Part shown: in pieces, positions 1 to 64,000 of the stretch
How the letters are laid out: every line of letters starts with the position of its first letter
Position numbering within the stretch: position 1 is the first letter of the stretch
Origin: a virus
Lineage: Duplodnaviria; Caudoviricetes
Length of the DNA: 64,000 bases
Direction: 5' to 3' (one strand)
IMG/VR virus record: IMGVR_UViG_3300037067_005321
Span: 71,716-135,715 of that record
The notes under the pieces: generated by a model
What the model saw: only the letters and a program-made list of their open reading frames with translations
What the model was told of the DNA's origin: nothing
Database searches by the model: none
Position numbers and translations under genes: made by a program

Positions 1-335
1 TCTTAAAAGAGAACATTTAAGAATACATTTTAAATCCAATGTATTAAATCTACAGCGATTAATTACATTTACAAATGGGGAATATGCTTCTAAAACATGG
101 CAAAATTCCTTTTCAATTTACTATAAGGATTTAGATGATGTAGCAATTAACAGAATTCTTTTTCGTGTAGACGCATTTGCAATTTTAAAATAAACGGGAG
201 GATAAAAATCATGCTAGTCAGAACAATTTTATCAGCAATATTTTTGTTTATATGGATATATGCATTGACTTTTATTGCATTTCTTTATTAGTTAATTTAT
301 CAGACTAATTATAAACTATTTAAAACATTAACAAT

Positions 336-598
336 TTCAGTTCGTAAAGGACATTATAGGAGATTATCATGATAGATAAAAACAAAGTACAGGAAAAAAA
401 AATGTACTCAATAAGATACATAAGTAAGAGGGGCTTCATTATTGAAGTATTGACAGAAAAATTAGAAGACATCATCGAAACGTTGTCAAACAGAAAAAGA
501 GATATTGACACATTATTGTTAATAACTCTAGCTAATTAAACTATTATAATTATTAACATTATTCAGTTCGTAAAGGACATTATAAGGAGATTATTATG
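336..598 (+). repeat. direct repeat TTCAGTTCGTAAAGGACATTATA + RBS upstream of two consecutive genes (336-358, 562-584)
   Basis: 23-nt exact repeat, each copy followed by GGAGATTAT and a start codon. Confidence 0.85.
369..539 (+). CDS. small early hypothetical protein (56 aa), not in the ORF track
   Basis: GGAG RBS, ATG at 369, TAA at 537-539; N-terminus MIDKNKVQEKKM resembles MEKSKVQEQEM of the next gene. Confidence 0.6.
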   Translation: MIDKNKVQEKKMYSIRYISKRGFIIEVLTEKLEDIIETLSNRKRDIDTLLLITLAN

Positions 599-1111
599 GA
601 AAAGAGTAAAGTACAAGAACAGGAGATGGATGTAGTAAGTTTTATTAACAATCTGCCAATTCAGAAGAGGATTGATGCCTATAAAAAACTTGGCATGGTC
701 CTTACTCAGGAAATGATTGATTTTCAAAAGAATCATATCAGCGATTTCTTTGCTGATATAGCCAAGAACGTCCCGGATAATTCACTGGGATTGACACCTG
801 AAACTATCAAGAACTGGCTGACTGAGAAATACAATGATTCTTTTCTCGACGGTGTATCTGAGATTGATTACATCAGCAAAAAGGCTGAAAATCTTCTGAC
901 GGTGCACCCGGAAACTGCGCTTGTCAGGACATTCAAGGTGGGCAATAAAAATGCACATATCGTTATTAAATGTTCCAATCCAAAACAGAAATTGACCGCT
1001 GAACAGAGAAAGGCAAGATTGCTTCAGGAATTGGCAGCCGTCGAACGTGCTGAACAGAAGAGGATAGAACGCAAAGACAAGATCAGTGAAGCTCTGAAAA
1101 AGATTAAGTAA
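596..1111 (+). CDS. hypothetical protein with C-terminal coiled coil
   Basis: 171-aa ORF, AAGGAG RBS, GC-richer codons than neighbours. Confidence 0.8.
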   Translation: MEKSKVQEQEMDVVSFINNLPIQKRIDAYKKLGMVLTQEMIDFQKNHISDFFADIAKNVPDNSLGLTPETIKNWLTEKYNDSFLDGVSEIDYISKKAENLLTVHPETALVRTFKVGNKNAHIVIKCSNPKQKLTAEQRKARLLQELAAVERAEQKRIERKDKISEALKKIK

Positions 1112-1125
1112 TTTGCTGATTTATC

Positions 1126-1150
1126 GGGAGGATATAGAAAATATCCTCCC
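1126..1150 (+). terminator. stem-loop after ORF 596 (terminator or processing site)
   Basis: GGGAGGATAT-AGAAA-ATATCCTCCC, extendable outward with G-U pairs; no U-tract. Confidence 0.5.
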
Positions 1151-1387
1151 CATTAAGTTAGTAAATATTAACCTGTAAAATGAAAGGAAAAGAATATGAA
1201 TAAAACAATTATCCTCTTAATTTACAAAGACAGTAGGATGTTTGTAGATACAATTTTAAATTTTAAAAATAACTGTTTTACCTGTGATAAAACAGATTGC
1301 AATGATTGCAATCTGTTTAAGGATTTAAAAGCAGGTAGTCCTTCACTTTGTGATTTAGAGAAATAAATCAACAAATAAGTAGTCTTC

Positions 1388-1423
1388 AAAGCCTGTATCT
1401 TTAATTAGATACAGGCTTTTTTT
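1388..1423 (+). terminator. intrinsic terminator
   Basis: AAAGCCTGTATCT-TTAATT-AGATACAGGCTTT followed by a T run. Confidence 0.85.
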
Positions 1424-1589
1424 ATGTCTATAAGTAGAGAAACAATTTCTTTTCTTAAAACCTTTAACAGGAGATAAAATAATGAAATGCATTGAATGCA
1501 AAAACTATGACAGAAAAACAAAGAAGTGTAAAATCACTAATCTTTTTACAGCAAGAAAAAAGGAATGTGATACCAAAAAGTAACATTTT

Positions 1590-1635
1590 AATCCCTCAGT
1601 GATTAATTTCACTGAGGGATTCTTATTCTTTTCTT
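1590..1635 (+). terminator. intrinsic terminator
   Basis: ATCCCTCAGTGA-TTAATT-TCACTGAGGGAT followed by a T-rich tail. Confidence 0.75.
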
Positions 1636-1966
1636 AATTCTTTTTATTCAGGATTATTTTTTATGTTATGTTCTATTTTCTTTTTGAGATTAAACATGTT
1701 TTTGCAGGTCTTCGTGGTTCCAGAAAATCGACTGATAGAAATAGATATGAATTTATAAACAGGAAAATTGAAAAACTGATTTCCTGTAACTTATATAAAT
1801 GATCAAATGGTAATAGATTACACACTTATAAAAAATAGTCCTTAGAAAATAATCTGTTTTTTTGAATATTGAAAAAATAATATATAATAATATCAACTAG
1901 TTAATTTTTCGACTTTCAAAAACATAGTTTATAGGGTATTTTTTTGACTTTTGTTTAAGTTACGAT

Positions 1967-2578
1967 ATGGAGATAATTATGACTGATATATTAGAGAAAT
2001 ATGGATATAAAAAGACTTATTTATTGAGAAAAAGTAAAAAAGTAAATAATACTGGTGATCTGAATAAGGATATACAGATCATAGAAAAGAAGATATCCCA
2101 TGTGGATATTCCAAAAGAGGATAATTTCATATCTCCATATTACCCTGATGAGAAAAAACCTTATAATATTGTAGATTTAACTCCATACAAAGGTTATCAT
2201 AGTCTCCCTGATTACATACCAATAAAGAAACAACAACAAATTGAGAATAGGTATATAGATGGAACATTAAAACCTATCTCTAAAACATATACTGATTCAC
2301 AATTCTTCAAAATGTATAATGATATCTTACCCTTATACTATAAAGACAGAAGACCTAAGATATTGCAAGGTGAGCGTATATCCTTCATGCTAAAACTGCA
2401 TTTAGGCATTAAGGATAAACCTATAATCAAGAAGGAAATGCAGGATATTTCCCTATTGGATTATAAGGATTACAATATTCCATTCAGGACTTATTCCCTA
2501 ATTACTGATAATAGGATGAAGTCATATTCCTATATTATTCCTATGAGATATACAGTATTGTATCACATGGTAAAATGA
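1967..2578 (+). CDS. hypothetical protein (start probably 1979)
   Basis: long ORF; GGAG precedes the second ATG. Confidence 0.65.
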   Translation: MEIIMTDILEKYGYKKTYLLRKSKKVNNTGDLNKDIQIIEKKISHVDIPKEDNFISPYYPDEKKPYNIVDLTPYKGYHSLPDYIPIKKQQQIENRYIDGTLKPISKTYTDSQFFKMYNDILPLYYKDRRPKILQGERISFMLKLHLGIKDKPIIKKEMQDISLLDYKDYNIPFRTYSLITDNRMKSYSYIIPMRYTVLYHMVK

Positions 2579-2930
2579 TATCATAATGATATCATTTATA
2601 TTTAATTAATATTATTAATCCTTTATGGAGGTTTTTATTATGTATAGAATAGTTTATTATAATATTAATATTAAACTTAAGCATAAATTAGAATATCTTA
2701 ATAAAGATTATAATATGTTTATATCTGATCTTATATGGTTGTATAAATATGAAAAAAATATTGGTATATCTAAATATTAAAGAGGAGTTTATTATGTATA
2801 AAATTATATTTTATAATTCTTCAACTGATAGTAAAATTCAGGCATTGTTTGACACATGTAATATGCTTAAAAAAGCATTGTCTATTTTAAGACAAAATAA
2901 TTCTAAAGTCTTAGGAATATCTAAATATTA

Positions 2931-3374
2931 ATGAGGTTTATTATGAAACCAGTAACTATTTTTCATAGTGGATATTTATCAAACATATTTAATCCTGATT
3001 CATTAGTTAGAACAGTAAATAGAACTAATGAAAGATTAAAAATATTTAGATTCAGGAAAAAGTTTGATGCAATAGCTTTTTCTGGTAACTCCGGTGCTGG
3101 AATTTGTTATCCATTATCATATATGTATAAATGGCCTATTATCTGTGTTAGAAAAGAAGAATTATCTCATGGTTGTGATATAGAAGGAACAAGAGCAGAA
3201 ATTAAAAAATATGTGATAGTGGATGATTTTATTAATTCTGGAAACACTGTCAAAAGAATAATAGATAAATTATTACCTGCTTCATGTGTTGGAATATATA
3301 TTTACAATGAAGATAAATTTCTATACTATAATTATAAAGAAGATGTTTTATTGGAGGTTAAAATTGGAAAATGA
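2931..3374 (+). CDS. type I phosphoribosyltransferase-like protein
   Basis: PRPP-binding motif VIVDDFINSGNT; VRKE-x-SHG loop as in orotate PRTases. Confidence 0.85.
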   Translation: MRFIMKPVTIFHSGYLSNIFNPDSLVRTVNRTNERLKIFRFRKKFDAIAFSGNSGAGICYPLSYMYKWPIICVRKEELSHGCDIEGTRAEIKKYVIVDDFINSGNTVKRIIDKLLPASCVGIYIYNEDKFLYYNYKEDVLLEVKIGK

Positions 3375-3495
3375 AATATTGTGTGAAAATGGTATGCATA
3401 TTATTGAATTTGATTATGAATTAGAAGAAATTATTAATCTTTTAGAAGAAGAATTAGGAGATGATATTATTAACAATTTAAATGGAGGATAAATT

Positions 3496-4062
3496 ATGAA
3501 ATTAATAAATAATTATTGGGTTGATGAAAATAATAATAAATGGAATGAAGCAAATTGTTCTGAGGAACAAGCAATTGAGAATTCTAAATCATTAATAAAT
3601 TGTTCTCATTGTTCTGATTCTTCTGATTTATTTTATTGTTCTTATTGTTTTAATTGTTCTGATTTATTTCATTGTTTTAATTGTTCTGATTTATTTCATT
3701 GTTCTGATTGTTCTTATTCTTCTAATTTATCTCATTGTTCTCGTTGTTCTTATTCTTCTAATTTATCTCATTGTTCTTATTGTTCTGATTGTTCTTATTC
3801 TTCTAATTTATCTCATTGTTCTCGTTGTTCTGATTTTAAAAGTAATCCTCAAAGAATAGTATCAGATAATATTGGTTCAAGAAAATCACAAACTACTATA
3901 TATTTTAATAATGAAAAAACTTTAGTAATTTGTGGATGTTATAAAGGAACTTTACAAGAATTTAAAGATAGAGTTTGTAATGTATATTCAAAAGATACTT
4001 TGTATTACAAAGAGTATTTTAATTTTATTAACCGTATAGAAAAATATATTAAAGGAGAATAA
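3496..4062 (+). CDS. Cys/Ser-rich repeat protein with conserved phage C-terminal domain
   Basis: tandem CSx/SSNLSH repeats, then IGSR...TTIY...CGCYKGTLQEF domain often fused to repeat regions in phages. Confidence 0.75.
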   Translation: MKLINNYWVDENNNKWNEANCSEEQAIENSKSLINCSHCSDSSDLFYCSYCFNCSDLFHCFNCSDLFHCSDCSYSSNLSHCSRCSYSSNLSHCSYCSDCSYSSNLSHCSRCSDFKSNPQRIVSDNIGSRKSQTTIYFNNEKTLVICGCYKGTLQEFKDRVCNVYSKDTLYYKEYFNFINRIEKYIKGE

Positions 4063-4181
4063 ATTATGAAACATGTATTTAAACCGACTATTTATGATAG
4101 ATTAATAAGGAAGGAAGGAAAACAGCAGGATGCTATTATCAAACTTATTAAACTAGCTAATAAGGAAAGGATAATTAAAAA

Positions 4182-4367
4182 ATGAATAGAATCATTATTA
4201 TCATTGCTCTTTTATTAACAGTTTTTATAATAGGAATAGGTGGAAGTCTTATATCAATGATTTATGGTTGGGGATTAATGCCTAAAAGTTTTCCAATTAT
4301 AATTATTGTGTATATTGTCGTAACAGTTATTATAACATTTATTATGGAGGCTATAAAGAAATTATGA
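4182..4367 (+). CDS. small membrane protein
   Basis: two hydrophobic helices, RBS present. Confidence 0.6.
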   Translation: MNRIIIIIALLLTVFIIGIGGSLISMIYGWGLMPKSFPIIIIVYIVVTVIITFIMEAIKKL

Positions 4368-4959
4368 TCAAAATATCTCATACTAATTATGGAAATAAAT
4401 CTTATTATGAAATCATAGGTAAAAATGGAAGACCTATGATATTTAAATTTCAAACTTTAGATAGTTTGAAAAAGTATCTAAATAAATAATATCTTTCTCC
4501 CATATTAATTTATGGGAGATTATTTAAGTATATAATATTATTATATATTTAAGTAATCTTAATTGGAGGATGTATGGATAGATTACAACATATCTTCAAT
4601 CCGGTGCATATCTATTGTAGATTAGTAGATATATGTTTATTCCTTCACTTAAACTATAAACAATCTAAAACAGTAGCAACAATAATAATAAATAAAATCA
4701 ATAATTTATTAATAACAATATTATATTAAAAGGGGATAATTATGAGTAAGTATATTATACAACAAAAATCTACTATTTTTCCATTTTTTAGAGATTTTGG
4801 TAATGAATCATTTACTGATATTAATGAAGCAAGAAAAGAAAGAGATAAGCTAACAGAGATATCTATTAAAGAATATAATTCAATGTATGATTATATTATA
4901 ATAAAACGTACTGAAAACATAGATATAGTTATATAAAAACTTATATTAAGGAGATAACT

Positions 4960-5346
4960 ATGACAAGAGATTATGATAGACATATATATTTATATGCAAA
5001 GAATTGGTATAAAAGAACTGATTTAATTGAAGATTTAAAAAAACTTCTTTCAGTTAGATCAGGTATACCCCAGGAGTATATATCAACAGAAAATATAGTA
5101 CATGTATTATCTAATATAACATCAAATTATATAGGTACACCTGATAAAGCAGAAAGATTTATTGATGATTTACATCATAGATACACATTTAATAAATACT
5201 TTATTAATGAAGAGAGTTCTTTTGAAGAAACTTTGATAACTACAATGTTATCTATATTAGCATTTTTAGAAGTAAAAGATATTCCATTTGAATTAGGTGA
5301 ACCGGATTATAATATATTACCAAAAAAGGATGATATTAAATCATGA
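4960..5346 (+). CDS. hypothetical protein
   Basis: 128-aa ORF with GGAG RBS. Confidence 0.7.
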   Translation: MTRDYDRHIYLYAKNWYKRTDLIEDLKKLLSVRSGIPQEYISTENIVHVLSNITSNYIGTPDKAERFIDDLHHRYTFNKYFINEESSFEETLITTMLSILAFLEVKDIPFELGEPDYNILPKKDDIKS

Positions 5347-5551
5347 GAAAACCAAAAGAAAATTTTACTACTAAAATGTTCTTTTCTTATGAAAAGAAAC
5401 AAAATGAATTAATCAGGCTTATTCAGAATAGTATAGATGTAAGAACGTCTAAAATGCCATTATATCATCATATAGATAATGGTAATAGAATAATATCAAC
5501 TTATTCAGGTAATTGGAAAGCTAACAATTTAATATAGAGGAGAATATTATT

Positions 5552-6034
5552 ATGAAATTTAAAATTAAGAAAAAGTTTAGAACAATAGATTTTTATGATT
5601 ACATAAAAACACAGGGAAGGGACAATTGTAAAGAATTTGAAAGGGATATGATAGACTTTACTAATGGTGAAAGTATATTTATTGAATGGTCACGCCATGA
5701 GGAATGTAATAACTCCAATTATAAACTTGGAAACCTTTTACAAGATCCAAATAGAAATAATTTTAGAAAATATATGATACAGGGTGGATTTATAGAGAAA
5801 GATGAACCTGAAGTATTTTATAAGGTAGGAGATAAAATTAAAACAGTATTTACTCCTAGTAATACAAAAGATACTTATATGATATCTCATATAGGATCAT
5901 TTAATATTATTTTAATAAATATAGAAAATGGAAATGCATTTTTATTTACATCTATTCATGTAAATAATACCAGTAATATCGAAAAACATATTATTGAAAA
6001 ATATCTTGGTAGTGATTATAAAATTATAGAATAA
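5552..6034 (+). CDS. hypothetical protein
   Basis: 160-aa ORF with GAGGAG RBS. Confidence 0.7.
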   Translation: MKFKIKKKFRTIDFYDYIKTQGRDNCKEFERDMIDFTNGESIFIEWSRHEECNNSNYKLGNLLQDPNRNNFRKYMIQGGFIEKDEPEVFYKVGDKIKTVFTPSNTKDTYMISHIGSFNIILINIENGNAFLFTSIHVNNTSNIEKHIIEKYLGSDYKIIE

Positions 6035-6162
6035 ATAATATCATTTGCAGTGTGGGAGAAGAATTTTATTCTCCCATTCTTTTAATCATATTATCCTTTG
6101 TGGTTTTTTGGGGCCTGCACATTTTAATATATTGAAATGATTATAAATTTTCTGGGGTAGAA

Positions 6163-7500
6163 ATGGAAAAAGAAAAACAGATAATGCAGAAATTAATAGA
6201 TAATGGTTATCAAGCTTATGTCACAGGTGGTGCTGTGCGTGATATTGTAATGAATAAAACTCCATCGGATTATGACTTGGTTACAAATGCAAGACCTAAT
6301 CAAATTATTGAGTTATTTCAATCACACAAATGTGATTTAGTAGGTCAATCCTTTGGTGTTGTTATTGTGGATAATATTGAGGTAGCTACATTTAGAAAAG
6401 ATAAATACAATGGATTATCAGATAAAGATGTAGTTATTACATATTCAGATACATTAGAAGAGGATTCAGAACGCAGAGATTTCTCTTTTAATTCTCTCTA
6501 TATGGATATTAATGGAAATATTATTGACCCTCAAAATGGATTATCTGATATAAATAATAAAATAGTAAGATTTATTGGTAATCCAGATGATAGAATTTAT
6601 GAAGACCCTAATAGAATTTTACGAGCTATCAGATTTAAAAATCAATTTAACTTCACATATGATTTTCTTACTGAAAATTCTATTATATATAATAGGAATT
6701 TAGTATCAAATATCGCACGTGAACGAATTCGTGTGGAACTACTCAAGTTATTAAAGAATCGAAAATCAAGCGGTTTTTTTGCTGATTTAAGAAGATTTGA
6801 TATATTGAAATATATATTTCCTTCACTTAATAATTGCTATAATATTAAGCATGATAATAAATATCATAGAGAAGATATATTTACTCATTGTCTTAATGTT
6901 GGAGATAGAATATCCTGTAGATATCCATTATTGAAACTGGTAGGCTATTTACATGATGTAGGCAAGGCTGATGCCAAAAAATGGAATTTAGACAGGAATG
7001 AGTTTGCTTTTATTGAACATGAATTGTTAGCATTGCCATTATTAGATAAAGAATTGGAATCATTGAAGTTTTCTACTGATGAAAAAAAGTACATCCTTAA
7101 AATGACTGAGTATCATATGTCAAGTGTATTTGATTCTAAAAAAGAAGGTAAAAAAAGAATAATTAAAAGATTAGGAGAAAATGATATTGATTACAAGGAT
7201 TTAATCAGGTTTAAAATAGCTGATAGACATGGTGCAGAGAATAATAGGAAGAGAAATACTATTAGTGAAATCAAAGAGTTACTTAAACAATTTAAAGTAA
7301 TAATTGACTTCAAAGAACCTTGTTTTAAACGTGATTTGGCTATTAATGGATTTGATGTAATGAATATATTAGATATTAAACCAGGAAAAGATATAGGCAG
7401 AATTTTAAATGAATGTATGGAATTAGTATTACTTCATCCAGAACATAATAACTATGTAGATTTATCTTATTATATTAAGATGAAAGGTCAAAGATTATAA
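6163..7500 (+). CDS. cca: CCA-adding tRNA nucleotidyltransferase / poly(A) polymerase family with HD domain
   Basis: GGAVRD, DYD, EVATFR, RRDF, EDPNRILRAIRF, HD motif LHDVGK, C-terminal LAINGFD...PGKDIG. Confidence 0.93.
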   Translation: MEKEKQIMQKLIDNGYQAYVTGGAVRDIVMNKTPSDYDLVTNARPNQIIELFQSHKCDLVGQSFGVVIVDNIEVATFRKDKYNGLSDKDVVITYSDTLEEDSERRDFSFNSLYMDINGNIIDPQNGLSDINNKIVRFIGNPDDRIYEDPNRILRAIRFKNQFNFTYDFLTENSIIYNRNLVSNIARERIRVELLKLLKNRKSSGFFADLRRFDILKYIFPSLNNCYNIKHDNKYHREDIFTHCLNVGDRISCRYPLLKLVGYLHDVGKADAKKWNLDRNEFAFIEHELLALPLLDKELESLKFSTDEKKYILKMTEYHMSSVFDSKKEGKKRIIKRLGENDIDYKDLIRFKIADRHGAENNRKRNTISEIKELLKQFKVIIDFKEPCFKRDLAINGFDVMNILDIKPGKDIGRILNECMELVLLHPEHNNYVDLSYYIKMKGQRL

Positions 7501-7849
7501 TTAACTTTATAAAGGAGAAATAAATGAAAGCATTTATAGATGAAACTACGTCAACTGTTTATTTTTTTCACGCCGGTAAACTAGCAGCAATAGATTTAAG
7601 TACAGAAGATATAATATATGTTGAGGACTATTTAGATTCAAGTCTTTCAAATGAAGAATTAACAGTTATAATAAATAATTTAAAATAAAGGAGAAATAAT
7701 TATGGAAAATCAAGAAGTTAAAGAAGTAGTAGTCAAAACAAAGAAAGAGAAGAAGTATGATAAACACGACAGAAAAGTATTAGAAATGGAAGCTAAAAAT
7801 CCAAAGGCAGTATTAAAGATTGCAAGATTGAAAAAACAAAGAGATAATT

Positions 7850-8341
7850 TTGTTGACAGAGTATCTCGTGGGAGGGCATATTAATATGGATTGCAAAAAT
7901 TGTGCTAACTATAAACCTATTAAAGAAGAAGAATGCAAATTTAAAATAGGTGATAGAGTTAAAACTGTAAATGAATATTATGGTCCTTTTGGTAATAAAA
8001 CATTAATAGGAACTGTAATTTTTACTCGCAGTAGAAATCCAAATAAGTCTTATCTCATATCTATGCAACTAGATAATAATAAAGAAATGATAAATATAGA
8101 TGAAAACTGGCTTGAACTATATAATGAAAAAATATTAACTCTTAGGCTTTTAGATGGGCATATTCAAGAATTTAAAGAAGAAGAATTAATTCCATATGAA
8201 ACAATTATAATAAGTTGTATTGGAGAAAGAATTTTTGATGAATTTAAAAACAAGTCCACTTGGGTGAATACTAGTGATTATAATTTTTGGATAGGACATG
8301 ATTCTAAAAATCAATTAATAATAGTATTCACTAGAAAGTAA
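7850..8341 (+). CDS. hypothetical protein with SH3/KOW-like FKIGDRVK segment (start probably 7886)
   Basis: ORF track; GGAGG before MDCKNC. Confidence 0.6.
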   Translation: MLTEYLVGGHINMDCKNCANYKPIKEEECKFKIGDRVKTVNEYYGPFGNKTLIGTVIFTRSRNPNKSYLISMQLDNNKEMINIDENWLELYNEKILTLRLLDGHIQEFKEEELIPYETIIISCIGERIFDEFKNKSTWVNTSDYNFWIGHDSKNQLIIVFTRK

Positions 8342-8352
8342 TATTATCTGAG

Positions 8353-8388
8353 AATTGACACAAATATGTATATATATTTGTGTCAATT
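8353..8388. promoter_or_regulatory. perfect 15-bp inverted repeat containing TTGACA on both strands
   Basis: AATTGACACAAATAT-GTATAT-ATATTTGTGTCAATT. Confidence 0.6.
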
Positions 8389-9291
8389 TTATTGATTCTA
8401 TTAATGGAGGTAAAATGAAATATCAAGGTAAGTTTAATTTTTCTGGGCAAGTAATAACTTTATATACTGATGCTAAATCTAAATCAAGAGCATACTATAA
8501 TTTTATTACTAGATTATCTAAAATGGTCAACTATTCAACACAATTTTTAAAAAGTTATTTTGTATTTTATAAAAACAATTATAATATAATGGAGGTAAAA
8601 TGAAAATAAAAGATATCCAAAATAGGCAAGAATTAGTATTAATTACAGATTCACAGGAAATTAAAGCAGTTGCAGAAGGAATAGGAAAAGATCTATCTTG
8701 TTATGGATGTTTATTTGTAGAAATTATTGGTTGTGAATATGGAGATATTTATGCTTGTCTTAATAGTATCCCATATTTAGATCAGGAATTATTTAAGGTA
8801 AATAGTTATGTACAAAATTAAATATCATGGTATAAAAAGTGGGGTAATGTTTGAATGTAAATATAATTTATATTCAACTTTTCTATTATTACTTGAATTA
8901 TTACTAATTAATAGAGATTTATTTAAAGTAGATTATATTAAAAAGGAGAAATAAATGGATAATAAAGAATTAATTAATGATATTTTTATATTGAAACGCT
9001 GTCTTTATTGTGGTATGAGAGCTTATAATATAGGACCTTGTAAAATTAATTATTGTTTTTATTATCATCTATTAAAAAAGATATTAAGAAAAGACTATAA
9101 GGAGGAATAATTATGAATAAAGTAGAAGGAAAAGAGGTTAGAGAAGATACATATATCTTATATTTGGAAAATGTAATACTAGTAATAATAAAACAATTAT
9201 TTATACAAACTATTTTATCTCCTTCTTCTATAGAAAAGTGTTTAAAAATTAAGAAGGAAATTGAATTAAATCAATATAATAGAGGTATAAA

Positions 9292-9705
9292 ATGAGTGAA
9301 CCAGATAAAAATTGTAAAGATTCATTTTATGGTGCAAGAAGTGAATTAATATCTGCAATGTCTTCTTTACACATGGATGATGAAATTGATATTGATTGGA
9401 GTCCTATTTATAAATATCTTGAGGAAGAAACTGAGGAGGAAAGACTAGAAGAAAATATTCCTTTCTTAGATGAAAAATATACTTTTGCAAAACATGCAAA
9501 AGAACATTTGAAACAGGCAAATAGATATTTAACTCAGTTAGAAAAAGAACGTAGAAATTTTAAAAGTAATATATTCAATATTCTTTTAAATGAAAATAAT
9601 AGTCTTGAAGAAAAGAAGAGAGAAATTATTAATCTTATCATATATGATACAATTGAGAAAGATGAACTTTCTAACTTAAATCAATTTAATAAAAAGGAGA
9701 AATAA
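9292..9705 (+). CDS. hypothetical protein
   Basis: 137-aa ORF, GAGG RBS. Confidence 0.7.
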   Translation: MSEPDKNCKDSFYGARSELISAMSSLHMDDEIDIDWSPIYKYLEEETEEERLEENIPFLDEKYTFAKHAKEHLKQANRYLTQLEKERRNFKSNIFNILLNENNSLEEKKREIINLIIYDTIEKDELSNLNQFNKKEK

Positions 9706-9708
9706 ATT

Positions 9709-10668
9709 ATGAGTTATTCAGATATAATACAAAAGTTTGTAGAAGGTAGGACTAAAGATTTAGGAACTGGAAATGTGTTCATTAGGAATGATACTCTATT
9801 CAGTTATGGAACTCATTTTCCTTTACTGTTAAGAATGCCACATTGGAATGGATTTCTTTTAAATGCAGATAAATATTCAGTTTCTACTTCAAAACACCAA
9901 AGATGGTGCTTTAAATATGCTACTGTACAAATTCCTTTTAGTGCATTAATTCCAGCACTACAAGATAAGTTTCATGTTCATTATTCCAGTGATCTAAAAG
10001 AATTAAATCTTATTGACAAAGCTAAAGAAAAATGGGAGCTTGTTAGCTATTATAGAAAAGATGCAACTACAGATTGGAAAGTTAAACATATTTCTATAGC
10101 AGATTTTAATAAACTCGGTGAAGAAAAACAATATTATCAAAAACATGAAGAACGAAGACCAGAAGCATGTGTAATAGAATATAAAGGAAGATATTTTTTA
10201 TCATCTATGGATGAAGATCAATATTTTATATCTGAATTGCCAGAACCTTGTAAAACTGTAGAAGAGGCTTTTGATTCTCTTAAACCAAGAGAAATATTTA
10301 ATAATAATATTAAAGATTATCATAGACAAGGCGAATGGTTTTTTGTTGATCTTCAAATTCCAAAAAAGGAGGCAAAGAAAAGTTATGAATGTTTAGAAAA
10401 AGATTTTATTCTTCCAAGACCAGTAGATTCTGGGGGCAATCCATTAGGAAATAAACATATTGCTACTAGAGGAGGATTTGGTATGGACATTTTCTTTAAT
10501 GAGACTCCAAAAATATCAATTAATACTAAAACTTTAATTACTACAGGACAGATTAAACATCGTCAACACAAAATATTAAGATTATCTACATCTAAAGATA
10601 TTAAATTATTTGCTGCATTTAGAGGGAGAGATGTTCAATCTTGGTCTGCTAGTGGAAGAGTAGATTAG
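9709..10668 (+). CDS. conserved phage hypothetical protein (two-domain)
   Basis: N-terminal SYGTHFPL...YSVSTSKHQ motif; C-terminal RQGEWFF...H...HRQH...VD motif. Confidence 0.75.
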   Translation: MSYSDIIQKFVEGRTKDLGTGNVFIRNDTLFSYGTHFPLLLRMPHWNGFLLNADKYSVSTSKHQRWCFKYATVQIPFSALIPALQDKFHVHYSSDLKELNLIDKAKEKWELVSYYRKDATTDWKVKHISIADFNKLGEEKQYYQKHEERRPEACVIEYKGRYFLSSMDEDQYFISELPEPCKTVEEAFDSLKPREIFNNNIKDYHRQGEWFFVDLQIPKKEAKKSYECLEKDFILPRPVDSGGNPLGNKHIATRGGFGMDIFFNETPKISINTKTLITTGQIKHRQHKILRLSTSKDIKLFAAFRGRDVQSWSASGRVD

Positions 10669-10836
10669 AAAGGATATTAAATTGAAATCTGATAATAGAA
10701 AGATTATAGATACTAGTAAATTAATTGATATTAAATGTTCATGTGGGTCTAATAAATATAATATTATCAGTACAAAACAAGGAAAAATTGGTGTATGTAT
10801 TCTATGTGGTAGAAAAATAAATAAATAGTTTCTGAG

Positions 10837-10887
10837 ACATAGTAATTGCATTATAACATTGGGTCTGTTAGTGTGCAATTACTATGT
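10837..10887 (+). other. long intergenic hairpin (candidate RNase III-type site)
   Basis: ACATAGTAATTGCA ... TGCAATTACTATGT 14-bp perfect stem plus an inner stem. Confidence 0.6.
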
Positions 10888-12175
10888 TAATTGAAGTTAT
10901 TTATTAACTTTTAGCTTGAGGGCTTTTGTGGATTAAATATGCAAGTGTCTATTATGCTTATGAATTTTATAAACCTATATTTTAAAATGGAGGATTGAAT
11001 GAAAAATAATTTATATTTAAAGAAGGATAAACCTTGTGATAAGTTTGAATCTTGTCAAATACCAGAAGAGAAAACAAGTGTCTGTTTTAATTGTGGATTC
11101 CTTAGAAAGGAACATAAAAAAGGAGAAGTGAACATATTTATAATTAAAAAAGAATGTGGAAAATTAGTATTTTCACTAGAATATATTATTAAAAATATAG
11201 AATATAGAATATATAAAGATGAAGTATCTACTGAATTAAAAAACTGTTTTGATTATTTAAATAATATTAAAAAGGAGTTTGAAAATGGATAATATATGTA
11301 AAAATTGTTATTTTTGGAAAAGAAATAAAGAAAATATATTTTTAGGTTATACTACATCTAGATATTTGTTATTTGGTGATTGTAGCTCAGACAAATTTGT
11401 ATATATAGAAGATGGTAATACTCCTATAGATGGTTTTGAATACTCAGATGCAGAAGGATATAATGCTTCTTTTAAAACTGGTGAACAATTTGGTTGTATT
11501 CATTTTAAGGAGATTAATAATGGATAATATAGAAAGAGGTAAACAAATTATAAGTAGGATAGATGAAATTGATAAGGAAATAGATAATCTTAATATTAAA
11601 GTAGATATTTATATGAAGGAATGGGAGAAACTTGAAAAAGAATGGTCTGATTTAGTGGAGATAAAGGAATGATAACACTATTTTCATTAATTAAACAATT
11701 ATTTTGTAAACATAAATATATACCTTATATGGATGGATCTAAAATATTTGTGTGTACTAAATGTCTTAAAATTAAATATTTGAAGGAGTAATAGAATGAA
11801 AGAAGAAGAAATTAATCTACAAATAGATAAACTATTGTGTGAATTAGATAGAATTGCAAGACAAGATAATCAATATGATAATGGATTACCAATTAATAAT
11901 AGAGATCTTTATCTTTCAATGAAAATTGCAGTAGTACAAACTATTACTAAAATAATAGAGGTTAATAAAATGCAAGAACTAAAATATTGTAAAGATTGTA
12001 AGTATGCTGAAATAAATATATTCTCTTTTATTTTTAATTATGAATTTATAAAATGTTCATATATAAAAGATATGGTAACTGGAAAAGGAAAATATTACTG
12101 TTCTACTATGAAAGATTGTGGATTATGTAGAAATGATAATATAAAAAATCATTTTGAACCAAGGAGAATTAAAAA

Positions 12176-12937
12176 ATGACATATGAAATTGAATCAATAG
12201 ATTATAAAGATTGTAGAATAAGTATTATACAGGATGATTATCCTATTGATCCTAGAAATGAAGATTTTCAAACTAACTTTGGAAAGATGTGTTGTTGGTA
12301 TAGAAATCATAATCTTGGTGATTATAAATTAGTTAATGATAGTTCACCAGATTATTTTCTTCTAAATTTACTTCAAGATTGGTATGATAGTGAAATAGTT
12401 GAGAAATGGTATGAAGAAAAAGATTTTACTGAATTTATAGAATTTGCTATTGACAAATTAAGTGAACATGCTATTGTTCTCCCATTAGTATTATTAGATC
12501 ATTCGGGTTTATGTATGAGAGTTGGTAATTCTTTTGCTGAAGATCCTGGTGGGTGGGATTCTTCTAGAATAGGATTTATTTATGCTACTTTTGAAGATAT
12601 TAAAAATGAATTATGTTATACTTCAAGAAAGAAGAAAAATCCTGATCTTAAACCAGTTAAAAGAATATCTAAAAAACTATTAGAAAAAGCTAGACAGATG
12701 TTAATAAATGAAGTAAAAGAATATAGTCAATATTTAGAAGGAGATATTTGTGCATTTAAAATATTTGATGAAGAGGAAATGATAGATTCTTGTTATGGAT
12801 TTTATGATCAGGAACATTGTATCCAAGAAGCAAAAAGTTATGTAGATTGGTATCAAGAAGCAAAAAGTTATGTAGATTGGTATGTTGTAGACAAACAGAA
12901 AAGATTAGATAAAGAATCTCTAATAATGACAGCATGA
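12176..12937 (+). CDS. conserved acidic hypothetical protein of phages/mobile elements
   Basis: LLDHSG...WDSSRIGFIY...YLEGD...DSCYGFY motifs. Confidence 0.75.
   Translation: MTYEIESIDYKDCRISIIQDDYPIDPRNEDFQTNFGKMCCWYRNHNLGDYKLVNDSSPDYFLLNLLQDWYDSEIVEKWYEEKDFTEFIEFAIDKLSEHAIVLPLVLLDHSGLCMRVGNSFAEDPGGWDSSRIGFIYATFEDIKNELCYTSRKKKNPDLKPVKRISKKLLEKARQMLINEVKEYSQYLEGDICAFKIFDEEEMIDSCYGFYDQEHCIQEAKSYVDWYQEAKSYVDWYVVDKQKRLDKESLIMTA
12824..12883 (+). repeat. perfect 30-bp tandem duplication (QEAKSYVDWY x2)
   Basis: CAAGAAGCAAAAAGTTATGTAGATTGGTAT twice. Confidence 0.95.
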
Positions 12938-13479
12938 TACGCACAGTATTTTATATTGGTAGTTTATTGGTAATAAGTTTCTTTCTATATAACCAATATT
13001 TAGATTTTAAATATTATATAGATACTCCTATTATAAACTCAAATTATATTGCCACTAAAAAGGTAAAGATTGCAATGTCTTATCATGGTATTAAGATGTG
13101 TACTATGATACAACATGATGGAAAAGATTATTATATATTTATTAGAGATGGTAAAGTTTTTGATTTATTTGACACTAAACAATTTCCTGGATTAAGGAGA
13201 AAGCTAAATGAGTAAAAGAGTGATATTAGATATTATAATATCTATTATATTTCCATCTACGTTCTTATATATATTTACTAAAGTATTATTTAATCTTACA
13301 CAAACTGAATCAATATTATTATTTATAATATTCATTATAATATTTATTAGTGTTAGAATATTTGATATTTTAATAAGGAGAAAATAGGTTGTAACAAGTT
13401 AGTAGAAATGTCACCATATACTAAATACTATGTAGATAAATATGAAAATCCTGAAAATAAAGATGATTGGGGAGATTAA

Positions 13480-14496
13480 ATGAACATATCACAATTTAAG
13501 CAAGCAATTAAAATATGTATGAAAGCGGATATTCCTTTATTTGCCTGGGGTCCGCCTGGAATTGGCAAAACTGAAGGAGTTAGACAATTAGCAGATGAAT
13601 TAAATATTGGATTTATATCTATAACTGCACCATTGTTGCAACCAGTTGATTTACTTGGATTACCAGATAGAGATAATCATAAAACTATTTGGTTACGTCC
13701 TGATATATTACCAACTGAAGGAGAAGGAATAATATTAATTGATGAAATTCCTGATGCTACTCCATTAATGCAAAAAGCATTTTATTCTTTAATTCTTGAG
13801 CATAGAATTCAATCTCATATTATTCCTAAATCTTGGTATATTTGTGGAGCAGGAAATAGAGCAGAAGATAAAACATTTTCCTCTACTATTCCTTCTGCAT
13901 TAATAACCAGATTTGCACATATTGGAGTATGTTGTTCAGCACCAGATTTTACAGAATCAACAGTTGAAAAAGCAGATATAGATATAGATGATTTTGTCTC
14001 ATACGCAGTTAATAATTTTAATTCATTAATATCAGCATATTCTAAATTCAGACCTGAATTTACTTATAGGCATCAATCTACTCCAAGAACTTTAGAATAT
14101 ACTAGCAGATTGCTTAATACTGTATCTAATCCATTTGATAATGGACTAAGTTTTGTATTCAGTGAATTAGTAAAAGGAACTTTAGGTAGTGAGGTTGGAT
14201 TAGAATTTGTAAGATTTATTAAACTTGCTACTGAAATTCCAAGTTTAGATCTTATAATAAAAGATCCAGATAATGCAGTAATACCAACTAAGAAAGATGT
14301 ACAATATGCTGTAGTAACAGCTTTAATTAGACTTTTAAAGGAGGATAATGACACTAATATAATGAAGTATATTAAAAGGTTATTGCCTGAGATGCAGTTT
14401 TTCTTCTTTAATATTGCAAAGAAGACTAAACCATTTATAATTACTAATAGAGAATTTATTAATTGGAGCAATATAAATTCCAGTTATCTTATATAA
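13480..14496 (+). CDS. MoxR-like AAA+ ATPase
   Basis: Walker A GPPGIGKT, Walker B ILIDE, GAGN, ALITRF, TPRT. Confidence 0.9.
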   Translation: MNISQFKQAIKICMKADIPLFAWGPPGIGKTEGVRQLADELNIGFISITAPLLQPVDLLGLPDRDNHKTIWLRPDILPTEGEGIILIDEIPDATPLMQKAFYSLILEHRIQSHIIPKSWYICGAGNRAEDKTFSSTIPSALITRFAHIGVCCSAPDFTESTVEKADIDIDDFVSYAVNNFNSLISAYSKFRPEFTYRHQSTPRTLEYTSRLLNTVSNPFDNGLSFVFSELVKGTLGSEVGLEFVRFIKLATEIPSLDLIIKDPDNAVIPTKKDVQYAVVTALIRLLKEDNDTNIMKYIKRLLPEMQFFFFNIAKKTKPFIITNREFINWSNINSSYLI

Positions 14497-14858
14497 TATA
14501 TAAAAGGAGATAATATAATATGATAGAAAATAATATAGATAATAGAAAGAAACTTGCAGAAGCTATTGTTGATGCTTGTGACATGGATGCATTATTAGAT
14601 TATTTTTTTGAGTCTCAACATAGTTATCTACAAGATGTTGATAATGAAGAATTTAATAAATTATGGAGTCTTTATTTTGATAAAGAATAGTTATATTTAT
14701 ATAGGTTTACTATGTATAATATTTGGAAATCAAATGGAATATACTAATCAAATAATGATAATAGTATCTGAATTATTAATTATAATTGGTTCTATTATGA
14801 TTAATAGTAAAATACAAGAAATAATTAAACTAATAAAGGAAAATAAGGAGAAATAATT

Positions 14859-15758
14859 ATGGAAAATATAAGTGATTCATTAGTAAAGAAAGCCATCTTA
14901 GTAAAAGTAACTGTACACAAACATGATTTTTCTGAGAGAGATGATGAAAGAATAATGGAACTATCAGAAAAGTATGGAGTAGATCCTAAACTTCTTAATC
15001 TTAAAAAGACAACAATGATGAAGGAGTTTACTAAATCAATTGATAAAATTATAGGTTCTATTAATCCATTATTCCATGAACTTACTCTACCATGGAAAGA
15101 CGGTGGTTGGAGATTGCTAAATGTAAACACATTTACAAAGTTTGAGAAAGCATTTAGAGAAAAGAATGAAGAATTGAAAGAAGCATTAGAAGATTTTATA
15201 CCATCTTATTCTGAGTTTATTAATAGAACTAAATTAGCTTTAGGTGGAATGTCAGATAATATAGCTTATCCTGATCCAGCTTATCTTAAACAAAGATATT
15301 ATTTTGAACTTAAATATGACCCACTTGTAACTTCAAATGACTTTAGAATAGAAGTATCTAATGATGTATATGAAAGTGTAAGGAAAAACTTTGAAGATAA
15401 TTATGAAAACTCTATAAAAGAAGCAATGAATAATGTATGGAATAGAGTTATTTCTGCTATTAATAGATTGTATGAAAGATTTACAGCAGAAGAGTTTGAA
15501 TGGACTAATTCAAAAGGAGAATCAGTACTTAGGAAACCAAGACTTTGTAATTCTATAATTGAAGATATTAAAAGTTTGATTGCAATATTACCTGACATTA
15601 ACATAACATCTGATCCAAATTTAAATGCTATTAGACAGGAACTTGAATCTAAATTTGCTAATATTGATATGAATGAGATAAAAGAAAATAGTCAATATAA
15701 GAAGGAAAAGGCAAAAGAAGCAGAGAAAATACTTAATGATATTAAGGCTTTTATTTAA
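14859..15758 (+). CDS. helical protein typically associated with AAA/vWA modules (DUF3150-like)
   Basis: LTLPWKDGGWRLL, YP...L...YF, NITSDPNL; lies between the AAA and vWA genes. Confidence 0.6.
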   Translation: MENISDSLVKKAILVKVTVHKHDFSERDDERIMELSEKYGVDPKLLNLKKTTMMKEFTKSIDKIIGSINPLFHELTLPWKDGGWRLLNVNTFTKFEKAFREKNEELKEALEDFIPSYSEFINRTKLALGGMSDNIAYPDPAYLKQRYYFELKYDPLVTSNDFRIEVSNDVYESVRKNFEDNYENSIKEAMNNVWNRVISAINRLYERFTAEEFEWTNSKGESVLRKPRLCNSIIEDIKSLIAILPDINITSDPNLNAIRQELESKFANIDMNEIKENSQYKKEKAKEAEKILNDIKAFI

Positions 15759-15770
15759 GGAGACAAAATT

Positions 15771-16196
15771 ATGTGCTTAGATTATTTAGTAGATAAAAAG
15801 GAATTTATTCCTTTGTTAAAGAAAGAAGGAAATTATTATGTTGGATATAAATATTTTAGAACTTATAACAAAAAATTAGCACCAATCCACTGTGGAAAAT
15901 CAACAGGTTATAAAACTAATACATGGTTAAATGAAAAAGATTTTAGAGATAATTTATATAGTAACAAATTACATTGTTATAGAAGTAACTCATGCTATAA
16001 ACCAGGATTCCATATATTTTTAAATGATGATGATTTTACATACTATTCTACATACTTCTCTCCAAGAAGAAAGATTTATTTTAAAAATATAGTAAGTACT
16101 GGTAAGCAAAAGGGTAAAAATGTTGTAGTAGCTACTGATATTTTTATTCCATCTATTAAAAAACCAAGGAAACCAGGAAGATATAATAATAGATGA
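15771..16196 (+). CDS. conserved phage hypothetical protein
   Basis: MCL...GYK...YKPGFHIF motif. Confidence 0.65.
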   Translation: MCLDYLVDKKEFIPLLKKEGNYYVGYKYFRTYNKKLAPIHCGKSTGYKTNTWLNEKDFRDNLYSNKLHCYRSNSCYKPGFHIFLNDDDFTYYSTYFSPRRKIYFKNIVSTGKQKGKNVVVATDIFIPSIKKPRKPGRYNNR

Positions 16197-16274
16197 TTAT
16201 AAATAATTAATTTTATTATCCTGTTTATACTATATGTGTAGACAGGAATAATTTAATTAATAAAAAGGAGAAAT

Positions 16275-17564
16275 ATGCTAACGGAAAAACAAAGATTAGA
16301 ACGAGCAAGAATTATATTATTAGAAGACAATTGTTTCTATGGATATATTCTTATGAATTTAGAATTAATAGAAGATATTAGAATTCCAACTGCATGTACT
16401 AATGGAAAATATATCAAGTTTAATCCAGAATTTACAAAACAATATAATGACAAACAACTAAGAACTTTATTAATGCATGAAGCAGATCATATTATTTATA
16501 ATCATCATACTAGAAGACAAGATAGAAATTCTTTAACTTGGAATGAAGCAGGGGATTATGTAATTAATTATGACTTGATTTACAATGAACATTTTGATAT
16601 GATACCAAGTATATTACTTGATACTAAATTTAAAGACATGTCAACAGAACAAGTTTATTCAATAATAGAAAAGGAGAAACAGAATGAACAAAATAAAAAT
16701 AATAGTTCTGATAGTGAATCTAATAGTAATGAAAGCTCTGAAGGAATAAAAGATGATTGTAACAATAGTAATTCTAATTCTACTGACAGTAATAATGATA
16801 GAAATGGAGGAGAAGATGAACAAGGAGATTCTAATAATGATAATATTTCTGATTCTAATGATGATATTTTTGATGATGCTAAATCAGATATAAAAGAATA
16901 TACTTCATTAGGAGAAGTAGAAGATTTAAAAGAAGGAGAATCTATACAAGAGGAAGAAGAACGTGTAAGAGAAATGATAAATGAGGCAATAATACATGCA
17001 GAAAAAGCAGGTCAATTATCAGGAGATATGAAAAGAAAATTTACTGAGCTTATTAAACCAAAAGTTCCTTGGGAGAGAATAATAGATAAATGGATGCAGG
17101 AGAAGTTTAATAATGATTTTAATTTCTGTAATAGAGATTCTAGAATACTTGATTATTTCTTTCCTTCTCTTGAATCTGAAGAATTAGGACTTATAATAAT
17201 AGCAATTGATACATCTGGCTCAATAAATCAGAATCTACTTAATAGATTTATATCTGAAATAAATAGTTTGAGGAAGAAGTATAGTTTTGCTACTCTATTG
17301 ATACAGTGTGATGCTAAAATTCAGTTTGAAAAGAAGTTTCTTAAAACTCAGGAAATTAAATTTGAAATAATGGGATATGGAGGAACAGATTATACACCTG
17401 TATTTAAGAGAGTAGAAGAACTCAGAGAGAACTCTATTGGTTTGGTCTACTTTACAGACCTTGAATGTTATGATTTTGGTGAGAAACCTAAATATGATGT
17501 ACTTTGGATAACAGATAATAAACATGGTAAAGCACCATTTGGAAAAGTTGTTCAAATGGATTAA
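16275..17564 (+). CDS. metallopeptidase-like (DUF2201-type) + vWA domain protein
   Basis: TACTNG, HExxH (HEADH), WNEAGDYVIN, low-complexity linker, MIDAS DTSGS, GGTD, YFTD. Confidence 0.9.
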   Translation: MLTEKQRLERARIILLEDNCFYGYILMNLELIEDIRIPTACTNGKYIKFNPEFTKQYNDKQLRTLLMHEADHIIYNHHTRRQDRNSLTWNEAGDYVINYDLIYNEHFDMIPSILLDTKFKDMSTEQVYSIIEKEKQNEQNKNNSSDSESNSNESSEGIKDDCNNSNSNSTDSNNDRNGGEDEQGDSNNDNISDSNDDIFDDAKSDIKEYTSLGEVEDLKEGESIQEEEERVREMINEAIIHAEKAGQLSGDMKRKFTELIKPKVPWERIIDKWMQEKFNNDFNFCNRDSRILDYFFPSLESEELGLIIIAIDTSGSINQNLLNRFISEINSLRKKYSFATLLIQCDAKIQFEKKFLKTQEIKFEIMGYGGTDYTPVFKRVEELRENSIGLVYFTDLECYDFGEKPKYDVLWITDNKHGKAPFGKVVQMD

Positions 17565-17644
17565 AAGTAGATTGAGGGTTTTTGGGGGCTAAATATATAA
17601 CTATCAGAAATAACTATAAATTTTTGAAAGGAGATAAATAAAAA

Positions 17645-18823
17645 ATGTATAAATTTAAAGAAGAAAATATGAAAATACCTGCATTTGTTTGGTCAGATCC
17701 GCCCGACAATAAAGCTATTGAGCAAATAGTAAATATATCATCATTGCCTTTTGCTTTTCACCATGTTGCGATAATGCCTGATTGCCATATGGGATATGGA
17801 ATGCCTATTGGTGGAGTTTTAGCAACTAATGGTGTAATAGTCCCAAATTGTATAGGTGTGGATATTGGGTGTGGTATGACAGCAGTTAAAATATCTTTGT
17901 CTGAAATAGATATTGCTACTCTTAAAAAGATAATGGGTAAAATAAGAGAAGTTATTCCTACTGGATTTGAACATCATAAAGAAAAACAAAATGAAAAATG
18001 GATGCCTAGTTTAAAGGATGTATGTAGGATTACTTATATTGTATTTCAAGAATATAGCAATGCACTTACTCAAATAGGAACTCTGGGTGGAGGAAATCAT
18101 TTCATAGAAATACAAAAAGGATCTGATGGATATATTTATATAATGATTCATTCTGGAAGTAGAAATCTAGGAAAGAAAGTAGCAGATCATTATAATAAAA
18201 TAGCAAAACAATTAAATGAAAGATGGTTTTCCTCTGTTCCTAAAGAATGGGATTTAGCTTTTCTTCCTATTGAAACTAAAGAAGCAAAAGATTATTTTGA
18301 TGAAATGAAATATTGTGTAAATTTTGCTTTTAGAAATAGAGAATTAATGATGTCACGAATATTAGAAATATTTATTGATGAATTTCCTATGGAATTTAAT
18401 CATGATCCTATTATTAATATAGCACATAACTATGCAAGATGGGAAAATCATTATGGTAAAAATATAATTATACATAGAAAAGGAGCAACTTCAGCTAAAG
18501 AAGGAGAAATTGGTATAATTCCAGGCTCACAAGGTTCTAAATCTTATATTGTAGAAGGATTAGGTAATAAAGAATCATTTGAAAGTTGTTCTCATGGTGC
18601 AGGTAGAGCTATGGGGAGAAATGAAGCTACTAAAAAACTTAATTTAGAAGAAGAAATAAAAAAGTTGGATGATCAAGGAATTATTCATGGTATAAGAAAT
18701 ATAAAAGATTTAGACGAAGCTGTTGGAGCTTATAAAGCTATAGACAAAGTTATGGAAAATCAGATGGATCTTGTTAAGATATTAGTGGAACTTTCACCTT
18801 TAGCAGTAATAAAAGGAGATTGA
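17645..18823 (+). CDS. rtcB: RtcB family RNA ligase
   Basis: MPDCH, GVDIGCG, GTLGGGNHFIE, HSGSR, HNY, HRKGA, SHGAGR, DEA-x-AYK. Confidence 0.96.
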   Translation: MYKFKEENMKIPAFVWSDPPDNKAIEQIVNISSLPFAFHHVAIMPDCHMGYGMPIGGVLATNGVIVPNCIGVDIGCGMTAVKISLSEIDIATLKKIMGKIREVIPTGFEHHKEKQNEKWMPSLKDVCRITYIVFQEYSNALTQIGTLGGGNHFIEIQKGSDGYIYIMIHSGSRNLGKKVADHYNKIAKQLNERWFSSVPKEWDLAFLPIETKEAKDYFDEMKYCVNFAFRNRELMMSRILEIFIDEFPMEFNHDPIINIAHNYARWENHYGKNIIIHRKGATSAKEGEIGIIPGSQGSKSYIVEGLGNKESFESCSHGAGRAMGRNEATKKLNLEEEIKKLDDQGIIHGIRNIKDLDEAVGAYKAIDKVMENQMDLVKILVELSPLAVIKGD

Positions 18824-19069
18824 ATGAAATCATTCGATGAAATGGACAAAATAAAAACAGATGAAGAACTAATAATAGAACAATATAGAGCACTTATATC
18901 AAATTATGAAGCTAATATATTAATATTAAGTAGAACTATTTATAATATTCAAAAGGAGATTAGTAATAAAACCAATACTAGAGGACAGATATCTAAAAAA
19001 TGTGATATTCTAATTGACAGAGCAATATCAGCAATAACATTAAATAATGTAGATGGAGGTAAATGTTAA

Positions 19070-19405
19070 ATGAGTAAACTAAATATTAAATTGATTAAAG
19101 GTTCAATAAAAAAGTGGGAAAATATAAGAGATAATGGTGTAGCAGATAAAGGGCCACACGATTGCCCACTATGTAAAAAATATATTGATAGAGATTGTAG
19201 TAACTGCCCAATAAATTTATATACAGGAAACGCATATTGTCATAACTCCCCATATCATGATTGGGGGAAGCATCATGATGATTATTTTTTAAGATCTGAT
19301 CATTCTATATCCAATAGAATAGTTAGATGTAAAGAATGTATAGAATTATGCAATAAAGAAATTGAATTTTTATATAAAATACTTAAAATAGAAGAGGATA
19401 AATAA
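19070..19405 (+). CDS. Cys-rich hypothetical protein
   Basis: SIKKWE...CPLC...CSNCP...C. Confidence 0.65.
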   Translation: MSKLNIKLIKGSIKKWENIRDNGVADKGPHDCPLCKKYIDRDCSNCPINLYTGNAYCHNSPYHDWGKHHDDYFLRSDHSISNRIVRCKECIELCNKEIEFLYKILKIEEDK

Positions 19406-19406
19406 A

Positions 19407-19883
19407 ATGATTTCAAACAGAGACAATATAATAGATTCAAGAGATATAATAGCTAAATTTGAAGATTTAGAAATAGAAAGAGAGGATATAATATCTAAAC
19501 TTGATGAAGCTAAAGAAGAATTGAGAGATACTAATAAAACTGACCCTGAAAATGAAGAAAAAGTACAGGAATTAGATAATATAATAGCAGACACTGAGAG
19601 AGAATTAGAAAATTGGGAATATGATTATTTAGATGAATATAACTCTTTAAAAAGTTTAATTGAAGAAGCTTCTGATTCTCCAGATTGGTTTTATGGTGAA
19701 ACTTTAATAAAAGACAGCTATTTTGAAACATATGCTCAAGAATTTGCTGAAGATATTGGTGCAATAGAAAAAAGTAGTCAATGGCCTAATTATTGTATAG
19801 ATTGGGAATGGGCAGCTAAAGAATTACAAATAGATTATTTTACTGTTAACTTTGATGGTGAAACTTATTGGATAAGAGGATAA
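19407..19883 (+). CDS. acidic ArdA-like antirestriction/DNA-mimic candidate
   Basis: very acidic; FETYAQEF...CIDWEWAAKEL...DY resembles the ArdA C-terminus. Confidence 0.5.
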   Translation: MISNRDNIIDSRDIIAKFEDLEIEREDIISKLDEAKEELRDTNKTDPENEEKVQELDNIIADTERELENWEYDYLDEYNSLKSLIEEASDSPDWFYGETLIKDSYFETYAQEFAEDIGAIEKSSQWPNYCIDWEWAAKELQIDYFTVNFDGETYWIRG

Positions 19884-20594
19884 TAAAAGAAGGTGAAATA
19901 TGAAAACTAAAACTGAAAATAAAGAAGAAATACAAAGATTTAAATATTTTTACAGATCAATTGTTAATGATTATGATGAATATGGTGCTGCATTATTAGG
20001 AACTCTTCAGTTTAGTGCTGGAAGTCTCTCGTATGAGACATACTCCAAAAAAGGAAAATTCACATTGTTAAATGATGTCTTATATTTTGAAGGCCATCGT
20101 CGATCCTTTAATGGAGTGATATCTTCTGAAAGTAGTTCTTTCACTCCATTTACAGGACGTTGGAAAATAATAGAAACGTCACGTCCAGATTTACAGATTA
20201 ATGAATTTAATTCAGAAAATACTGATATAAATGCAGTGTGTGTGAATTAACATGGAATATATATCCATAAATGAAGAAAATACTTTTATTGAAATACCAT
20301 GCCAATGTTGTGGTACTAAAATAAAAGTACCAATAAACTTTTTTAGTTGTTCTAAGGAGTATTAAATATGTTAAATAAAGAATACTTATGTGATGAGAAT
20401 TGTGTTTACTGCCCAATTATAAATCATCCTAATAGCAGAATGATTACTAGAATACTAAATCTGATACAAGATAAGTTTGGTAATGGTGTTTATGATATAG
20501 TTGAAAACTATTGCCCTAATCTAACCTGCTGCTATGATTGTCACATAGATGATTTTTGTCATATTAAAGATTGTAAGATAACAAAGGATATAAA

Positions 20595-21101
20595 ATGAAA
20601 AAACTAATATTTATAATATTACTTATTTTACTTCCAGTAAATGTATATGCTTTTGATTTTTATGTTTTTGGTATTAATATGAAGTGGATTAAAAATGCAG
20701 AACCAAAAGATTATGGAATGATGATATTGGGTGGAGTTACTAATTTTTTAGTGCATGAGTCTGGACATTATCTATCTTCTAAAATAGAAGGTGTAGATGT
20801 TGATTTTAATGGAACTAATTTTATTATGAATAATGCTTCTAAAAAAGAAGCAAGAAATATTGCAAGGGCAGGATATATGCTTGATTCTATTGTTGGATTA
20901 AGTTTAACTACTTTTGCGAAGGATTCTTATTTTACAAAAGGATATACACTTACTCATTCAATAGGATTAACAACTTATAATATTAGAAATAAGAAATATA
21001 ATGATTTTAAAACTATACAGGAAAACGGTGGCAATGAAGACGCCTTCTTTTATGGAATATCTGCTATTTCAACACATAATCTTTTAAGACAGGAGTGGTA
21101 A
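20595..21101 (+). CDS. secreted/membrane protein with HExxH metalloprotease motif
   Basis: signal peptide, VHESGH, ARAG, ND. Confidence 0.6.
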   Translation: MKKLIFIILLILLPVNVYAFDFYVFGINMKWIKNAEPKDYGMMILGGVTNFLVHESGHYLSSKIEGVDVDFNGTNFIMNNASKKEARNIARAGYMLDSIVGLSLTTFAKDSYFTKGYTLTHSIGLTTYNIRNKKYNDFKTIQENGGNEDAFFYGISAISTHNLLRQEW

Positions 21102-21290
21102 TATGAAAAGGCCAAATATAGAAGAATTAGAAAAAATATGTGCAAATTTTAAAAATGAACATACTTTGGAGCCTAGATATCTAATTAATATAATAGATAT
21201 TTTATTATCATATATAAAATCTTTAGAAGAAGAAAATAAATCTCTTGAAGAAATAGTCAATATGATTGAAAAATTGATAGGATTAGCTAA

Positions 21291-22238
21291 ATGACACAAG
21301 AACAAGACATGGCAATTAAGAATTGTATACTTAAAATTCATACTGGCAGTTATCTATATGGCACTAACACGCCAGAATCTGATGAAGATTATATAGGAAT
21401 TTTTATACCTGATCCAATATATCTACTTGGAATTAAACATATTGAACAAGTAGATTTATCAACTAAATCTAAAGATGAATCTGGTAAAAATACTAATGAA
21501 GCAAATGATACAGTATTTTATACTTTAGAAAAGTTTGTACGGTTAGCACTTGATAATAATCCCAACATTCTTGAAGTATTATTTGTTAATCCAGAAAATA
21601 TACTATATTATAATGAAATAGGTAAGCAATTACTTTCACTTAGACCACATTTTCTGGCAAAAGGAGCAATAAAACAAAAATATCTTAGTTTTGCATTCTC
21701 TCAAAAACAAAAGATGATAATGAAAGTTGAAAATTATGATAAACTTACTGAACTTCTTTCTACTCTAAAAGAAAACACAATATCATGTACATTTCTTAAT
21801 GAGATTGACTCTCCACTTTTTGAAAGAAAAGGACAGGAAATAATACTATCTGATATTACTTTACCAGCTAATTCACCAATTAAAAAAGCTATTAAAGTAA
21901 TTGAAAAAAGAGTAAATAGATATGGTAGTAGAACTATATTAATGACAAAATATGGAATGGACACAAAATTTGCATCCAACTTAATAAGACTTCTATATGA
22001 AGGATTAGAATTATTAGAATTTGGTGAATTAAGATTTCCATTAGTTGAAGCAGATACTATATTAGAAATTAAACAAGGTAAATGGAAATTAGAACAAGTA
22101 CTTGAATTAGCGGAAGATTTAGAAAAGATGGTAGAACAGGCATATGATAATACTTTTCTTCCAACACACCCAAATAGAAAATTAATAGAAGATTGGCTTT
22201 TTAATATTTATAAACAACAAATAATAAAGGAGAAATAA
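21291..22238 (+). CDS. Pol-beta superfamily nucleotidyltransferase (RlaP/YcgL-like)
   Basis: GSYLYGTNTPESDEDYIG, NPNILEVL, DTKFASNLIRL, IKQGK. Confidence 0.88.
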   Translation: MTQEQDMAIKNCILKIHTGSYLYGTNTPESDEDYIGIFIPDPIYLLGIKHIEQVDLSTKSKDESGKNTNEANDTVFYTLEKFVRLALDNNPNILEVLFVNPENILYYNEIGKQLLSLRPHFLAKGAIKQKYLSFAFSQKQKMIMKVENYDKLTELLSTLKENTISCTFLNEIDSPLFERKGQEIILSDITLPANSPIKKAIKVIEKRVNRYGSRTILMTKYGMDTKFASNLIRLLYEGLELLEFGELRFPLVEADTILEIKQGKWKLEQVLELAEDLEKMVEQAYDNTFLPTHPNRKLIEDWLFNIYKQQIIKEK

Positions 22239-22244
22239 AAATAA

Positions 22245-23687
22245 TTGAAACTTCCTAAAGGATTTAATCTAAAAGTACCAGTTAAATTTGAATTTCAATT
22301 AGAAACTATTATTAATGGAATAGTAAATCCTAATCATGCACTTTTGTTACATATGGGGCTTGGTAAAACATATTGTGCAATAAATATAGCTAGATACAAC
22401 ATACAATTTAATAAAGTTAATAAAGTATTAGTTGTAGCTCCTGCCACTCTACTTATAAATTGGAGAGAGGCGATACATAGTTTCTCTGAGTATAAAGCTA
22501 TAGTATTGCATGGTACATCCAGAACTGAACGTAGAGCTAAAATAAACAAATTTATAAATAAGAACTATCATTTTGGTATAATTAATTATGAAGCATTAAA
22601 ACTATATTTTGATGATATAAGAGCGATAAATTATCAACATATAATATTTGATGAATCAGCCAGATATATAAAAAGTATAGGTGCAGACAGAACAAAGGCT
22701 GCAATCATGCTAGCCGATAAAGCAGAATATCATAATATACTTACTGGAACTTTATTCTCAAATAATCCATTAAGTGTATGGTCACAATTTCGTGTATTAG
22801 ATAAAGGTAAAACTTTTGGAACTAATTTTTATGCATTTAGAAATACTTGGTTTACTAAACAAGATTTTGGTTTATACACAAAATATACATTAAAACAAAA
22901 TGTATATAATGTATTTAGAAGTAAGATAGAGAGTATGAGTACAATAAAGACTAGAAAAGAACTTAATTTAAATGAGCCTTTATTTAGTAAAATAGTGTTA
23001 GAACCATCTGATGATTTTTATAAAGAATATGATAAATTATCTCACAGTATTGAAACAGAAATTTCTACAATGAGCGGTAATATAACTCTTAATATTAATA
23101 ATATGCTAACAAAGTTAATGAAGTTACAACAATTCACTTCTGGAATAATGATTGATAATGATAGAAAAGAGCATATATTAAAATGGAGAGATAAACTAGA
23201 TGCTGTATTAGAATATGTGGAAACTGTTATTGATAATGGAGAAAGTATTGTTATAGTTACAAGATTTAGAAAGTCTAATGAAAGGATATGTGAAGAATTA
23301 AAAAAGAAAAATATTAAATATTTATCTATGATCGGTGGTGGTAAAGATAATAAAACAGTATGGAAAGAATATCAAAGAAGTAAAGATATACCAGTATTTG
23401 TAGTTCAAATTGAAAGTGGGGGTATAGGTATTGAGTTGTTCAAGATAGATTCAACAGCTAAATTTCAGCATATGGCATTCATGGAAAATCACCCATCATT
23501 AGATTTTCGTGAACAAGTTATGCCTCGAATTGATAGAATAGGGCAACTAAGTACTTGTATTTTCACAGATTTTGTTGTAAAGAATACATATGATACCAAA
23601 CTACTAAAAGCATTAATAGAGAAGAAAAAGATATCTGATATAATTTTAAATGACGGGGTTAAGACTCTGTTAGCAAAGGAGGATTAG
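22245..23687 (+). CDS. SNF2-family helicase
   Basis: MGLGKT, INYE, FDES, LTGT, LMKLQQ, GGIGI, RIDRIGQ. Confidence 0.9.
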   Translation: MKLPKGFNLKVPVKFEFQLETIINGIVNPNHALLLHMGLGKTYCAINIARYNIQFNKVNKVLVVAPATLLINWREAIHSFSEYKAIVLHGTSRTERRAKINKFINKNYHFGIINYEALKLYFDDIRAINYQHIIFDESARYIKSIGADRTKAAIMLADKAEYHNILTGTLFSNNPLSVWSQFRVLDKGKTFGTNFYAFRNTWFTKQDFGLYTKYTLKQNVYNVFRSKIESMSTIKTRKELNLNEPLFSKIVLEPSDDFYKEYDKLSHSIETEISTMSGNITLNINNMLTKLMKLQQFTSGIMIDNDRKEHILKWRDKLDAVLEYVETVIDNGESIVIVTRFRKSNERICEELKKKNIKYLSMIGGGKDNKTVWKEYQRSKDIPVFVVQIESGGIGIELFKIDSTAKFQHMAFMENHPSLDFREQVMPRIDRIGQLSTCIFTDFVVKNTYDTKLLKALIEKKKISDIILNDGVKTLLAKED

Positions 23688-23688
23688 A

Positions 23689-24231
23689 TTGACAATAGAA
23701 GAAACTAAAAATAGAAGATCTAATAGAATGATAATACTGGCAAAGGAAAAAGGCTATAAAGTATTAGATAATTGTGGTGGGTTGTTGGGACTTAAAGGTG
23801 AACCTATAAAACTTACTCCGAATAAATGGGGATATCCAACATTTAAGATGCGTGATGGAGATTATACAGGTAGAGTTCCTTTGCATAGATTTGTAGCTTA
23901 TTGCTTATATGGAGATGAATTATTTACTGATGGATTAGAAGTAAGACACCTAAATGGCAATAAATTAGATTATAGTTTTACTAATATAAAATTAGGAACT
24001 AAATCTGAAAATGAAATGGATAAACCAGCAGAGGAAAGAACTAAGAATGCCAGAAATGCAGCAAGCAAAACTAGAAAATTCACAGATAAGGAGATGGAGG
24101 AAATAAGATATAAAAGAGAAGATGGATATTCTATAGAAGATTTGATGGAGGAATATGATGTAGCAAAAGGAACATTACAATATATATTAAGAACAGAGTA
24201 TAAGACTACAAAGGAGAATAATAATGGCTAA
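23689..24231 (+). CDS. HNH homing endonuclease
   Basis: HRFVA...EVRHLNGNKLD...NIKLGTKSEN plus C-terminal HTH-like segment. Confidence 0.85.
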   Translation: MTIEETKNRRSNRMIILAKEKGYKVLDNCGGLLGLKGEPIKLTPNKWGYPTFKMRDGDYTGRVPLHRFVAYCLYGDELFTDGLEVRHLNGNKLDYSFTNIKLGTKSENEMDKPAEERTKNARNAASKTRKFTDKEMEEIRYKREDGYSIEDLMEEYDVAKGTLQYILRTEYKTTKENNNG

Positions 24232-24405
24232 ATATCAAATAAAACTTTTAAAAAAGAATGGATGGATTGTAGAGTGTGAAGCTCCATTTGAGATATATCA
24301 TAAAAATACAAATAGTAGAGCTACTAATTTAGGTGCTGAGATAATACTTGAATATTACAAGGTATTTGAATATGAAAGAACTAATAAAAGAAGAAGCAAT
24401 GAAAT

Positions 24406-24525
24406 ATGAATAATAGAGGATATACAATAGTTGAATTATTAATAGCTATAACTATATTAGCAAGTATAACACTAATGGGGTTTATATGTTATATTTTAAT
24501 ACATTTTATAATTAAATTTTGGTAA
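24406..24525 (+). CDS. 39-aa prepilin-type N-terminal cleavage/methylation peptide, not in the ORF track
   Basis: MNNRG|YTIVELLIAITILASITLMGFICYILIHFIIKFW; ATGA overlap with the upstream gene. Confidence 0.65.
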   Translation: MNNRGYTIVELLIAITILASITLMGFICYILIHFIIKFW

Positions 24526-24539
24526 TAAGGAGATAAGAT

Positions 24540-24845
24540 ATGAAAGAACTAACAAAAGAAGAAGCAATAAAATTAAGTGATAGTAAGTTTTGGGAGAATA
24601 TGTCTTATGAAGAAATAGCTAAATTTCAAATGAATCAACCTTGTTTATGTATACCTTTTAGTATTGTCCATGAAGCTATAGAAAAAACACTAAATAGACC
24701 AGTATATACACATGAGTTTGCTTTAAATTATGAAGGTCTTAAAAAAGAACTAAATGGAGGAAAAGCTCCTACATTTGAGGAAATTATAAATATGATATCT
24801 AAAAATAAGATGAGGATAGTAATTGGATTGGAACAAAGTAAATAA
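24540..24845 (+). CDS. conserved phage hypothetical protein
   Basis: FQ...LCIPF...HEAIE..L.RPVYTHEF motif. Confidence 0.7.
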   Translation: MKELTKEEAIKLSDSKFWENMSYEEIAKFQMNQPCLCIPFSIVHEAIEKTLNRPVYTHEFALNYEGLKKELNGGKAPTFEEIINMISKNKMRIVIGLEQSK

Positions 24846-25122
24846 ATGTAATCATGAATTTTCCTCAAACTATTATGAGTTAGGAAGTTGTGATACTCCA
24901 TATTGTGGCTGGAGTTAAGAGCATTGTACTAAATGTGGTGTGTTTATTATGAAATGTGGATGTGGTTATATGAATAGAATGTCTGGTGAACCTTATAAGA
25001 AGTGGTTAAGAAGGGAAAGGAAGAAAAGATATGGAAATAAAAAGAATACCTCGTGTTCCCAAATTATTATGGATATTTGTAAAGCAAAACTTACCGGATG
25101 GGTTTTGTTTTACAAAAAGTAA
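24823..25122 (+). pseudogene. Cys-rich ORF interrupted by an in-frame TAA at 24916-24918
   Basis: TTG start after GAGGA; LDWNKVNKCNHEF...CDTPYCGWS*EHCTKCGVFIMKCGCG reads continuously across the stop. Confidence 0.5.
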
Positions 25123-25375
25123 AGATGGATATGGGGTAGATCGAGGTATTTATCTAAAAGAAAAGGGTTGGTTTAAACCTAAACTTATATATATTAATGA
25201 AAATACTATAACTTCAAAATATATTCAATATCTTCCAATTATGGAGTATTTAGCAAGTAAATACGAAGAAAAGTATAATAATAAAGTAACAATTAGGATT
25301 TATGAATAAATATCAGCTAAATACTACTAAATATGCTAAAGAACATAATATAAAAGAGATAGTAATAGGTGCATA

Positions 25376-26407
25376 ATGCAAATAATAGAAAATAAAAAAC
25401 TAAAAATAATTAAGTCTTATGGATTTAATAGTATATTTGAAAAAAGTAATGGGCATACCCTGATGTGGGGAATTACCACCAAAGACAATATTAATTTCAA
25501 AGATCCTAAAGTAAACTTTTTGCCACTCATACTCGATCTGGAAATAACCACTATTTGTAATGGTCAAAAAAGCGTAAAATGTGGAGCGTGCTATAAAAGC
25601 AATACTTTAAATGGCAAGAATATGTCATTGGAAACATTCAAGAAAATATTCCATAACTTACCTAAAACAATACAACAAATAGCCTTTGGACTGGATGCCT
25701 CCTGTACATCTAATCCAGAAACTTTTGATATTATGCAATATACACGAGATAATGGAATTATCCCCAACTGCACAGTAGCCAATGTTTCACGTGAAACATC
25801 CAAAAAATTGGCTAAGGTGTGTGGGGCTGTAGCAGTGAGCAGGTATACAAATAAGCAAATATGCTACGATAGTATCAAGAGATTACAGGATGCAGGGCTA
25901 TATCAAACAAATATGCATATGCTCGTTCATTCAGACAATTATGTACAAATTATGGAGACACTGAATGATTATGTTAAAGGTGATATAAGGCCTCATGCCA
26001 TAGTTTTATTGTCCCTTAAAAAAGTGGGCAGAGGGTCATCTTTTCAATCTTTATCCCTTGACTTATTCAAAAAGATAGTTAACTTCTCTTTGGAGCAGCA
26101 AGTCCCTATTGGCTTTGACTCCTGTTCAGCTCCTAAATTTGTTGAGGCTATTAAAGACAGACCTGATTATAAAAAGCTCCTTATCTATACAGAACCTTGT
26201 GAATCTACATTGTTAAGTATTTATATTAATGTAGAAGGTAAGATGTTCCCTTGCAGTTTTACTGAGCATATTTATGAAGGTATAGATATTATTAACAATA
26301 AATTTGAGGATGTATGGAACCATAAAACTACTTTAGCATTTAGAAATAAGTTGTTGAGTAATATAGATATTAATGGACAAAGAAATTGTCCAGTATTTGG
26401 AGTGTAA
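25376..26407 (+). CDS. radical SAM enzyme with SPASM/twitch-type C-terminus
   Basis: DLEITTIC-x7-CGACY, MSLETFKKI, GFDSC, PCES...INVEGKMFPCSF, terminal CPVF. Confidence 0.85.
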   Translation: MQIIENKKLKIIKSYGFNSIFEKSNGHTLMWGITTKDNINFKDPKVNFLPLILDLEITTICNGQKSVKCGACYKSNTLNGKNMSLETFKKIFHNLPKTIQQIAFGLDASCTSNPETFDIMQYTRDNGIIPNCTVANVSRETSKKLAKVCGAVAVSRYTNKQICYDSIKRLQDAGLYQTNMHMLVHSDNYVQIMETLNDYVKGDIRPHAIVLLSLKKVGRGSSFQSLSLDLFKKIVNFSLEQQVPIGFDSCSAPKFVEAIKDRPDYKKLLIYTEPCESTLLSIYINVEGKMFPCSFTEHIYEGIDIINNKFEDVWNHKTTLAFRNKLLSNIDINGQRNCPVFGV

Positions 26408-26451
26408 ATATGAAATTAACTATAGATAAAAGGAGAAGTATTTAAAAAATT

Positions 26452-26727
26452 ATGAAAATAAGACAAGGATTTGTAAGTAATAGTTCAAGCAGCTCTTTTG
26501 TTATTAGGAAAGATGATTTATCCCTATTTCAACAAGAGTTAATATATAACCATATAGACGTAGCTCAAACTTATTTTCCATGTATTTATTCTGATAAAAC
26601 AGATGAGTGGAGAATAACAGAAGATAATAAATATATTAGAGGATTTGTTGGCATGGATAATTTTGATATGGGTAGATTCCTTTGTGAAATTGGGATAGAT
26701 CCTAGATTTGTAATATGGGGAGATTAA
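26452..26727 (+). CDS. MKIR-SNSS family protein 1
   Basis: N-terminus MKIRQGFVSNSSSSSF. Confidence 0.85.
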   Translation: MKIRQGFVSNSSSSSFVIRKDDLSLFQQELIYNHIDVAQTYFPCIYSDKTDEWRITEDNKYIRGFVGMDNFDMGRFLCEIGIDPRFVIWGD

Positions 26728-26882
26728 ATTATGAGTATATTAAAAGAATCATGTAGTATTTCCTACTATGAAACCAATAATACCTTTATTAATAATTGTT
26801 GGTATAAATATATTTTTATTAATGATATTTATTCTTTTACAGGAATAAGTATAATAGAAAAAGAATGATATAGGAGAATTAA

Positions 26883-27329
26883 ATGAAAATAAGAAATAGC
26901 TTTGTCAGTAATAGTAGTTCAAGTAGTTTTGTAGTAATAGGAAAATCTAATTACAATGATACTTTAGGTGATGAATATTATCTTGAGGTAGGAAAAGAAG
27001 GAGAAACTCAATTTGATTGGGGGCCAGATGTAATTCATGGAATATATAGTAGAATTAATTTTGCATATCTTCAAGCATATGAATATTCTAATAATGAAGA
27101 ATGGAGAAAAATGCTTGATGAAGTAATTAAAGATAATTCTGAAATAACACATATTGATTGTTTTTTAACTCCAGAATATCATACAAAGGGTAATATATGG
27201 GGATATATAGATCATCAATCTTCAGCAGCAGAAGGAGAAAATATTGAAATATTTAATGATAAAGAAACACTTAGAAGATTTATTTTTGATTCAGATTCAA
27301 AAATAATATTGGATAATGATAATCATTAG
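26883..27329 (+). CDS. MKIR-SNSS family protein 2
   Basis: N-terminus MKIRNSFVSNSSSSSF. Confidence 0.85.
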   Translation: MKIRNSFVSNSSSSSFVVIGKSNYNDTLGDEYYLEVGKEGETQFDWGPDVIHGIYSRINFAYLQAYEYSNNEEWRKMLDEVIKDNSEITHIDCFLTPEYHTKGNIWGYIDHQSSAAEGENIEIFNDKETLRRFIFDSDSKIILDNDNH

Positions 27330-27603
27330 GATGGAATATGAAAAGAATATCTTTTTATGATAGTTATACAAGAGAAGACTTAATAGCATTATTAATTGAT
27401 GCTGAAAATGAAATAGATGATTTAAAAATTGAAATAGATAGAATAGATTATGATAATGATGATTTAAGAGAAACATTAAAAACTAATAAATTAATGACAG
27501 AAACTATAAATGAACATTGTAGAGATTGTGATAATAAATATAGTAATATCAAATGTTTAGAGTGTAAACTTAATCAATTTAAATACTTTTAAGGAGAGTA
27601 AAA

Positions 27604-27960
27604 ATGAAAATTAGAACTAGTTTTGTAAGTAATTCAAGTACTTCTAGTTTTATTTGTGATACTAGAATGACTGAACAGGAAATGTATAATAAGCTGGTAA
27701 AGATTATTGCAGGATATAATCTTATGACTGACAAAGAACTAAAATTAGATGATATAATGTATATTACAGAAGTAAATAAAAAGTATTGGGATACTTATAA
27801 ATGGTGGCTTGGTGCTGAAGAAGAATATGGTAAAGGGTATTACTTCAAAGATTTAAAAGGAAAGAAAGTTATTAATGGTATTGGAGATAATTCTATACCA
27901 TATGAGTTATTTGATATAATAGAAAATGTTTTTGATGCACAGAGACATCATTTTGGATAG
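27604..27960 (+). CDS. MKIR-SNSS family protein 3
   Basis: N-terminus MKIRTSFVSNSSTSSF. Confidence 0.85.
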   Translation: MKIRTSFVSNSSTSSFICDTRMTEQEMYNKLVKIIAGYNLMTDKELKLDDIMYITEVNKKYWDTYKWWLGAEEEYGKGYYFKDLKGKKVINGIGDNSIPYELFDIIENVFDAQRHHFG

Positions 27961-27976
27961 ATGGAAAGGAAAACAG

Positions 27977-28252
27977 ATGAAAATAAGACAAGGATTTGTA
28001 AGTAATAGTAGTTCAAGTAGTTTTGTAATTGGTAAGATGTTTCTTTCATCTAAACAATTATATAAATTGGAAGAATTTATAGATGATAGAGAAAATAATA
28101 AAGGGTTTCAATATGATTCTGATGAGTGCTACCATGATGAAAATTATATACATGAAGGAGAAGACTTCTTCTTTGGTGAAATCTCTAATCATGATAGAGA
28201 GTTCTTTGAATTCCTTAATAATAATAATATAAAATATGAAACAGGTGATTAA
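27977..28252 (+). CDS. MKIR-SNSS family protein 4 (start corrected from 27926)
   Basis: AAGGA RBS then MKIRQGFVSNSSSSSF. Confidence 0.85.
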   Translation: MKIRQGFVSNSSSSSFVIGKMFLSSKQLYKLEEFIDDRENNKGFQYDSDECYHDENYIHEGEDFFFGEISNHDREFFEFLNNNNIKYETGD

Positions 28253-28311
28253 ATTGATAACACCAGAACAATGTGAGATTTACAAAATGGCTATAAATGA
28301 GTAATCATTAA

Positions 28312-28412
28312 TAGTGTGGCTAGGCTCTTAGCCAAAAGGTGAGGTCTTTGGTGACATTTACCAAATTGGCACTCGCCAACTTTATATAAATATTTTATAG
28401 TGAGGATGAGTC
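28312..28412 (+). ncRNA. duplicated structured intergenic element, copy 1
   Basis: ~100-nt near-identical repeat of 40738-40838; GC-rich with several stems. Confidence 0.6.
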
Positions 28413-28787
28413 GAATATTTAATGTCTGAAGGAGAGTTCAGACACTATTACAGGAGGTTAGATTAATATGAAACTAGAATTAGAATTTTATAATGTAATA
28501 TGTGATACTAAAACATTTAAAATAAATGATATATATGCAGATACTGAAGATTTTGGTGAGAAATATGATAGATGCATAAATAGTTCTGAAAATTATGGAT
28601 GTGGAAATATGCAATTTACAAGATGGTTTAATATTCAAAAAGGTGTACTTAAAAAATATAGAATAACAGAATATGAATATAATAAAATATGTAATAAATT
28701 AGAAAGTGGGTTATCTTTTGGTAATTGTGGTTATTGTATATGAATATGAAAATAAACTTATAAGATCATTTAAAACAGGAGATTAAT

Positions 28788-29408
28788 ATGAATTTAACTA
28801 ATTATCCAGAACCCACTGGAACATTAATAAATAAAAAAAGGGGATCTACCAATTTTAAACAATGTGGTTGGTGTGATTATGCTTCAGGAACACATAGATA
28901 TGATTATTGTATAGAGGGAAAATGTTCTTTACTCAGATCTTACTCCAAAGATGTGCATTGGGATGATAAGTGTAACTTTATAACTGCATCTAAGTCTGAA
29001 CTTACAGAATTAATTAAATATCACAATTGTGAAATACAAAACTTAAAAGTTCAAATAAGTATGTATAAAGAATATATTTCTATATTAAAAAATTTAGAAA
29101 CTGATGCAAATTATAAACCAACTCTTCCTAGAGATAGAGAATATAATTATTTTAATATTGGTGATAAAGTAGCAGTTTTTGTGGAAAGAAAGTGGCATTT
29201 TGGTGAAGTTACAGATGGACATACATATCATGATGGTATTGTATCCTATGTTTTGGAAGATATAGGGTCAGGTGGTCTTGGTGTGTCAAGACCAGAAATC
29301 TTATTGAAAGAGGAGTATGAATGGTTTAAAAGATATCCTGAAGAATATGAGATTTGGTGTAAAAAAGCTTATGAAGGTATAAAACAATCTCCTGCTCCGA
29401 TAGAATAA
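28788..29408 (+). CDS. hypothetical protein with Cys cluster and SH3-like domain
   Basis: CGWC...C...C, FNIGDKVAV. Confidence 0.7.
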   Translation: MNLTNYPEPTGTLINKKRGSTNFKQCGWCDYASGTHRYDYCIEGKCSLLRSYSKDVHWDDKCNFITASKSELTELIKYHNCEIQNLKVQISMYKEYISILKNLETDANYKPTLPRDREYNYFNIGDKVAVFVERKWHFGEVTDGHTYHDGIVSYVLEDIGSGGLGVSRPEILLKEEYEWFKRYPEEYEIWCKKAYEGIKQSPAPIE

Positions 29409-29474
29409 ATTTTAAATTATTTTCGCTTTATCACTTGACAAATTATATTAAAGAGGAAAAGATAGGAGAAAAAT

Positions 29475-30338
29475 ATGATTGTAGGAAGATCTGAGGCAAC
29501 ACCTTATAAACAACAAGATTTCAAAAAGATACTTGAAATGGTTTTACAAGAGATTTTCTTTATTTTTAGAAAGAATTATAATAAAGAATGGTATGAAAAG
29601 ACATTTCATTATATTGATTTAACTTCTGGAGATGCTATATCAAAAAATACTAGTCCACTATTATTTCTGGATAGAATGTCCTATTTAAAAGATACCTTTA
29701 AATATTCTGCAAAATTTGTAGAGAGAAATAAGGATATTTATCCAATATTAAAAAATAATATTGAAAATTTTCTGAAGTATGATTTACAAATAGAAAATTT
29801 AAATGATTATTTAAATCATAATGAATTAAATATTTTAAATGGTAGAAGTAAAGAGATATTAACAAGTTTTATTATTCAAAGCAGATACCAGCCTATAAAA
29901 TATGGACTTATTTATCAAGATTCAAATGGATTTAAAGAGGAAGATTGGTCATTTTTAAATGAATTATCTCAAGGTTTACGATATATGGATATATTATGGA
30001 ATGTTAATATTGATATTATAAAAAGACTTTCACCAGTTGGAATAAATAATAAAAGTACAAAAAGAAATTTAGAATCATTTGAAAAATATCATGGTAAAAA
30101 TATGTCTTTTTATATTAACTCTTTAAAAAAAGAATATAAATATATAAGAAAAAAAATCCATTTTGGTAAAACATATAAATGGGCAATGGTATTTGGAACA
30201 AATTTTGGTGGATATAATAATTATCTCAAAAAAGAATTTTATTTTGTAAACTCTGAAGAAGGAAGAAAATTATTATATTTAATTGATAATGGTAAAAAAG
30301 AAGATTTTATTAATTATAATTTAACAGGAGAAATTTAA
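29475..30338 (+). CDS. TcmP-like (three-Cys-motif partner) Rossmann methyltransferase-like protein
   Basis: YIDLTSGD...SPL, FVE, LIYQDSNG, MDILWN; adjacent to a DUF5131 gene. Confidence 0.65.
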   Translation: MIVGRSEATPYKQQDFKKILEMVLQEIFFIFRKNYNKEWYEKTFHYIDLTSGDAISKNTSPLLFLDRMSYLKDTFKYSAKFVERNKDIYPILKNNIENFLKYDLQIENLNDYLNHNELNILNGRSKEILTSFIIQSRYQPIKYGLIYQDSNGFKEEDWSFLNELSQGLRYMDILWNVNIDIIKRLSPVGINNKSTKRNLESFEKYHGKNMSFYINSLKKEYKYIRKKIHFGKTYKWAMVFGTNFGGYNNYLKKEFYFVNSEEGRKLLYLIDNGKKEDFINYNLTGEI

Positions 30339-31642
30339 TGAATATTAAAGAAATTAAGACAAGTGATCCATTTAAGAGTTTATTTCCAGTTAATGATATA
30401 GTATATACTGCTATATTAGAAAATATGGAGAATAATGGATATGATTATTCACAACCAATTATTATATGGAAAGATAAGAATATAATAATTGATGGTCACA
30501 CGAGACATAGAGTAGCAGTTGAATTAGATCTAAAAGATATTCCTACATTTGAAAAGATATTTAAATCTGAAGAAGATGCATTGCAATATGCAATCCATAA
30601 CCAGCGAGATAGAAGAAATTTAACTGATGACCAGATTATCTCGTGTGTAGATACTGTCAGAGTATGGAGGAAAGATAAATTAGATAATTTAAAACAGAAT
30701 CAACCAGAAACACCGAATCCTGATTTCAGGATTCGACCAAAACTAGAACCATATGAACCTACAGACAATAGAACCTCCCAGAAAATTGCTGATATGATGG
30801 GAGTAAGTAGGGATAAAGTGGATAGGACATTAAAGGTAATAGATAATGCTACTCCTGAACAAATAGAAAGTATAAAAGATGGTAATAAATCTATAAATAA
30901 AGTCTATACAGAAATAAGAGAAGAAGAAATAGCTAAGAAAGAAGAGAGTATTAAGACATTTAATCAAACTAATGATAATATTGAATGGGCAAAATGGACA
31001 TGGAATCCAGTAACAGGCTGTAAGCACGGGTGTCCTTATTGCTATGCTAGAGATATTGCTAATAGATTTTATAAAGAAGGCTTTGAACCAACCTTTCATG
31101 AAGAAAGATTAGAAGCTCCTAAGAGTACTAAAATTCCTAAAAGTAGAGTTGATGAAGTTGGAATAACTAATGTGTTTGTATGTTCTATGGCTGATTTATT
31201 TGGTGAATGGGTACCTATTGAATGGATTGAAAAAGTATTTAAAAGTATAGAGGAAAATCCAGATTGGAATTTTATTCTTCTTACTAAGAATCCTAAAAGA
31301 TATCTTGAATTAGATATACCAGATAATTGTTGGATTGGTGCTACTGCTGATATACAAGAAAGAACAGATGAAGCTATTAAAGTTTTTACACAATTAAAAA
31401 ACAATGGTATAAAAAATACATTATTTTTATCTTGTGAACCATTAAGTGAAAATATAATTAATATTGATTCAAATATTGATTGGTTAATTATAGGAGGAAG
31501 AAGTAAATGCTCTAATATGTCAGAAGCACAACCAGAATGGAAATGGGTAGAAAATCTATTAAATCAAGCAAGAGAAGCAAATATACCAATTTATTTTAAA
31601 CCTAATCTAACTGTTAGACCCAAAGAATATCCAGAGGTATAA
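30338..31642 (+). CDS. ParB-N domain fused to DUF5131 (Gp37/Gp68-family radical SAM-like) domain
   Basis: IIDGHTR, NQRDRRNL, HTH, then TWNPVTGCKHGCPYCYA, CSMADLF, LTKNP, SCEPL, WLIIGG. Confidence 0.9.
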   Translation: MNIKEIKTSDPFKSLFPVNDIVYTAILENMENNGYDYSQPIIIWKDKNIIIDGHTRHRVAVELDLKDIPTFEKIFKSEEDALQYAIHNQRDRRNLTDDQIISCVDTVRVWRKDKLDNLKQNQPETPNPDFRIRPKLEPYEPTDNRTSQKIADMMGVSRDKVDRTLKVIDNATPEQIESIKDGNKSINKVYTEIREEEIAKKEESIKTFNQTNDNIEWAKWTWNPVTGCKHGCPYCYARDIANRFYKEGFEPTFHEERLEAPKSTKIPKSRVDEVGITNVFVCSMADLFGEWVPIEWIEKVFKSIEENPDWNFILLTKNPKRYLELDIPDNCWIGATADIQERTDEAIKVFTQLKNNGIKNTLFLSCEPLSENIINIDSNIDWLIIGGRSKCSNMSEAQPEWKWVENLLNQAREANIPIYFKPNLTVRPKEYPEV

Positions 31643-31649
31643 CAGAAAT

Positions 31650-32750
31650 ATGGATGAATCAATAAATATAAAAGAGAAATACACATTTAATATAGTAGGT
31701 ATATGGACACCTATAGAAGTTTTTAGAGATAAACGGCTCACTTCAAATGAAAAATATCTTTTACAAGTTATAAAGATGTTGGATGGCAAAGATGGATGTT
31801 TTGCTAGTAATGAATATATGGCAGATTTTATGGAGGTTACTGAGCAAACTGTAAGTAATGGTATTTCTAATTTAAAGAAATGTGGATATATATATCAAGA
31901 ATCTTTTGATGGCAGAAAACGAGTAATTAAAATTAATTCAGACTATAAATTTGCTTATAATGAGAGTATAAGCAATTTTGGTGGCAGACTAAAGGATGAT
32001 TTGAAGTATATAAATAAGAGTATAATAAAAGAAAATATAATAGTAGAATCTAAAGATTCTACGTCAGATAACTCTGACATGCAGGATATATTAAATTCCT
32101 GGAATTCTGTAGCTAGTAAAACAGAAGGTTTATCAGTTCATAAGAAATTATCTTCAAAAGTTGATATATCAGGATCTGGGGGGAAATATTATAGGATAGA
32201 TAAAATTATATCAGATTCTTTAAATATCTACCAGAAAAAAGATATTATTCAGGCTATAAATAATTATTATATTATTTTAAATGATTCTAATTGTTGGTAT
32301 ACTCATAAATTTAAAAATATAGGATGGTTTCTGTCCTCAGATTCAGGAATGGTGGAATTCCTAACTAAAAATGATCCTTTTACTAAGTATAAAAAGAATA
32401 CATACACTATATCTAGTATTAAGTTTGAACCACTAACCACTATATATAGTAGTTCTAACATAACAAACTTTGATAATCAGACCTACTATGGCTATGATCT
32501 TAATGAAGTCAAAAATAATACCATGAATGAAGAATATTTGCAGATGCATATTAAAGGTGTAGCTGGAAAGATATTTGACTTTGAGGCATTCATTCTGCTT
32601 GAGAGAGTTATAATTCAGATGTACTGGAAGAGAAAAGATAATTTAGAGAATGAAGAATTCAAAAATAAATTAAATAATTACTTAGAACTTTGGAACTCTA
32701 AAAAAGAAGAATTTAGAGAACAAGCTAAGAAGTTAATCAATGAATGTTGA
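31650..32750 (+). CDS. winged-helix replication initiator-like protein
   Basis: IPxE-like WTPIEV...LTSNEK...GCFASNEYMA...TVSNGISNLKKCGYI. Confidence 0.7.
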   Translation: MDESINIKEKYTFNIVGIWTPIEVFRDKRLTSNEKYLLQVIKMLDGKDGCFASNEYMADFMEVTEQTVSNGISNLKKCGYIYQESFDGRKRVIKINSDYKFAYNESISNFGGRLKDDLKYINKSIIKENIIVESKDSTSDNSDMQDILNSWNSVASKTEGLSVHKKLSSKVDISGSGGKYYRIDKIISDSLNIYQKKDIIQAINNYYIILNDSNCWYTHKFKNIGWFLSSDSGMVEFLTKNDPFTKYKKNTYTISSIKFEPLTTIYSSSNITNFDNQTYYGYDLNEVKNNTMNEEYLQMHIKGVAGKIFDFEAFILLERVIIQMYWKRKDNLENEEFKNKLNNYLELWNSKKEEFREQAKKLINEC

Positions 32751-32776
32751 CAATTAAAAAATAGGAGTTATATTAT
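32747..32776 (+). promoter_or_regulatory. sigma70-like promoter
   Basis: TTGACA with TATATT at 16 nt or TATTAT at 18 nt, upstream of an RBS. Confidence 0.5.
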
Positions 32777-32791
32777 AAAAGGAGAAATTAT

Positions 32792-33202
32792 ATGAAATTT
32801 ACACTACCAAAAGGAAAATATTATATTGGTGATCCATGCTATGTATTCAGCCATGACACAAAATCGTGGGAAGAATTATTAGAATTAACTAATTATTTTG
32901 ATGGGGAACTTTATGAATTTAAAGGATATCCTATATTTGCATATAGTACTGCATGGGGTGATGGTGTATATGTTGATAATTATGATAGAGCTTATGGTGT
33001 AGATGCAGGATTAATTGGTATAGTTGATGTAAGACTAATTGAAATAAATAAAGATGATTGTAAAAAATTATTTAGTAGAGATGGTATAGGTCACATCTTT
33101 ACTTTTAAAAATGAGTTTGAAATAGAAACTGATGAAAAGGGTTGGTTTAGATTTGATAATATAGAAATAAATACTAAGGATGACCCTCTTGGAGAATATT
33201 AA
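32792..33202 (+). CDS. conserved hypothetical protein (DUF4241-like)
   Basis: GKYYIGDPCY...TAWGDG...GVDAGLIG. Confidence 0.65.
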   Translation: MKFTLPKGKYYIGDPCYVFSHDTKSWEELLELTNYFDGELYEFKGYPIFAYSTAWGDGVYVDNYDRAYGVDAGLIGIVDVRLIEINKDDCKKLFSRDGIGHIFTFKNEFEIETDEKGWFRFDNIEINTKDDPLGEY

Positions 33203-33214
33203 AGGAAAAATACT

Positions 33215-34174
33215 ATGAAAGAACTATTGCCATTTTTAAAACAAGCATCTTCAAACAAGGAATATCCAATATATGCATCATATTTACATTCGGATGGCAA
33301 GTCCTTAAGTACTTATGATAATTATCTTTATATGAAGTTTGATTATGAGGCTCCATTTAAAGGTGATGTAAATATATTCATGCTGGATAGTATATTACAT
33401 AATCTCAAGGAATATACTATTAAACAACAATCTGAAAATAAATTGTTTATTGAAGGATCTGGAGCTAAGTATAATATTGTAATATCCAATTACAATTTTC
33501 CAGATATTCAGAAGGAAATTACAGAATATAAATATATAACTGATGAACTTCTTAATCTTCTTAAATATGCATCTTTCTTTTTAGGTAATGATATATATAG
33601 TTATATTTATATAGACAAAGATAAATTGGTAGCTACTAATATAAATAAATTGTTTTATCATAAGTTTGAAAATTTTGAGATAAATCCATTGCTTATAAGC
33701 AAAAGATTATTATCTGTTATATCTAATGAAGCGAGTATTGGTATTATAGATAATACTATTGGTGTTAAATATCAGAATGGCATTGTACTACAAGCAATAC
33801 CAAAAGTTGAGTCTTATCCAATAGATAGGATATCTACTTACCTGGAAAAAGAAACAAAGAATCTTAAATTGATAGTGAATATTGCCTTGATAAGAGATGC
33901 TATTTCCAAGTTAAATCCAATATTTAGCGGCGAGAAAGCTACTATAATTAATATAGCTAATAAGCATAACAAGTGTAGACTGATAGCTGAGTCTGCTTTG
34001 AATGGTAGAGCAGTAGTAGAAATTAATTCAGATTTGGAGGATATAGTTGATATAAATGTGAACTCAGAATATCTAAAGAATATAAGTTATGATTATGATT
34101 TATTTATTAATGATAATAATAACTTGGTGTGTAGGAATGATGATGATAGTTTCATAATTTTTAAAGGAGAATAA
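33215..34174 (+). CDS. DNA sliding clamp (beta-clamp-like)
   Basis: 319 aa with three-domain pattern (FPD, LVATN, YP, NSEYL) in the replication cluster. Confidence 0.65.
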   Translation: MKELLPFLKQASSNKEYPIYASYLHSDGKSLSTYDNYLYMKFDYEAPFKGDVNIFMLDSILHNLKEYTIKQQSENKLFIEGSGAKYNIVISNYNFPDIQKEITEYKYITDELLNLLKYASFFLGNDIYSYIYIDKDKLVATNINKLFYHKFENFEINPLLISKRLLSVISNEASIGIIDNTIGVKYQNGIVLQAIPKVESYPIDRISTYLEKETKNLKLIVNIALIRDAISKLNPIFSGEKATIINIANKHNKCRLIAESALNGRAVVEINSDLEDIVDINVNSEYLKNISYDYDLFINDNNNLVCRNDDDSFIIFKGE

Positions 34175-34641
34175 GATGATATCTGTAATATTATTAATAG
34201 CTTTTCTTATATATTTAATAATAAGTGGTAGAAAAGATTTAAAATAAAAGGAGAATAAGATGAAAATATTTATATTGGCATTGCTTATAATTTTGTTGAC
34301 TATAATTTATAGTCGTTCCAATGGTGAAACTAATAGAGCAGTATTAGAATATCCTGCCGCTATTTCAGAGGTTTCCATGTATAATGATGAATATTCTATG
34401 TATACTGCCTCTTTTATTGAGAGTAATAACTTGTTTAAAGTTGGTGAAAGAATAAAGGTTAGTAAGGAATAAGGAGTTTAAAAATATGATGATATGAACA
34501 CACATAGTAATCAAAATCTAATAAAGCTAAACTCTGGAAAGTATGTAATGGTAGATGATATATTTGATTATATATCAGATTTCTTTTCTCTATTTCCAGA
34601 TGATGAATTTAACGAATATTTATATTTAGGAGAAGATAAGG

Positions 34642-37044
34642 TTGATAACATGCTCCCGTTGTAACTGTTATAAAAATCAATATAACATAAATTGTGTCTC
34701 TTATTCTGGAAATCCTAATGCTACTTATTACTTTCTTGGGGAAATGGCGGGAAAAGTTGAGGCTGAGGAAAGTGTAGGAAAGGAGTCTGATCATTCTGCT
34801 AAGAAACATTTCCTTAATCGTGCTGGTGAGATTCTTGAGTATTTACTAGGACTTATAGAGTTTAAAAGAGAAGATATTGCTATTGCTAATTCATCAAGAT
34901 GCTGGAAAGAAGGAAATAAGAAACCTACTAATGTAGAACTTAATTCCTGTTTTCCTCACTTAATGAAGGAATTATCTGAGATAAAACCGAAGTTAGTAAT
35001 AGCAATGGGCGATGTGGCATTATATCAATCTACTGGATTAGATCATATAACTACTTACCATGGTAAACTTCTTTGGAGTGATAAGATAAATTGTTTGGTA
35101 TATCCAATCTACCATCCTATGGCAGTTGGATATGACCCTTCTAAGAAAGAGGATCTTATTGCAGATTTTAAACGTATTCCTACTTTGTTAGGAGAGAAAC
35201 CATTTGAGATAAAGCATTATCTTTACAAAGTAATAGATACTAAAGAGAAGTTTGATAGTATATTTGATGAGTTAAACAATTCAGAATTCTTATATTTTGA
35301 TATAGAAACTACTGGATTAGATGCTTTCAAAGATGAGATAGTTATAATGCAAATAGGCACAGGGAAAGAGCCTATATACATATTCCCATTTAACTTTGCA
35401 AAACAAATACAACCGGAATTAAAAAGTATTATAGAAAAGTCTAAGATTATAGGACAGGACTTTAAATTTGATGTCAAGTTTATATATAATAAATTAAATA
35501 TATTTCCTGAGAATTGGTATCATGATACTTGTCTGGCTGAATATCTTCTTACTGGAATGAAAGATAATGACCTAGATGCATTGACAGATAAGTATGTGCC
35601 TGAGTCATCTGGATATTCTAAAGAAGTTAATGAGATAGGTGGTGCTCATTTAGTAAAGGATGATAATCTATTATATCAATATGCTTCTGATGATATTGGT
35701 GTATTACCTAAAATAGAAAAGAATCAGATAAAAGAAATATATAAAAGAGATATTGAGTTCCTATTCAGAGATATTACCATGCAGAATAATAAAGTTTTAG
35801 CTGATATGGAACTTAATGGAGTTAGAATTGATTTAGACAGATTGTGGGAACTTGATGCAGTATATGAAAAGAAAGCACAGAAAGTGCTTAATAAAGCATT
35901 ATTATTACCAGAAGTGCAACAGACAGAAAGAGATTTAAATCAAAGGTTTAAGCCTAAAAGTGCAGTACATTTAAAGCATTTATTATATGATGTATATCAA
36001 TTACCTATATTAAAGAAGACTAAAAAAGGTGGTGTTTCTACTGATAAAGAGCTAATGAAGATCTATTCAGAAGCTCCATATAAGAATAAATATTGTGCTA
36101 TCATGGAGCAGTATAGATCCTATGAGAATATACGAAGTACATTTCTCTCTGGAGTAATACCACAATTAGATGGTGATATAGCACATACTACTTATTCATT
36201 ACATGCTACTACAACAGGGAGGCCGGTTAGTAAAAATCCAAATCTTCTTAATTTACCAACTAAAGAGAAGGAAATAAAAGAGATATATATTCCCAGAGAT
36301 GGATATGTATTTCTATATTTTGATTTAAAAGCAATAGAGATGAGAGTTGCTTCTGTAATATATTGGGACGATGTATTAATAAATATATGTAATTCTGGAT
36401 GGGATATACATACTCAGACAGCAGTAGAGATACTTGGTGGTGATTATGAATCATTACAATCATTATATGAATTAAAAGATCATGATGCTACTATGAAAAG
36501 AAGGGTAGCCAAGACAATCAATTTTGGAATTATTTATGGTCAAGGAGCACATGGTCTAGCGGAAGAATTAAATATTAAAGAATCAGTAGCAGAAGAATAT
36601 ATCTATAATTATTTCCTTAGATTTAAAGGACTTAAAAAAGGTATAGATGATATTCAAAAATTTGCCATTGACAAGGGTTATGTAGAGACTTATTTTGGAT
36701 TGAGAAGATATTGGAAAGATCACACAGTAGAAAACTTAAATATGTTGCGTGAGGCGCAGAATACCCCTGTGCAAGGAACAGCTTGGCAATTATCTCAATT
36801 AATTCAAATAGGTAGTAGGAATTTTGTGAAGAAGTATAATTTTGATGCCAAGATGGTAATTCAGATGTACGATGCAGTAGTTATCGAGTGTAGAGAAAAA
36901 GATATAATAGATATAGCACCAGAGATTATTAATATAGTAGAGAATGTGAATAAACCATTTCCTATACTGAATGAGGTTAAAATAAAAGCAGATATAGAAA
37001 TAGGTAGAAAGAACATGGCTAAATTAGAGGAGATAAAAAAATGA
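34642..37044 (+). CDS. polA: family A DNA polymerase with N-terminal family-4 UDG-like domain and 3'-5' exonuclease
   Basis: CxxC, GEMAG, YHP (UDG); DIETTG, KFD, YASDD (exo); TGR, DLKAIEMR, AKTINFGIIYG, QGTA, YDA (pol). Confidence 0.93.
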   Translation: MITCSRCNCYKNQYNINCVSYSGNPNATYYFLGEMAGKVEAEESVGKESDHSAKKHFLNRAGEILEYLLGLIEFKREDIAIANSSRCWKEGNKKPTNVELNSCFPHLMKELSEIKPKLVIAMGDVALYQSTGLDHITTYHGKLLWSDKINCLVYPIYHPMAVGYDPSKKEDLIADFKRIPTLLGEKPFEIKHYLYKVIDTKEKFDSIFDELNNSEFLYFDIETTGLDAFKDEIVIMQIGTGKEPIYIFPFNFAKQIQPELKSIIEKSKIIGQDFKFDVKFIYNKLNIFPENWYHDTCLAEYLLTGMKDNDLDALTDKYVPESSGYSKEVNEIGGAHLVKDDNLLYQYASDDIGVLPKIEKNQIKEIYKRDIEFLFRDITMQNNKVLADMELNGVRIDLDRLWELDAVYEKKAQKVLNKALLLPEVQQTERDLNQRFKPKSAVHLKHLLYDVYQLPILKKTKKGGVSTDKELMKIYSEAPYKNKYCAIMEQYRSYENIRSTFLSGVIPQLDGDIAHTTYSLHATTTGRPVSKNPNLLNLPTKEKEIKEIYIPRDGYVFLYFDLKAIEMRVASVIYWDDVLINICNSGWDIHTQTAVEILGGDYESLQSLYELKDHDATMKRRVAKTINFGIIYGQGAHGLAEELNIKESVAEEYIYNYFLRFKGLKKGIDDIQKFAIDKGYVETYFGLRRYWKDHTVENLNMLREAQNTPVQGTAWQLSQLIQIGSRNFVKKYNFDAKMVIQMYDAVVIECREKDIIDIAPEIINIVENVNKPFPILNEVKIKADIEIGRKNMAKLEEIKK

Positions 37045-37453
37045 GTGATATGTTTGAGGTTGCAAATGACTTATTTAAATTATTAGATGAATATGACTAT
37101 TGGGTTATTGGAATGGAATTTATAAGAGAAAATCCAGACGGCAGTCGAAGATTTGAGCCTAGAAAAGGATTTACATTTGAAGAATGTCAAAGAAGAAGAC
37201 AAGAAATGCCTAAATGTGGTTCTATAGAAAGTTTAAAAGAAGCTATTGAAAAAGCTAAGTTAGGGGAGATAAAGATATGAAAGTAACAGAACAACAACTA
37301 TTTGTATTAATTAGAGTTTTAGAAGGTTCTTTAAATATATGTGGTGCTAATTTTGGATTTGATCAAGCAACAAGAGAATTAATGTATAATCAGATAATTA
37401 ATCAACAGTTATCTAAAGAAATAATTGAAGTGGATGGAGATAAGATTGAATAA

Positions 37454-38047
37454 ATGTTTACTTTTATATATGCTAGACACAAAATACATCCTAAATTAAA
37501 TAAATATCATCAACAATGGTATTTGCTAATTGATAATTGGAAATCTCTTCTAGAATTTGTGGAGATTAGATCTAAAAAATTGGTATCAGATTACTTCTAT
37601 ATTAAGAGTAGACGATCAGAAGGTTTTAAAGGACATTTTGGTGAACCTTGGCAAGTAGCATTGGAAATGAGTTTGAATCTAGATGAAAATAGAAAAGGAT
37701 TAGTTGATGATATTAAACATATTGACAAATTTACTGATTCTTATATAAACTCTTTTTTAAGTTGGGGCAATTTAGTAGTATCTCCTAATTATGCATTTAG
37801 AGACATGGATGATACATTTAAGATTCTAGATAAAATTGAAAAGAAAGATTTTGTATTTCCAGACTCAAAATTATCTGAGGAAGACATAAAAATACTCAGA
37901 TTTCCAGAAGGAAGTCATTATTATGTAATTATAAATGGTATAACTATAGTTGACCCAGAAACTGGGGAAGGTAAGTGGAAAACATATAAAGCTGCTAAAA
38001 GAGTAGCAGATGAATATATTGAGAGGAATATGGAGGAATCTGATTGA
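37454..38047 (+). CDS. hypothetical protein
   Basis: 197-aa ORF. Confidence 0.65.
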   Translation: MFTFIYARHKIHPKLNKYHQQWYLLIDNWKSLLEFVEIRSKKLVSDYFYIKSRRSEGFKGHFGEPWQVALEMSLNLDENRKGLVDDIKHIDKFTDSYINSFLSWGNLVVSPNYAFRDMDDTFKILDKIEKKDFVFPDSKLSEEDIKILRFPEGSHYYVIINGITIVDPETGEGKWKTYKAAKRVADEYIERNMEESD

Positions 38048-39732
38048 ATGATATAACAGATTATTTATCAACAAAAAATATAGAATATAAAGTATCTGGT
38101 AATGAAATATTATTAACTTGTCCTGAATGTGGTAAAGAAAAACTATCAATAAATAAAGAGAGTGGTCTTTATAAATGTTGGCATTGTGAGGCCCTGTCAC
38201 CAGAATCCATCTTTGCTAAAGGCCATTTTGGGAAATTACAGGAATATTGGGGAGATATAGTCCCTATTAATCATGTATCCACCCCAAAGGCTAATAAACC
38301 AGATCCTGATTATACAGATTTAGTTGAACGGTATCATTACAATATTTGGAATGAAAAGCAAGCTCTCAAATATCTCTACAGTAGGGGATTTACCGATGAT
38401 ACTATTATGAAATTTAAGCTAGGATTCGTCAGAAAGGATGAACAGGGGTGGATATCTATCCCTTCTTATGAAGATGGAATTCCGAAGTTAATTAAGTATA
38501 GGAAGGCTCCTCCTAATGAAAGAGAGGATTTACCTAAATATACAAGAGAGGCAGGTGGTAAAACTGTATTATTTAATGGGGATATATTAGATAATATAGA
38601 AGAAGTAATCTTATGTGAGGGGGAACTTGATGCATTAACTCTTATTCAGAATGGATATGATAATGTAGTTGGAATAACAGGAGGGGCTAAAACTTTTCCT
38701 AGTGAGTGGTGGGATAGATTGGTCTTAAAAGAGAAGATCTATCTTTGTTATGACCAAGATGCCGTGGGTCAAAAAGCAGCAAGAGATACTTGGGCAACTA
38801 GATTAGGTAGAGAAAAGTGTTACAATATCTTATTGCCAGAGGGTGAAGATGTAAATTCTTTCTTTCAGAATCATATTAAGGAAGATTTTGATAAGTTAGT
38901 ATCTAAAGCAGAGAGATTTAAGGTAGAGGGGGTTTTATCTCTAAAGGAGTCTTTATATAAATTAGGCACTTCTGATGAATCACTTGTTGCAAAGTATTCT
39001 ACTCCTTGGGAGAGTGTGAATAAATTATTAGGTGGAGGATTGCAAAGAAGTCATCTTGTTGTTGTTGGAGGTCAACCAAAGAGTGGTAAAACAACAATGT
39101 GTTTAAATTTATGCCATTATTTTTCTGAAACATATGAAATACCATCTTTATACTTCTGCTTGGAGATGTCAGAAAGGGACTTGGCATATAAACTAATACA
39201 ATATCATTATGGTCTTATTGATAAGGAAATATCTTATAAAGATGCATTTTATTATGCACAGGATGATTTTGGTAATTTACCTATATATCTAGGATATTCA
39301 CCAAAAATTACACCAGAGATATTTTATAATACTGCAAAAGAAGTGAGAAATCGCTATGATATCCAATTTTTTGTATTTGATAATTTACATATGATGGTTA
39401 GAAGTGAAAAGGAATCTGATATTGGAATTGCAACTAAGATGTTTAAACAAATAGCTATGGAATTAGATATATTTATGATTTTAGTAGCACAACCAAGAAA
39501 AATTAATTCTGAGAGGAATATGACATTCGACGACTTAAAATCGTCATCTGCACTGGCTTCTGACCCAGATTCTATTTTGCTTATTAATAGAAAAAGATTA
39601 ACTAGCTCAGACCAAGGAAGTTTTGACCCAATAGCTACAGTAATAGCTGATGCTACCAGATTTTCTAGAGGTGGCCGATGTAAATTATTTCTGGAAGGTG
39701 ATAAATCTACTTGGAAGGAGTTAATAACTTGA
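38044..39732 (+). CDS. primase-helicase (Zn finger + TOPRIM + SF4 DnaB-like)
   Basis: CPECGK...CWHC, CEGELDAL, YDQD, GQPKSGKT, LEM, FDNLH, AQPRK. Confidence 0.93.
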   Translation: MNDITDYLSTKNIEYKVSGNEILLTCPECGKEKLSINKESGLYKCWHCEALSPESIFAKGHFGKLQEYWGDIVPINHVSTPKANKPDPDYTDLVERYHYNIWNEKQALKYLYSRGFTDDTIMKFKLGFVRKDEQGWISIPSYEDGIPKLIKYRKAPPNEREDLPKYTREAGGKTVLFNGDILDNIEEVILCEGELDALTLIQNGYDNVVGITGGAKTFPSEWWDRLVLKEKIYLCYDQDAVGQKAARDTWATRLGREKCYNILLPEGEDVNSFFQNHIKEDFDKLVSKAERFKVEGVLSLKESLYKLGTSDESLVAKYSTPWESVNKLLGGGLQRSHLVVVGGQPKSGKTTMCLNLCHYFSETYEIPSLYFCLEMSERDLAYKLIQYHYGLIDKEISYKDAFYYAQDDFGNLPIYLGYSPKITPEIFYNTAKEVRNRYDIQFFVFDNLHMMVRSEKESDIGIATKMFKQIAMELDIFMILVAQPRKINSERNMTFDDLKSSSALASDPDSILLINRKRLTSSDQGSFDPIATVIADATRFSRGGRCKLFLEGDKSTWKELIT

Positions 39733-40027
39733 CAAAGGAGTTTGAATGACTATCTTATGGCAAGCAGAGCAGAGCTGAGACAAGCATGTAGGGAAATGAG
39801 AATAACTTCCACTGATTTAACAAAAGAGGAAATGTTAATAAAGATTAGAGAAGTAGCTGATAAATGGTTTAAAAAGAAATGGGCTAAATTCAGTAGTGCA
39901 GATAAACTTTCAACCACATTGAAAAAGATATTAACGGAGGAATATAATTTTGTTATCAGAGATAAAGAAGGAAATGAGCTTGATCATTTAGGCAGAATAA
40001 AAAAGATTAAAAAGAAGAAAAATACTC

Positions 40028-40056
40028 TTGACAAAAAGAAGGATGATGATTAAAAT
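40028..40056 (+). promoter_or_regulatory. sigma70-like promoter
   Basis: TTGACA-17-TAAAAT. Confidence 0.5.
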
Positions 40057-40737
40057 ATGATTATGGCAATTAAAAAAGGAGACAACAACAAACTAAATGA
40101 AAAATGATGATTTTAAAATTCCAATACTATTACAACAGATGGAAAAAGATTCACAAGTGGTTTATGATTTACTTGGAAGATTTAAATTAAGACTTAAAGA
40201 AATAGAATATAGTAAAAATGATACTAGACCACCTAGCAAATATTTTAATTTAGAGACATTCAGATGAGTATTTGTGAAGCATGTATAAAGTCCTGTAAAG
40301 ACAAGGATAAAAAGGATTGTAAAGAATTTGAATTAGCAACTTATGTCAGATGTAAAAAAGAGGAGGACAGAGTACATATAAAAATATGCCTGATAAGTAA
40401 TAGACATGGTTGTGGAATTTGTAAATTAGGAAAATTAATAAGAGGATTAAAATAAATGATAACAGTAAAAATAAATAAAATAGAAGAAATTGAAAATAAA
40501 ACAAAGGATTTTCCATTTATCGGAAAATACATTTATGATGATGGATTAATAATTCTATTTATTAAAGAGAAGTGTGGTATAGTATTATCATCTTCTTCAT
40601 ATTCTTCATACAAGGAATCACATTATGTTGGAGAATATAATGAAGATTGGAATATTTGCAATTTTAAACCAATAGATGAAGAAGTAGTTTTAAGAAATAT
40701 GAAATAAATAATTAATATTACTAATTAAATATATAAT

Positions 40738-40838
40738 TAGTGTGGCTAGGCTCTTAGCCAAAAGGTGAGGTCTTTGGTGGACAATATCAAATTGGCACTC
40801 GCCAACTTTATATAAATATTTTATAGTGAGGATGAGTC
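40738..40838 (+). ncRNA. duplicated structured intergenic element, copy 2 (abuts ATG of 40839)
   Basis: repeat of 28312-28412; its 3' end supplies the GAGGA RBS. Confidence 0.6.
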
Positions 40839-41270
40839 ATGAAAATAGTAATAAATAAATGTTATGGGGGGTTTGGGTTATCACATGAAGCTATAATGAG
40901 GTATGGTGAAATAAAAGGAATATCTATCTATCCTATTGTGGAAATAAGAGAATTAAAATCTTTTAAAGATAGAGATAGAAAATATAAATTATATGATCCA
41001 GATACATATGGAGAAGAACCTTTTATAATCTATTATACCACTGCTCCCCTTAACTCAGATGGTACTTATAGTGCAGAAAATTGGATATCAGAATATGATT
41101 TTGAAAGAAATGATCCTGCTTTAATTCAAACGATAGAGGAGCTTGGTGAAAAAGCTAATGGTAGTTGTGCTAAATTAAAAATAGTAGAAATCCCTGATGG
41201 TGTAGATTATGAAATAGAAGAATATGATGGTAGGGAGCATATAGCTGAAAGTCATAGGGTTTGGAATTAA
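40839..41270 (+). CDS. conserved phage hypothetical protein
   Basis: KIVINKCYGGFGLS...RNDPALI..IEELG...LKIVEIP...IEEYDGRE. Confidence 0.8.
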   Translation: MKIVINKCYGGFGLSHEAIMRYGEIKGISIYPIVEIRELKSFKDRDRKYKLYDPDTYGEEPFIIYYTTAPLNSDGTYSAENWISEYDFERNDPALIQTIEELGEKANGSCAKLKIVEIPDGVDYEIEEYDGREHIAESHRVWN

Positions 41271-41271
41271 A

Positions 41272-41760
41272 ATGCGTAAAGAACTAGATAATGATGAGTT
41301 TGTTCTCAAGGATCTGGACATTCAATATAATTCTATTTTCGATTTAGAAAAAGAACTTAGAAATTCTTCTTGCAATGGAGCTAAATATTACCGCTGGTAT
41401 GCTCAATCAATCAGGAAAGTAGCAGATTTGGAATTAGATTTAGAAATAATGTCTGCTAGATTAGTTGATAAGATTTGCAGAGAAGAGAATATAAGTAATT
41501 CAGCAAGAAGTGAGGTGAGAAGATCAAGAATATTTTTAGATGATAAATTTATTAAATTAAAAGTGAAGTATAATGAAGCATTAGAAGAAAAGGAGTATTT
41601 ACGGGGACTTGTAGAAACGTGGAACGCTAGGGAATATAGGATAAAAGAACTTAGTCGGTTGAGTGATAGGTTACTTTGGAACGAACCAAGAGTGTATGAT
41701 AACAGACAAAATACAACTAGAAGCAAAGCAGACGAAAGGTATAAGTTAGAAACAGAATAA
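41272..41760 (+). CDS. UvsY-like recombination mediator
   Basis: all-helical 162 aa with UvsY-like pattern; SSB, SbcCD and RecA in the same region. Confidence 0.55.
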   Translation: MRKELDNDEFVLKDLDIQYNSIFDLEKELRNSSCNGAKYYRWYAQSIRKVADLELDLEIMSARLVDKICREENISNSARSEVRRSRIFLDDKFIKLKVKYNEALEEKEYLRGLVETWNAREYRIKELSRLSDRLLWNEPRVYDNRQNTTRSKADERYKLETE

Positions 41761-41762
41761 AA

Positions 41763-41915
41763 TTTGAGTCAAAAATCACAAGAAAACCATATTGAATAAA
41801 CGAATCAGAGAGAAAAAGAAAACCATGGATCTCAAATGAATCAAAGCGATAAAGAAACCCATGTGGAATAAATGAATCATATATGCGAAGAAAACCGCAA
41901 AACAATAATGCCACA
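41763..41915 (+). ncRNA. TIGR-like array: four 36-nt units (9-nt edge repeat, 9-nt spacer A, 9-nt loop repeat, 9-nt spacer B)
   Basis: edge AAYGAATCA, loop AGAAAMCCA; spacer pairs AAAATCACA/TATTGAATA, GAGAGAAAA/TGGATCTCA, AAGCGATAA/TGTGGAATA, TATATGCGA/CAAAACAAT. Confidence 0.8.
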
Positions 41916-41939
41916 GGAAAGGGGGTGGAAATATTAATT

Positions 41940-42167
41940 ATGTCAGATGATATAAGAAGAGCAATAGTTTTTAATACTCATGCATTAAAAGTAATATTAG
42001 GGAGATACATACTTGAGAATTTTGAAAATCCAGAAGAAGAAAGTCTAGGAAATATTGATTTAAATGTAATTATGGACAATGGAAATCTAAAAACTATAAC
42101 TTTTGAATATATGTATAATGAAGATTTGATATATGATCAGGAAGACAATGTAAAAGAAGAAGAATAA
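41940..42167 (+). CDS. acidic hypothetical protein (start corrected from 41883)
   Basis: GGGGTGG RBS-like sequence before MSDD; the earlier start lies inside the array. Confidence 0.6.
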   Translation: MSDDIRRAIVFNTHALKVILGRYILENFENPEEESLGNIDLNVIMDNGNLKTITFEYMYNEDLIYDQEDNVKEEE

Positions 42168-42180
42168 AGAAGAAAAGATA

Positions 42181-42373
42181 AGACGCCGGTTTGGCTGTAA
42201 CCTCCCCGGCGTTGAACTTATCGCAATAGAATATTGATTAACATTGCTATAACAATAAGAATTTGTACAACATCAATCTTTATTTCTATTGCTAGTCGGT
42301 AATTGGGCTTTTTCAAGTCCATCATCTCTCACTAGATTGGGATAATAAGATTGGGGGGATCATCTCCCCAATC
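42181..42373 (+). ncRNA. multi-stem intergenic structured RNA candidate
   Basis: ACGCCGG/CCGGCGT, GCAATAGAA/TTCTATTGC, ATTGAT/ATCAAT, CTAGT/ACTAG, TGGGCTT/AAGTCCA, GATTGGGG/CCCCAATC. Confidence 0.45.
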
Positions 42374-42391
42374 AACTAAAAGGAGTAAAAT

Positions 42392-43081
42392 ATGAACAGT
42401 AGAAGACAGTTTTTATTAGGAAGTTTAGGAATAGCATTATCTCTTTTTCTGTTTAAGAAAGAGGCATATGCTTCTATTTTAAATAATGAGAATATAAATA
42501 ATGAGAATATAAATAATGAATATGATAATTTTATTACTGAATTTTATTCTAATACAGTAGATGAAGAAATAGATAGATGGTTCTCCCTCTATAATATAGA
42601 GGAAGGTGATTACAGAGGAAATATAAAATTAATATATAATTGTAATGATTGTTGGGCTTGTGATTTACCATGCTGTTCCATAAAAGATGTGAATCTAGGC
42701 GTGAAAGATAAATTATGTCCATTAAAGATATATGATGAAGATAAAGATAAAGAATTAATATCACAATATATTGAATATTCCCCAAATTTAAAATCAACAA
42801 TTGAATATATATCTAATTCTAAAAAAGAAGGTGTGGATATAGTATCTAGGATACTTATACTTAATCCTGTAAGTTGTTATGGATGTAGTGTTAAATGCAA
42901 TCAAAGAAAAAATAATGCAGATATTGGCATACCAAAATCTTGCTCTTTGAAAATAATGAATAGAGAAGATATAGAAATGGTTAGACCATATTTAAGATAT
43001 CAATGGAATAGAGAAAAAAGAATTAAAATTTATAATATTGTAATAAACTATTCAGATAAAATGAATAATTTACTTAAATAA
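42392..43081 (+). CDS. twin-arginine signal protein with duplicated Cys-cluster domain
   Basis: MNSRRQFL + hydrophobic h-region + AYA cleavage site; two CxxCxxxC...C[PS]LKI repeats. Confidence 0.75.
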   Translation: MNSRRQFLLGSLGIALSLFLFKKEAYASILNNENINNENINNEYDNFITEFYSNTVDEEIDRWFSLYNIEEGDYRGNIKLIYNCNDCWACDLPCCSIKDVNLGVKDKLCPLKIYDEDKDKELISQYIEYSPNLKSTIEYISNSKKEGVDIVSRILILNPVSCYGCSVKCNQRKNNADIGIPKSCSLKIMNREDIEMVRPYLRYQWNREKRIKIYNIVINYSDKMNNLLK

Positions 43082-43101
43082 TAATAAAATAGGAGTAAAA
43101 T

Positions 43102-43506
43102 ATGAACAGTAGAAGACAGTTTTTATTAGGAAGTTTGATAGCAGGAGTATCTACCCTCTTTTTTAAGAAAAAAGCCTTATCAAAAGAGAAAGATATGCTT
43201 TCTAAATTAATAGAAATTTCTGATAAAGAAAGAAGTTGGTGTAATGAGTTTGAAGAAGATGAATCTAAATCTATAAAATGGGTTTTAAATAATTTAACTA
43301 ATAAAGAATTAATATTGTTAAGACGATATTTAAGTGATAGTTATCATTATGTAAAAGAATATGATGTTTGTATTAACAAAGCTGGTATGAGAGAAAAATA
43401 TCTTAATGAAAATTTAGGAGATACATGGAAAGTAAGAGAATATATTATAACAGGATATATGCCTAAAGAAAGAATAGATAATAATATATTAAATAAAACA
43501 GAATAA
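43102..43506 (+). CDS. twin-arginine signal protein
   Basis: MNSRRQFLLGSL, identical to the previous gene at DNA level. Confidence 0.7.
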   Translation: MNSRRQFLLGSLIAGVSTLFFKKKALSKEKDMLSKLIEISDKERSWCNEFEEDESKSIKWVLNNLTNKELILLRRYLSDSYHYVKEYDVCINKAGMREKYLNENLGDTWKVREYIITGYMPKERIDNNILNKTE

Positions 43507-43574
43507 CATGGAAAAAGAAATAATAAAAGAGTATGAGGAGCTAATAGAAATTTATAATAAAATAGGAGGATAAA

Positions 43575-43619
43575 AAAGAGGCAAGACCCGTTAGAAACCC
43601 AATAATCCCAAACGAAATA
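43575..43619 (+). ncRNA. solo TIGR-like unit
   Basis: AAAGAGGCA-[AGACCCGTT]-AGAAACCCA-[ATAATCCCA]-AACGAAATA, same 9/9/9/9 spacing. Confidence 0.5.
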
Positions 43620-43681
43620 TTATAATAATATAAAAACTTGAATAACAATTTAAAAACAAAATAAAATAGGAGAAAAATAAT

Positions 43682-44614
43682 ATGGTAAAAAAAGAAAATG
43701 AACGTGATCCGTGGGACTTTGAATTTGATTCAAATAAAGTAGGTAAGTATGAAGATTCTTATAAGATGTCTGGCTCTGGACTTCTGTGTCCTAAGAGAAA
43801 TAGGAGCATAGGAAAACCTTGCCATGTATGTGATGCAGTACAAGAATTGTATAAATATCCAGAAGGTAGTCAAGAAAGAAAGGTAGCTCAACAAAAAGGA
43901 GCTAAGTGGGAATATTACATCTGTGCAGTATTTCCTCATAATAAGGAAAAGGCTGTTATAGTAAAGCTTGGTAAAAAGGTAGGGCAAGCTCTTGTTGAAG
44001 GTATAAAGTTGAAGGGATGGAATGATATTGCCAATCCCAAAGCTGGAAAAGGTAGAGAAATTAGATTCACAAAGACAAAGGGGGATGGGGGTAATCCCTC
44101 TTATTCAGTAGACCCGGTTCTTGATAAGGCTACCTGGGATGTTCCTAAAAAAGTGTTAGACAATATACCTAATATAGTTGATGATCCTGTTAAAACTGTT
44201 ACTAGTGCTGCTGCTGAAGATATATTTGACGTTAAAACAATGAAGTTTGGAGAGACTATTGTAGTGAGGATGTTGCCTCCTGCTGCTGACTCAATTATAA
44301 AGGATGCAGCACATGGAGTAATATTTAAACATTATGGTGTTACCCAGGACGAAATTGATGGTAAGATTCCTATGAGCAGAACGCTTACTACTTTTGAAAA
44401 AGGTGACAACAAAGAACCTACTGCTCAGAAAGAGGAAGTTCCTTGGAAGGAAGAACCCACTAAACAGGAGGAATCTGCAAAACAAGATGCTCCTCCGTCT
44501 AAGAAAAGACCAGCTTGTTTTGGGAGGACTAATTTCTTTGATGAAAGTTCTTCATCTTGTACAGAATGTCCTGAGTTTAAGGATTGTGGTAAAGAAGTAA
44601 TGAAAAATAATTAA
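43682..44614 (+). CDS. T4 gp32-like single-stranded DNA-binding protein
   Basis: CP...CHVC, YYIC, KLGKKV, G.EIRFTK...Y, VRMLP...H; C-terminal CFG...CTEC...C. Confidence 0.7.
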   Translation: MVKKENERDPWDFEFDSNKVGKYEDSYKMSGSGLLCPKRNRSIGKPCHVCDAVQELYKYPEGSQERKVAQQKGAKWEYYICAVFPHNKEKAVIVKLGKKVGQALVEGIKLKGWNDIANPKAGKGREIRFTKTKGDGGNPSYSVDPVLDKATWDVPKKVLDNIPNIVDDPVKTVTSAAAEDIFDVKTMKFGETIVVRMLPPAADSIIKDAAHGVIFKHYGVTQDEIDGKIPMSRTLTTFEKGDNKEPTAQKEEVPWKEEPTKQEESAKQDAPPSKKRPACFGRTNFFDESSSSCTECPEFKDCGKEVMKNN

Positions 44615-44625
44615 TTAATATTAGA

Positions 44626-44652
44626 AAGGTGGTTACAAAATGTAACCACCTT
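44626..44652 (+). other. perfect stem-loop between SSB and the next gene
   Basis: AAGGTGGTTACA-AAA-TGTAACCACCTT, directly followed by the RBS. Confidence 0.6.
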
Positions 44653-44662
44653 AAGGAGTTAT

Positions 44663-45010
44663 ATGTCAAAATTTTGTCCATTAATTAAAGTAGCATGTAA
44701 GAAAAATGAGTGTGAATTCTGGAATGTATTAAAGTTTGATGATGAGCAAAGTCAAGAGTGTGCAATTAGTGCTATAGCTAATGTTGCTATGATGATAAAT
44801 TGTGAAGTTTCTGATTTTATAGAAGAAAATGAATACATGGATGAGTTTACATATTTAGAACATAAGGAAGAAATGAATGAAGCTCCTGTAAAACAAATTA
44901 AAAATAAACCATATTGCTTTGAAAATATGGTTCTCTTTAATAAGAATTCAACATTATGTCAATGCTGTGAAGTATTTTTACAGTGTGGGAAAATAGATGA
45001 TAAAATATAA
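44663..45010 (+). CDS. Cys-rich hypothetical protein
   Basis: CPL...C...C..W...CAI; C-terminal KPYCF...CQCC...C resembles the SSB tail. Confidence 0.65.
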   Translation: MSKFCPLIKVACKKNECEFWNVLKFDDEQSQECAISAIANVAMMINCEVSDFIEENEYMDEFTYLEHKEEMNEAPVKQIKNKPYCFENMVLFNKNSTLCQCCEVFLQCGKIDDKI

Positions 45011-45476
45011 TGATAGACTAGGATTTTTACCTTTCTCTAATTTTATAGATTGGTCTAAGACCAAAAAAGAACTTTTTGCAGAGATAGATATACTATATAG
45101 AGATATAAGATTATCATCTTGTAATGATATTATATTTACAAATGTAATGGAGTGCTTTTCCATGATAGAATGGTTAATCCCAAGACTAATATCAGAACAA
45201 TATTTTGTATCTATAATTACTAATTTATATGATTTTGAAAAGTTTGTAGCATCCAGAGTAATAGTAGAAACTAACATAAGTGAACGTAATTATTTTAGTA
45301 AATTAAACAGTCTTAATCCACAAGATATAATATTATTAACAGATGGGGGAATAAAGGAGATAAAAAGATCATTATCACTTTTACAAGAAACTAAGGCAAA
45401 GATTTATTATCATGAAAATGTTGCATTAACCAAAGAACTTATAGAAAATAAAATATTTAACTTAACACCATGTTAG
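44997..45476 (+). CDS. hypothetical protein
   Basis: 159-aa ORF. Confidence 0.6.
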   Translation: MIKYNDRLGFLPFSNFIDWSKTKKELFAEIDILYRDIRLSSCNDIIFTNVMECFSMIEWLIPRLISEQYFVSIITNLYDFEKFVASRVIVETNISERNYFSKLNSLNPQDIILLTDGGIKEIKRSLSLLQETKAKIYYHENVALTKELIENKIFNLTPC

Positions 45477-45885
45477 AGAAAGTATTAATAAACTTACTAC
45501 CTTATATCATTTTAGTCGAATCATTTTTGGCTGGAATGATTCTATTATATTATCAAAGATATGGTAGCGCAATGTATTGGTTATCAGCAGGATTTTTAAA
45601 CTTGGCAGTAATAGTATTTATAAAGAAATTTGGATAAGTATGGAATCTTTAAAAGATAGACAAGAGAAGATTAATGAGAAATTAAAAATAAGAGAAGATA
45701 ATCTTAGAAATGATATAAAAATAATGTTAACTGACTTTTATAATGAAACTGGTGTGATTATTAAAAGAATTAATTTAGATGTAGTTACATATGAGATTAT
45801 TTTTAAATATAAAGGTGTATCAGATCTTAGTAATTATATAAATATATCATTTGATAAATTAATAAAATAGAAAGGAGAGAATATA

Positions 45886-46320
45886 ATGTTGGAATCATTA
45901 AGTAATAAAGAGTTAGAAGAAAGACGTAGGCAGAAAAGAGAAAATAGAAAGAAATTTAAGTGGGCAAGACATATGCCTCATAAACTTGTTCAGGAAGTAA
46001 TGAGTTTAAATCCAGATAGAGTAACTTTTTATAAGGAATATCCTAAATATATCCAATGTGAAATCCGAAAAGGAACAGAACTTGGATCTGGGGTAGCAAT
46101 ATGCTCACCAACTGAAGAATACTTTATAGAAAATAAAGCTAAAGAGATGGCACTTGGTCTAGCTCTTGGTGCTCTTAAAAGGAAGGACAACAAGTTCAGA
46201 ATTCGTGATAATTTTACTGAATTTCCTAAGAATTGGACAATAGGACAAGCAGAAAGAATAATGGAAGTAGCAGATATATTTGGGTATAGAAGTATATATG
46301 AGGATACTAGAACTTGGTAA
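45886..46320 (+). CDS. conserved phage hypothetical protein
   Basis: G.AICSP.E.F...A...AL..A motif. Confidence 0.65.
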   Translation: MLESLSNKELEERRRQKRENRKKFKWARHMPHKLVQEVMSLNPDRVTFYKEYPKYIQCEIRKGTELGSGVAICSPTEEYFIENKAKEMALGLALGALKRKDNKFRIRDNFTEFPKNWTIGQAERIMEVADIFGYRSIYEDTRTW

Positions 46321-47318
46321 TAGATAACTTTATAATATTCTCAGATCCACATTATCAGAAGAATATAGCTAAATCTAAGCTCACAAATAGTGGACTTACT
46401 TCTTGGTTGAGCACTCAACTTCAAATTACGGAAGAGATCTTTAATTATGCTAGAGAAAATAAAGTTAAGACTATAATAGTAAATGGTGATATATTTCATG
46501 ATAAGACAAGAATTTCTGTAGATGTGTATAATTTAGTATGGGATCTATATAAAAAATTATCTACTGAATTTGATATTATTTTTAATACAGGAAATCATGA
46601 TATTTATACACTCAATAAAGAATCAGCACTTAAACCATTTTCAGATATAGTTACAGTTATTACAGAACCTACTAATTTTAAAAGTGAAAAAGTATATCTT
46701 AGAATTATTCCTTTTGGGCAGGTAGAGAATAATTTAGGATTAGAAGAATCTTCTGATAAATATACAAATATATTACTTACACATGAAGATATATCCGGTT
46801 TGATATATGGTGATGATCAATTTGAATCTTCTACTCCTTTAAAATACCAGATATTTGGTGATTGGGATATAGTTTTTAATGGCCATATACATGATCCGCA
46901 AGTATTGAATAATATTCATAATATTGGTGCTCCTATGTATCATAATTGGGGGGAGTCTAAGAGAAAGAAAGGATTTTATCATTACAATAATAATGATTTA
47001 AGATTCATATATACAAATTGTCCTCAATTTATAGAGTATGATTCAATAGAAGAATTCAGAAATAATATAACAGATGATAGTTTAAACGATAATTTCCATA
47101 GGATAAAAGTATTTCCAAGTGAAGCAGGAAATGAGATATTTAAAGATTATAATATAGTTCCTCAGATTTGTAAGAGTGAGAAAAGAGAGATAAAATTAAA
47201 AGATAATATGTCTAATGAAGATGAATTAAAGGAATATATTAATATAGTTGACGATAAAGGACTTGACAAAAATAAACTTCTAGAAACAGGAATGAAATTA
47301 ATGGAGGATAAACTATAG
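46314..47318 (+). CDS. sbcD: SbcD/Mre11-like metallophosphoesterase nuclease
   Basis: SDPH, GDIFH, GNHD, LLTH, GHIH. Confidence 0.9.
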   Translation: MVIDNFIIFSDPHYQKNIAKSKLTNSGLTSWLSTQLQITEEIFNYARENKVKTIIVNGDIFHDKTRISVDVYNLVWDLYKKLSTEFDIIFNTGNHDIYTLNKESALKPFSDIVTVITEPTNFKSEKVYLRIIPFGQVENNLGLEESSDKYTNILLTHEDISGLIYGDDQFESSTPLKYQIFGDWDIVFNGHIHDPQVLNNIHNIGAPMYHNWGESKRKKGFYHYNNNDLRFIYTNCPQFIEYDSIEEFRNNITDDSLNDNFHRIKVFPSEAGNEIFKDYNIVPQICKSEKREIKLKDNMSNEDELKEYINIVDDKGLDKNKLLETGMKLMEDKL

Positions 47319-47718
47319 AACCTAAAATACCTGCTGTTAAACTATATCAATTGGATCGAATGGAAAAAATAATTATGGAAAATAGATTATTATTTTGGAA
47401 TAAAATAAAGTGGAATCATGCTTGGTTAAATAATTATATTTATAAACCTAAAATTCAAGGAGTACAAAATGAAATATAGTTCAGAAAATACAATCTATTT
47501 TGAAGTAATAGATAGTGATACTAAAATACCAGAAATAATAAATCCATCTCATATTTATAAGGTAGGTGATATAATTACCTATTATAAATTACTTGATGAA
47601 CAAGAAACTGTGGTTAAGAAATTTGAAGTTACTGATGTTAAAAATGAGCTTAATTTTTGGGGTTTAGTAACTGACCAAAGATTTATTATATATTTAAAGG
47701 AGATAGTATAATCTATAA

Positions 47719-48090
47719 ATGAGTAAAAAATTACTTTTTAGTGTAACTAAGAAGGATTTAGTTATAAATTATTTCTCTGGTACTGGAAATGGTGGCTCAA
47801 ACAGAAATAAAACTCAGGTGTGCGTGAGGCTTTCCCATCCAGAATCTGGAGCTTCTGTAACTGGTCAATCTTATAGAGAAAGACCAGCTAATATTAGAGA
47901 GGCACTAAATAATTTAGTTAAACATCCCAAATTTAAATTATGGCAAGCTAAGAAAGTATATGAAATTCAGCAGGGTAAAACAATAGAACAAGTTGTAGAT
48001 GATTTATTAAAGCCTAATAATTTAAAGATAGAATGTAAAGATGAAGATAATAAATGGATAGAGTGTAAGGAGATAAAGGATGAAAATTAG
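47719..48090 (+). CDS. peptide chain release factor (RF-1 domain)-like protein with GGS instead of GGQ
   Basis: DL.I.YFSGTGNGGSNRNKT..CVRLSHPESG...N...AL. Confidence 0.8.
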   Translation: MSKKLLFSVTKKDLVINYFSGTGNGGSNRNKTQVCVRLSHPESGASVTGQSYRERPANIREALNNLVKHPKFKLWQAKKVYEIQQGKTIEQVVDDLLKPNNLKIECKDEDNKWIECKEIKDEN

Positions 48091-48448
48091 GACAGGATTT
48101 GTATCAAATAGTAGTTCTTCAAGTTTTGTTATTTCAGTTCCTAAGAACAAGAAACTGGATAAGATAAAACTAGAACTTGAAGTTAATTTGGAAAATTATA
48201 TAGAAGAAAGAATAGATTGTGAGTCTGAATTAAAGAAATATCTGGAAGGTTATTATAGTCCCTCTTATAAAGAAGATTACCCGGAAATATACCAAGAGTA
48301 TTTAGCAGAAATTAATAAAGGTAATACTATTCTAGTAGGATCTTTTTCATCAGATGGTGATCCTATAGAAATGTTTTTGTGTGAAAGAGGTATAAATGGA
48401 TTATCACCAGAAGATATTAATGTTATGGAAGGAGATGGAGGATATTAA
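48080..48448 (+). CDS. MKIR-SNSS family protein 5
   Basis: N-terminus MKIRTGFVSNSSSSSF. Confidence 0.85.
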   Translation: MKIRTGFVSNSSSSSFVISVPKNKKLDKIKLELEVNLENYIEERIDCESELKKYLEGYYSPSYKEDYPEIYQEYLAEINKGNTILVGSFSSDGDPIEMFLCERGINGLSPEDINVMEGDGGY

Positions 48449-48449
48449 T

Positions 48450-48794
48450 ATGAAGATTAGAACAAGTTTTGTTAGTAATTCAAGTAGCACAAGTTTTTGT
48501 ATTTTTGGTAGAGATTTTGATTTAGATATTATAAGAGAAAAGTTTATGAATGAAGAAGAATATGAAGATGATATATCTGAAATTTTAGAGGATAAGTTAG
48601 AAGGATCTGGAATATCTTTTGATTCTATAGATTATGAGTATAATGTAACTATGGGATATAGTGTATCTCAGCTAGATAAAACTAAAAAATTAGAAGATAT
48701 TGCTATAGAAGTAGCAGATAAATTAACTAAAATAGGATTGGATACTAAACCAGAAGAAGTTAATTTTATTCATGATGGTGGATATAACGGATGA
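48450..48794 (+). CDS. MKIR-SNSS family protein 6 (start corrected from 48396)
   Basis: GGAGGA RBS then MKIRTSFVSNSSSTSF. Confidence 0.85.
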   Translation: MKIRTSFVSNSSSTSFCIFGRDFDLDIIREKFMNEEEYEDDISEILEDKLEGSGISFDSIDYEYNVTMGYSVSQLDKTKKLEDIAIEVADKLTKIGLDTKPEEVNFIHDGGYNG

Positions 48795-51700
48795 TTAATC
48801 TCTTAGAAATAAAAGCCAAGAACTTTAAATCTTGGAAAGAACTTGAACTTACTGATTTAAATACTAAAGGATTGTGTCTTATATCAGCAGAAAATGGGGC
48901 AGGAAAGTGTATAGAAAAAGATAGTTATCTTTATCATAACTCATCTTTATGTGCAATAACCTCTCTATCTGATTCTTGGAATTTTGATGGATTTAAGCCA
49001 TCAAACTTAAATATTTCTACATCTAATGGTATAAATGTAGAAACCTCAGATGTGTATACTACTACTGTTGATTCTATAAGTAGAATAAAAACTGATAGTG
49101 GATATAGTCTAGGGGCATCGTCTACACATAAAATTCTTTGTATAGATAAAGATGGTAACTTCTCTTTTAAAAAAATGGAAGAGCTAAATATAGGAGATTA
49201 TGTATGTATTGATAGGAAGCAAAATCTATTTCCTATAGATTATCCTAATATTAATTTTACTTATTTTTATGAAAAAAAGCTTCATAAACAACTATATTTT
49301 GAGATACCAAAATATCTAAATGAGGATTTATCTAGATTGTTAGGATATTATATAGCTAATGGATCTTATGATAAACAACATGATAGAGTCACTATATGTA
49401 CTAATAATAAAGTATTAGTTAATGATATAGAGTGTATAGCTAATAAACTTAATATTTCTTTTAGAATATATGCTAAAGATAATATAAGTTTGGGTGGAAC
49501 TGCTTTTGCAAGATTTTTTAAATATTTACTAGATGATAATTGTTCTACAGCTAGAACTAAAACTATTCCATCCATAATTCTAAAAGCTCCTAAAACCTGC
49601 CAGATAGAATTTTTGAAAGCGTTGATTGATAGTGATGGTTACTATTCTAAAAATGGGGCAACATTAGAATATTATTCAGCAAGCTATGAATTAATAAAAA
49701 TAGTACATTTAATGTTATTAAACTTTGGAATAATATCGAGATTACATTTTAAGGATCATGCCAAAGTTGGGGATAAAGTTTATATTCATAATTATAATAT
49801 AATATCAATACATGGCAAAAATATAGATTTATATTTTGATAAGATAGGTTCATTATATTATATAAAAATAGATAAAAATAGAAATCCTAACAAAGATATT
49901 ATTCCCTATATTAAAAATATAATAGATAACGAAATATTTAATATTAAAAAGAAACTGGGAGTTGATAAATGCGGAAGATATATTAAAGATAATAAAAGAT
50001 TTGTATTTTTTAATACTTCGATAATAAAATCTGTTGCTATAGATATAACCTATGAAAAATTATTATCTTTCTACAATTTTATTATAGAAAATAATAATAT
50101 TAAAGTGTTATTTAGTGATGAATTTTTAATATTAGTTAATAATATATTAACTTCTAGTTTTTATTTTGATAAAATAATTGAGAAAAATACTATTAATGAG
50201 ACAATACAAGTATATGATGTATCTATTCCAGAATATCATACATTTTATGCTAATGGTTTTATTAATCATAATTCTTCAGTTAGAAATATTATAGAATATC
50301 TTCTTCTTGATGATACCGCTGAAGGAATAGATGTAAAAGACTTGATATTTAATTCAGATTCTGAATGTGAAATCTATGGTAAGTTTGACAAAGATGGTGA
50401 TTTAGTAGAGATAACTAAGTATAGAAATCATAAGAAATATGGAAATTCTACTATACTTTCAATTAATGGAGATACATCTAAAACAAAAACTGATAGAAGA
50501 GAAACACAAAAAGCAATAGAAGAAGTATTAGGAATAACTAAAGATTCAGTATATGTTTCTACAATATTCTCTACTAATTCACCTTCTTTTGTAGAGGCAA
50601 AAGAGGGTGATAGAAAGAAGATAGTATATGATGCTCAGGATTTAGGTAGATATAATACTTATCTAGATAAAGTTAAAACTAAGATATCCAATATAGAATC
50701 AGAAATTAGTTCTATAGATAATAAATTATCTAATAAAAGAGAAAATATTGGTAATATAGAACATAAATTACTTGATATAGACATAAATCTTATATCATAT
50801 AAAGATATTCAGAAGAATAAGATTAAGAAGTTAGAAGATGAGAGAGATAATCTTTCAAAAGAAGAATATATTTCTTTTATAAATAAAATAAAAATCCTTA
50901 ATGAATATAAGGACTTTGCTGAATTCAAGATTTTTTCAGAATCTTTATATGAAAATATAAATAAATTATTATCAGAAAGAAATATTCTAAAAGAGGTGAA
51001 TTTTGAGGATATAAAATATGAATTAGATCTACTTAATAATATGACTTTTGGTGAAGTAGAAGATTTAACAGAAAAATACAATTATATTAATGAGTTACAA
51101 AAGAATATAAATAATATTGATTATGAAATAAAAGATTTAAATAAGAAATTAAAAGAATCTGATTTAGGAATATGTCCAATATTAAAAAGTGAATGTCAGA
51201 CATTATTAGATAAAAAGAACAAAGCAATAGAATTATATCAACCACAAATAGATGCTGCTGTAAAAGAAAAAGAAATAAAAATAGAATCTCTGAAAGAAAA
51301 AGAGGAAACATATAGTATATTAAGCAAAAAGAATAAAGAAATAGAAAATAGTAAAATAGATAAAGATAAGAAGATAGTAGAATTAACTAATAAAATCAAT
51401 ATTATAAAGAATAATAATTCAACCCTGGATCAGAGAAAAAAGTTAATAGATGATAAAATTCAATTACTTATAAACAATGAGATAGATAAATTAAAGAATG
51501 AAATAAAGATAATAGAAAATAATAATAAGAATATAGAGATAAGAAAAGTACAGATAGAAGAAGAAATAGAAAAGATATTGAATGAGAAAAATCCATATAT
51601 AAATATTAAAAAAGATCTTGACAAAGAATATAAAGAGATTAAATTAGATATAGAAAATAAAGAAAAAGAACTTGATAAACTAAAAGATGAATTAAGATAT

Positions 51701-52171
51701 TATGAATTTTGGAAAGTAGGATTTAGTAAAAAAGGCATACCTAATTTAAAAATAGAAGGATTCCTTGAAGCATTAGAAATAGAAACTAATAAGATATTAT
51801 CAGAAGTGGAAAGTAATACTTATGTTACTATAGAATCTGGAGAGGATAAGATACTATACAAAGTTCATTCTAATAATGGTAGTATGGTAACTAACTTTAA
51901 ATCCTTTTCAGGCGGCGAAAAACAGAGGATAAAGATAGCAGATATGTTTGCTTTTAATACCCTACTTGGTAAGTTTAATTTTATCATAGCAGACGAAGCA
52001 TTAGAAGGATCACTTGACAGCACTGGTAAAAGTAATGTTCTCAATTTACTAAGAAATAAGTTAAAAGAAATAAGTAATATATTTGTTATTTCTCACAGTG
52101 AACAAATTAAAGATTCATTTAATAATGTGATTAATATAGAAAAAGAGAATGGAGTAAGTAGGATATGCTAG
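48791..52171 (+). CDS. sbcC: SbcC/Rad50-like ATPase containing an intein
   Basis: KNFKS, NGAGK|SS, coiled coil, CPILKSEC hook-like segment, SFSGGEKQR, IADE, ISH. Confidence 0.92.
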   Translation: MINLLEIKAKNFKSWKELELTDLNTKGLCLISAENGAGKCIEKDSYLYHNSSLCAITSLSDSWNFDGFKPSNLNISTSNGINVETSDVYTTTVDSISRIKTDSGYSLGASSTHKILCIDKDGNFSFKKMEELNIGDYVCIDRKQNLFPIDYPNINFTYFYEKKLHKQLYFEIPKYLNEDLSRLLGYYIANGSYDKQHDRVTICTNNKVLVNDIECIANKLNISFRIYAKDNISLGGTAFARFFKYLLDDNCSTARTKTIPSIILKAPKTCQIEFLKALIDSDGYYSKNGATLEYYSASYELIKIVHLMLLNFGIISRLHFKDHAKVGDKVYIHNYNIISIHGKNIDLYFDKIGSLYYIKIDKNRNPNKDIIPYIKNIIDNEIFNIKKKLGVDKCGRYIKDNKRFVFFNTSIIKSVAIDITYEKLLSFYNFIIENNNIKVLFSDEFLILVNNILTSSFYFDKIIEKNTINETIQVYDVSIPEYHTFYANGFINHNSSVRNIIEYLLLDDTAEGIDVKDLIFNSDSECEIYGKFDKDGDLVEITKYRNHKKYGNSTILSINGDTSKTKTDRRETQKAIEEVLGITKDSVYVSTIFSTNSPSFVEAKEGDRKKIVYDAQDLGRYNTYLDKVKTKISNIESEISSIDNKLSNKRENIGNIEHKLLDIDINLISYKDIQKNKIKKLEDERDNLSKEEYISFINKIKILNEYKDFAEFKIFSESLYENINKLLSERNILKEVNFEDIKYELDLLNNMTFGEVEDLTEKYNYINELQKNINNIDYEIKDLNKKLKESDLGICPILKSECQTLLDKKNKAIELYQPQIDAAVKEKEIKIESLKEKEETYSILSKKNKEIENSKIDKDKKIVELTNKINIIKNNNSTLDQRKKLIDDKIQLLINNEIDKLKNEIKIIENNNKNIEIRKVQIEEEIEKILNEKNPYINIKKDLDKEYKEIKLDIENKEKELDKLKDELRYYEFWKVGFSKKGIPNLKIEGFLEALEIETNKILSEVESNTYVTIESGEDKILYKVHSNNGSMVTNFKSFSGGEKQRIKIADMFAFNTLLGKFNFIIADEALEGSLDSTGKSNVLNLLRNKLKEISNIFVISHSEQIKDSFNNVINIEKENGVSRIC
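48908..50272 (+). mobile_element. LAGLIDADG intein (455 aa) in the SbcC Walker A motif
   Basis: starts CIEKDS, LLGYYIANG, FLKALIDSDG, ends VYDVSI...FINHN, followed by Ser. Confidence 0.93.
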
Positions 52172-53882
52172 AACAGATTAAAGAGATCAAAGAGAAATTG
52201 GAGAAGGCATTGGATTGTTTTACGTTTGCATGGGACGGAACACATGATTTTGAATGTCAAGTAGAAAAAGCTGAAGTATTAATACAAGAAGCCCTTGCCC
52301 TCATTGAAGAGAAGGAGAAAACAGGGATATGGGTGGAGATACCGGAACCTATTAATGGATATTGCAATCCTAGTTGCCTGTTTTATTGGACATATGGCTT
52401 TAAAGGAAAGTTTTGTAGAAAAGGTTATATGGTAAAAGAGACCGGAAAATCTGGTTCTCAATGTCCGAGGTACAAGGAGGAAGGCAATGGAAAAGAAATT
52501 ATATACAAAATCTGACCTGTGTTATGCAATGGAATGTGCAGCCGATTTTATTGAAAGTGAGGAATGGAATGAGTCCTCGGAAAGGGAATCTGTTATGGCG
52601 GCATACGCGGAAGTTGGGAAAAGATTACGAAGAATGGCCCGTAGAGCCAATAATAAAATTGAATCCCCGAGAAAGGTGCCGCTGCAGGACTTGTTACACG
52701 AATACCTCTGTATGGATGTATTCTAATATTTGCTGGATTTATATTATTTATGATTGAAAATTAAGGGAGAGGAATATGAAATACCTATTAATCGTTTACA
52801 TTGTAATGGCTGTGTTCATTGCGTTCATTATGTGGATGCAGCCGTAGGAGAAGAGGGATGAAATGTTTTAATTGCAATAAAGCTGCATGCTGTCTGGTTG
52901 ATACAGATAAAATCGTATTCCTGGCACTATGTAAGGAGTGCCTTATAAAAAGGTATAAAACTGGTTTGTGGAGTAGTAGAATTGAAACAGATGATCTTTG
53001 GGATACACTTATAAAACAGAAAGGGGAAAAGGAGAAATATGAAGACAAAAAAGTGTCCATACTGTAATACTGAAATAGAAATTAAAAATTATTATGAGAA
53101 AGATAACATTCTCAATGACGAATTTGAGAAGCCCTGTGATGAGTGTAAATATAATCAGAAAGATGAAGATAAATATCCCTGCGCATTTTGTTCCGCTAGG
53201 GATTATGTATAATAAGGATGCAGCCATAAGGGAGAGAAAATGAGATATTTAATTATTATTTTATTGTTATTATTTGCAAGTCCTGCATATGCAGCAGATT
53301 ATATTGACTCACCCACCCCGGAAGAAAGGATTATTGAAAAGAGAAAACAAGAAATTGTTATCCCAGTCCTTATTGAACTACTTGAAGAATATATTAATAG
53401 CTTACCTTATTCACAAGAGCATATAGAAAAAGGCAACCTATTCTTTACTAGTTATAAAATAAGAATAGAAGAACCTTCTCTTGAAGGCTTTCTTGAATGG
53501 TTAAAGGAGAGAAAATGAAATATCTATTTATAATTTTATTTTTACTGTTTGCAAGTTGCTCGAAAGAATCAGAATTAGAATCGTTGGAATTTGATAAGAT
53601 TGAAGATATAATACCAGACGATGGCTATCTCTCATACTCATATGAAACTGGATATATATGGAAAAGATATGGATATACTTGTACTATTTTATGTTCTCCA
53701 GAAGGCAAATACACATGGAGAATAGATGATCTAAATTATATTTGTAGTTATGTATTTGATACCAAGGAAGAAACGATAGAATCTATGGAAGCAGTTTTAT
53801 CACCTGTAATAATTGTACATAAAGAATCTGATGATTATACGTGGTCAGAGTGTAAATAAAAACAATAAAGGAGAATAATATC

Positions 53883-54566
53883 ATGAAGAAATTTATAGCA
53901 GTATTTTTTATGTTTATGATTATGCTTTTTAGTTCGGTAGTTTATGCAATTGATGATGTTCCTGCTATTGATCAGGATACTTATGAAGATGAATGGGGAG
54001 TTGATAATATTTGTGGCCCAACTGTAGCTTCTGAAATAATAGGATATTGGGGTGCTCATGGATATCCTAATTTATCCTCAGATATGGATGAAGTTTTATG
54101 GGATATGATATCCACATATATAGTTCGGACAAGCTCCGGTGCTACTTATCCAGCAAGTTTAATCACAGGAATAGAGGAATATGCATGGGATGCTGGATAT
54201 GAATTTGAAGTGACAACAACAGGCAAAGGTAAAACTTCTTGGAGTGGGCTTAAAGCAGAGATTGATGCAGGTAGACCAGTAATACTTTTGAATTATGCCT
54301 GGAATCATTATGTTGTTGTAATTGATTATTATGAATCAGGAACTACAAGAACAATAGATATTCTCTATGGACATATTCCATTAAAAAGAACTATTAATGT
54401 AGCAACTTTGATTTTAAGTAAATTACAGACATTTTATATTGTACCAATAACTCCTCCAGATAATGGAGTTATTATTGAAGATCCTGATCCATCAACTGAA
54501 GATTGGTACGAGGAAGTCATAACATGGTGTGAAGAAAATGATTGGGAATTGGAACCAGAAGATTAA
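53883..54566 (+). CDS. secreted C39-like cysteine peptidase
   Basis: signal peptide; Q...CGPTVASEIIGYW; EIDAGRPV; HYVVVIDY. Confidence 0.8.
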   Translation: MKKFIAVFFMFMIMLFSSVVYAIDDVPAIDQDTYEDEWGVDNICGPTVASEIIGYWGAHGYPNLSSDMDEVLWDMISTYIVRTSSGATYPASLITGIEEYAWDAGYEFEVTTTGKGKTSWSGLKAEIDAGRPVILLNYAWNHYVVVIDYYESGTTRTIDILYGHIPLKRTINVATLILSKLQTFYIVPITPPDNGVIIEDPDPSTEDWYEEVITWCEENDWELEPED

Positions 54567-55079
54567 GATAGAGGGATTAAATGGAATATGACGGGAATGA
54601 ATATAATGCAGAATATCATAAAGGAGATACTCAAATAGCTGAATCAGAGATGGAATATATTTGGAATATAATAGAAGAATTAGAAAAAGAAGCTAAGGAA
54701 ATTGGTGCAGATGAGATTGAATTTATTGAAGATATAAAAGAAAAAGCAAAGGATATTAAAAAGAATGATAGTATATAAAGAAAAGTATACAGAGAATTTT
54801 AAAATAAGTGGTTGGTACTTATTTGGATTTATACCAATTTATATTAGGAGGGAAAGATATTGAAATTTAAATATGGATTGTACAAAGATATAGAATCTTG
54901 TTTTGTAAACTCAATATATTTGAAATATATATTAACTAATCAGGAATTTATAGAAGACCCAGACAATGTTGAATTAATATCAGATATTAATAGACAGTTA
55001 AAAATAAGAGACATGACACAGCACCATATCTATAAGGATATAGTAGATCCCTTTAAAAATAAAGTATGGATGGAATTAC

Positions 55080-55565
55080 ATGAATCAATATGATAAATAT
55101 GATATAAGGAATATAACTGAGAAAAGAACTGCTGCCCCTTCGTCTATAAGTTGTGGGGTCACTTGGGTCGATGGACGTATCATCTTTCATAAAGATAAAA
55201 ATATAAATAAGCAAGGAGCTTGGATATATGGTATATGCCATTTTTCAAATGGTATATTTCTTATTACTCCAAGAGATCATGTAATTCCAACTACTTTAAC
55301 AACTATATTAGTTTCACCATTTGACAATTATTGCCAACGTGCTTATAGTTGTTTAGATTTTGATTGTAAATTAAATAAGTTTAATAGAGATATATTTGAA
55401 ACAGAGATTGGTGATTTTGCTAAAGAATTTCCATTTATTAATAAGGAAAAACCTTTCTGGTTTAATAGTCTTAAATGGAAAAATGATATGTGGGCTAAGA
55501 AAAAACTTCCAATTAACGGAGGAGTATTAAAATTTGATGCAAACAAAGAAACGAATAAAAGTTAG
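55080..55565 (+). CDS. hypothetical protein
   Basis: 161-aa ORF. Confidence 0.6.
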   Translation: MNQYDKYDIRNITEKRTAAPSSISCGVTWVDGRIIFHKDKNINKQGAWIYGICHFSNGIFLITPRDHVIPTTLTTILVSPFDNYCQRAYSCLDFDCKLNKFNRDIFETEIGDFAKEFPFINKEKPFWFNSLKWKNDMWAKKKLPINGGVLKFDANKETNKS

Positions 55566-57099
55566 TAGTGCAAAAGCAAAAGGAAGGAATCTACAAAAAG
55601 ATATTGCTCAAAGAATATCTAATATAACTAATATTCCTTGTGGTAAAGACTTGGATATTGAGAGTAGACAAATGGGGGGCAGCGGTGTAGACGTTTGTCT
55701 TAGAGGTAAAGCAAAGGAACTATTTCCTTTTTCAATAGAATGTTTTTCTGGAGAAACTCTTGTTCTAACAAAAAATGGATATAAATTAATATCTGATATT
55801 AAAACTGGAGATAATGTTTTTACATCTAAATCTAGATTTAGAAAAGTAATTAATGTTATGTCTAGAAATGTTAATGAATTTATTAATTTAAAAAGTAATA
55901 TTTCATCAGAAGTAGTTTCTGTAACTGAAGAACATCCTTTTGAGACTTTTAATAAAGAATTTATCAAGGCATCCAAGCTTAATTATACCTCTAGTTTTTT
56001 TAGTGGTATCGGAGGATATGAATTAAGTATATCTAAATTCAAACTACCAAAACAAGTTTTTAAATCTAAAATATTAAAGGATCATAAGCATATAACATGC
56101 GCCTGTGGTTGTGGAGAGATTCTAGAAAGATATGACTCTAGAGGTAGAGAACGAAAATTTCAAGTTGGTCATAGTGGAAAATGGACAGGTATTTCTTTAC
56201 CAAAAGATGTTATCTTAGATGAAGATTTATTATATATATTTGGCTGGTATATTGCTGAAGGAGATATAAACAATAATTGTGTACGTTGGACATTAGGAAG
56301 TACTGAATTAGATTATGCTAAAAAAATAGTGGAAATAGTCTTTAATAAGTTTGGAATAAAAGCTTCGTTAAAATTATATAAATCTACATATAGAATTAGT
56401 GCTAGTTCAAAATTACTATCAAAATTTTTTATAGATTTATTTAATACTGGAAGTACAAATAAAAAATTAGGTAAGTTTATCTTTTTAAAAAGGGATCTAC
56501 TGAAGGTTTTAATAAGATCTTATTTTTTAGGAGATGGGTGTGTTAGAGAAAAATTTGCTAGATGTGAAACTGTAAGTAGGCTTTTAGCGAATGAAATACA
56601 TTTTAGTCTTCTAAGATTAGGTATTTTATCTAGAATTAGTATTGCTAGAAAAACAAGTTACAATACTAGAAAACATGATTTGTATTCTATACAAATATCT
56701 AAATCATCCTTGTATAGATTTAAAAAATTGATGAATAATGAAAATTTTAGATTTATTAAATTTGAAATAAATTATGATGACACATGTCAAATATTTGATT
56801 TTTCAAATGGTAGAGTTTATACAAAAGTAGAAAATAAAGATATTATCAATAAAAATATAAATGTTTTCAATTTAGAAATTGAGGAAGATGAAACTTATAT
56901 AATAAATGGGGGGATAATTGTACATAACTGTAAATCTCAGGAATCTTGGTCTATTCATGAATTTATAAAACAGGCAAAAGAAAATCAACTCCAGGGAACT
57001 GACTGGATCTTATTCTGTAAGCGTTCAAGAGAAGAACCAGTAGCCATCCTAGATGCAGATGCTTTTTTCAAACTATATAAAAAGGTGTTAGAGAGATGA
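55534..57099 (+). CDS. PD-(D/E)xK Holliday junction resolvase-like protein containing an intein
   Basis: AKAKGR.LQ, GVDV, SIE|CK, QAKEN, LFCKR. Confidence 0.85.
   Translation: MMQTKKRIKVSSAKAKGRNLQKDIAQRISNITNIPCGKDLDIESRQMGGSGVDVCLRGKAKELFPFSIECFSGETLVLTKNGYKLISDIKTGDNVFTSKSRFRKVINVMSRNVNEFINLKSNISSEVVSVTEEHPFETFNKEFIKASKLNYTSSFFSGIGGYELSISKFKLPKQVFKSKILKDHKHITCACGCGEILERYDSRGRERKFQVGHSGKWTGISLPKDVILDEDLLYIFGWYIAEGDINNNCVRWTLGSTELDYAKKIVEIVFNKFGIKASLKLYKSTYRISASSKLLSKFFIDLFNTGSTNKKLGKFIFLKRDLLKVLIRSYFLGDGCVREKFARCETVSRLLANEIHFSLLRLGILSRISIARKTSYNTRKHDLYSIQISKSSLYRFKKLMNNENFRFIKFEINYDDTCQIFDFSNGRVYTKVENKDIINKNINVFNLEIEEDETYIINGGIIVHNCKSQESWSIHEFIKQAKENQLQGTDWILFCKRSREEPVAILDADAFFKLYKKVLER
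55741..56928 (+). mobile_element. LAGLIDADG intein (396 aa) in the resolvase E-x-K motif
   Basis: starts CFSGET, TEEHPF, FGWYIAEG, YFLGDG, ends IVHN, followed by Cys. Confidence 0.92.
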
Positions 57100-57525
57100 A
57101 AATATATTGTATATCATGTAATTTATATCTTGGGGAGATAAGAGATGGATCTTTGAGGATAGGTACATATTATATATGTAATAAATGTAAAGAAAAATGG
57201 AGAATAGCCAATCAAATGGCAGAAAATGCAAGAAAAGAAACACCTGATTTTATAAATGATTTATTTAAAGGATTTAAGTTATGAGTAATAGCATGTTTGA
57301 AGATTATGAATATTGGGATGAAGATGATTGTCAACAAGACACTTATACTTTAACAGTTAAAGCTAAAACTAATAAAGCTCTTTTACTCTCAGATGGTAAA
57401 ATAGAAGAATGGTTTCCCATATCCAGATTAGGATTTTATATGGAATTAGAAGAGGTAAAGGTGGGTAATGAGTATGAATTTGTGATAGAAAATTGGATAG
57501 CATACGACAAAGGACTTTGTTAATA

Positions 57526-58110
57526 ATGATAAATATAGCATTTGATATAGATGGTTGTATTGTAAATATGGATGAGCATTTTCGCTCTATTGTTTCTTCT
57601 AGATATAATAAAGAATATACTCCTGCACCTAATTGGGATTTGAGTAAATCTTATAATATATCTAATTCAGTATGTTGGGATATATTAGTTGAAGTATATA
57701 TGAATCCAGGCAATACACCTATAATAAATGGAGCAAAAGAAGTATTATATAAATTATATAACTTAAATAATAAGGAGGAGCCATTACAATTTATTACAGC
57801 CAGACCTAAGTGGGCAGCATCAATGACTTATTCACTTTTAGATAGGATAATACCAGATATAGATTATCAAATAGCATTTGCAAATCATAAGATAAAATAT
57901 TTAAAAGACTATCCATATATAATTGAGGATAGCCCTAATAATGTAGAATATTTCTTAAGTCAGGGAAAGATAGTATTTATGCCAGTTTATAAATATAATG
58001 ATCATTTATACCCTTGTGATAATCATATTACTGGAAGTAATAATTTAATTAGAATTACTACAATAGCTAGTTTGTTAAACTTTAAAGAATTTAATTTGGT
58101 TAATAGGTGA
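57526..58110 (+). CDS. HAD-superfamily 5'(3')-deoxyribonucleotidase-like protein (start corrected from 57493)
   Basis: FDIDG, ITAR, K, IEDSP, YN. Confidence 0.85.
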   Translation: MINIAFDIDGCIVNMDEHFRSIVSSRYNKEYTPAPNWDLSKSYNISNSVCWDILVEVYMNPGNTPIINGAKEVLYKLYNLNNKEEPLQFITARPKWAASMTYSLLDRIIPDIDYQIAFANHKIKYLKDYPYIIEDSPNNVEYFLSQGKIVFMPVYKYNDHLYPCDNHITGSNNLIRITTIASLLNFKEFNLVNR

Positions 58111-58481
58111 TATAATGATTTTTGAATGTTTTGATCGCAAATATGGGGCTAAAACATGGCCCTCAGATGACCCAAAAGATTCTCCTTTTGATATATTTAC
58201 ATGTAAAATTTGTGGTAAGAAATTTAGGATTCAGATGTTTGGAGCTAGATATATATATGAACCAACCTTTGAAGATAGTGCTAGAGAAGAATTGCAAAAT
58301 CATATGAAAGAACATATTTGGTAAATAAAGAGGGGGATAAAAATGTTAAAATTTTTAAAAGGTTATTTAGCTTTTATATATTTAGGTGCAATATTAGGTA
58401 TTGCAGGTATTTATATTGATAATTGGAAATGGTGAGGAAGGAGAAATAACTCCTTAAACTAATAATGGGTGTGAAATAAAA

Positions 58482-59360
58482 TTGAAACAATGTACAAAAT
58501 GTAAAATAGAAAAAGAAGATAGTGAGTTTTATAGAGACAAATATAAAAAAGATGGTTTAACTAGTCAATGTAAAGCTTGCCAAAAAGAACATAGTGATTT
58601 ACATAAAGATAGAAAAAAAGAAACAAATAGAAAATGGAGAGAAAATAATCCAGAAAAACATAAAGCACATCGGAAGAAAGCTAGTAAGAAGTGGAGAAAA
58701 AATCATCCAGAAGAATATAAAAAGACTCATAAAATATGGGTAGATAATAATAAAGAAAAAATAAGAGTAAGTAGCCAAAAGAGTATATATTCTTTGACTG
58801 AATATCTTCCATATTTTGAAAAACTTTCTCAGTACGAAGAATGCAGAAAAGATCCAAATAATGAAGAATTATTACAAGTAAGATGTAAGACTTGTAATAA
58901 GTGGATTAATATTAATAGGAGTAAGGCACATAGTAGACTACAATGTATAAATGGAACTTGTGTTGGTAACTCTTACTTTTTTTGTTCTATAGAGTGTAAA
59001 GACAAATTCGTTCTTAAATTATCTAATAAAGATTATGTAGAATATCTTAAATATAGAAGAAAGGCTGATGCATATGCATTAAGGATGTATAGAAGATATA
59101 AGTATTTAATAAATTCTCTAGACTTGCTTAGAGGGCAAGGAAAAGATAAATATCATATAGATCATATATTCTCAGTTTTAGATGGATTTAAAAACCAAGT
59201 TCCAATAGAAGTAATAAGTAATCCATATAATTTAAGGATGTTTTTGGGTAGCAAAAACATAGCCAAATTAGCCAAATTAGATAAATCAGATATAAAACTA
59301 GAGGAATTATACATAAATTATAATTTATTTTTGGAGAAATTAAATGCACATACGTTATAG
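58482..59360 (+). CDS. HNH endonuclease with Zn-finger/basic N-terminus
   Basis: CTKCK...CKAC, CSIEC, YHIDHIFSV..GF...NL...N. Confidence 0.8.
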   Translation: MKQCTKCKIEKEDSEFYRDKYKKDGLTSQCKACQKEHSDLHKDRKKETNRKWRENNPEKHKAHRKKASKKWRKNHPEEYKKTHKIWVDNNKEKIRVSSQKSIYSLTEYLPYFEKLSQYEECRKDPNNEELLQVRCKTCNKWININRSKAHSRLQCINGTCVGNSYFFCSIECKDKFVLKLSNKDYVEYLKYRRKADAYALRMYRRYKYLINSLDLLRGQGKDKYHIDHIFSVLDGFKNQVPIEVISNPYNLRMFLGSKNIAKLAKLDKSDIKLEELYINYNLFLEKLNAHTL

Positions 59361-60282
59361 ACCAACATCTTTTACTGAAATTATAGGTAATAATATCTTA
59401 ATTAAATCTTTAAAAGATGTTTTAAAAAATAAACCAGTAAGACCAATCCTTTTTGTAGGCCCAAAAGGTTGTGCAAAAACTACATTATCCTACATTGTAG
59501 CTAAAGAATTCGGTGGTAATAATTTAGAATTAATAGAAAGAGATTGTGAAGATTTGTCAAAAGTTGAAGATACTAGAGAATTAATAGATAGAATATTTGC
59601 ACTAACTTTATTTGATACTAACAAATGCATAATACTTGATGAACTACATGGATTAAGCCTAAAATCACAAGAAGTTTTATTAAAACCATTAGAATTTGAG
59701 AATATTAAAAATAACATATTATTTATAGCTTGCACAACTGAAATAAAAAATATAAAGGAAACATTATTAAGCAGGTTTATTCAATATAGAGTATCTCCCC
59801 TATCTGAAAAAGAAAGCTTGGAATTGTTAAATAGAGTATGCACTGGTGAAAATATATCTATACCTAAGTGGTTGCAAGTATTATTGATAGAAAAATCAGA
59901 GGGGATACCAAGAAGATTACTTACTGGATTATCAAAAGTAAAGTCTGTAACTGATGAATCTGAAGCTAAATTCTTATTAGATTTGAATTCTATAGATGAA
60001 TCTAGTGAAGTATTAGAATTGTTCAAGATGTTGTTAAAAGGTGTAGATTGGAAAGATATTAAAAAGTACTTACAGATTATATTAAAAGATAACTCTCCAG
60101 AATCTATACGAATTAGTCTAATGAATTTGATAGGGGGTAGATTGTCATCAGATTATTTAAAATATGAGGAAATTCCAAAACTTATAGAGGTATATAATAT
60201 TTTAAGAAATGTGAATAATATACCAGAAAAAGCATCTTTACAGGTTGACATTTGTAAAATAGTGAATATATTTAAGAGGTAG
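59344..60282 (+). CDS. clamp loader, DnaX (gamma/tau)-like
   Basis: RYRP.SF.EIIG, GPKGCAKTT, ILDELH.LS, LLKPLE, CTTE, LSRF. Confidence 0.9.
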   Translation: MHIRYRPTSFTEIIGNNILIKSLKDVLKNKPVRPILFVGPKGCAKTTLSYIVAKEFGGNNLELIERDCEDLSKVEDTRELIDRIFALTLFDTNKCIILDELHGLSLKSQEVLLKPLEFENIKNNILFIACTTEIKNIKETLLSRFIQYRVSPLSEKESLELLNRVCTGENISIPKWLQVLLIEKSEGIPRRLLTGLSKVKSVTDESEAKFLLDLNSIDESSEVLELFKMLLKGVDWKDIKKYLQIILKDNSPESIRISLMNLIGGRLSSDYLKYEEIPKLIEVYNILRNVNNIPEKASLQVDICKIVNIFKR

Positions 60283-61358
60283 ATAGTATGAGTGCTGATA
60301 ACTATGTAATAGTAAAAAGATTTGGAAAGAATGATTATAGATGGGGAATGTGGTTTGCATCTGATGATGATCCAGATTTTTCAGATGTTAAATTTAAATA
60401 TGGTCCATTTGAAACTGCTAGTAAAGCAGCAGAGGATGCTGTCGAATGGTGTGATGGTGTAATAGAATATGGTATAGATTTTGATGAATCTTGTTTAAGG
60501 GAGGATTAAAATAAAAGATGAAATAGTTGTTTTTGACTCTATAATTATAAATAATTGTGTAGATTGTATTAATTATAAATCTGAATTATTATCTGATTTT
60601 ATTGAGATAACGTGTAACAAGAATATATTTAAAAGACAATTATTGTTTTCAATTCAACAAGGTGTAAATATTATAAATAATAAATGCAATTTATTTGAAA
60701 GGAAAAACAATGGAAAAAAAGCACAGGAAGGATAAAAATCATGAAATATTGGATTAATTAAATTGTGAGGATACCAGAAAGGAGGTACATGGAAAAGATA
60801 CAACAAATTAAGAGAGTGTTGCAAAACATGAGAATAGTAATCAATTCTGATAACCCATTAGTTAACGGGGAGCAGGATTTATTGGATACATTAGATGCTC
60901 TTAACGAAGAGGCCCTTTCCTTTATCGAGGAGATGGAGCTAGAAGATCAATACTCAGAAAATTGAGGAGGATTAAATGAAGATAAAATTTAATGTAAATT
61001 CTGGGGCAAATATACATTCTACGAAATATGAAATTTTTGATTTAAAGGATTTTCTAGGATATGATACTGATGAAGAAGCTTTAGAAGAATGGAACAGTTT
61101 TGATGAAGATTATAAGTATTCTTTGGTAGAAGAGTGGGCATGGAACAATGGGTTAGAAATATATTATGAGGAGATAAACTAATGGAAAAAAGTGAAATTA
61201 TTCAAGGAAAACAGGATAGTATAGAGGTAAATCGTAATGGAAAAGGAGAGTATTCTTATTCTTGTAAGATCTATTATGATAGTGATCTTACAGATCCTAA
61301 AGCAGTAATAGATAAACTTAAATCAATATATATTGAATTACAAGAAAGATTTAAATAG

Positions 61359-61386
61359 TTGACATTTTAAATTTCATTATTATATT
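61359..61386 (+). promoter_or_regulatory. sigma70-like promoter
   Basis: TTGACA-16-TATATT then AGGAGG; same spacing at 60245-60272 and 32747. Confidence 0.5.
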
Positions 61387-62209
61387 TAGGAGGATGAGTC
61401 TGGAAAATAAAGAACTTGTTAATAATATAGAATCTAAGATAAAATATACAAAGGATAATTGTAAGTTATTTATAGAACTTGGTATATTAAAAGAATTAAT
61501 GAGATTAAACGATAGTATAGAAAAAGGAATGAATGTAGAAGTAAAAATGCATTCAGAGCCAGATATATGAAATTACATATAGATTGTAGATGTGGATGTG
61601 ATATACTTTGCATAGAAAAGATATTTGAAAGAGATGAAGATTATGAAGCAATATATTATTTTAATATGTATAGATCTTCTCCATCTTTCCCTTATTTTTG
61701 GTGTAGATTGAAAAGAGCTTGGGAATATTTTAGAAAAGGTGAATTTGCATATTCAGATATGACAATTGGGGAAAAAGATATAGATAAAATGATTGAATTT
61801 CTTAAACAAGCAAAAGAACAAAAGGAGAATGAAGAATGATGTTTAATAAAGAAAAAATAGCTAAGTTAGAAAGAGATATTGATTTATTATTTAATCATAT
61901 TAATGCTCTCTATAATTATTTGGGAATTGAGGAAATTGAATATATAATTGCATATCCAGGAAAAACTAATAGAGTAAAATTATACTCTAAAAAGAAAGGA
62001 AAAGATAAAAATAATGGAGTCAACTAGAGTAGCAGTATTATTAATTATAATAATATTTTATATTGTTCAAATTATATATTATAATTTTATATCTGATATA
62101 GATAAAGTTACTAAATATTATATAAATATTTTATCTGCTCTATTTTGCATACCATTATTTTTAGTTATATTTATTTTATAATCTAATATTATATAGGAGA
62201 TAGATTAAT

Positions 62210-63235
62210 TTGATTGATTTAAGTAAAGTAGTTAATACATTAAAAAAGAAATATACTGAAACTTCAATGGGTAGTCAAGAAACTAATCTTGAATTTGTAT
62301 CTACTGGTAATAAAGCATTTGATTTAATAGCAGATGGTGGAGTTCCTTTTGGATATATAGTTGAATTTGCTGGTTTTTCTTCTAGTGGAAAATCCTTGAT
62401 GACACAACAAATTATAGCTAATGCTCAAAGAGATTATGGTGCTATTGGCATTCTTATAGATAGAGAAAATGCTTATACTAAAGAGCGTGGAGAACAATTA
62501 GGAATTAGTAGTGATAATCTTCTTATAGCTAAACCACAAGATGTACCTACAGCATTAGAGGCTTTTAATTTTATATTTGAATCTATAAGCGAGATAAGAA
62601 AACAAGATAAAACTATTAAAATAGTAGTTGGAATAGATTCTATCTCAGCTTTTGGCAAAGATGTAGATTTAGAGAAATCTGACCAAGGCAGAAAGGCTAA
62701 ATCAATACATGAAGGATTAAGAGAGCTTCTAACACATACAGACAAAAATACAATGGTGATAGTAGCTAATCAATATACTTATAAAATTGGAGTAAGTTGG
62801 GGAAATCCTGTTACTACAACCTCTGGTGAAGCAATGAAATATTATTCTACTCTACGTTTTTCACTTGAAAATAGAAAGGATATAATTGATGAAAAAAGAG
62901 GAAATGAGACTACAGGTAATTGGATAGGAGTTGAGGTATCAAAAACAAGACTTGGTCCTTGTAAAAGGGAGTGCTATTTGCCCCATTTTTATAAGACAGG
63001 GATAGATTATTATGGTGGGTATGCTAGACTTTTGTCAGAAAGAGGCTTTCTTGAACCTAAAAATAAGTCAGAATTCAAGAGCTTTAAACAGCATACTTTA
63101 AAATATGGTGAGAATGTTATTAATGAATTTAAGATGAAAGAGGCACTGGAAAAGTTTCCTGAATTGGATTTTCAGGAATATCCAGAATATAACTTAAATG
63201 GAAAGGAGGAAAATAATGAAGAAGGAGAAGAATAG
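62210..63235 (+). CDS. recA: RecA/UvsX recombinase
   Basis: STG..AFD...GGVP.G.IVE..GFSSSGKS, IDRE, IDSI, VANQ, TTSGEAMKYYS. Confidence 0.93.
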   Translation: MIDLSKVVNTLKKKYTETSMGSQETNLEFVSTGNKAFDLIADGGVPFGYIVEFAGFSSSGKSLMTQQIIANAQRDYGAIGILIDRENAYTKERGEQLGISSDNLLIAKPQDVPTALEAFNFIFESISEIRKQDKTIKIVVGIDSISAFGKDVDLEKSDQGRKAKSIHEGLRELLTHTDKNTMVIVANQYTYKIGVSWGNPVTTTSGEAMKYYSTLRFSLENRKDIIDEKRGNETTGNWIGVEVSKTRLGPCKRECYLPHFYKTGIDYYGGYARLLSERGFLEPKNKSEFKSFKQHTLKYGENVINEFKMKEALEKFPELDFQEYPEYNLNGKEENNEEGEE

Positions 63236-64000
63236 AAATGAATAAAGTTATTAAAAATAAAATAGAAAAAAAACTTGAAGAGATAAAAGAAAAGGAAGAT
63301 AATAAAAATATTAGATTTATTGCTTTATGGAATAATATTTGTCCTAATTGTGGTGAATCTTTATCTTATAAAGATTATTATGGTTTTTTTAAAGGAAATT
63401 ACAGATTACAAAGTTGTGCTAATTGTGGATTTACAAATGAATTAGATACTAATGTATTATAATAGTATAACTTAAATGGAAAGGAAGAAAACAATGAAAA
63501 CAATAAAGAAGGAGAATAATAATATGGAAAAAGAAAGTAAAGATGCAGGATTTATGGATAATATTTTAAGTAAATTAGAGAGTGTATTAGATACACAGAT
63601 TGAGGAATTTAAAACAAATCCTATAAAATCAGCAATTAAATTATTTATAATTGCTTGGTTTATTAAGAAAGCTTATAATTTTATAAAGGAGAAATAAAAA
63701 TGTTAACTAAAATATTTGACTTGGGAGTTATAGCAGTATTAATGTGGCTTGCAAAAGTATTACTTTTGAATAATTTAATGGTTAAAATAACTAATGAAAA
63801 TGCTATAGCAGTTATTATAGCTGTTATAATAGTATTTATAACTGTAGCTACCCCATTTATATTAAGGAAAAAGTAATGTATTTTTGGTATATATGGTTAT
63901 TATTCTTTACAGTAGTTTGTGTATTTATTAATTATGGAGCTTGGTATTCCTTTAATTTAATAAAAAGAAATGATGGAACAGATAATATATTTGATACTCT

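What the first reader, a model, noticed from the sequence alone, without database searches (positions are those of the whole stretch)
25376..28252. Radical SAM enzyme followed by proteins sharing the 16-residue N-terminus MKIRx[GS]FVSNSS[ST][ST]SF
Seen: four genes (26452, 26883, 27604, 27977) downstream of a radical SAM/SPASM-twitch gene share this N-terminus, then diverge completely into acidic 75-130 aa bodies. The codons differ between copies, so the motif is conserved at protein level rather than by recent DNA duplication. Known: SPASM/twitch radical SAM enzymes mostly modify peptides or proteins (RiPP maturases; anaerobic sulfatase maturases oxidising Ser/Cys). Inference: a phage post-translational modification system in which a Ser-rich N-terminal tag is the enzyme's substrate or docking site and the variable bodies are cargo/effectors. 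Alternatively the motif is a self-processing or assembly strand. I know of no functional description.
Basis: partly seen in the sequence, partly recalled or inferred. Interest (0 to 1): 0.88.

Follow-up and report, generated by a model that had tools for sequence, protein, structure and literature searches.

The report
Phage radical-SAM enzyme with tagged substrate proteins
A phage radical SAM enzyme travels almost everywhere with arrays of small acidic proteins that all start with the same 18 residues, which points to an undescribed virus-encoded protein-modification system with many substrates.

Summary
The 135.7-kb phage genome has six ORFs, not four, that begin MKIRx[GS]FVSNSS[ST][ST]SF[VIC][VIC]. 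Four lie directly after the radical SAM (rSAM) gene and two lie between the Mre11- and Rad50-like genes. Ser codons switch between AGY and TCN, so selection acts on the protein.

The link to the enzyme holds across viral metagenomes. Of 76 loci picked by the tag family, 47 carry this rSAM clade within 10 kb. Of 80 loci picked by the rSAM, 58 (strict motif) to 73 (loose motif) carry tagged ORFs, 181 downstream against 12 upstream, up to 13 in a row. No third gene family co-occurs. In near-complete contigs where the partner was not adjacent, it was found elsewhere in the contig (4 of 4). A distant cellular version (25-27% rSAM identity) keeps the same pair.

The tag always sits at the extreme N-terminus (438 of 465 on ATG, the rest on GTG/TTG or Met-Ala). 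It is nearly invariant and is modelled as a floppy arm. The bodies fall into 108 sequence clusters and 94% are acidic. The enzyme model is closest to the peptide maturases SuiB and SkfB, then anSME.

Best reading: the rSAM modifies the N-terminal arm. The chemistry is unknown and no biochemical evidence exists.

The parts
25376..26407 (+). Radical SAM enzyme (343 aa). It has an N-terminal four-strand domain, a C-x7-C-x2-C SAM cluster site (C61, C69, C72) and one auxiliary-cluster site (C250, C275, C293, C338), so it is twitch-like. It belongs to phrog_7293.
   Evidence: PHROG E 2.8e-88 and SPASM 22.2 bits. Invariant Cys in a 41-sequence alignment. AF2 pLDDT 95.5. Best structural matches: SuiB Z 24.1, SkfB Z 21.7, anSMEcpe Z 19.4.
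26452..26727 (+). Tagged protein 1 (91 aa, MKIRQGFVSNSSSSSFVI...). It starts 45 nt after the rSAM stop.
   Evidence: It joins the largest body cluster.
26883..27329 (+). Tagged protein 2 (148 aa, MKIRNSFVSNSSSSSFVV...).
   Evidence: phrog_7397 matches the N-terminus only.
27338..27592 (+). Untagged 84-aa ORF inside the array, coiled-coil-like with a C-terminal CxxC...CxxC. Whether it belongs to the system is uncertain.
   Evidence: No family hit. No homolog in the 158 related loci.
27604..27960 (+). Tagged protein 3 (118 aa, MKIRTSFVSNSSTSSFIC...).
27977..28252 (+). Tagged protein 4 (91 aa, MKIRQGFVSNSSSSSFVI...). The true start is taken as 27977, not 27926.
   Evidence: phrog_7397 E 5e-6 over residues 1-72.
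48080..48448 (+). Tagged protein 5 (122 aa), 20 kb from the rSAM, between the Mre11-like and Rad50-like genes. It is a member of the large ~120-aa body family.
   Evidence: In the AF2 model (pLDDT 88.9), residues 1-10 have pLDDT 52.
48450..48794 (+). Tagged protein 6 (114 aa, MKIRTSFVSNSSSTSFCI...). It starts 2 nt after copy 5 ends.

Best explanation
This is a two-component, virus-borne post-translational modification system. One radical SAM enzyme, twitch/SPASM type and built like the peptide maturases SuiB and SkfB, acts on a whole set of small acidic proteins. Each of these proteins carries the same 18-residue N-terminal arm, M-K-[ITV]-R-x-G-F-V-S-N-S-S-[ST]-[ST]-S-F-[IV]-[IV].

The last residues of the arm (F16 and the two aliphatic residues) anchor it to the folded body. 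The first ~15 residues are free and can thread into the enzyme's buried active site. The small conserved N-terminal beta domain of the enzyme probably holds the arm. The 5'-deoxyadenosyl radical then abstracts a hydrogen from the invariant F-V-S-N-S-S core, and the single auxiliary cluster takes the electron.

The variable bodies (108 sequence clusters, 94% acidic, no known domain) are the functional cargo. They are most likely early or middle host-takeover or counter-defence proteins that need the modified arm.

Shown: the tag, its fixed N-terminal position, protein-level selection, the synteny and genome-level co-occurrence, and the enzyme's fold class.

Inferred: that the arm is the substrate, and the chemistry. 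My ranking for the chemistry is an oxidative cross-link from Phe7 or Phe16 to a Ser or Asn beta-carbon, roughly level with anSME/BtrN-like oxidation of a Ser to formylglycine, then epimerisation. The role of the bodies is also inferred.
For: 1. Forward synteny. Of 76 IMG/VR loci fetched by similarity to tagged copy 5, which is itself not next to the rSAM, 47 hold a 33-48% identical homolog of the window rSAM within 10 kb. Of the 14 other window genes tested as queries, only the Rad50-like gene matched, in a single locus.

2. Reverse synteny. Of 80 loci fetched with an rSAM profile, 58 hold at least one strict tagged ORF and 73 hold the loose core. There are 181 copies downstream against 12 upstream, on the same strand, up to 13 in a row, and the nearest copy often starts 12-600 nt after the rSAM stop.

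3. No third partner. Clustering 6,064 ORFs from 158 loci (121 non-redundant groups) puts the rSAM in 99 groups and tagged proteins in 104. The next family is in only 11.

4. Whole-contig checks. Where the partner was not within 10 kb, it was found elsewhere in all four contigs that are at least 90% complete. Klebsiella phage Miro has the rSAM at 91 kb and two tagged ORFs at 67.6 and 71.5 kb. Vibrio phage D479 has five tagged copies.

5. An independent lineage. Four GC-rich cellular MAG contigs keep one tagged gene whose stop overlaps a candidate ATG start of an rSAM only 25-27% identical to the window enzyme.

6. The tag. Of 465 distinct ORFs, 438 have ATG exactly six codons before F7; the rest have GTG/TTG or Met-Ala, and none is internal. 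Conservation is about 4 bits per position at 14 of the first 16 residues and collapses after residue 18. Ser codons switch between AGY and TCN.

7. Structure. In the model of a tagged protein, residues 1-10 have pLDDT 52, against 82 for residues 11-20 and 89-98 through residue 120. The rSAM model has pLDDT 95.5. Its best matches are SuiB bound to its precursor peptide (Z 24.1, 312 residues aligned, from model residue 4), SkfB (Z 21.7) and anSMEcpe (Z 19.4).

8. The rSAM's N-terminal ~45 residues are among its most conserved parts, which matches the invariance of the tag.
Against: There is no direct evidence of binding or modification.

Mutual information between tag variants and rSAM alignment columns did not exceed shuffled controls.

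Two window copies, and the copies in Miro, lie about 20 kb from the enzyme, so adjacency is not obligatory.

Some contigs lack one partner, but all of these are 9-85% complete.

The tag matches no known rSAM substrate motif.

The within-genome sameness of tag positions 3, 5 and 6 (z 6.5-10) could reflect duplication or gene conversion rather than co-adaptation with the enzyme.
Confidence: 0.65

Rival explanations
1. Docking-tag or adaptor model. The invariant arm only anchors each protein to the rSAM, an F-box-like logic. The variable bodies recruit different host or phage molecules that the enzyme modifies, or they regulate the enzyme. The arm itself is not changed.
For: The same synteny and co-occurrence data fit this model. 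One enzyme faces up to 13 different bodies. The enzyme's N-terminal domain is conserved and could be a pure docking site.
Against: rSAM active sites are buried and take flexible peptides or small molecules, as in the closest structures SuiB, SkfB and anSME. A docking peptide would not need nine invariant polar residues (S9-S15) and a fixed position at residue 1. No candidate third-party substrate gene co-occurs.
Confidence: 0.12
2. The tag works independently of the rSAM. It could be a self-assembly or steric-zipper strand, an N-terminal degron or protease signal, or a packaging signal like the capsid-targeting sequence of T4 internal proteins. The two gene families would merely travel together in a mobile early-gene cassette.
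For: The Ser/Asn-rich FVSNSSSSSF[IV][IV] resembles zipper-forming segments (inference). T4 internal proteins are a precedent for one N-terminal tag on diverse bodies (established knowledge). Two window copies sit away from the enzyme.
Against: This does not explain why only this rSAM clade, out of all neighbouring genes, is kept beside or within the same genome across 121 non-redundant loci and in a 25%-identical cellular lineage. The genes lie in the replication and nucleotide-metabolism module, not the structural module. No prohead-protease-type cleavage motif is seen.
Confidence: 0.1
3. RiPP with an N-terminal core. The modified 16-18-residue arm is cut off and is itself the active product. 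The body then serves only as a follower or recognition domain, as in bottromycin precursors.
For: The invariant part is exactly the N-terminal peptide. The enzyme resembles RiPP maturases.
Against: No protease or exporter co-occurs. The bodies are folded (pLDDT ~90) and under selection. About 1,057 cluster representatives match at E <= 1e-10. The bodies are diversified into 108 clusters, which would be pointless for a mere follower.
Confidence: 0.05

Closest known systems
SuiB/StrB (streptide Lys-Trp cross-linking rSAM) and SkfB (sactipeptide thioether synthase, twitch type)
   Same: These are the best structural matches over the whole chain, including the N-terminal region (Z 24.1 and 21.7). 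They share the rSAM core plus a C-terminal auxiliary-cluster domain. SkfB is also the best sequence-level rSAM match among solved structures (E 8e-4). The substrate genes lie next to the enzyme gene.
   Different: Identity is only 12-17%. The window enzyme has a four-strand N-terminal domain with no winged-helix helices in the model. It has one auxiliary cluster where SuiB has two. The tag has no Cys and no Trp. The substrates are 90-250-aa folded proteins, up to 13 per genome, and the system is in viruses.
Anaerobic sulfatase-maturating enzymes (anSMEcpe, AtsB)
   Same: An rSAM that acts on a protein rather than a small peptide and oxidises a Ser or Cys side chain. The structural match is Z 19.4 over residues 49-343. 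The target here is Ser-rich.
   Different: anSME has two auxiliary clusters and recognises (C/S)-x-(P/A)-x-R inside sulfatases (established knowledge). The tag lacks that motif. It is at the extreme N-terminus, and the bodies are not sulfatases (0 of 107 have any Pfam hit).
One-enzyme, many-precursor RiPP systems (ProcM with about 30 prochlorosin precursors)
   Same: The logic is the same: a highly conserved N-terminal recognition segment, hypervariable remainder, many paralogous substrate genes and a single maturase (established knowledge).
   Different: There the leader is removed and the variable core is what gets modified. Here the only invariant, and probably modified, part is the N-terminal segment itself, and the variable part is a folded domain.
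Capsid-targeting sequence of T4 internal proteins (IPI-III, Alt)
   Same: A short shared N-terminal tag on otherwise unrelated phage proteins in hypervariable loci (established knowledge).
   Different: The T4 tag is phage-specific, is cleaved by the prohead protease, and is not linked to an rSAM. This tag is invariant across very different phages and across cellular islands.
PHROG families phrog_7397 (tagged proteins) and phrog_7293 (rSAM)
   Same: The window proteins match them: 7293 at E 2.8e-88, and 7397 through the tag. Of 107 diverse tagged proteins, 64 hit 7397.
   Different: Both families are annotated 'unknown function'. The link between them is not recorded there, and it was not found in the literature searched.

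Membership tests
Radical SAM superfamily | Three-Cys motif (CX3CX2C or a variant) for the SAM-binding [4Fe-4S] cluster after the first core strand | tested here: met
   C61, C69 and C72 are invariant in 41 sequences. The window has C-x7-C-x2-C; many relatives have C-x3-C-x2-C in the same columns. Pfam PF04055 does not reach E 0.1 for the window protein, but it scores 51.5 bits on the cellular relative.
Radical SAM superfamily | Partial TIM-barrel core fold | tested here: met
   The AF2 model (pLDDT 95.5) aligns to many solved rSAM enzymes at Z 13-24.
SPASM subfamily (two auxiliary clusters) | Seven or eight conserved C-terminal Cys that bind two auxiliary [4Fe-4S] clusters | tested here: not met
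   Only four further Cys are invariant (C250, C275, C293, C338). PF13186 scores 22.2 bits against a cut-off of 21.5. NF033640 (twitch) gives a weak partial hit.
Twitch-type rSAM (one auxiliary cluster; BtrN, SkfB) | A shortened C-terminal domain with ligands for a single auxiliary cluster | tested here: met
   Four invariant Cys. SkfB Z 21.7 and BtrN Z 15.6. SkfB and BtrN are the best sequence-level rSAM matches among solved structures. Cluster content itself cannot be tested here.
RiPP maturase with RRE (SuiB, SkfB, CteB) | N-terminal winged-helix RiPP recognition element that binds the leader peptide | tested here: inconclusive
   Model residues 1-31 form four beta strands with no helices. 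The alignments to SuiB and SkfB start at model residues 4-8, but the domain was not searched alone and no RRE model was run.
RiPP biosynthetic cluster | Short precursor peptide plus leader protease and/or exporter | tested here: not met
   The substrates are 90-250-aa proteins with a confidently folded body. No third family co-occurs in more than 11 of 121 locus groups.
Anaerobic sulfatase-maturating enzyme | Substrate motif (C/S)-x-(P/A)-x-R in a sulfatase | tested here: not met
   The tag is MKIRxGFVSNSSSSSF[IV][IV]. None of 107 bodies hits any Pfam family.
Glycyl-radical-enzyme activase and its substrate | R-V-x-G-[FYW] glycyl radical motif near the C-terminus of a large enzyme, and an activase without an auxiliary domain | tested here: not met
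   The tag has R4-x-G6-F7, one residue shorter, at the N-terminus. G6 is replaced by S, T or D in whole genomes, including three window copies. The enzyme has an auxiliary-cluster domain.
phrog_7293 / phrog_7397 | HMM match | tested here: met
   E 2.8e-88 for the rSAM. E 5e-6 to 0.02 for the four adjacent tagged proteins, mostly over the tag. 64 of 107 relatives match.

The most novel reading that the evidence does not exclude
Viruses encode a class of ribosomally made, radical-SAM-modified proteins rather than peptides. A universal N-terminal arm receives a chemical modification (a cross-link, aldehyde or D-residue) that arms or stabilises a fast-diversifying arsenal of acidic effector domains used against the host, for example against its defences. 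The rare cellular version sits beside an Avs-like STAND NTPase on mobile islands. This suggests the same module is used on both sides of the phage-host conflict.
Probability: 0.35. Interest if true: 0.92.

Novelty: new variant of a known kind. Interest (0 to 1): 0.82.

Why it matters
If the enzyme modifies the arm, this would be a large viral protein-modification system with no description in the literature searched. A profile search of 1.84 billion cluster representatives gave 1,057 matches at E <= 1e-10 and up to 18,775 at E <= 1e-3. The system occurs in T4-like Klebsiella, Enterobacter and Cronobacter phages, in jumbo phages, and in many uncultivated phages.

It would give a new radical SAM reaction on a Ser/Asn/Phe motif. 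It would also give a sequence tag that marks dozens of unknown phage effector families per genome, and a handle (the single enzyme gene) for switching all of them off at once in genetically tractable phages such as Miro, KP15 and KP27. It could also supply an enzyme-and-tag pair for protein engineering.

Tried and rejected
- **Fold of the tagged body.** Foldseek found no PDB or BFVD match with E <= 0.001. The wide VIA search gave best Z 4.2 over 44 residues. ESM Atlas neighbours are all viral 'hypothetical' proteins. The fold therefore stays unassigned, which does not show that it is new.
- **Known domains in the bodies.** None of 107 diverse members hit Pfam at E <= 1e-3. PADLOC gave nothing for the window proteins. 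A search for longer fused forms found none, which is weak evidence.
- **tblastn of copy 2 against 50,697 phage records.** It found nothing, although Miro and D479 do carry tagged ORFs. The low-complexity filter probably masks the tag, so that blank means little.
- **Co-variation between tag positions 3 or 6 and rSAM alignment columns.** It was not above shuffled controls.
- **Literature.** No paper holds the motif string, and none describes this rSAM clade with its partners. The rSAM of thymidine hypermodification (M6 gp53) is a spore-photoproduct-lyase-like enzyme and a different family. The Campylobacter and Fusobacterium phage rSAM reports are annotation only.
- **Earlier findings of this scan.** Nothing was found.
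- **Glycyl-radical motif, Sec/Tat/lipoprotein signal and the sulfatase motif.** All rejected by inspection of the tag.
- **Promoter and terminator scan.** Not above chance.
- **Profile search of the rSAM against PDB sequences.** The top hits were spurious designed PPR repeats, followed by SkfB and BtrN.
Full report
**What is in the window**

The window is the second half of a 135,715-bp phage genome with 27% GC. About 120 bp at the end of the record repeat its start, so the genome is probably complete. All genes read on the + strand.

The region is the replication and nucleic-acid-metabolism module. It holds a tRNA nucleotidyltransferase, RtcB, an SNF2 helicase, a Pol I with an N-terminal UDG domain, a primase-helicase, Mre11- and Rad50-like genes, a clamp loader and a UvsX-like recombinase.

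ORF 25376-26407 is a 343-aa radical SAM (rSAM) enzyme. It matches phrog_7293 at E 2.8e-88 and Pfam SPASM at 22.2 bits.

Four ORFs follow it at 26452, 26883, 27604 and 27977, each beginning MKIRx[GS]FVSNSS[ST][ST]SF. A six-frame scan shows two more copies at 48080 and 48450, between the Mre11-like and Rad50-like genes, and no others in the genome.

The six tag-coding stretches share only 29-43 of 48 nt. Their Ser codons jump between AGY and TCN. Five copies have a GGAG box upstream and the 27977 copy has a purine-rich GGAAAGG site. The shared sequence is therefore kept by selection on the protein, not by recent DNA duplication.

The bodies are acidic and are barely alignable pairwise (best BLAST E 0.005).

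**How big the family is**

A profile of the six copies plus eight metagenomic relatives was searched against 1.84 billion cluster representatives. It matched 18,775 proteins at E <= 1e-3 and 1,057 at E <= 1e-10. The lower-scoring part may include Ser-rich noise, so 18,775 is an upper bound.

IMG/VR gave at least 597 pattern matches. In 185,579 prokaryote species genomes there were only 52 pattern matches, all on MAG contigs. ESM Atlas neighbours of both the tagged protein and the enzyme are almost all viral.

Across 465 distinct tagged ORFs collected from the fetched loci, the motif is always at the very start. In 438 the ATG lies exactly six codons before F7. The rest use GTG or TTG there, or have Met-Ala.

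Residue frequencies among 447 distinct ORFs are M97 K97 [I59 T11 V10] R99 x G91 F99 V95 S99 N100 S100 S100 S88 S81 S99 F94 [IV][IV] (percent). Information content collapses after residue 18. Positions 7-16 were partly fixed by the search pattern; positions 1-6 and 17 onward were not.

Median length is 130 aa, and 94% of bodies have pI below 6, with a median of 4.56. The bodies fall into 108 sequence clusters. None of 107 representatives hits Pfam, and 64 hit phrog_7397, a family of unknown function.

**The link to the enzyme**

- **Forward.** 76 IMG/VR loci were chosen by similarity to copy 5, which in this phage is not next to the enzyme. Of these, 47 have a 33-48% identical rSAM homolog within 10 kb. 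Of 14 other window genes used as queries, only the Rad50-like gene matched, in a single locus.
- **Reverse.** Of 80 loci chosen with an rSAM profile, 58 have a strict tagged ORF and 73 have the loose core motif. There are 181 copies downstream against 12 upstream, all on the enzyme's strand, up to 13 in a row. The nearest copy often starts 12-600 nt after the enzyme's stop.
- **No third partner.** Clustering all 6,064 + strand ORFs of 158 loci (121 non-redundant groups) puts the enzyme in 99 groups and tagged proteins in 104. The next most frequent family is in 11.
- **Whole contigs.** Where the partner was missing within 10 kb, whole-contig searches found it in every contig that is at least 90% complete: 3 of 3 for the missing enzyme and 1 of 1 for the missing tag. 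The contigs that still lack a partner are 9-85% complete.
- **Cultured phages.** Klebsiella phage Miro has the enzyme at 91 kb and two tagged ORFs at 67.6 and 71.5 kb. Vibrio phage D479 has five tagged ORFs. The enzyme clade is present in 172 deposited phage genomes, mostly T4-like Klebsiella, Enterobacter, Cronobacter and Citrobacter phages.

**An independent cellular lineage**

Four GC-rich MAG contigs keep a single tagged gene (MKIRSGFVSNSSSTSFLI, 137 aa). One is a 1.47-Mb Acidobacteriota contig; the others are from Terriglobales, Bryobacterales and Verrucomicrobia.

In L180 the tagged gene's stop overlaps a candidate ATG start (10408) of an rSAM only 25-27% identical to the window enzyme; the longest ORF starts further upstream at a TTG. 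That rSAM has a canonical CX3CX2C motif and scores 51.5 bits on PF04055.

Upstream lie a 128-aa ORF and a 959-aa SMEK_N plus NACHT/STAND NTPase that resembles Avs2 (PADLOC E 2e-23). In L180 the block is flanked by tyrosine recombinases and an ArdC-N protein.

Each of these genomes has one tagged gene. This enzyme type was found in 1 of 301 genomes sampled from that phylum, the query genome itself. The pair therefore persists as a unit at very low enzyme identity and outside phages.

**Structures**

The enzyme model is confident (pLDDT 95.5). It shows a four-strand N-terminal sheet (residues 1-31), the rSAM core and a C-terminal cluster domain.

In a 41-sequence alignment the invariant Cys are C61, C69 and C72, plus C250, C275, C293 and C338. 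That gives one auxiliary cluster, which is twitch-like. The N-terminal ~45 residues are among the best conserved parts.

The best structural matches are:
- SuiB bound to its precursor peptide: Z 24.1, 312 residues, from model residue 4.
- SkfB: Z 21.7.
- anSMEcpe: Z 19.4, from residue 49.
- Then viperins, PqqE, ChlB, CteB, TigE, EpeE and BtrN.

So the enzyme looks like a peptide- or protein-modifying maturase.

The model of tagged copy 5, built from 147 aligned sequences, has pLDDT 88.9. Residues 1-10 score only 52 and residues 11-20 score 82. The body is a small alpha/beta domain with no convincing match in PDB or BFVD. Apart from three nearly invariant body positions (G81, G104, I116), the invariant residues of the ~120-aa family are all in the tag.

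**Interpretation**

The simplest reading is enzyme and substrates. A free, invariant N-terminal arm on many different folded bodies is threaded into one rSAM maturase. The fixed position at residue 1 fits the need to thread a terminus of a folded protein into a buried active site.

The chemistry cannot be decided here. The fully Cys-ligated auxiliary cluster suits oxidative reactions. Two such reactions are a cross-link from Phe7 or Phe16 to a Ser or Asn beta-carbon, as in cyclophane-forming maturases, and dehydrogenation of a Ser to formylglycine, as in anSME or BtrN. These comparisons rest on established knowledge of those families, not on tests here. No spare invariant Cys is available as the hydrogen donor used by the epimerase EpeE, which lowers that option.

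The bodies are acidic, hypervariable, multi-copy and encoded among early or middle genes. They look like host-takeover or counter-defence proteins, but that is inference only.

Tag positions 3, 5 and 6 are more alike within a genome than between genomes (z 8.4, 10.3 and 6.5). This could reflect adaptation to the genome's own enzyme or simple paralogy. A direct co-variation test was null.

**Rivals**

- The arm is only a docking peptide, and the bodies are adaptors or regulators.
- The arm has an enzyme-independent role (assembly strand, degron or packaging signal), and the genes merely travel together.
- The arm is cut off as a RiPP.

None is excluded, but each explains less of the evidence. 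That evidence is the nine invariant polar residues, the strict N-terminal position, the exclusive two-gene co-occurrence, and the absence of any protease, exporter or third partner.

**Novelty**

Both families are 'unknown function' in PHROGs. I found no paper containing the motif or describing the partnership. The logic resembles RiPP systems that pair one maturase with many precursors. The differences are that the conserved and probably modified part is the N-terminal arm itself, the variable part is a folded protein, and the system is essentially viral. I rate it a new variant of a known kind, of high interest, with the modification itself still to be shown.

Noticed in passing
L180:6736-11502 (also L172, L177, L170): This is a cellular four-gene cassette on a mobile island. 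It holds a SMEK_N plus NACHT/STAND NTPase (Avs2-like), a 128-aa ORF, one tagged protein and a distant rSAM relative. In L180 tyrosine recombinases and an ArdC-N protein flank it. The cassette is conserved at 40-75% identity between Acidobacteriota and Verrucomicrobia MAGs.
   Followed up: partly
window 47719-48090: A 123-aa protein with an RF-1 domain, which looks like an ArfB-type peptidyl-tRNA hydrolase, lies immediately before tagged copy 5. tblastn with this protein gave 4 hits among the 80 rSAM-selected loci.
   Followed up: no
window 48791-52171 and 55534-57099: The Rad50/SbcC-like ATPase carries an intein with a LAGLIDADG endonuclease inserted right after its P-loop (PF14890 E 5.5e-20, PF14528 E 7.3e-18). 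A second Hint/intein plus LAGLIDADG element sits in ORF 55534-57099.
   Followed up: partly
window 30338-31642: This is a fusion of a ParB-like N-terminal domain with DUF5131 (PF07505, E 1.6e-41). It carries a CxxxCxxC radical-SAM-like motif, so it is a second possible Fe-S/rSAM protein 2 kb downstream of the tagged array.
   Followed up: no
window 34642-37044: DNA polymerase I is fused to an N-terminal family-4 uracil-DNA-glycosylase-like domain (TIGR00758, E 5e-25).
   Followed up: no
window 6163-7500 and 17645-18823: A tRNA nucleotidyltransferase and an RtcB RNA ligase suggest a tRNA-repair module.
   Followed up: no
L168 (JALNZI010000003.1, 135,678 bp): This contig is binned as a Candidatus Omnitrophota MAG. 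It has nearly the same length as this phage genome and carries the rSAM plus 11 tagged ORFs within 20 kb. It is probably a related phage rather than bacterial DNA.
   Followed up: partly
L108:10001-17500: This 461-kb jumbo-phage contig has 13 tagged ORFs in one uninterrupted run after the rSAM, the largest array seen.
   Followed up: no
P0030 (230 aa, metagenomic): This is one open reading frame with two tagged units in tandem. The second begins at an in-frame GTG (VKVRSGFVSNSSSSSF), so it is either a fused form or two genes with no stop between them.
   Followed up: no

What the first reader, a model, noticed from the sequence alone, without database searches (positions are those of the whole stretch)
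41763..41915. TIGR-like dual-repeat guide array with no Tas gene in the window
Seen: an exact 36-nt period made of two alternating conserved 9-mers (AAYGAATCA and AGAAAMCCA) separated by two unique 9-nt spacers. There are four units with degenerate first and last edges, starting 2 nt after the UvsY-like stop codon. Known: this edge-repeat/spacer A/loop-repeat/spacer B layout, with repeats ending in YCA, is the architecture of TIGR arrays, which are processed into 36-nt tigRNAs guiding Nop-domain Tas proteins (TasA/TasR/TasH). Inference: I could not recognise a Nop/IS110-like Tas protein in these 64 kb. The array is therefore a remote cassette for a Tas encoded elsewhere, a decoy for another element's Tas, or a partner of an unrecognised effector.
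Basis: partly seen in the sequence, partly recalled or inferred. Interest (0 to 1): 0.9.

Follow-up and report, generated by a model that had tools for sequence, protein, structure and literature searches.

The report
TIGR guide array, TasH gene deleted
This short repeat is a genuine guide-RNA array of the recently described TIGR-Tas system, but the phage has lost the partner nuclease gene: only its last 13 codons survive, fused to the array. It is most likely a leftover rather than a working weapon.

Summary
Window 41762-41897 carries 3.5 units of exact 36-nt period.

It is a TasH-type dual-repeat TIGR array:
- The units read AAATGAATCA-N8-AAGAAAMCCA-N8 and match 16-19 of the 19 conserved positions of a consensus built from 54 units in other viral contigs.
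- In those contigs the same repeats flank a 313-321 aa protein that matches solved Salicola-phage TasH at E=4e-100.

The missing Tas is explained. Directly after the fourth loop repeat the window reads (R)KTIMPQERGWKY-stop. This is the conserved C-terminus and stop codon of TasH (HKTIMPEERGWIY* in a relative). The stump ends 2 nt before the next gene's ATG, so roughly 0.9 kb of tasH was deleted.

The phage genome is closed (135.7 kb, 120-bp terminal repeat). It has no Tas or Nop gene by Pfam, a Tas profile, tblastn or unfiltered HMM search.

TasH is needed to mature and use tigRNAs, so the array is most likely an inert relic co-transcribed between the UvsY-like gene and orf75. Use in trans by a co-infecting phage's TasH is not excluded:
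- The repeats are intact.
- Tas-less arrays of this family recur, for example in a 100%-complete 74.7-kb phage.
- The locus is identical in a second, landfill study.

This scan has flagged orphan or remote TIGR arrays on other DNA before.

The parts
41272..41760 (+). UvsY-like recombination-mediator gene (162 aa). It is not a Tas or Nop protein.
   Evidence: An AlphaFold model built on alignment A1 (pLDDT 76) has T4 UvsY 4zwt as its best PDB match (TM 0.56/0.69, probability 1.0). No Pfam or PHROG hit. Two homologues were found.
41762..41771 (+). First edge repeat, degenerate at its 5' side (ATTTGAGTCA)
   Evidence: Related arrays also begin with a degenerate first edge: TATTAATCA in L004, TATTAACCA in L018, TTTTAATCA in L010.
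41772..41869 (+). Three complete guide units. Spacer pairs A/B are AAAATCAC/TATTGAAT, GAGAGAAA/TGGATCTC and AAGCGATA/TGTGGAAT. Loop repeats AAGAAAMCCA lie at 41780, 41816 and 41852. Edge repeats AAAYGAATCA lie at 41798 and 41834.
   Evidence: Whole 36-nt units, counted from their own edge repeat (unit 1 from 41762), match the family consensus AAATGAATCA-N8-AAGAAAnCCA-N8 at 16, 18 and 19 of 19 conserved positions.
41870..41897 (+). Truncated fourth unit: edge AAATGAATCA, spacer A TATATGCG, loop AAGAAAACCG. The deletion junction lies at about 41890-41898.
   Evidence: The family register ends here, and downstream sequence aligns with the tasH 3' end instead of a spacer B.
41896..41937 (+). tasH stump: codons R-K-T-I-M-P-Q-E-R-G-W-K-Y plus TAA, the last 13 codons of a TasH gene
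   Evidence: tblastn with L004 TasH finds only this piece in the genome (IMPQERGWKY against IYPEERGWEY). It aligns with six TasH 3' ends, including SpTasH PQERGWEW* and L011 HKTIMPEERGWIY*. The motif is unique in the six-frame genome and occurs 0 times in 200 shuffles.
41940..42167 (+). orf75, a small gene of unknown function. Its ATG lies 2 nt after the tasH stop, and the purine-rich tasH tail (GGAAAGGGGGTGG) sits where its ribosome-binding site should be.
   Evidence: no family match. The ribosome-binding role is an inference.
42181..42215 (+). GC-rich hairpin after orf75 (ACGCCGG...CCGGCGT), the probable end of the transcription unit
   Evidence: Read from the sequence. The simple terminator scan did not call it because it lacks a T run.

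Best explanation
The element is the surviving upstream guide array of a TIGR-TasH cassette that once sat between the phage's UvsY-like gene and orf75. An internal deletion of roughly 0.9-1 kb removed the end of the array and nearly all of tasH. It joined the loop repeat of unit 4 to the last 13 codons of tasH.

What remains is three complete guide units and one half unit. They have no promoter or terminator of their own and are carried on the uvsY-orf75 messenger.

TasH both cuts the precursor into 36-nt tigRNAs and uses them, and the closed genome has no Tas of any kind. In a single infection the array therefore cannot yield functional guides. It is most likely an evolutionary leftover. Its 3' tasH tail now merely provides the spacer and ribosome-binding region in front of orf75.

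Shown: the array family, the tasH stump, and the absence of Tas in the genome.
Inferred: the direction of the event (deletion), co-transcription, and present inertness.
For: Array family:
- The units match 16-19 of 19 conserved positions of a consensus from 54 units in 7 other contigs.
- The exact two-unit pattern occurs in 18 IMG/VR loci, mostly as 3-14-unit arrays of period 36.
- The adjacent 313-321 aa proteins are TasH. L004:3838-4779 matches PDB SpTasH (21kl/9w03) at E=3.6e-100 and Pfam Transposase_20.
- SpTIGR itself has the layout AAGCGAGCCA-N8-AAGACAACCA-N8.

Stump:
- Window 41896-41937 reads RKTIMPQERGWKY*. The relatives read HKTIMPEERGWIY* (L011), HRTIMPEERGWEY* (L018) and PQERGWEW* (SpTasH).
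- L011 shares the 14-nt run AAAACAATAATGCC with the window.
- The motif is unique in the genome and occurs 0 times in 200 shuffles.

Ancestral layout:
- Relatives have arrays upstream of tasH (L004, L011, L012, L036), so array-tasH is a known arrangement.

No Tas in the genome:
- PF01798: no hit. PF02371: no hit.
- The 8-sequence Tas profile A2 gives no hit at E<=10.
- hmmsearch --max on all six-frame pieces gives a best E of 1.5.
- The genome is closed by an exact 120-bp terminal repeat.

Dependence on TasH:
- SpTasH processes the pre-tigRNA itself through Y289 and H296 (PMC13421893).
- TasR is required for maturation (PMC12045711).

Transcription:
- No promoter or terminator signal above background lies between the two genes.
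- The RNA is unstructured, z=+1.05.
Against: - All retained repeats are intact, and three tigRNA units are formally complete. A recent deletion explains this, but so would selection for use in trans.
- Tas-less arrays of the same family recur: G002, a 74.7-kb genome with a terminal repeat rated 100% complete; G001/L003; L010; L037.
- The locus is identical in a landfill metagenome of another study and year, so the Tas-less state persists.
- No relative of this phage with an intact tasH at this site could be found, so the direction of the event rests on parsimony.
- No RNA data exist.
Confidence: 0.68

Rival explanations
1. Guide-only cassette used in trans. The array is kept because a TasH, or the HNH-less Tas that uses the same repeats, can process and load its transcripts. 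That protein would come from a co-infecting phage, a prophage or the host. The phage would then direct a nuclease it does not pay for, or turn a rival's nuclease against targets of its own choice.
For: - The repeats match the consensus at 18-19 of 19 positions in units 2-4.
- The same repeats occur with Tas genes in many unrelated viral contigs and in MAGs of several phyla, so donors are plausible.
- Tas-less arrays recur, including in a complete genome.
- The locus is unchanged between a 2018 landfill study and a 2022 groundwater study.
- Minimal arrays of 1-3 units are processed if the edges are full (PMC12045711).
Against: - The tasH stump shows that the loss was an accident of deletion, not a designed stand-alone unit.
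- Only three usable units remain, and the array has no promoter or terminator of its own.
- No target was found for these or 87 other guides of the family in 440 kb of held phage DNA: 0 exact matches and 5 one-mismatch matches, about the chance level.
- The two samples are identical throughout the laid region, so they carry no signal of selection.
Confidence: 0.2
2. RNA decoy against a rival's TIGR-TasH. Transcripts carrying authentic repeats soak up or mis-programme the TasH of a competing phage. This would be analogous to phage RNA anti-CRISPRs built from solitary repeat units.
For: - Authentic repeats without an effector.
- TIGR-TasH cassettes sit in the replication and recombination modules of related kinds of phage, so the phages may meet.
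- The analogy to RNA anti-CRISPRs is from my own knowledge and was not tested.
Against: - The evidence against the trans reading applies here too.
- Three units on an mRNA are a weak sponge.
- The tasH stump again argues for decay.
- No experimental precedent for anti-TIGR RNAs exists in the papers searched.
Confidence: 0.07
3. Not a guide array at all. It would be a minus-strand gene for a 12-residue repeat peptide (ORF 41717-41914), a set of protein-binding iterons, or a chance tandem duplication.
For: - A 65-aa minus-strand frame is open through the array.
- Similar frames exist in other arrays, for example 166 aa in L004.
Against: - Across 54 units, information content is near 2 bits in the two 10-nt repeats and near 0 in both 8-nt blocks. 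There is no 3-nt periodicity.
- The arrays of L006 and L005 carry 1-2-nt register shifts that would break any frame.
- All genes of the window are on the + strand.
- The minus ORF overlaps the end of the UvsY-like gene.
- Homology to Tas-flanking arrays and the tasH stump are left unexplained.
Confidence: 0.02

Closest known systems
SpTIGR-TasH of Salicola phage CGphi29 (NC_020844; Faure et al. 2025, PMC12045711; PMC13421893)
   Same: - 36-nt units made of a 10-nt edge repeat, an 8-nt spacer, a 10-nt loop repeat and an 8-nt spacer.
- The repeat sequences are position-by-position related: AAGCGAGCCA against AAATGAATCA, and AAGACAACCA against AAGAAAMCCA.
- The TasH C-terminus PQERGWEW* corresponds to the window's PQERGWKY*.
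   Different: - CGphi29 has an intact 309-aa TasH and an array of about 11 units downstream of it, ending in a terminator.
- The window has 3.5 units, no TasH beyond 13 codons, and no terminator.
Uncultured-phage TIGR-TasH cassettes with identical repeats (IMG/VR loci L001, L004, L009, L011, L016, L018; MAG contig L036)
   Same: - Identical repeat consensus.
- Arrays upstream and/or downstream of tasH.
- A location in replication and recombination modules. In L011 the order is array-tasH-array, then a UvsY-like gene and a gp32-like gene.
   Different: All of these keep a full-length tasH of 313-321 aa, and they have 3-14 units per array.
Tas-less arrays of the same family (G002/L006, G001/L003, L010, L037), and orphan CRISPR arrays or phage mini-arrays as a general analogy (the analogy is from my own knowledge)
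   Same: A guide array without a cognate effector in the same replicon. G002 is a closed genome rated 100% complete with no Tas at E<=1.
   Different: Only the window carries a visible stump of the effector gene, which dates and explains the loss. I saw no tasH remnant beside the L006, L003 or L010 arrays.

Membership tests
Dual-repeat TIGR array (TasH type) | Two distinct alternating 8-12-nt repeats separated by 8-9-nt spacers, with a unit of 36 nt | tested here: met
   10+8+10+8 nt, exact 36-nt phase over 3.5 units.
Dual-repeat TIGR array (TasH type) | Repeat sequences homologous to those of arrays that flank Tas genes, or of a validated array | tested here: met
   The units match 16-19 of 19 conserved positions of a 54-unit consensus taken from 7 contigs, five with a Tas gene beside the array and two Tas-less (L003, L010). 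They are the AT-rich counterpart of the SpTIGR repeats.
Dual-repeat TIGR array (TasH type) | Box D (UG) at the start and box C (CCA) at the end of each repeat, as defined for TasR arrays | tested here: inconclusive
   The edge repeat has UG...UCA (CG in unit 2, as in SpTIGR). The loop repeat has AG...CCA. This differs from the TasR rule in PMC12045711 but is identical to the TasH-flanking arrays.
Dual-repeat TIGR array (TasH type) | A 5'-truncated first edge repeat; a 3'-truncated last edge repeat followed by a terminator | tested here: not met
   The first edge is degenerate, as expected. The 3' end is not a natural array end: unit 4 is cut after its loop repeat and runs into tasH codons, and no terminator follows.
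Dual-repeat TIGR array (TasH type) | An adjacent gene for a Nop-domain Tas protein | tested here: not met
   Only the last 13 codons of tasH remain. The closed genome holds no Tas. The locus therefore descends from a TIGR-Tas system but is not a complete one.
Dual-repeat TIGR array (TasH type) | Transcription and processing into 36-nt tigRNAs bound by Tas | not testable with these tools
   No RNA run holds the stretch. Only DNA contigs were laid.
TasH (HNH-Nop effector) | N-terminal HNH, a coiled coil, a Nop domain, and the C-terminal processing residues (SpTasH Y289 and H296) | tested here: not met
   The stump begins after the position of the processing histidine and covers only the terminal (R)KTIMPQERGWKY.
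UvsY recombination mediator (upstream gene) | UvsY fold or Pfam PF11056 | tested here: inconclusive
   The fold search puts T4 UvsY first (TM 0.56/0.69, E 0.015). Pfam gives no hit. The context fits: primase-helicase, gp32-like and RecA-like genes are nearby.

The most novel reading that the evidence does not exclude
Tas-less TIGR arrays are a functional class: guide-only cassettes that phages keep in their replication and recombination modules to programme, or mis-programme, a TasH supplied in trans by a co-infecting phage or resident prophage that uses the same repeats. The window would be one case caught just after it shed its own nuclease gene.
Probability: 0.2. Interest if true: 0.75.

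Novelty: new member of a known kind. Interest (0 to 1): 0.4.

Why it matters
TIGR-Tas systems were described in 2025, and their natural biology (targets, turnover, gain and loss) is still open. Published surveys annotate arrays only around tas genes (TIGRFinder, bioRxiv 10.64898/2026.09.09.750476), so Tas-less arrays are outside their view.

This locus gives a clean, datable example of how a TIGR-TasH cassette decays: the nuclease goes first and the guides stay. Together with a complete phage genome that has an array but no Tas, it shows that effector-less arrays are not rare in this repeat family.

That is useful for three things:
- annotation, since an array does not imply a working system;
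- estimating the cost of tasH to its carrier;
- deciding whether trans-acting guides exist.

On its own it is an ordinary relic of a known system.

Tried and rejected
Relatives of this phage at the same site (none found):
- The search for related loci with the UvsY-like protein, its alignment A1 and P0002 in viral and metagenome contigs.
- The search for related loci with orf75.
- blastn against the phage collection.
- The upstream orf143 gave 69 loci, but none shares the UvsY-like gene, an array or a Tas.

Other checks:
- G002 and G004 have almost the same length but share no DNA similarity.
- Rfam: no family at E<=1 on the array.
- Target search for 90 guides in both geometries, against 440 kb of held sequence including this genome: nothing beyond chance.
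- Scans of the public collections for the 16-nt targets were not run. I estimate roughly 20 chance hits per pattern, so a scan would not discriminate.
- Expression: no RNA holder was listed.
- I considered the upstream 162-aa helical protein as a minimal TasA. I rejected this because its fold matches UvsY and no Tas or Nop chain appears in the Foldseek rows read (ranks 1-50), and it has no Tas-profile hit.
- I considered the in-phase pseudo-edge TAATGCCACA (41906-41915, 6 of 10 matches to an edge repeat) as a real fourth 3' edge. I rejected this because it is made of tasH codons I-M-P-Q.

Full report
OBSERVATION

The sequence between the stop of the 162-aa gene (TAA 41758-41760) and the ATG of a 75-aa gene (41940) holds a 36-nt tandem repeat.
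- TRF reports period 36.
- The combined motif AAYGAATCA-N9-AGAAAMCC has three exact matches in the window, against 0.09 expected in shuffles.
- In the whole 135,715-bp genome this is the only intergenic stretch with a strong lag-36 autocorrelation.
- All genes of the window are on the + strand.

WHAT IT IS

A scan of IMG/VR for two consecutive units of the motif returned 18 loci, many with hits spaced by multiples of 36 nt.

Read in register, these are long regular arrays of AA(A/G)TGAATCA, 8 variable nt, AAGAAAMCCA, 8 variable nt. A consensus of 54 units from seven contigs is AAATGAATCA-N8-AAGAAAnCCA-N8. Its two 8-nt blocks carry essentially no information. The four window units match 16, 18, 19 and 18 of the 19 conserved positions.

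In ten of these contigs the array touches a gene for a 262-321 aa protein.
- The L004 protein (313 aa) matches the solved TasH of Salicola phage CGphi29 at E=3.6e-100.
- It also hits Pfam Transposase_20, the IS110-type domain related to Nop.
- The CGphi29 locus, the experimentally characterised SpTIGR, reads AAGCGAGCCA-N8-AAGACAACCA-N8. That is the GC-rich version of the same two repeats.

The window array is therefore a TasH-type dual-repeat TIGR array in the sense of Faure et al. 2025 (PMC12045711). As expected for such arrays, the RNA has no stable fold (z=+1.05). Rfam has no model for it.

WHERE THE TAS GENE WENT

tblastn of TasH against the whole genome finds one piece only: IMPQERGWKY at window 41905-41934, directly after the array.

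Aligned with six TasH 3' ends, the window reads N-R-K-T-I-M-P-Q-E-R-G-W-K-Y-stop. The relatives read:
- C-H-K-T-I-M-P-E-E-R-G-W-I-Y-stop (L011)
- N-H-R-T-I-M-P-E-E-R-G-W-E-Y-stop (L018)
- ...V-Q-P-Q-E-R-G-W-E-W-stop (SpTasH)

L011 and the window share the run AAAACAATAATGCC. The motif occurs once in the six-frame genome and never in 200 shuffles.

The array register stops at the loop repeat of unit 4 (AAGAAAACCG, 41888-41897), and the junction lies within about 41890-41898. The tasH stop (41935-41937) is 2 nt from the orf75 ATG.

Relatives show arrays upstream of tasH as well as downstream: L004, L011, L012, L036. The simplest history is uvsY-like, array, tasH, orf75, followed by one internal deletion of about 0.9-1 kb.

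IS THERE ANOTHER TAS?

None was found.
- Pfam Nop (PF01798): nothing.
- Transposase_20 (PF02371): nothing.
- An 8-sequence Tas profile that includes HNH-less Tas proteins using the same repeats (A2): nothing at E<=10.
- Unfiltered hmmsearch on all 2,235 six-frame pieces: best E of 1.5.

The contig is closed by an exact 120-bp terminal repeat, so the absence is not an assembly gap.

The upstream 162-aa protein is helical. Its model matches T4 UvsY best, so it is not a hidden Nop protein. The neighbourhood is a replication and recombination module: primase-helicase, gp32-like, family-A polymerase, clamp-loader-like AAA protein and RecA-like protein.

HOW IT MOST LIKELY WORKS NOW

No promoter-like or terminator-like signal above background separates the array from its neighbours. 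It is probably transcribed as the intercistronic part of the uvsY-orf75 message. This is an inference.

SpTasH cuts the precursor itself through Y289 and H296 of its C-terminal region (PMC13421893). TasR is likewise required for maturation (PMC12045711). The stump starts after the processing histidine.

Without a Tas, the three formally complete units cannot become tigRNAs in a single infection. I therefore read the element as a relic. The purine-rich tasH tail now lies where orf75 needs its ribosome-binding site.

WHAT KEEPS THE ALTERNATIVES ALIVE

- The retained repeats are undamaged.
- Tas-less arrays of this family occur elsewhere:
  - a five-unit array between gp32-like and RecA-like genes in G002, a 74,681-bp genome with a terminal repeat rated 100% complete, with no Tas at E<=1;
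  - an eight-unit array in G001/L003;
  - a six-unit array filling the split of a family-A polymerase in L010;
  - a five-unit array in a MAG contig, L037.
- A landfill metagenome from another study holds window 41208-41952 without a single difference. The Tas-less state is thus established in the lineage, though identity throughout the laid region gives no measure of selection.
- Guides could be used by a TasH supplied in trans, or could act as a decoy. I put these at 0.20 and 0.07.
- No targets were found for 90 guides of the family in 440 kb of held DNA. This matches the literature's difficulty in finding natural targets.

A minus-strand repeat peptide is rejected. Variation is confined to the spacer blocks with no codon periodicity, and register shifts occur in sister arrays.

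COMPARISON AND NOVELTY

The kind is known, and this is a decayed member. The papers I could search do not mention orphan or Tas-less TIGR arrays, and TIGRFinder looks only around tas loci. Earlier notes of this scan describe remote or orphan TIGR arrays on other genomes. I took from them only the caution to verify genome completeness. The distinctive point here is the tasH stump, which turns 'no Tas' from a puzzle into a documented deletion.

LIMITS

- No relative with an intact site was found.
- There are no RNA data.
- The host is unknown.

Noticed in passing
L010:1082-1330 (IMG/VR contig of 7,375 bp): A six-unit Tas-less TIGR array exactly fills the gap between the two halves of a split family-A DNA polymerase. 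The stop of the first half lies in the first truncated edge repeat, and the ATG of the second half lies in the last one. An 11-nt string, TACATCTCAAG, occurs both as the first spacer A and 20 nt into the second half. This is unexplained.
   Followed up: partly
L006:9540-9760 (= G002, 74,681 bp, terminal repeat, CheckV 100%): A five-unit array of the same repeat family lies between a gp32-like gene and a RecA/UvsX-like gene, downstream of a UvsY-like gene. The whole genome has no Tas at E<=1, and there is no tasH stump beside the array.
   Followed up: partly
L003 (rc 3861-3932) and L012 (rc 8110-8181): Consecutive units have identical spacers, which suggests that TIGR arrays can grow by tandem duplication of whole units.
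   Followed up: no
L002, L012, L014, L029: The same edge and loop repeats also flank a 262-284 aa Tas that lacks the HNH domain. L029 is a Flavobacteriales MAG with 13 or more units. One repeat family therefore serves two effector architectures.
   Followed up: partly
L009, L011, L010, L006 and window 34642-63235: TIGR-TasH cassettes and solo arrays of this family sit repeatedly between replication and recombination genes (PolA, clamp-loader-like AAA, UvsY-like, gp32-like, RecA-like). That is the kind of site homing-endonuclease genes occupy in T4-like phages.
   Followed up: partly
window 3496-4062: A 188-aa Cys-rich protein built from a 9-nt (3-residue) repeat (CSDLFHC/CSYSSNLSHC runs). It accounts for the strongest tandem repeat of the window (3599-3836).
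   Followed up: no
window 42392-43081 and 43102-43506: Two adjacent genes share a Tat-type signal-like N-terminus, MNSRRQFLLGSL (17 of 27 residues identical), but little else. The first also has an NNENI repeat.
   Followed up: no
window 41208-41952: A landfill metagenome run from a different study and year holds this stretch with no differences. The phage, or a near-identical one, therefore lives in both groundwater and landfill samples.
   Followed up: yes
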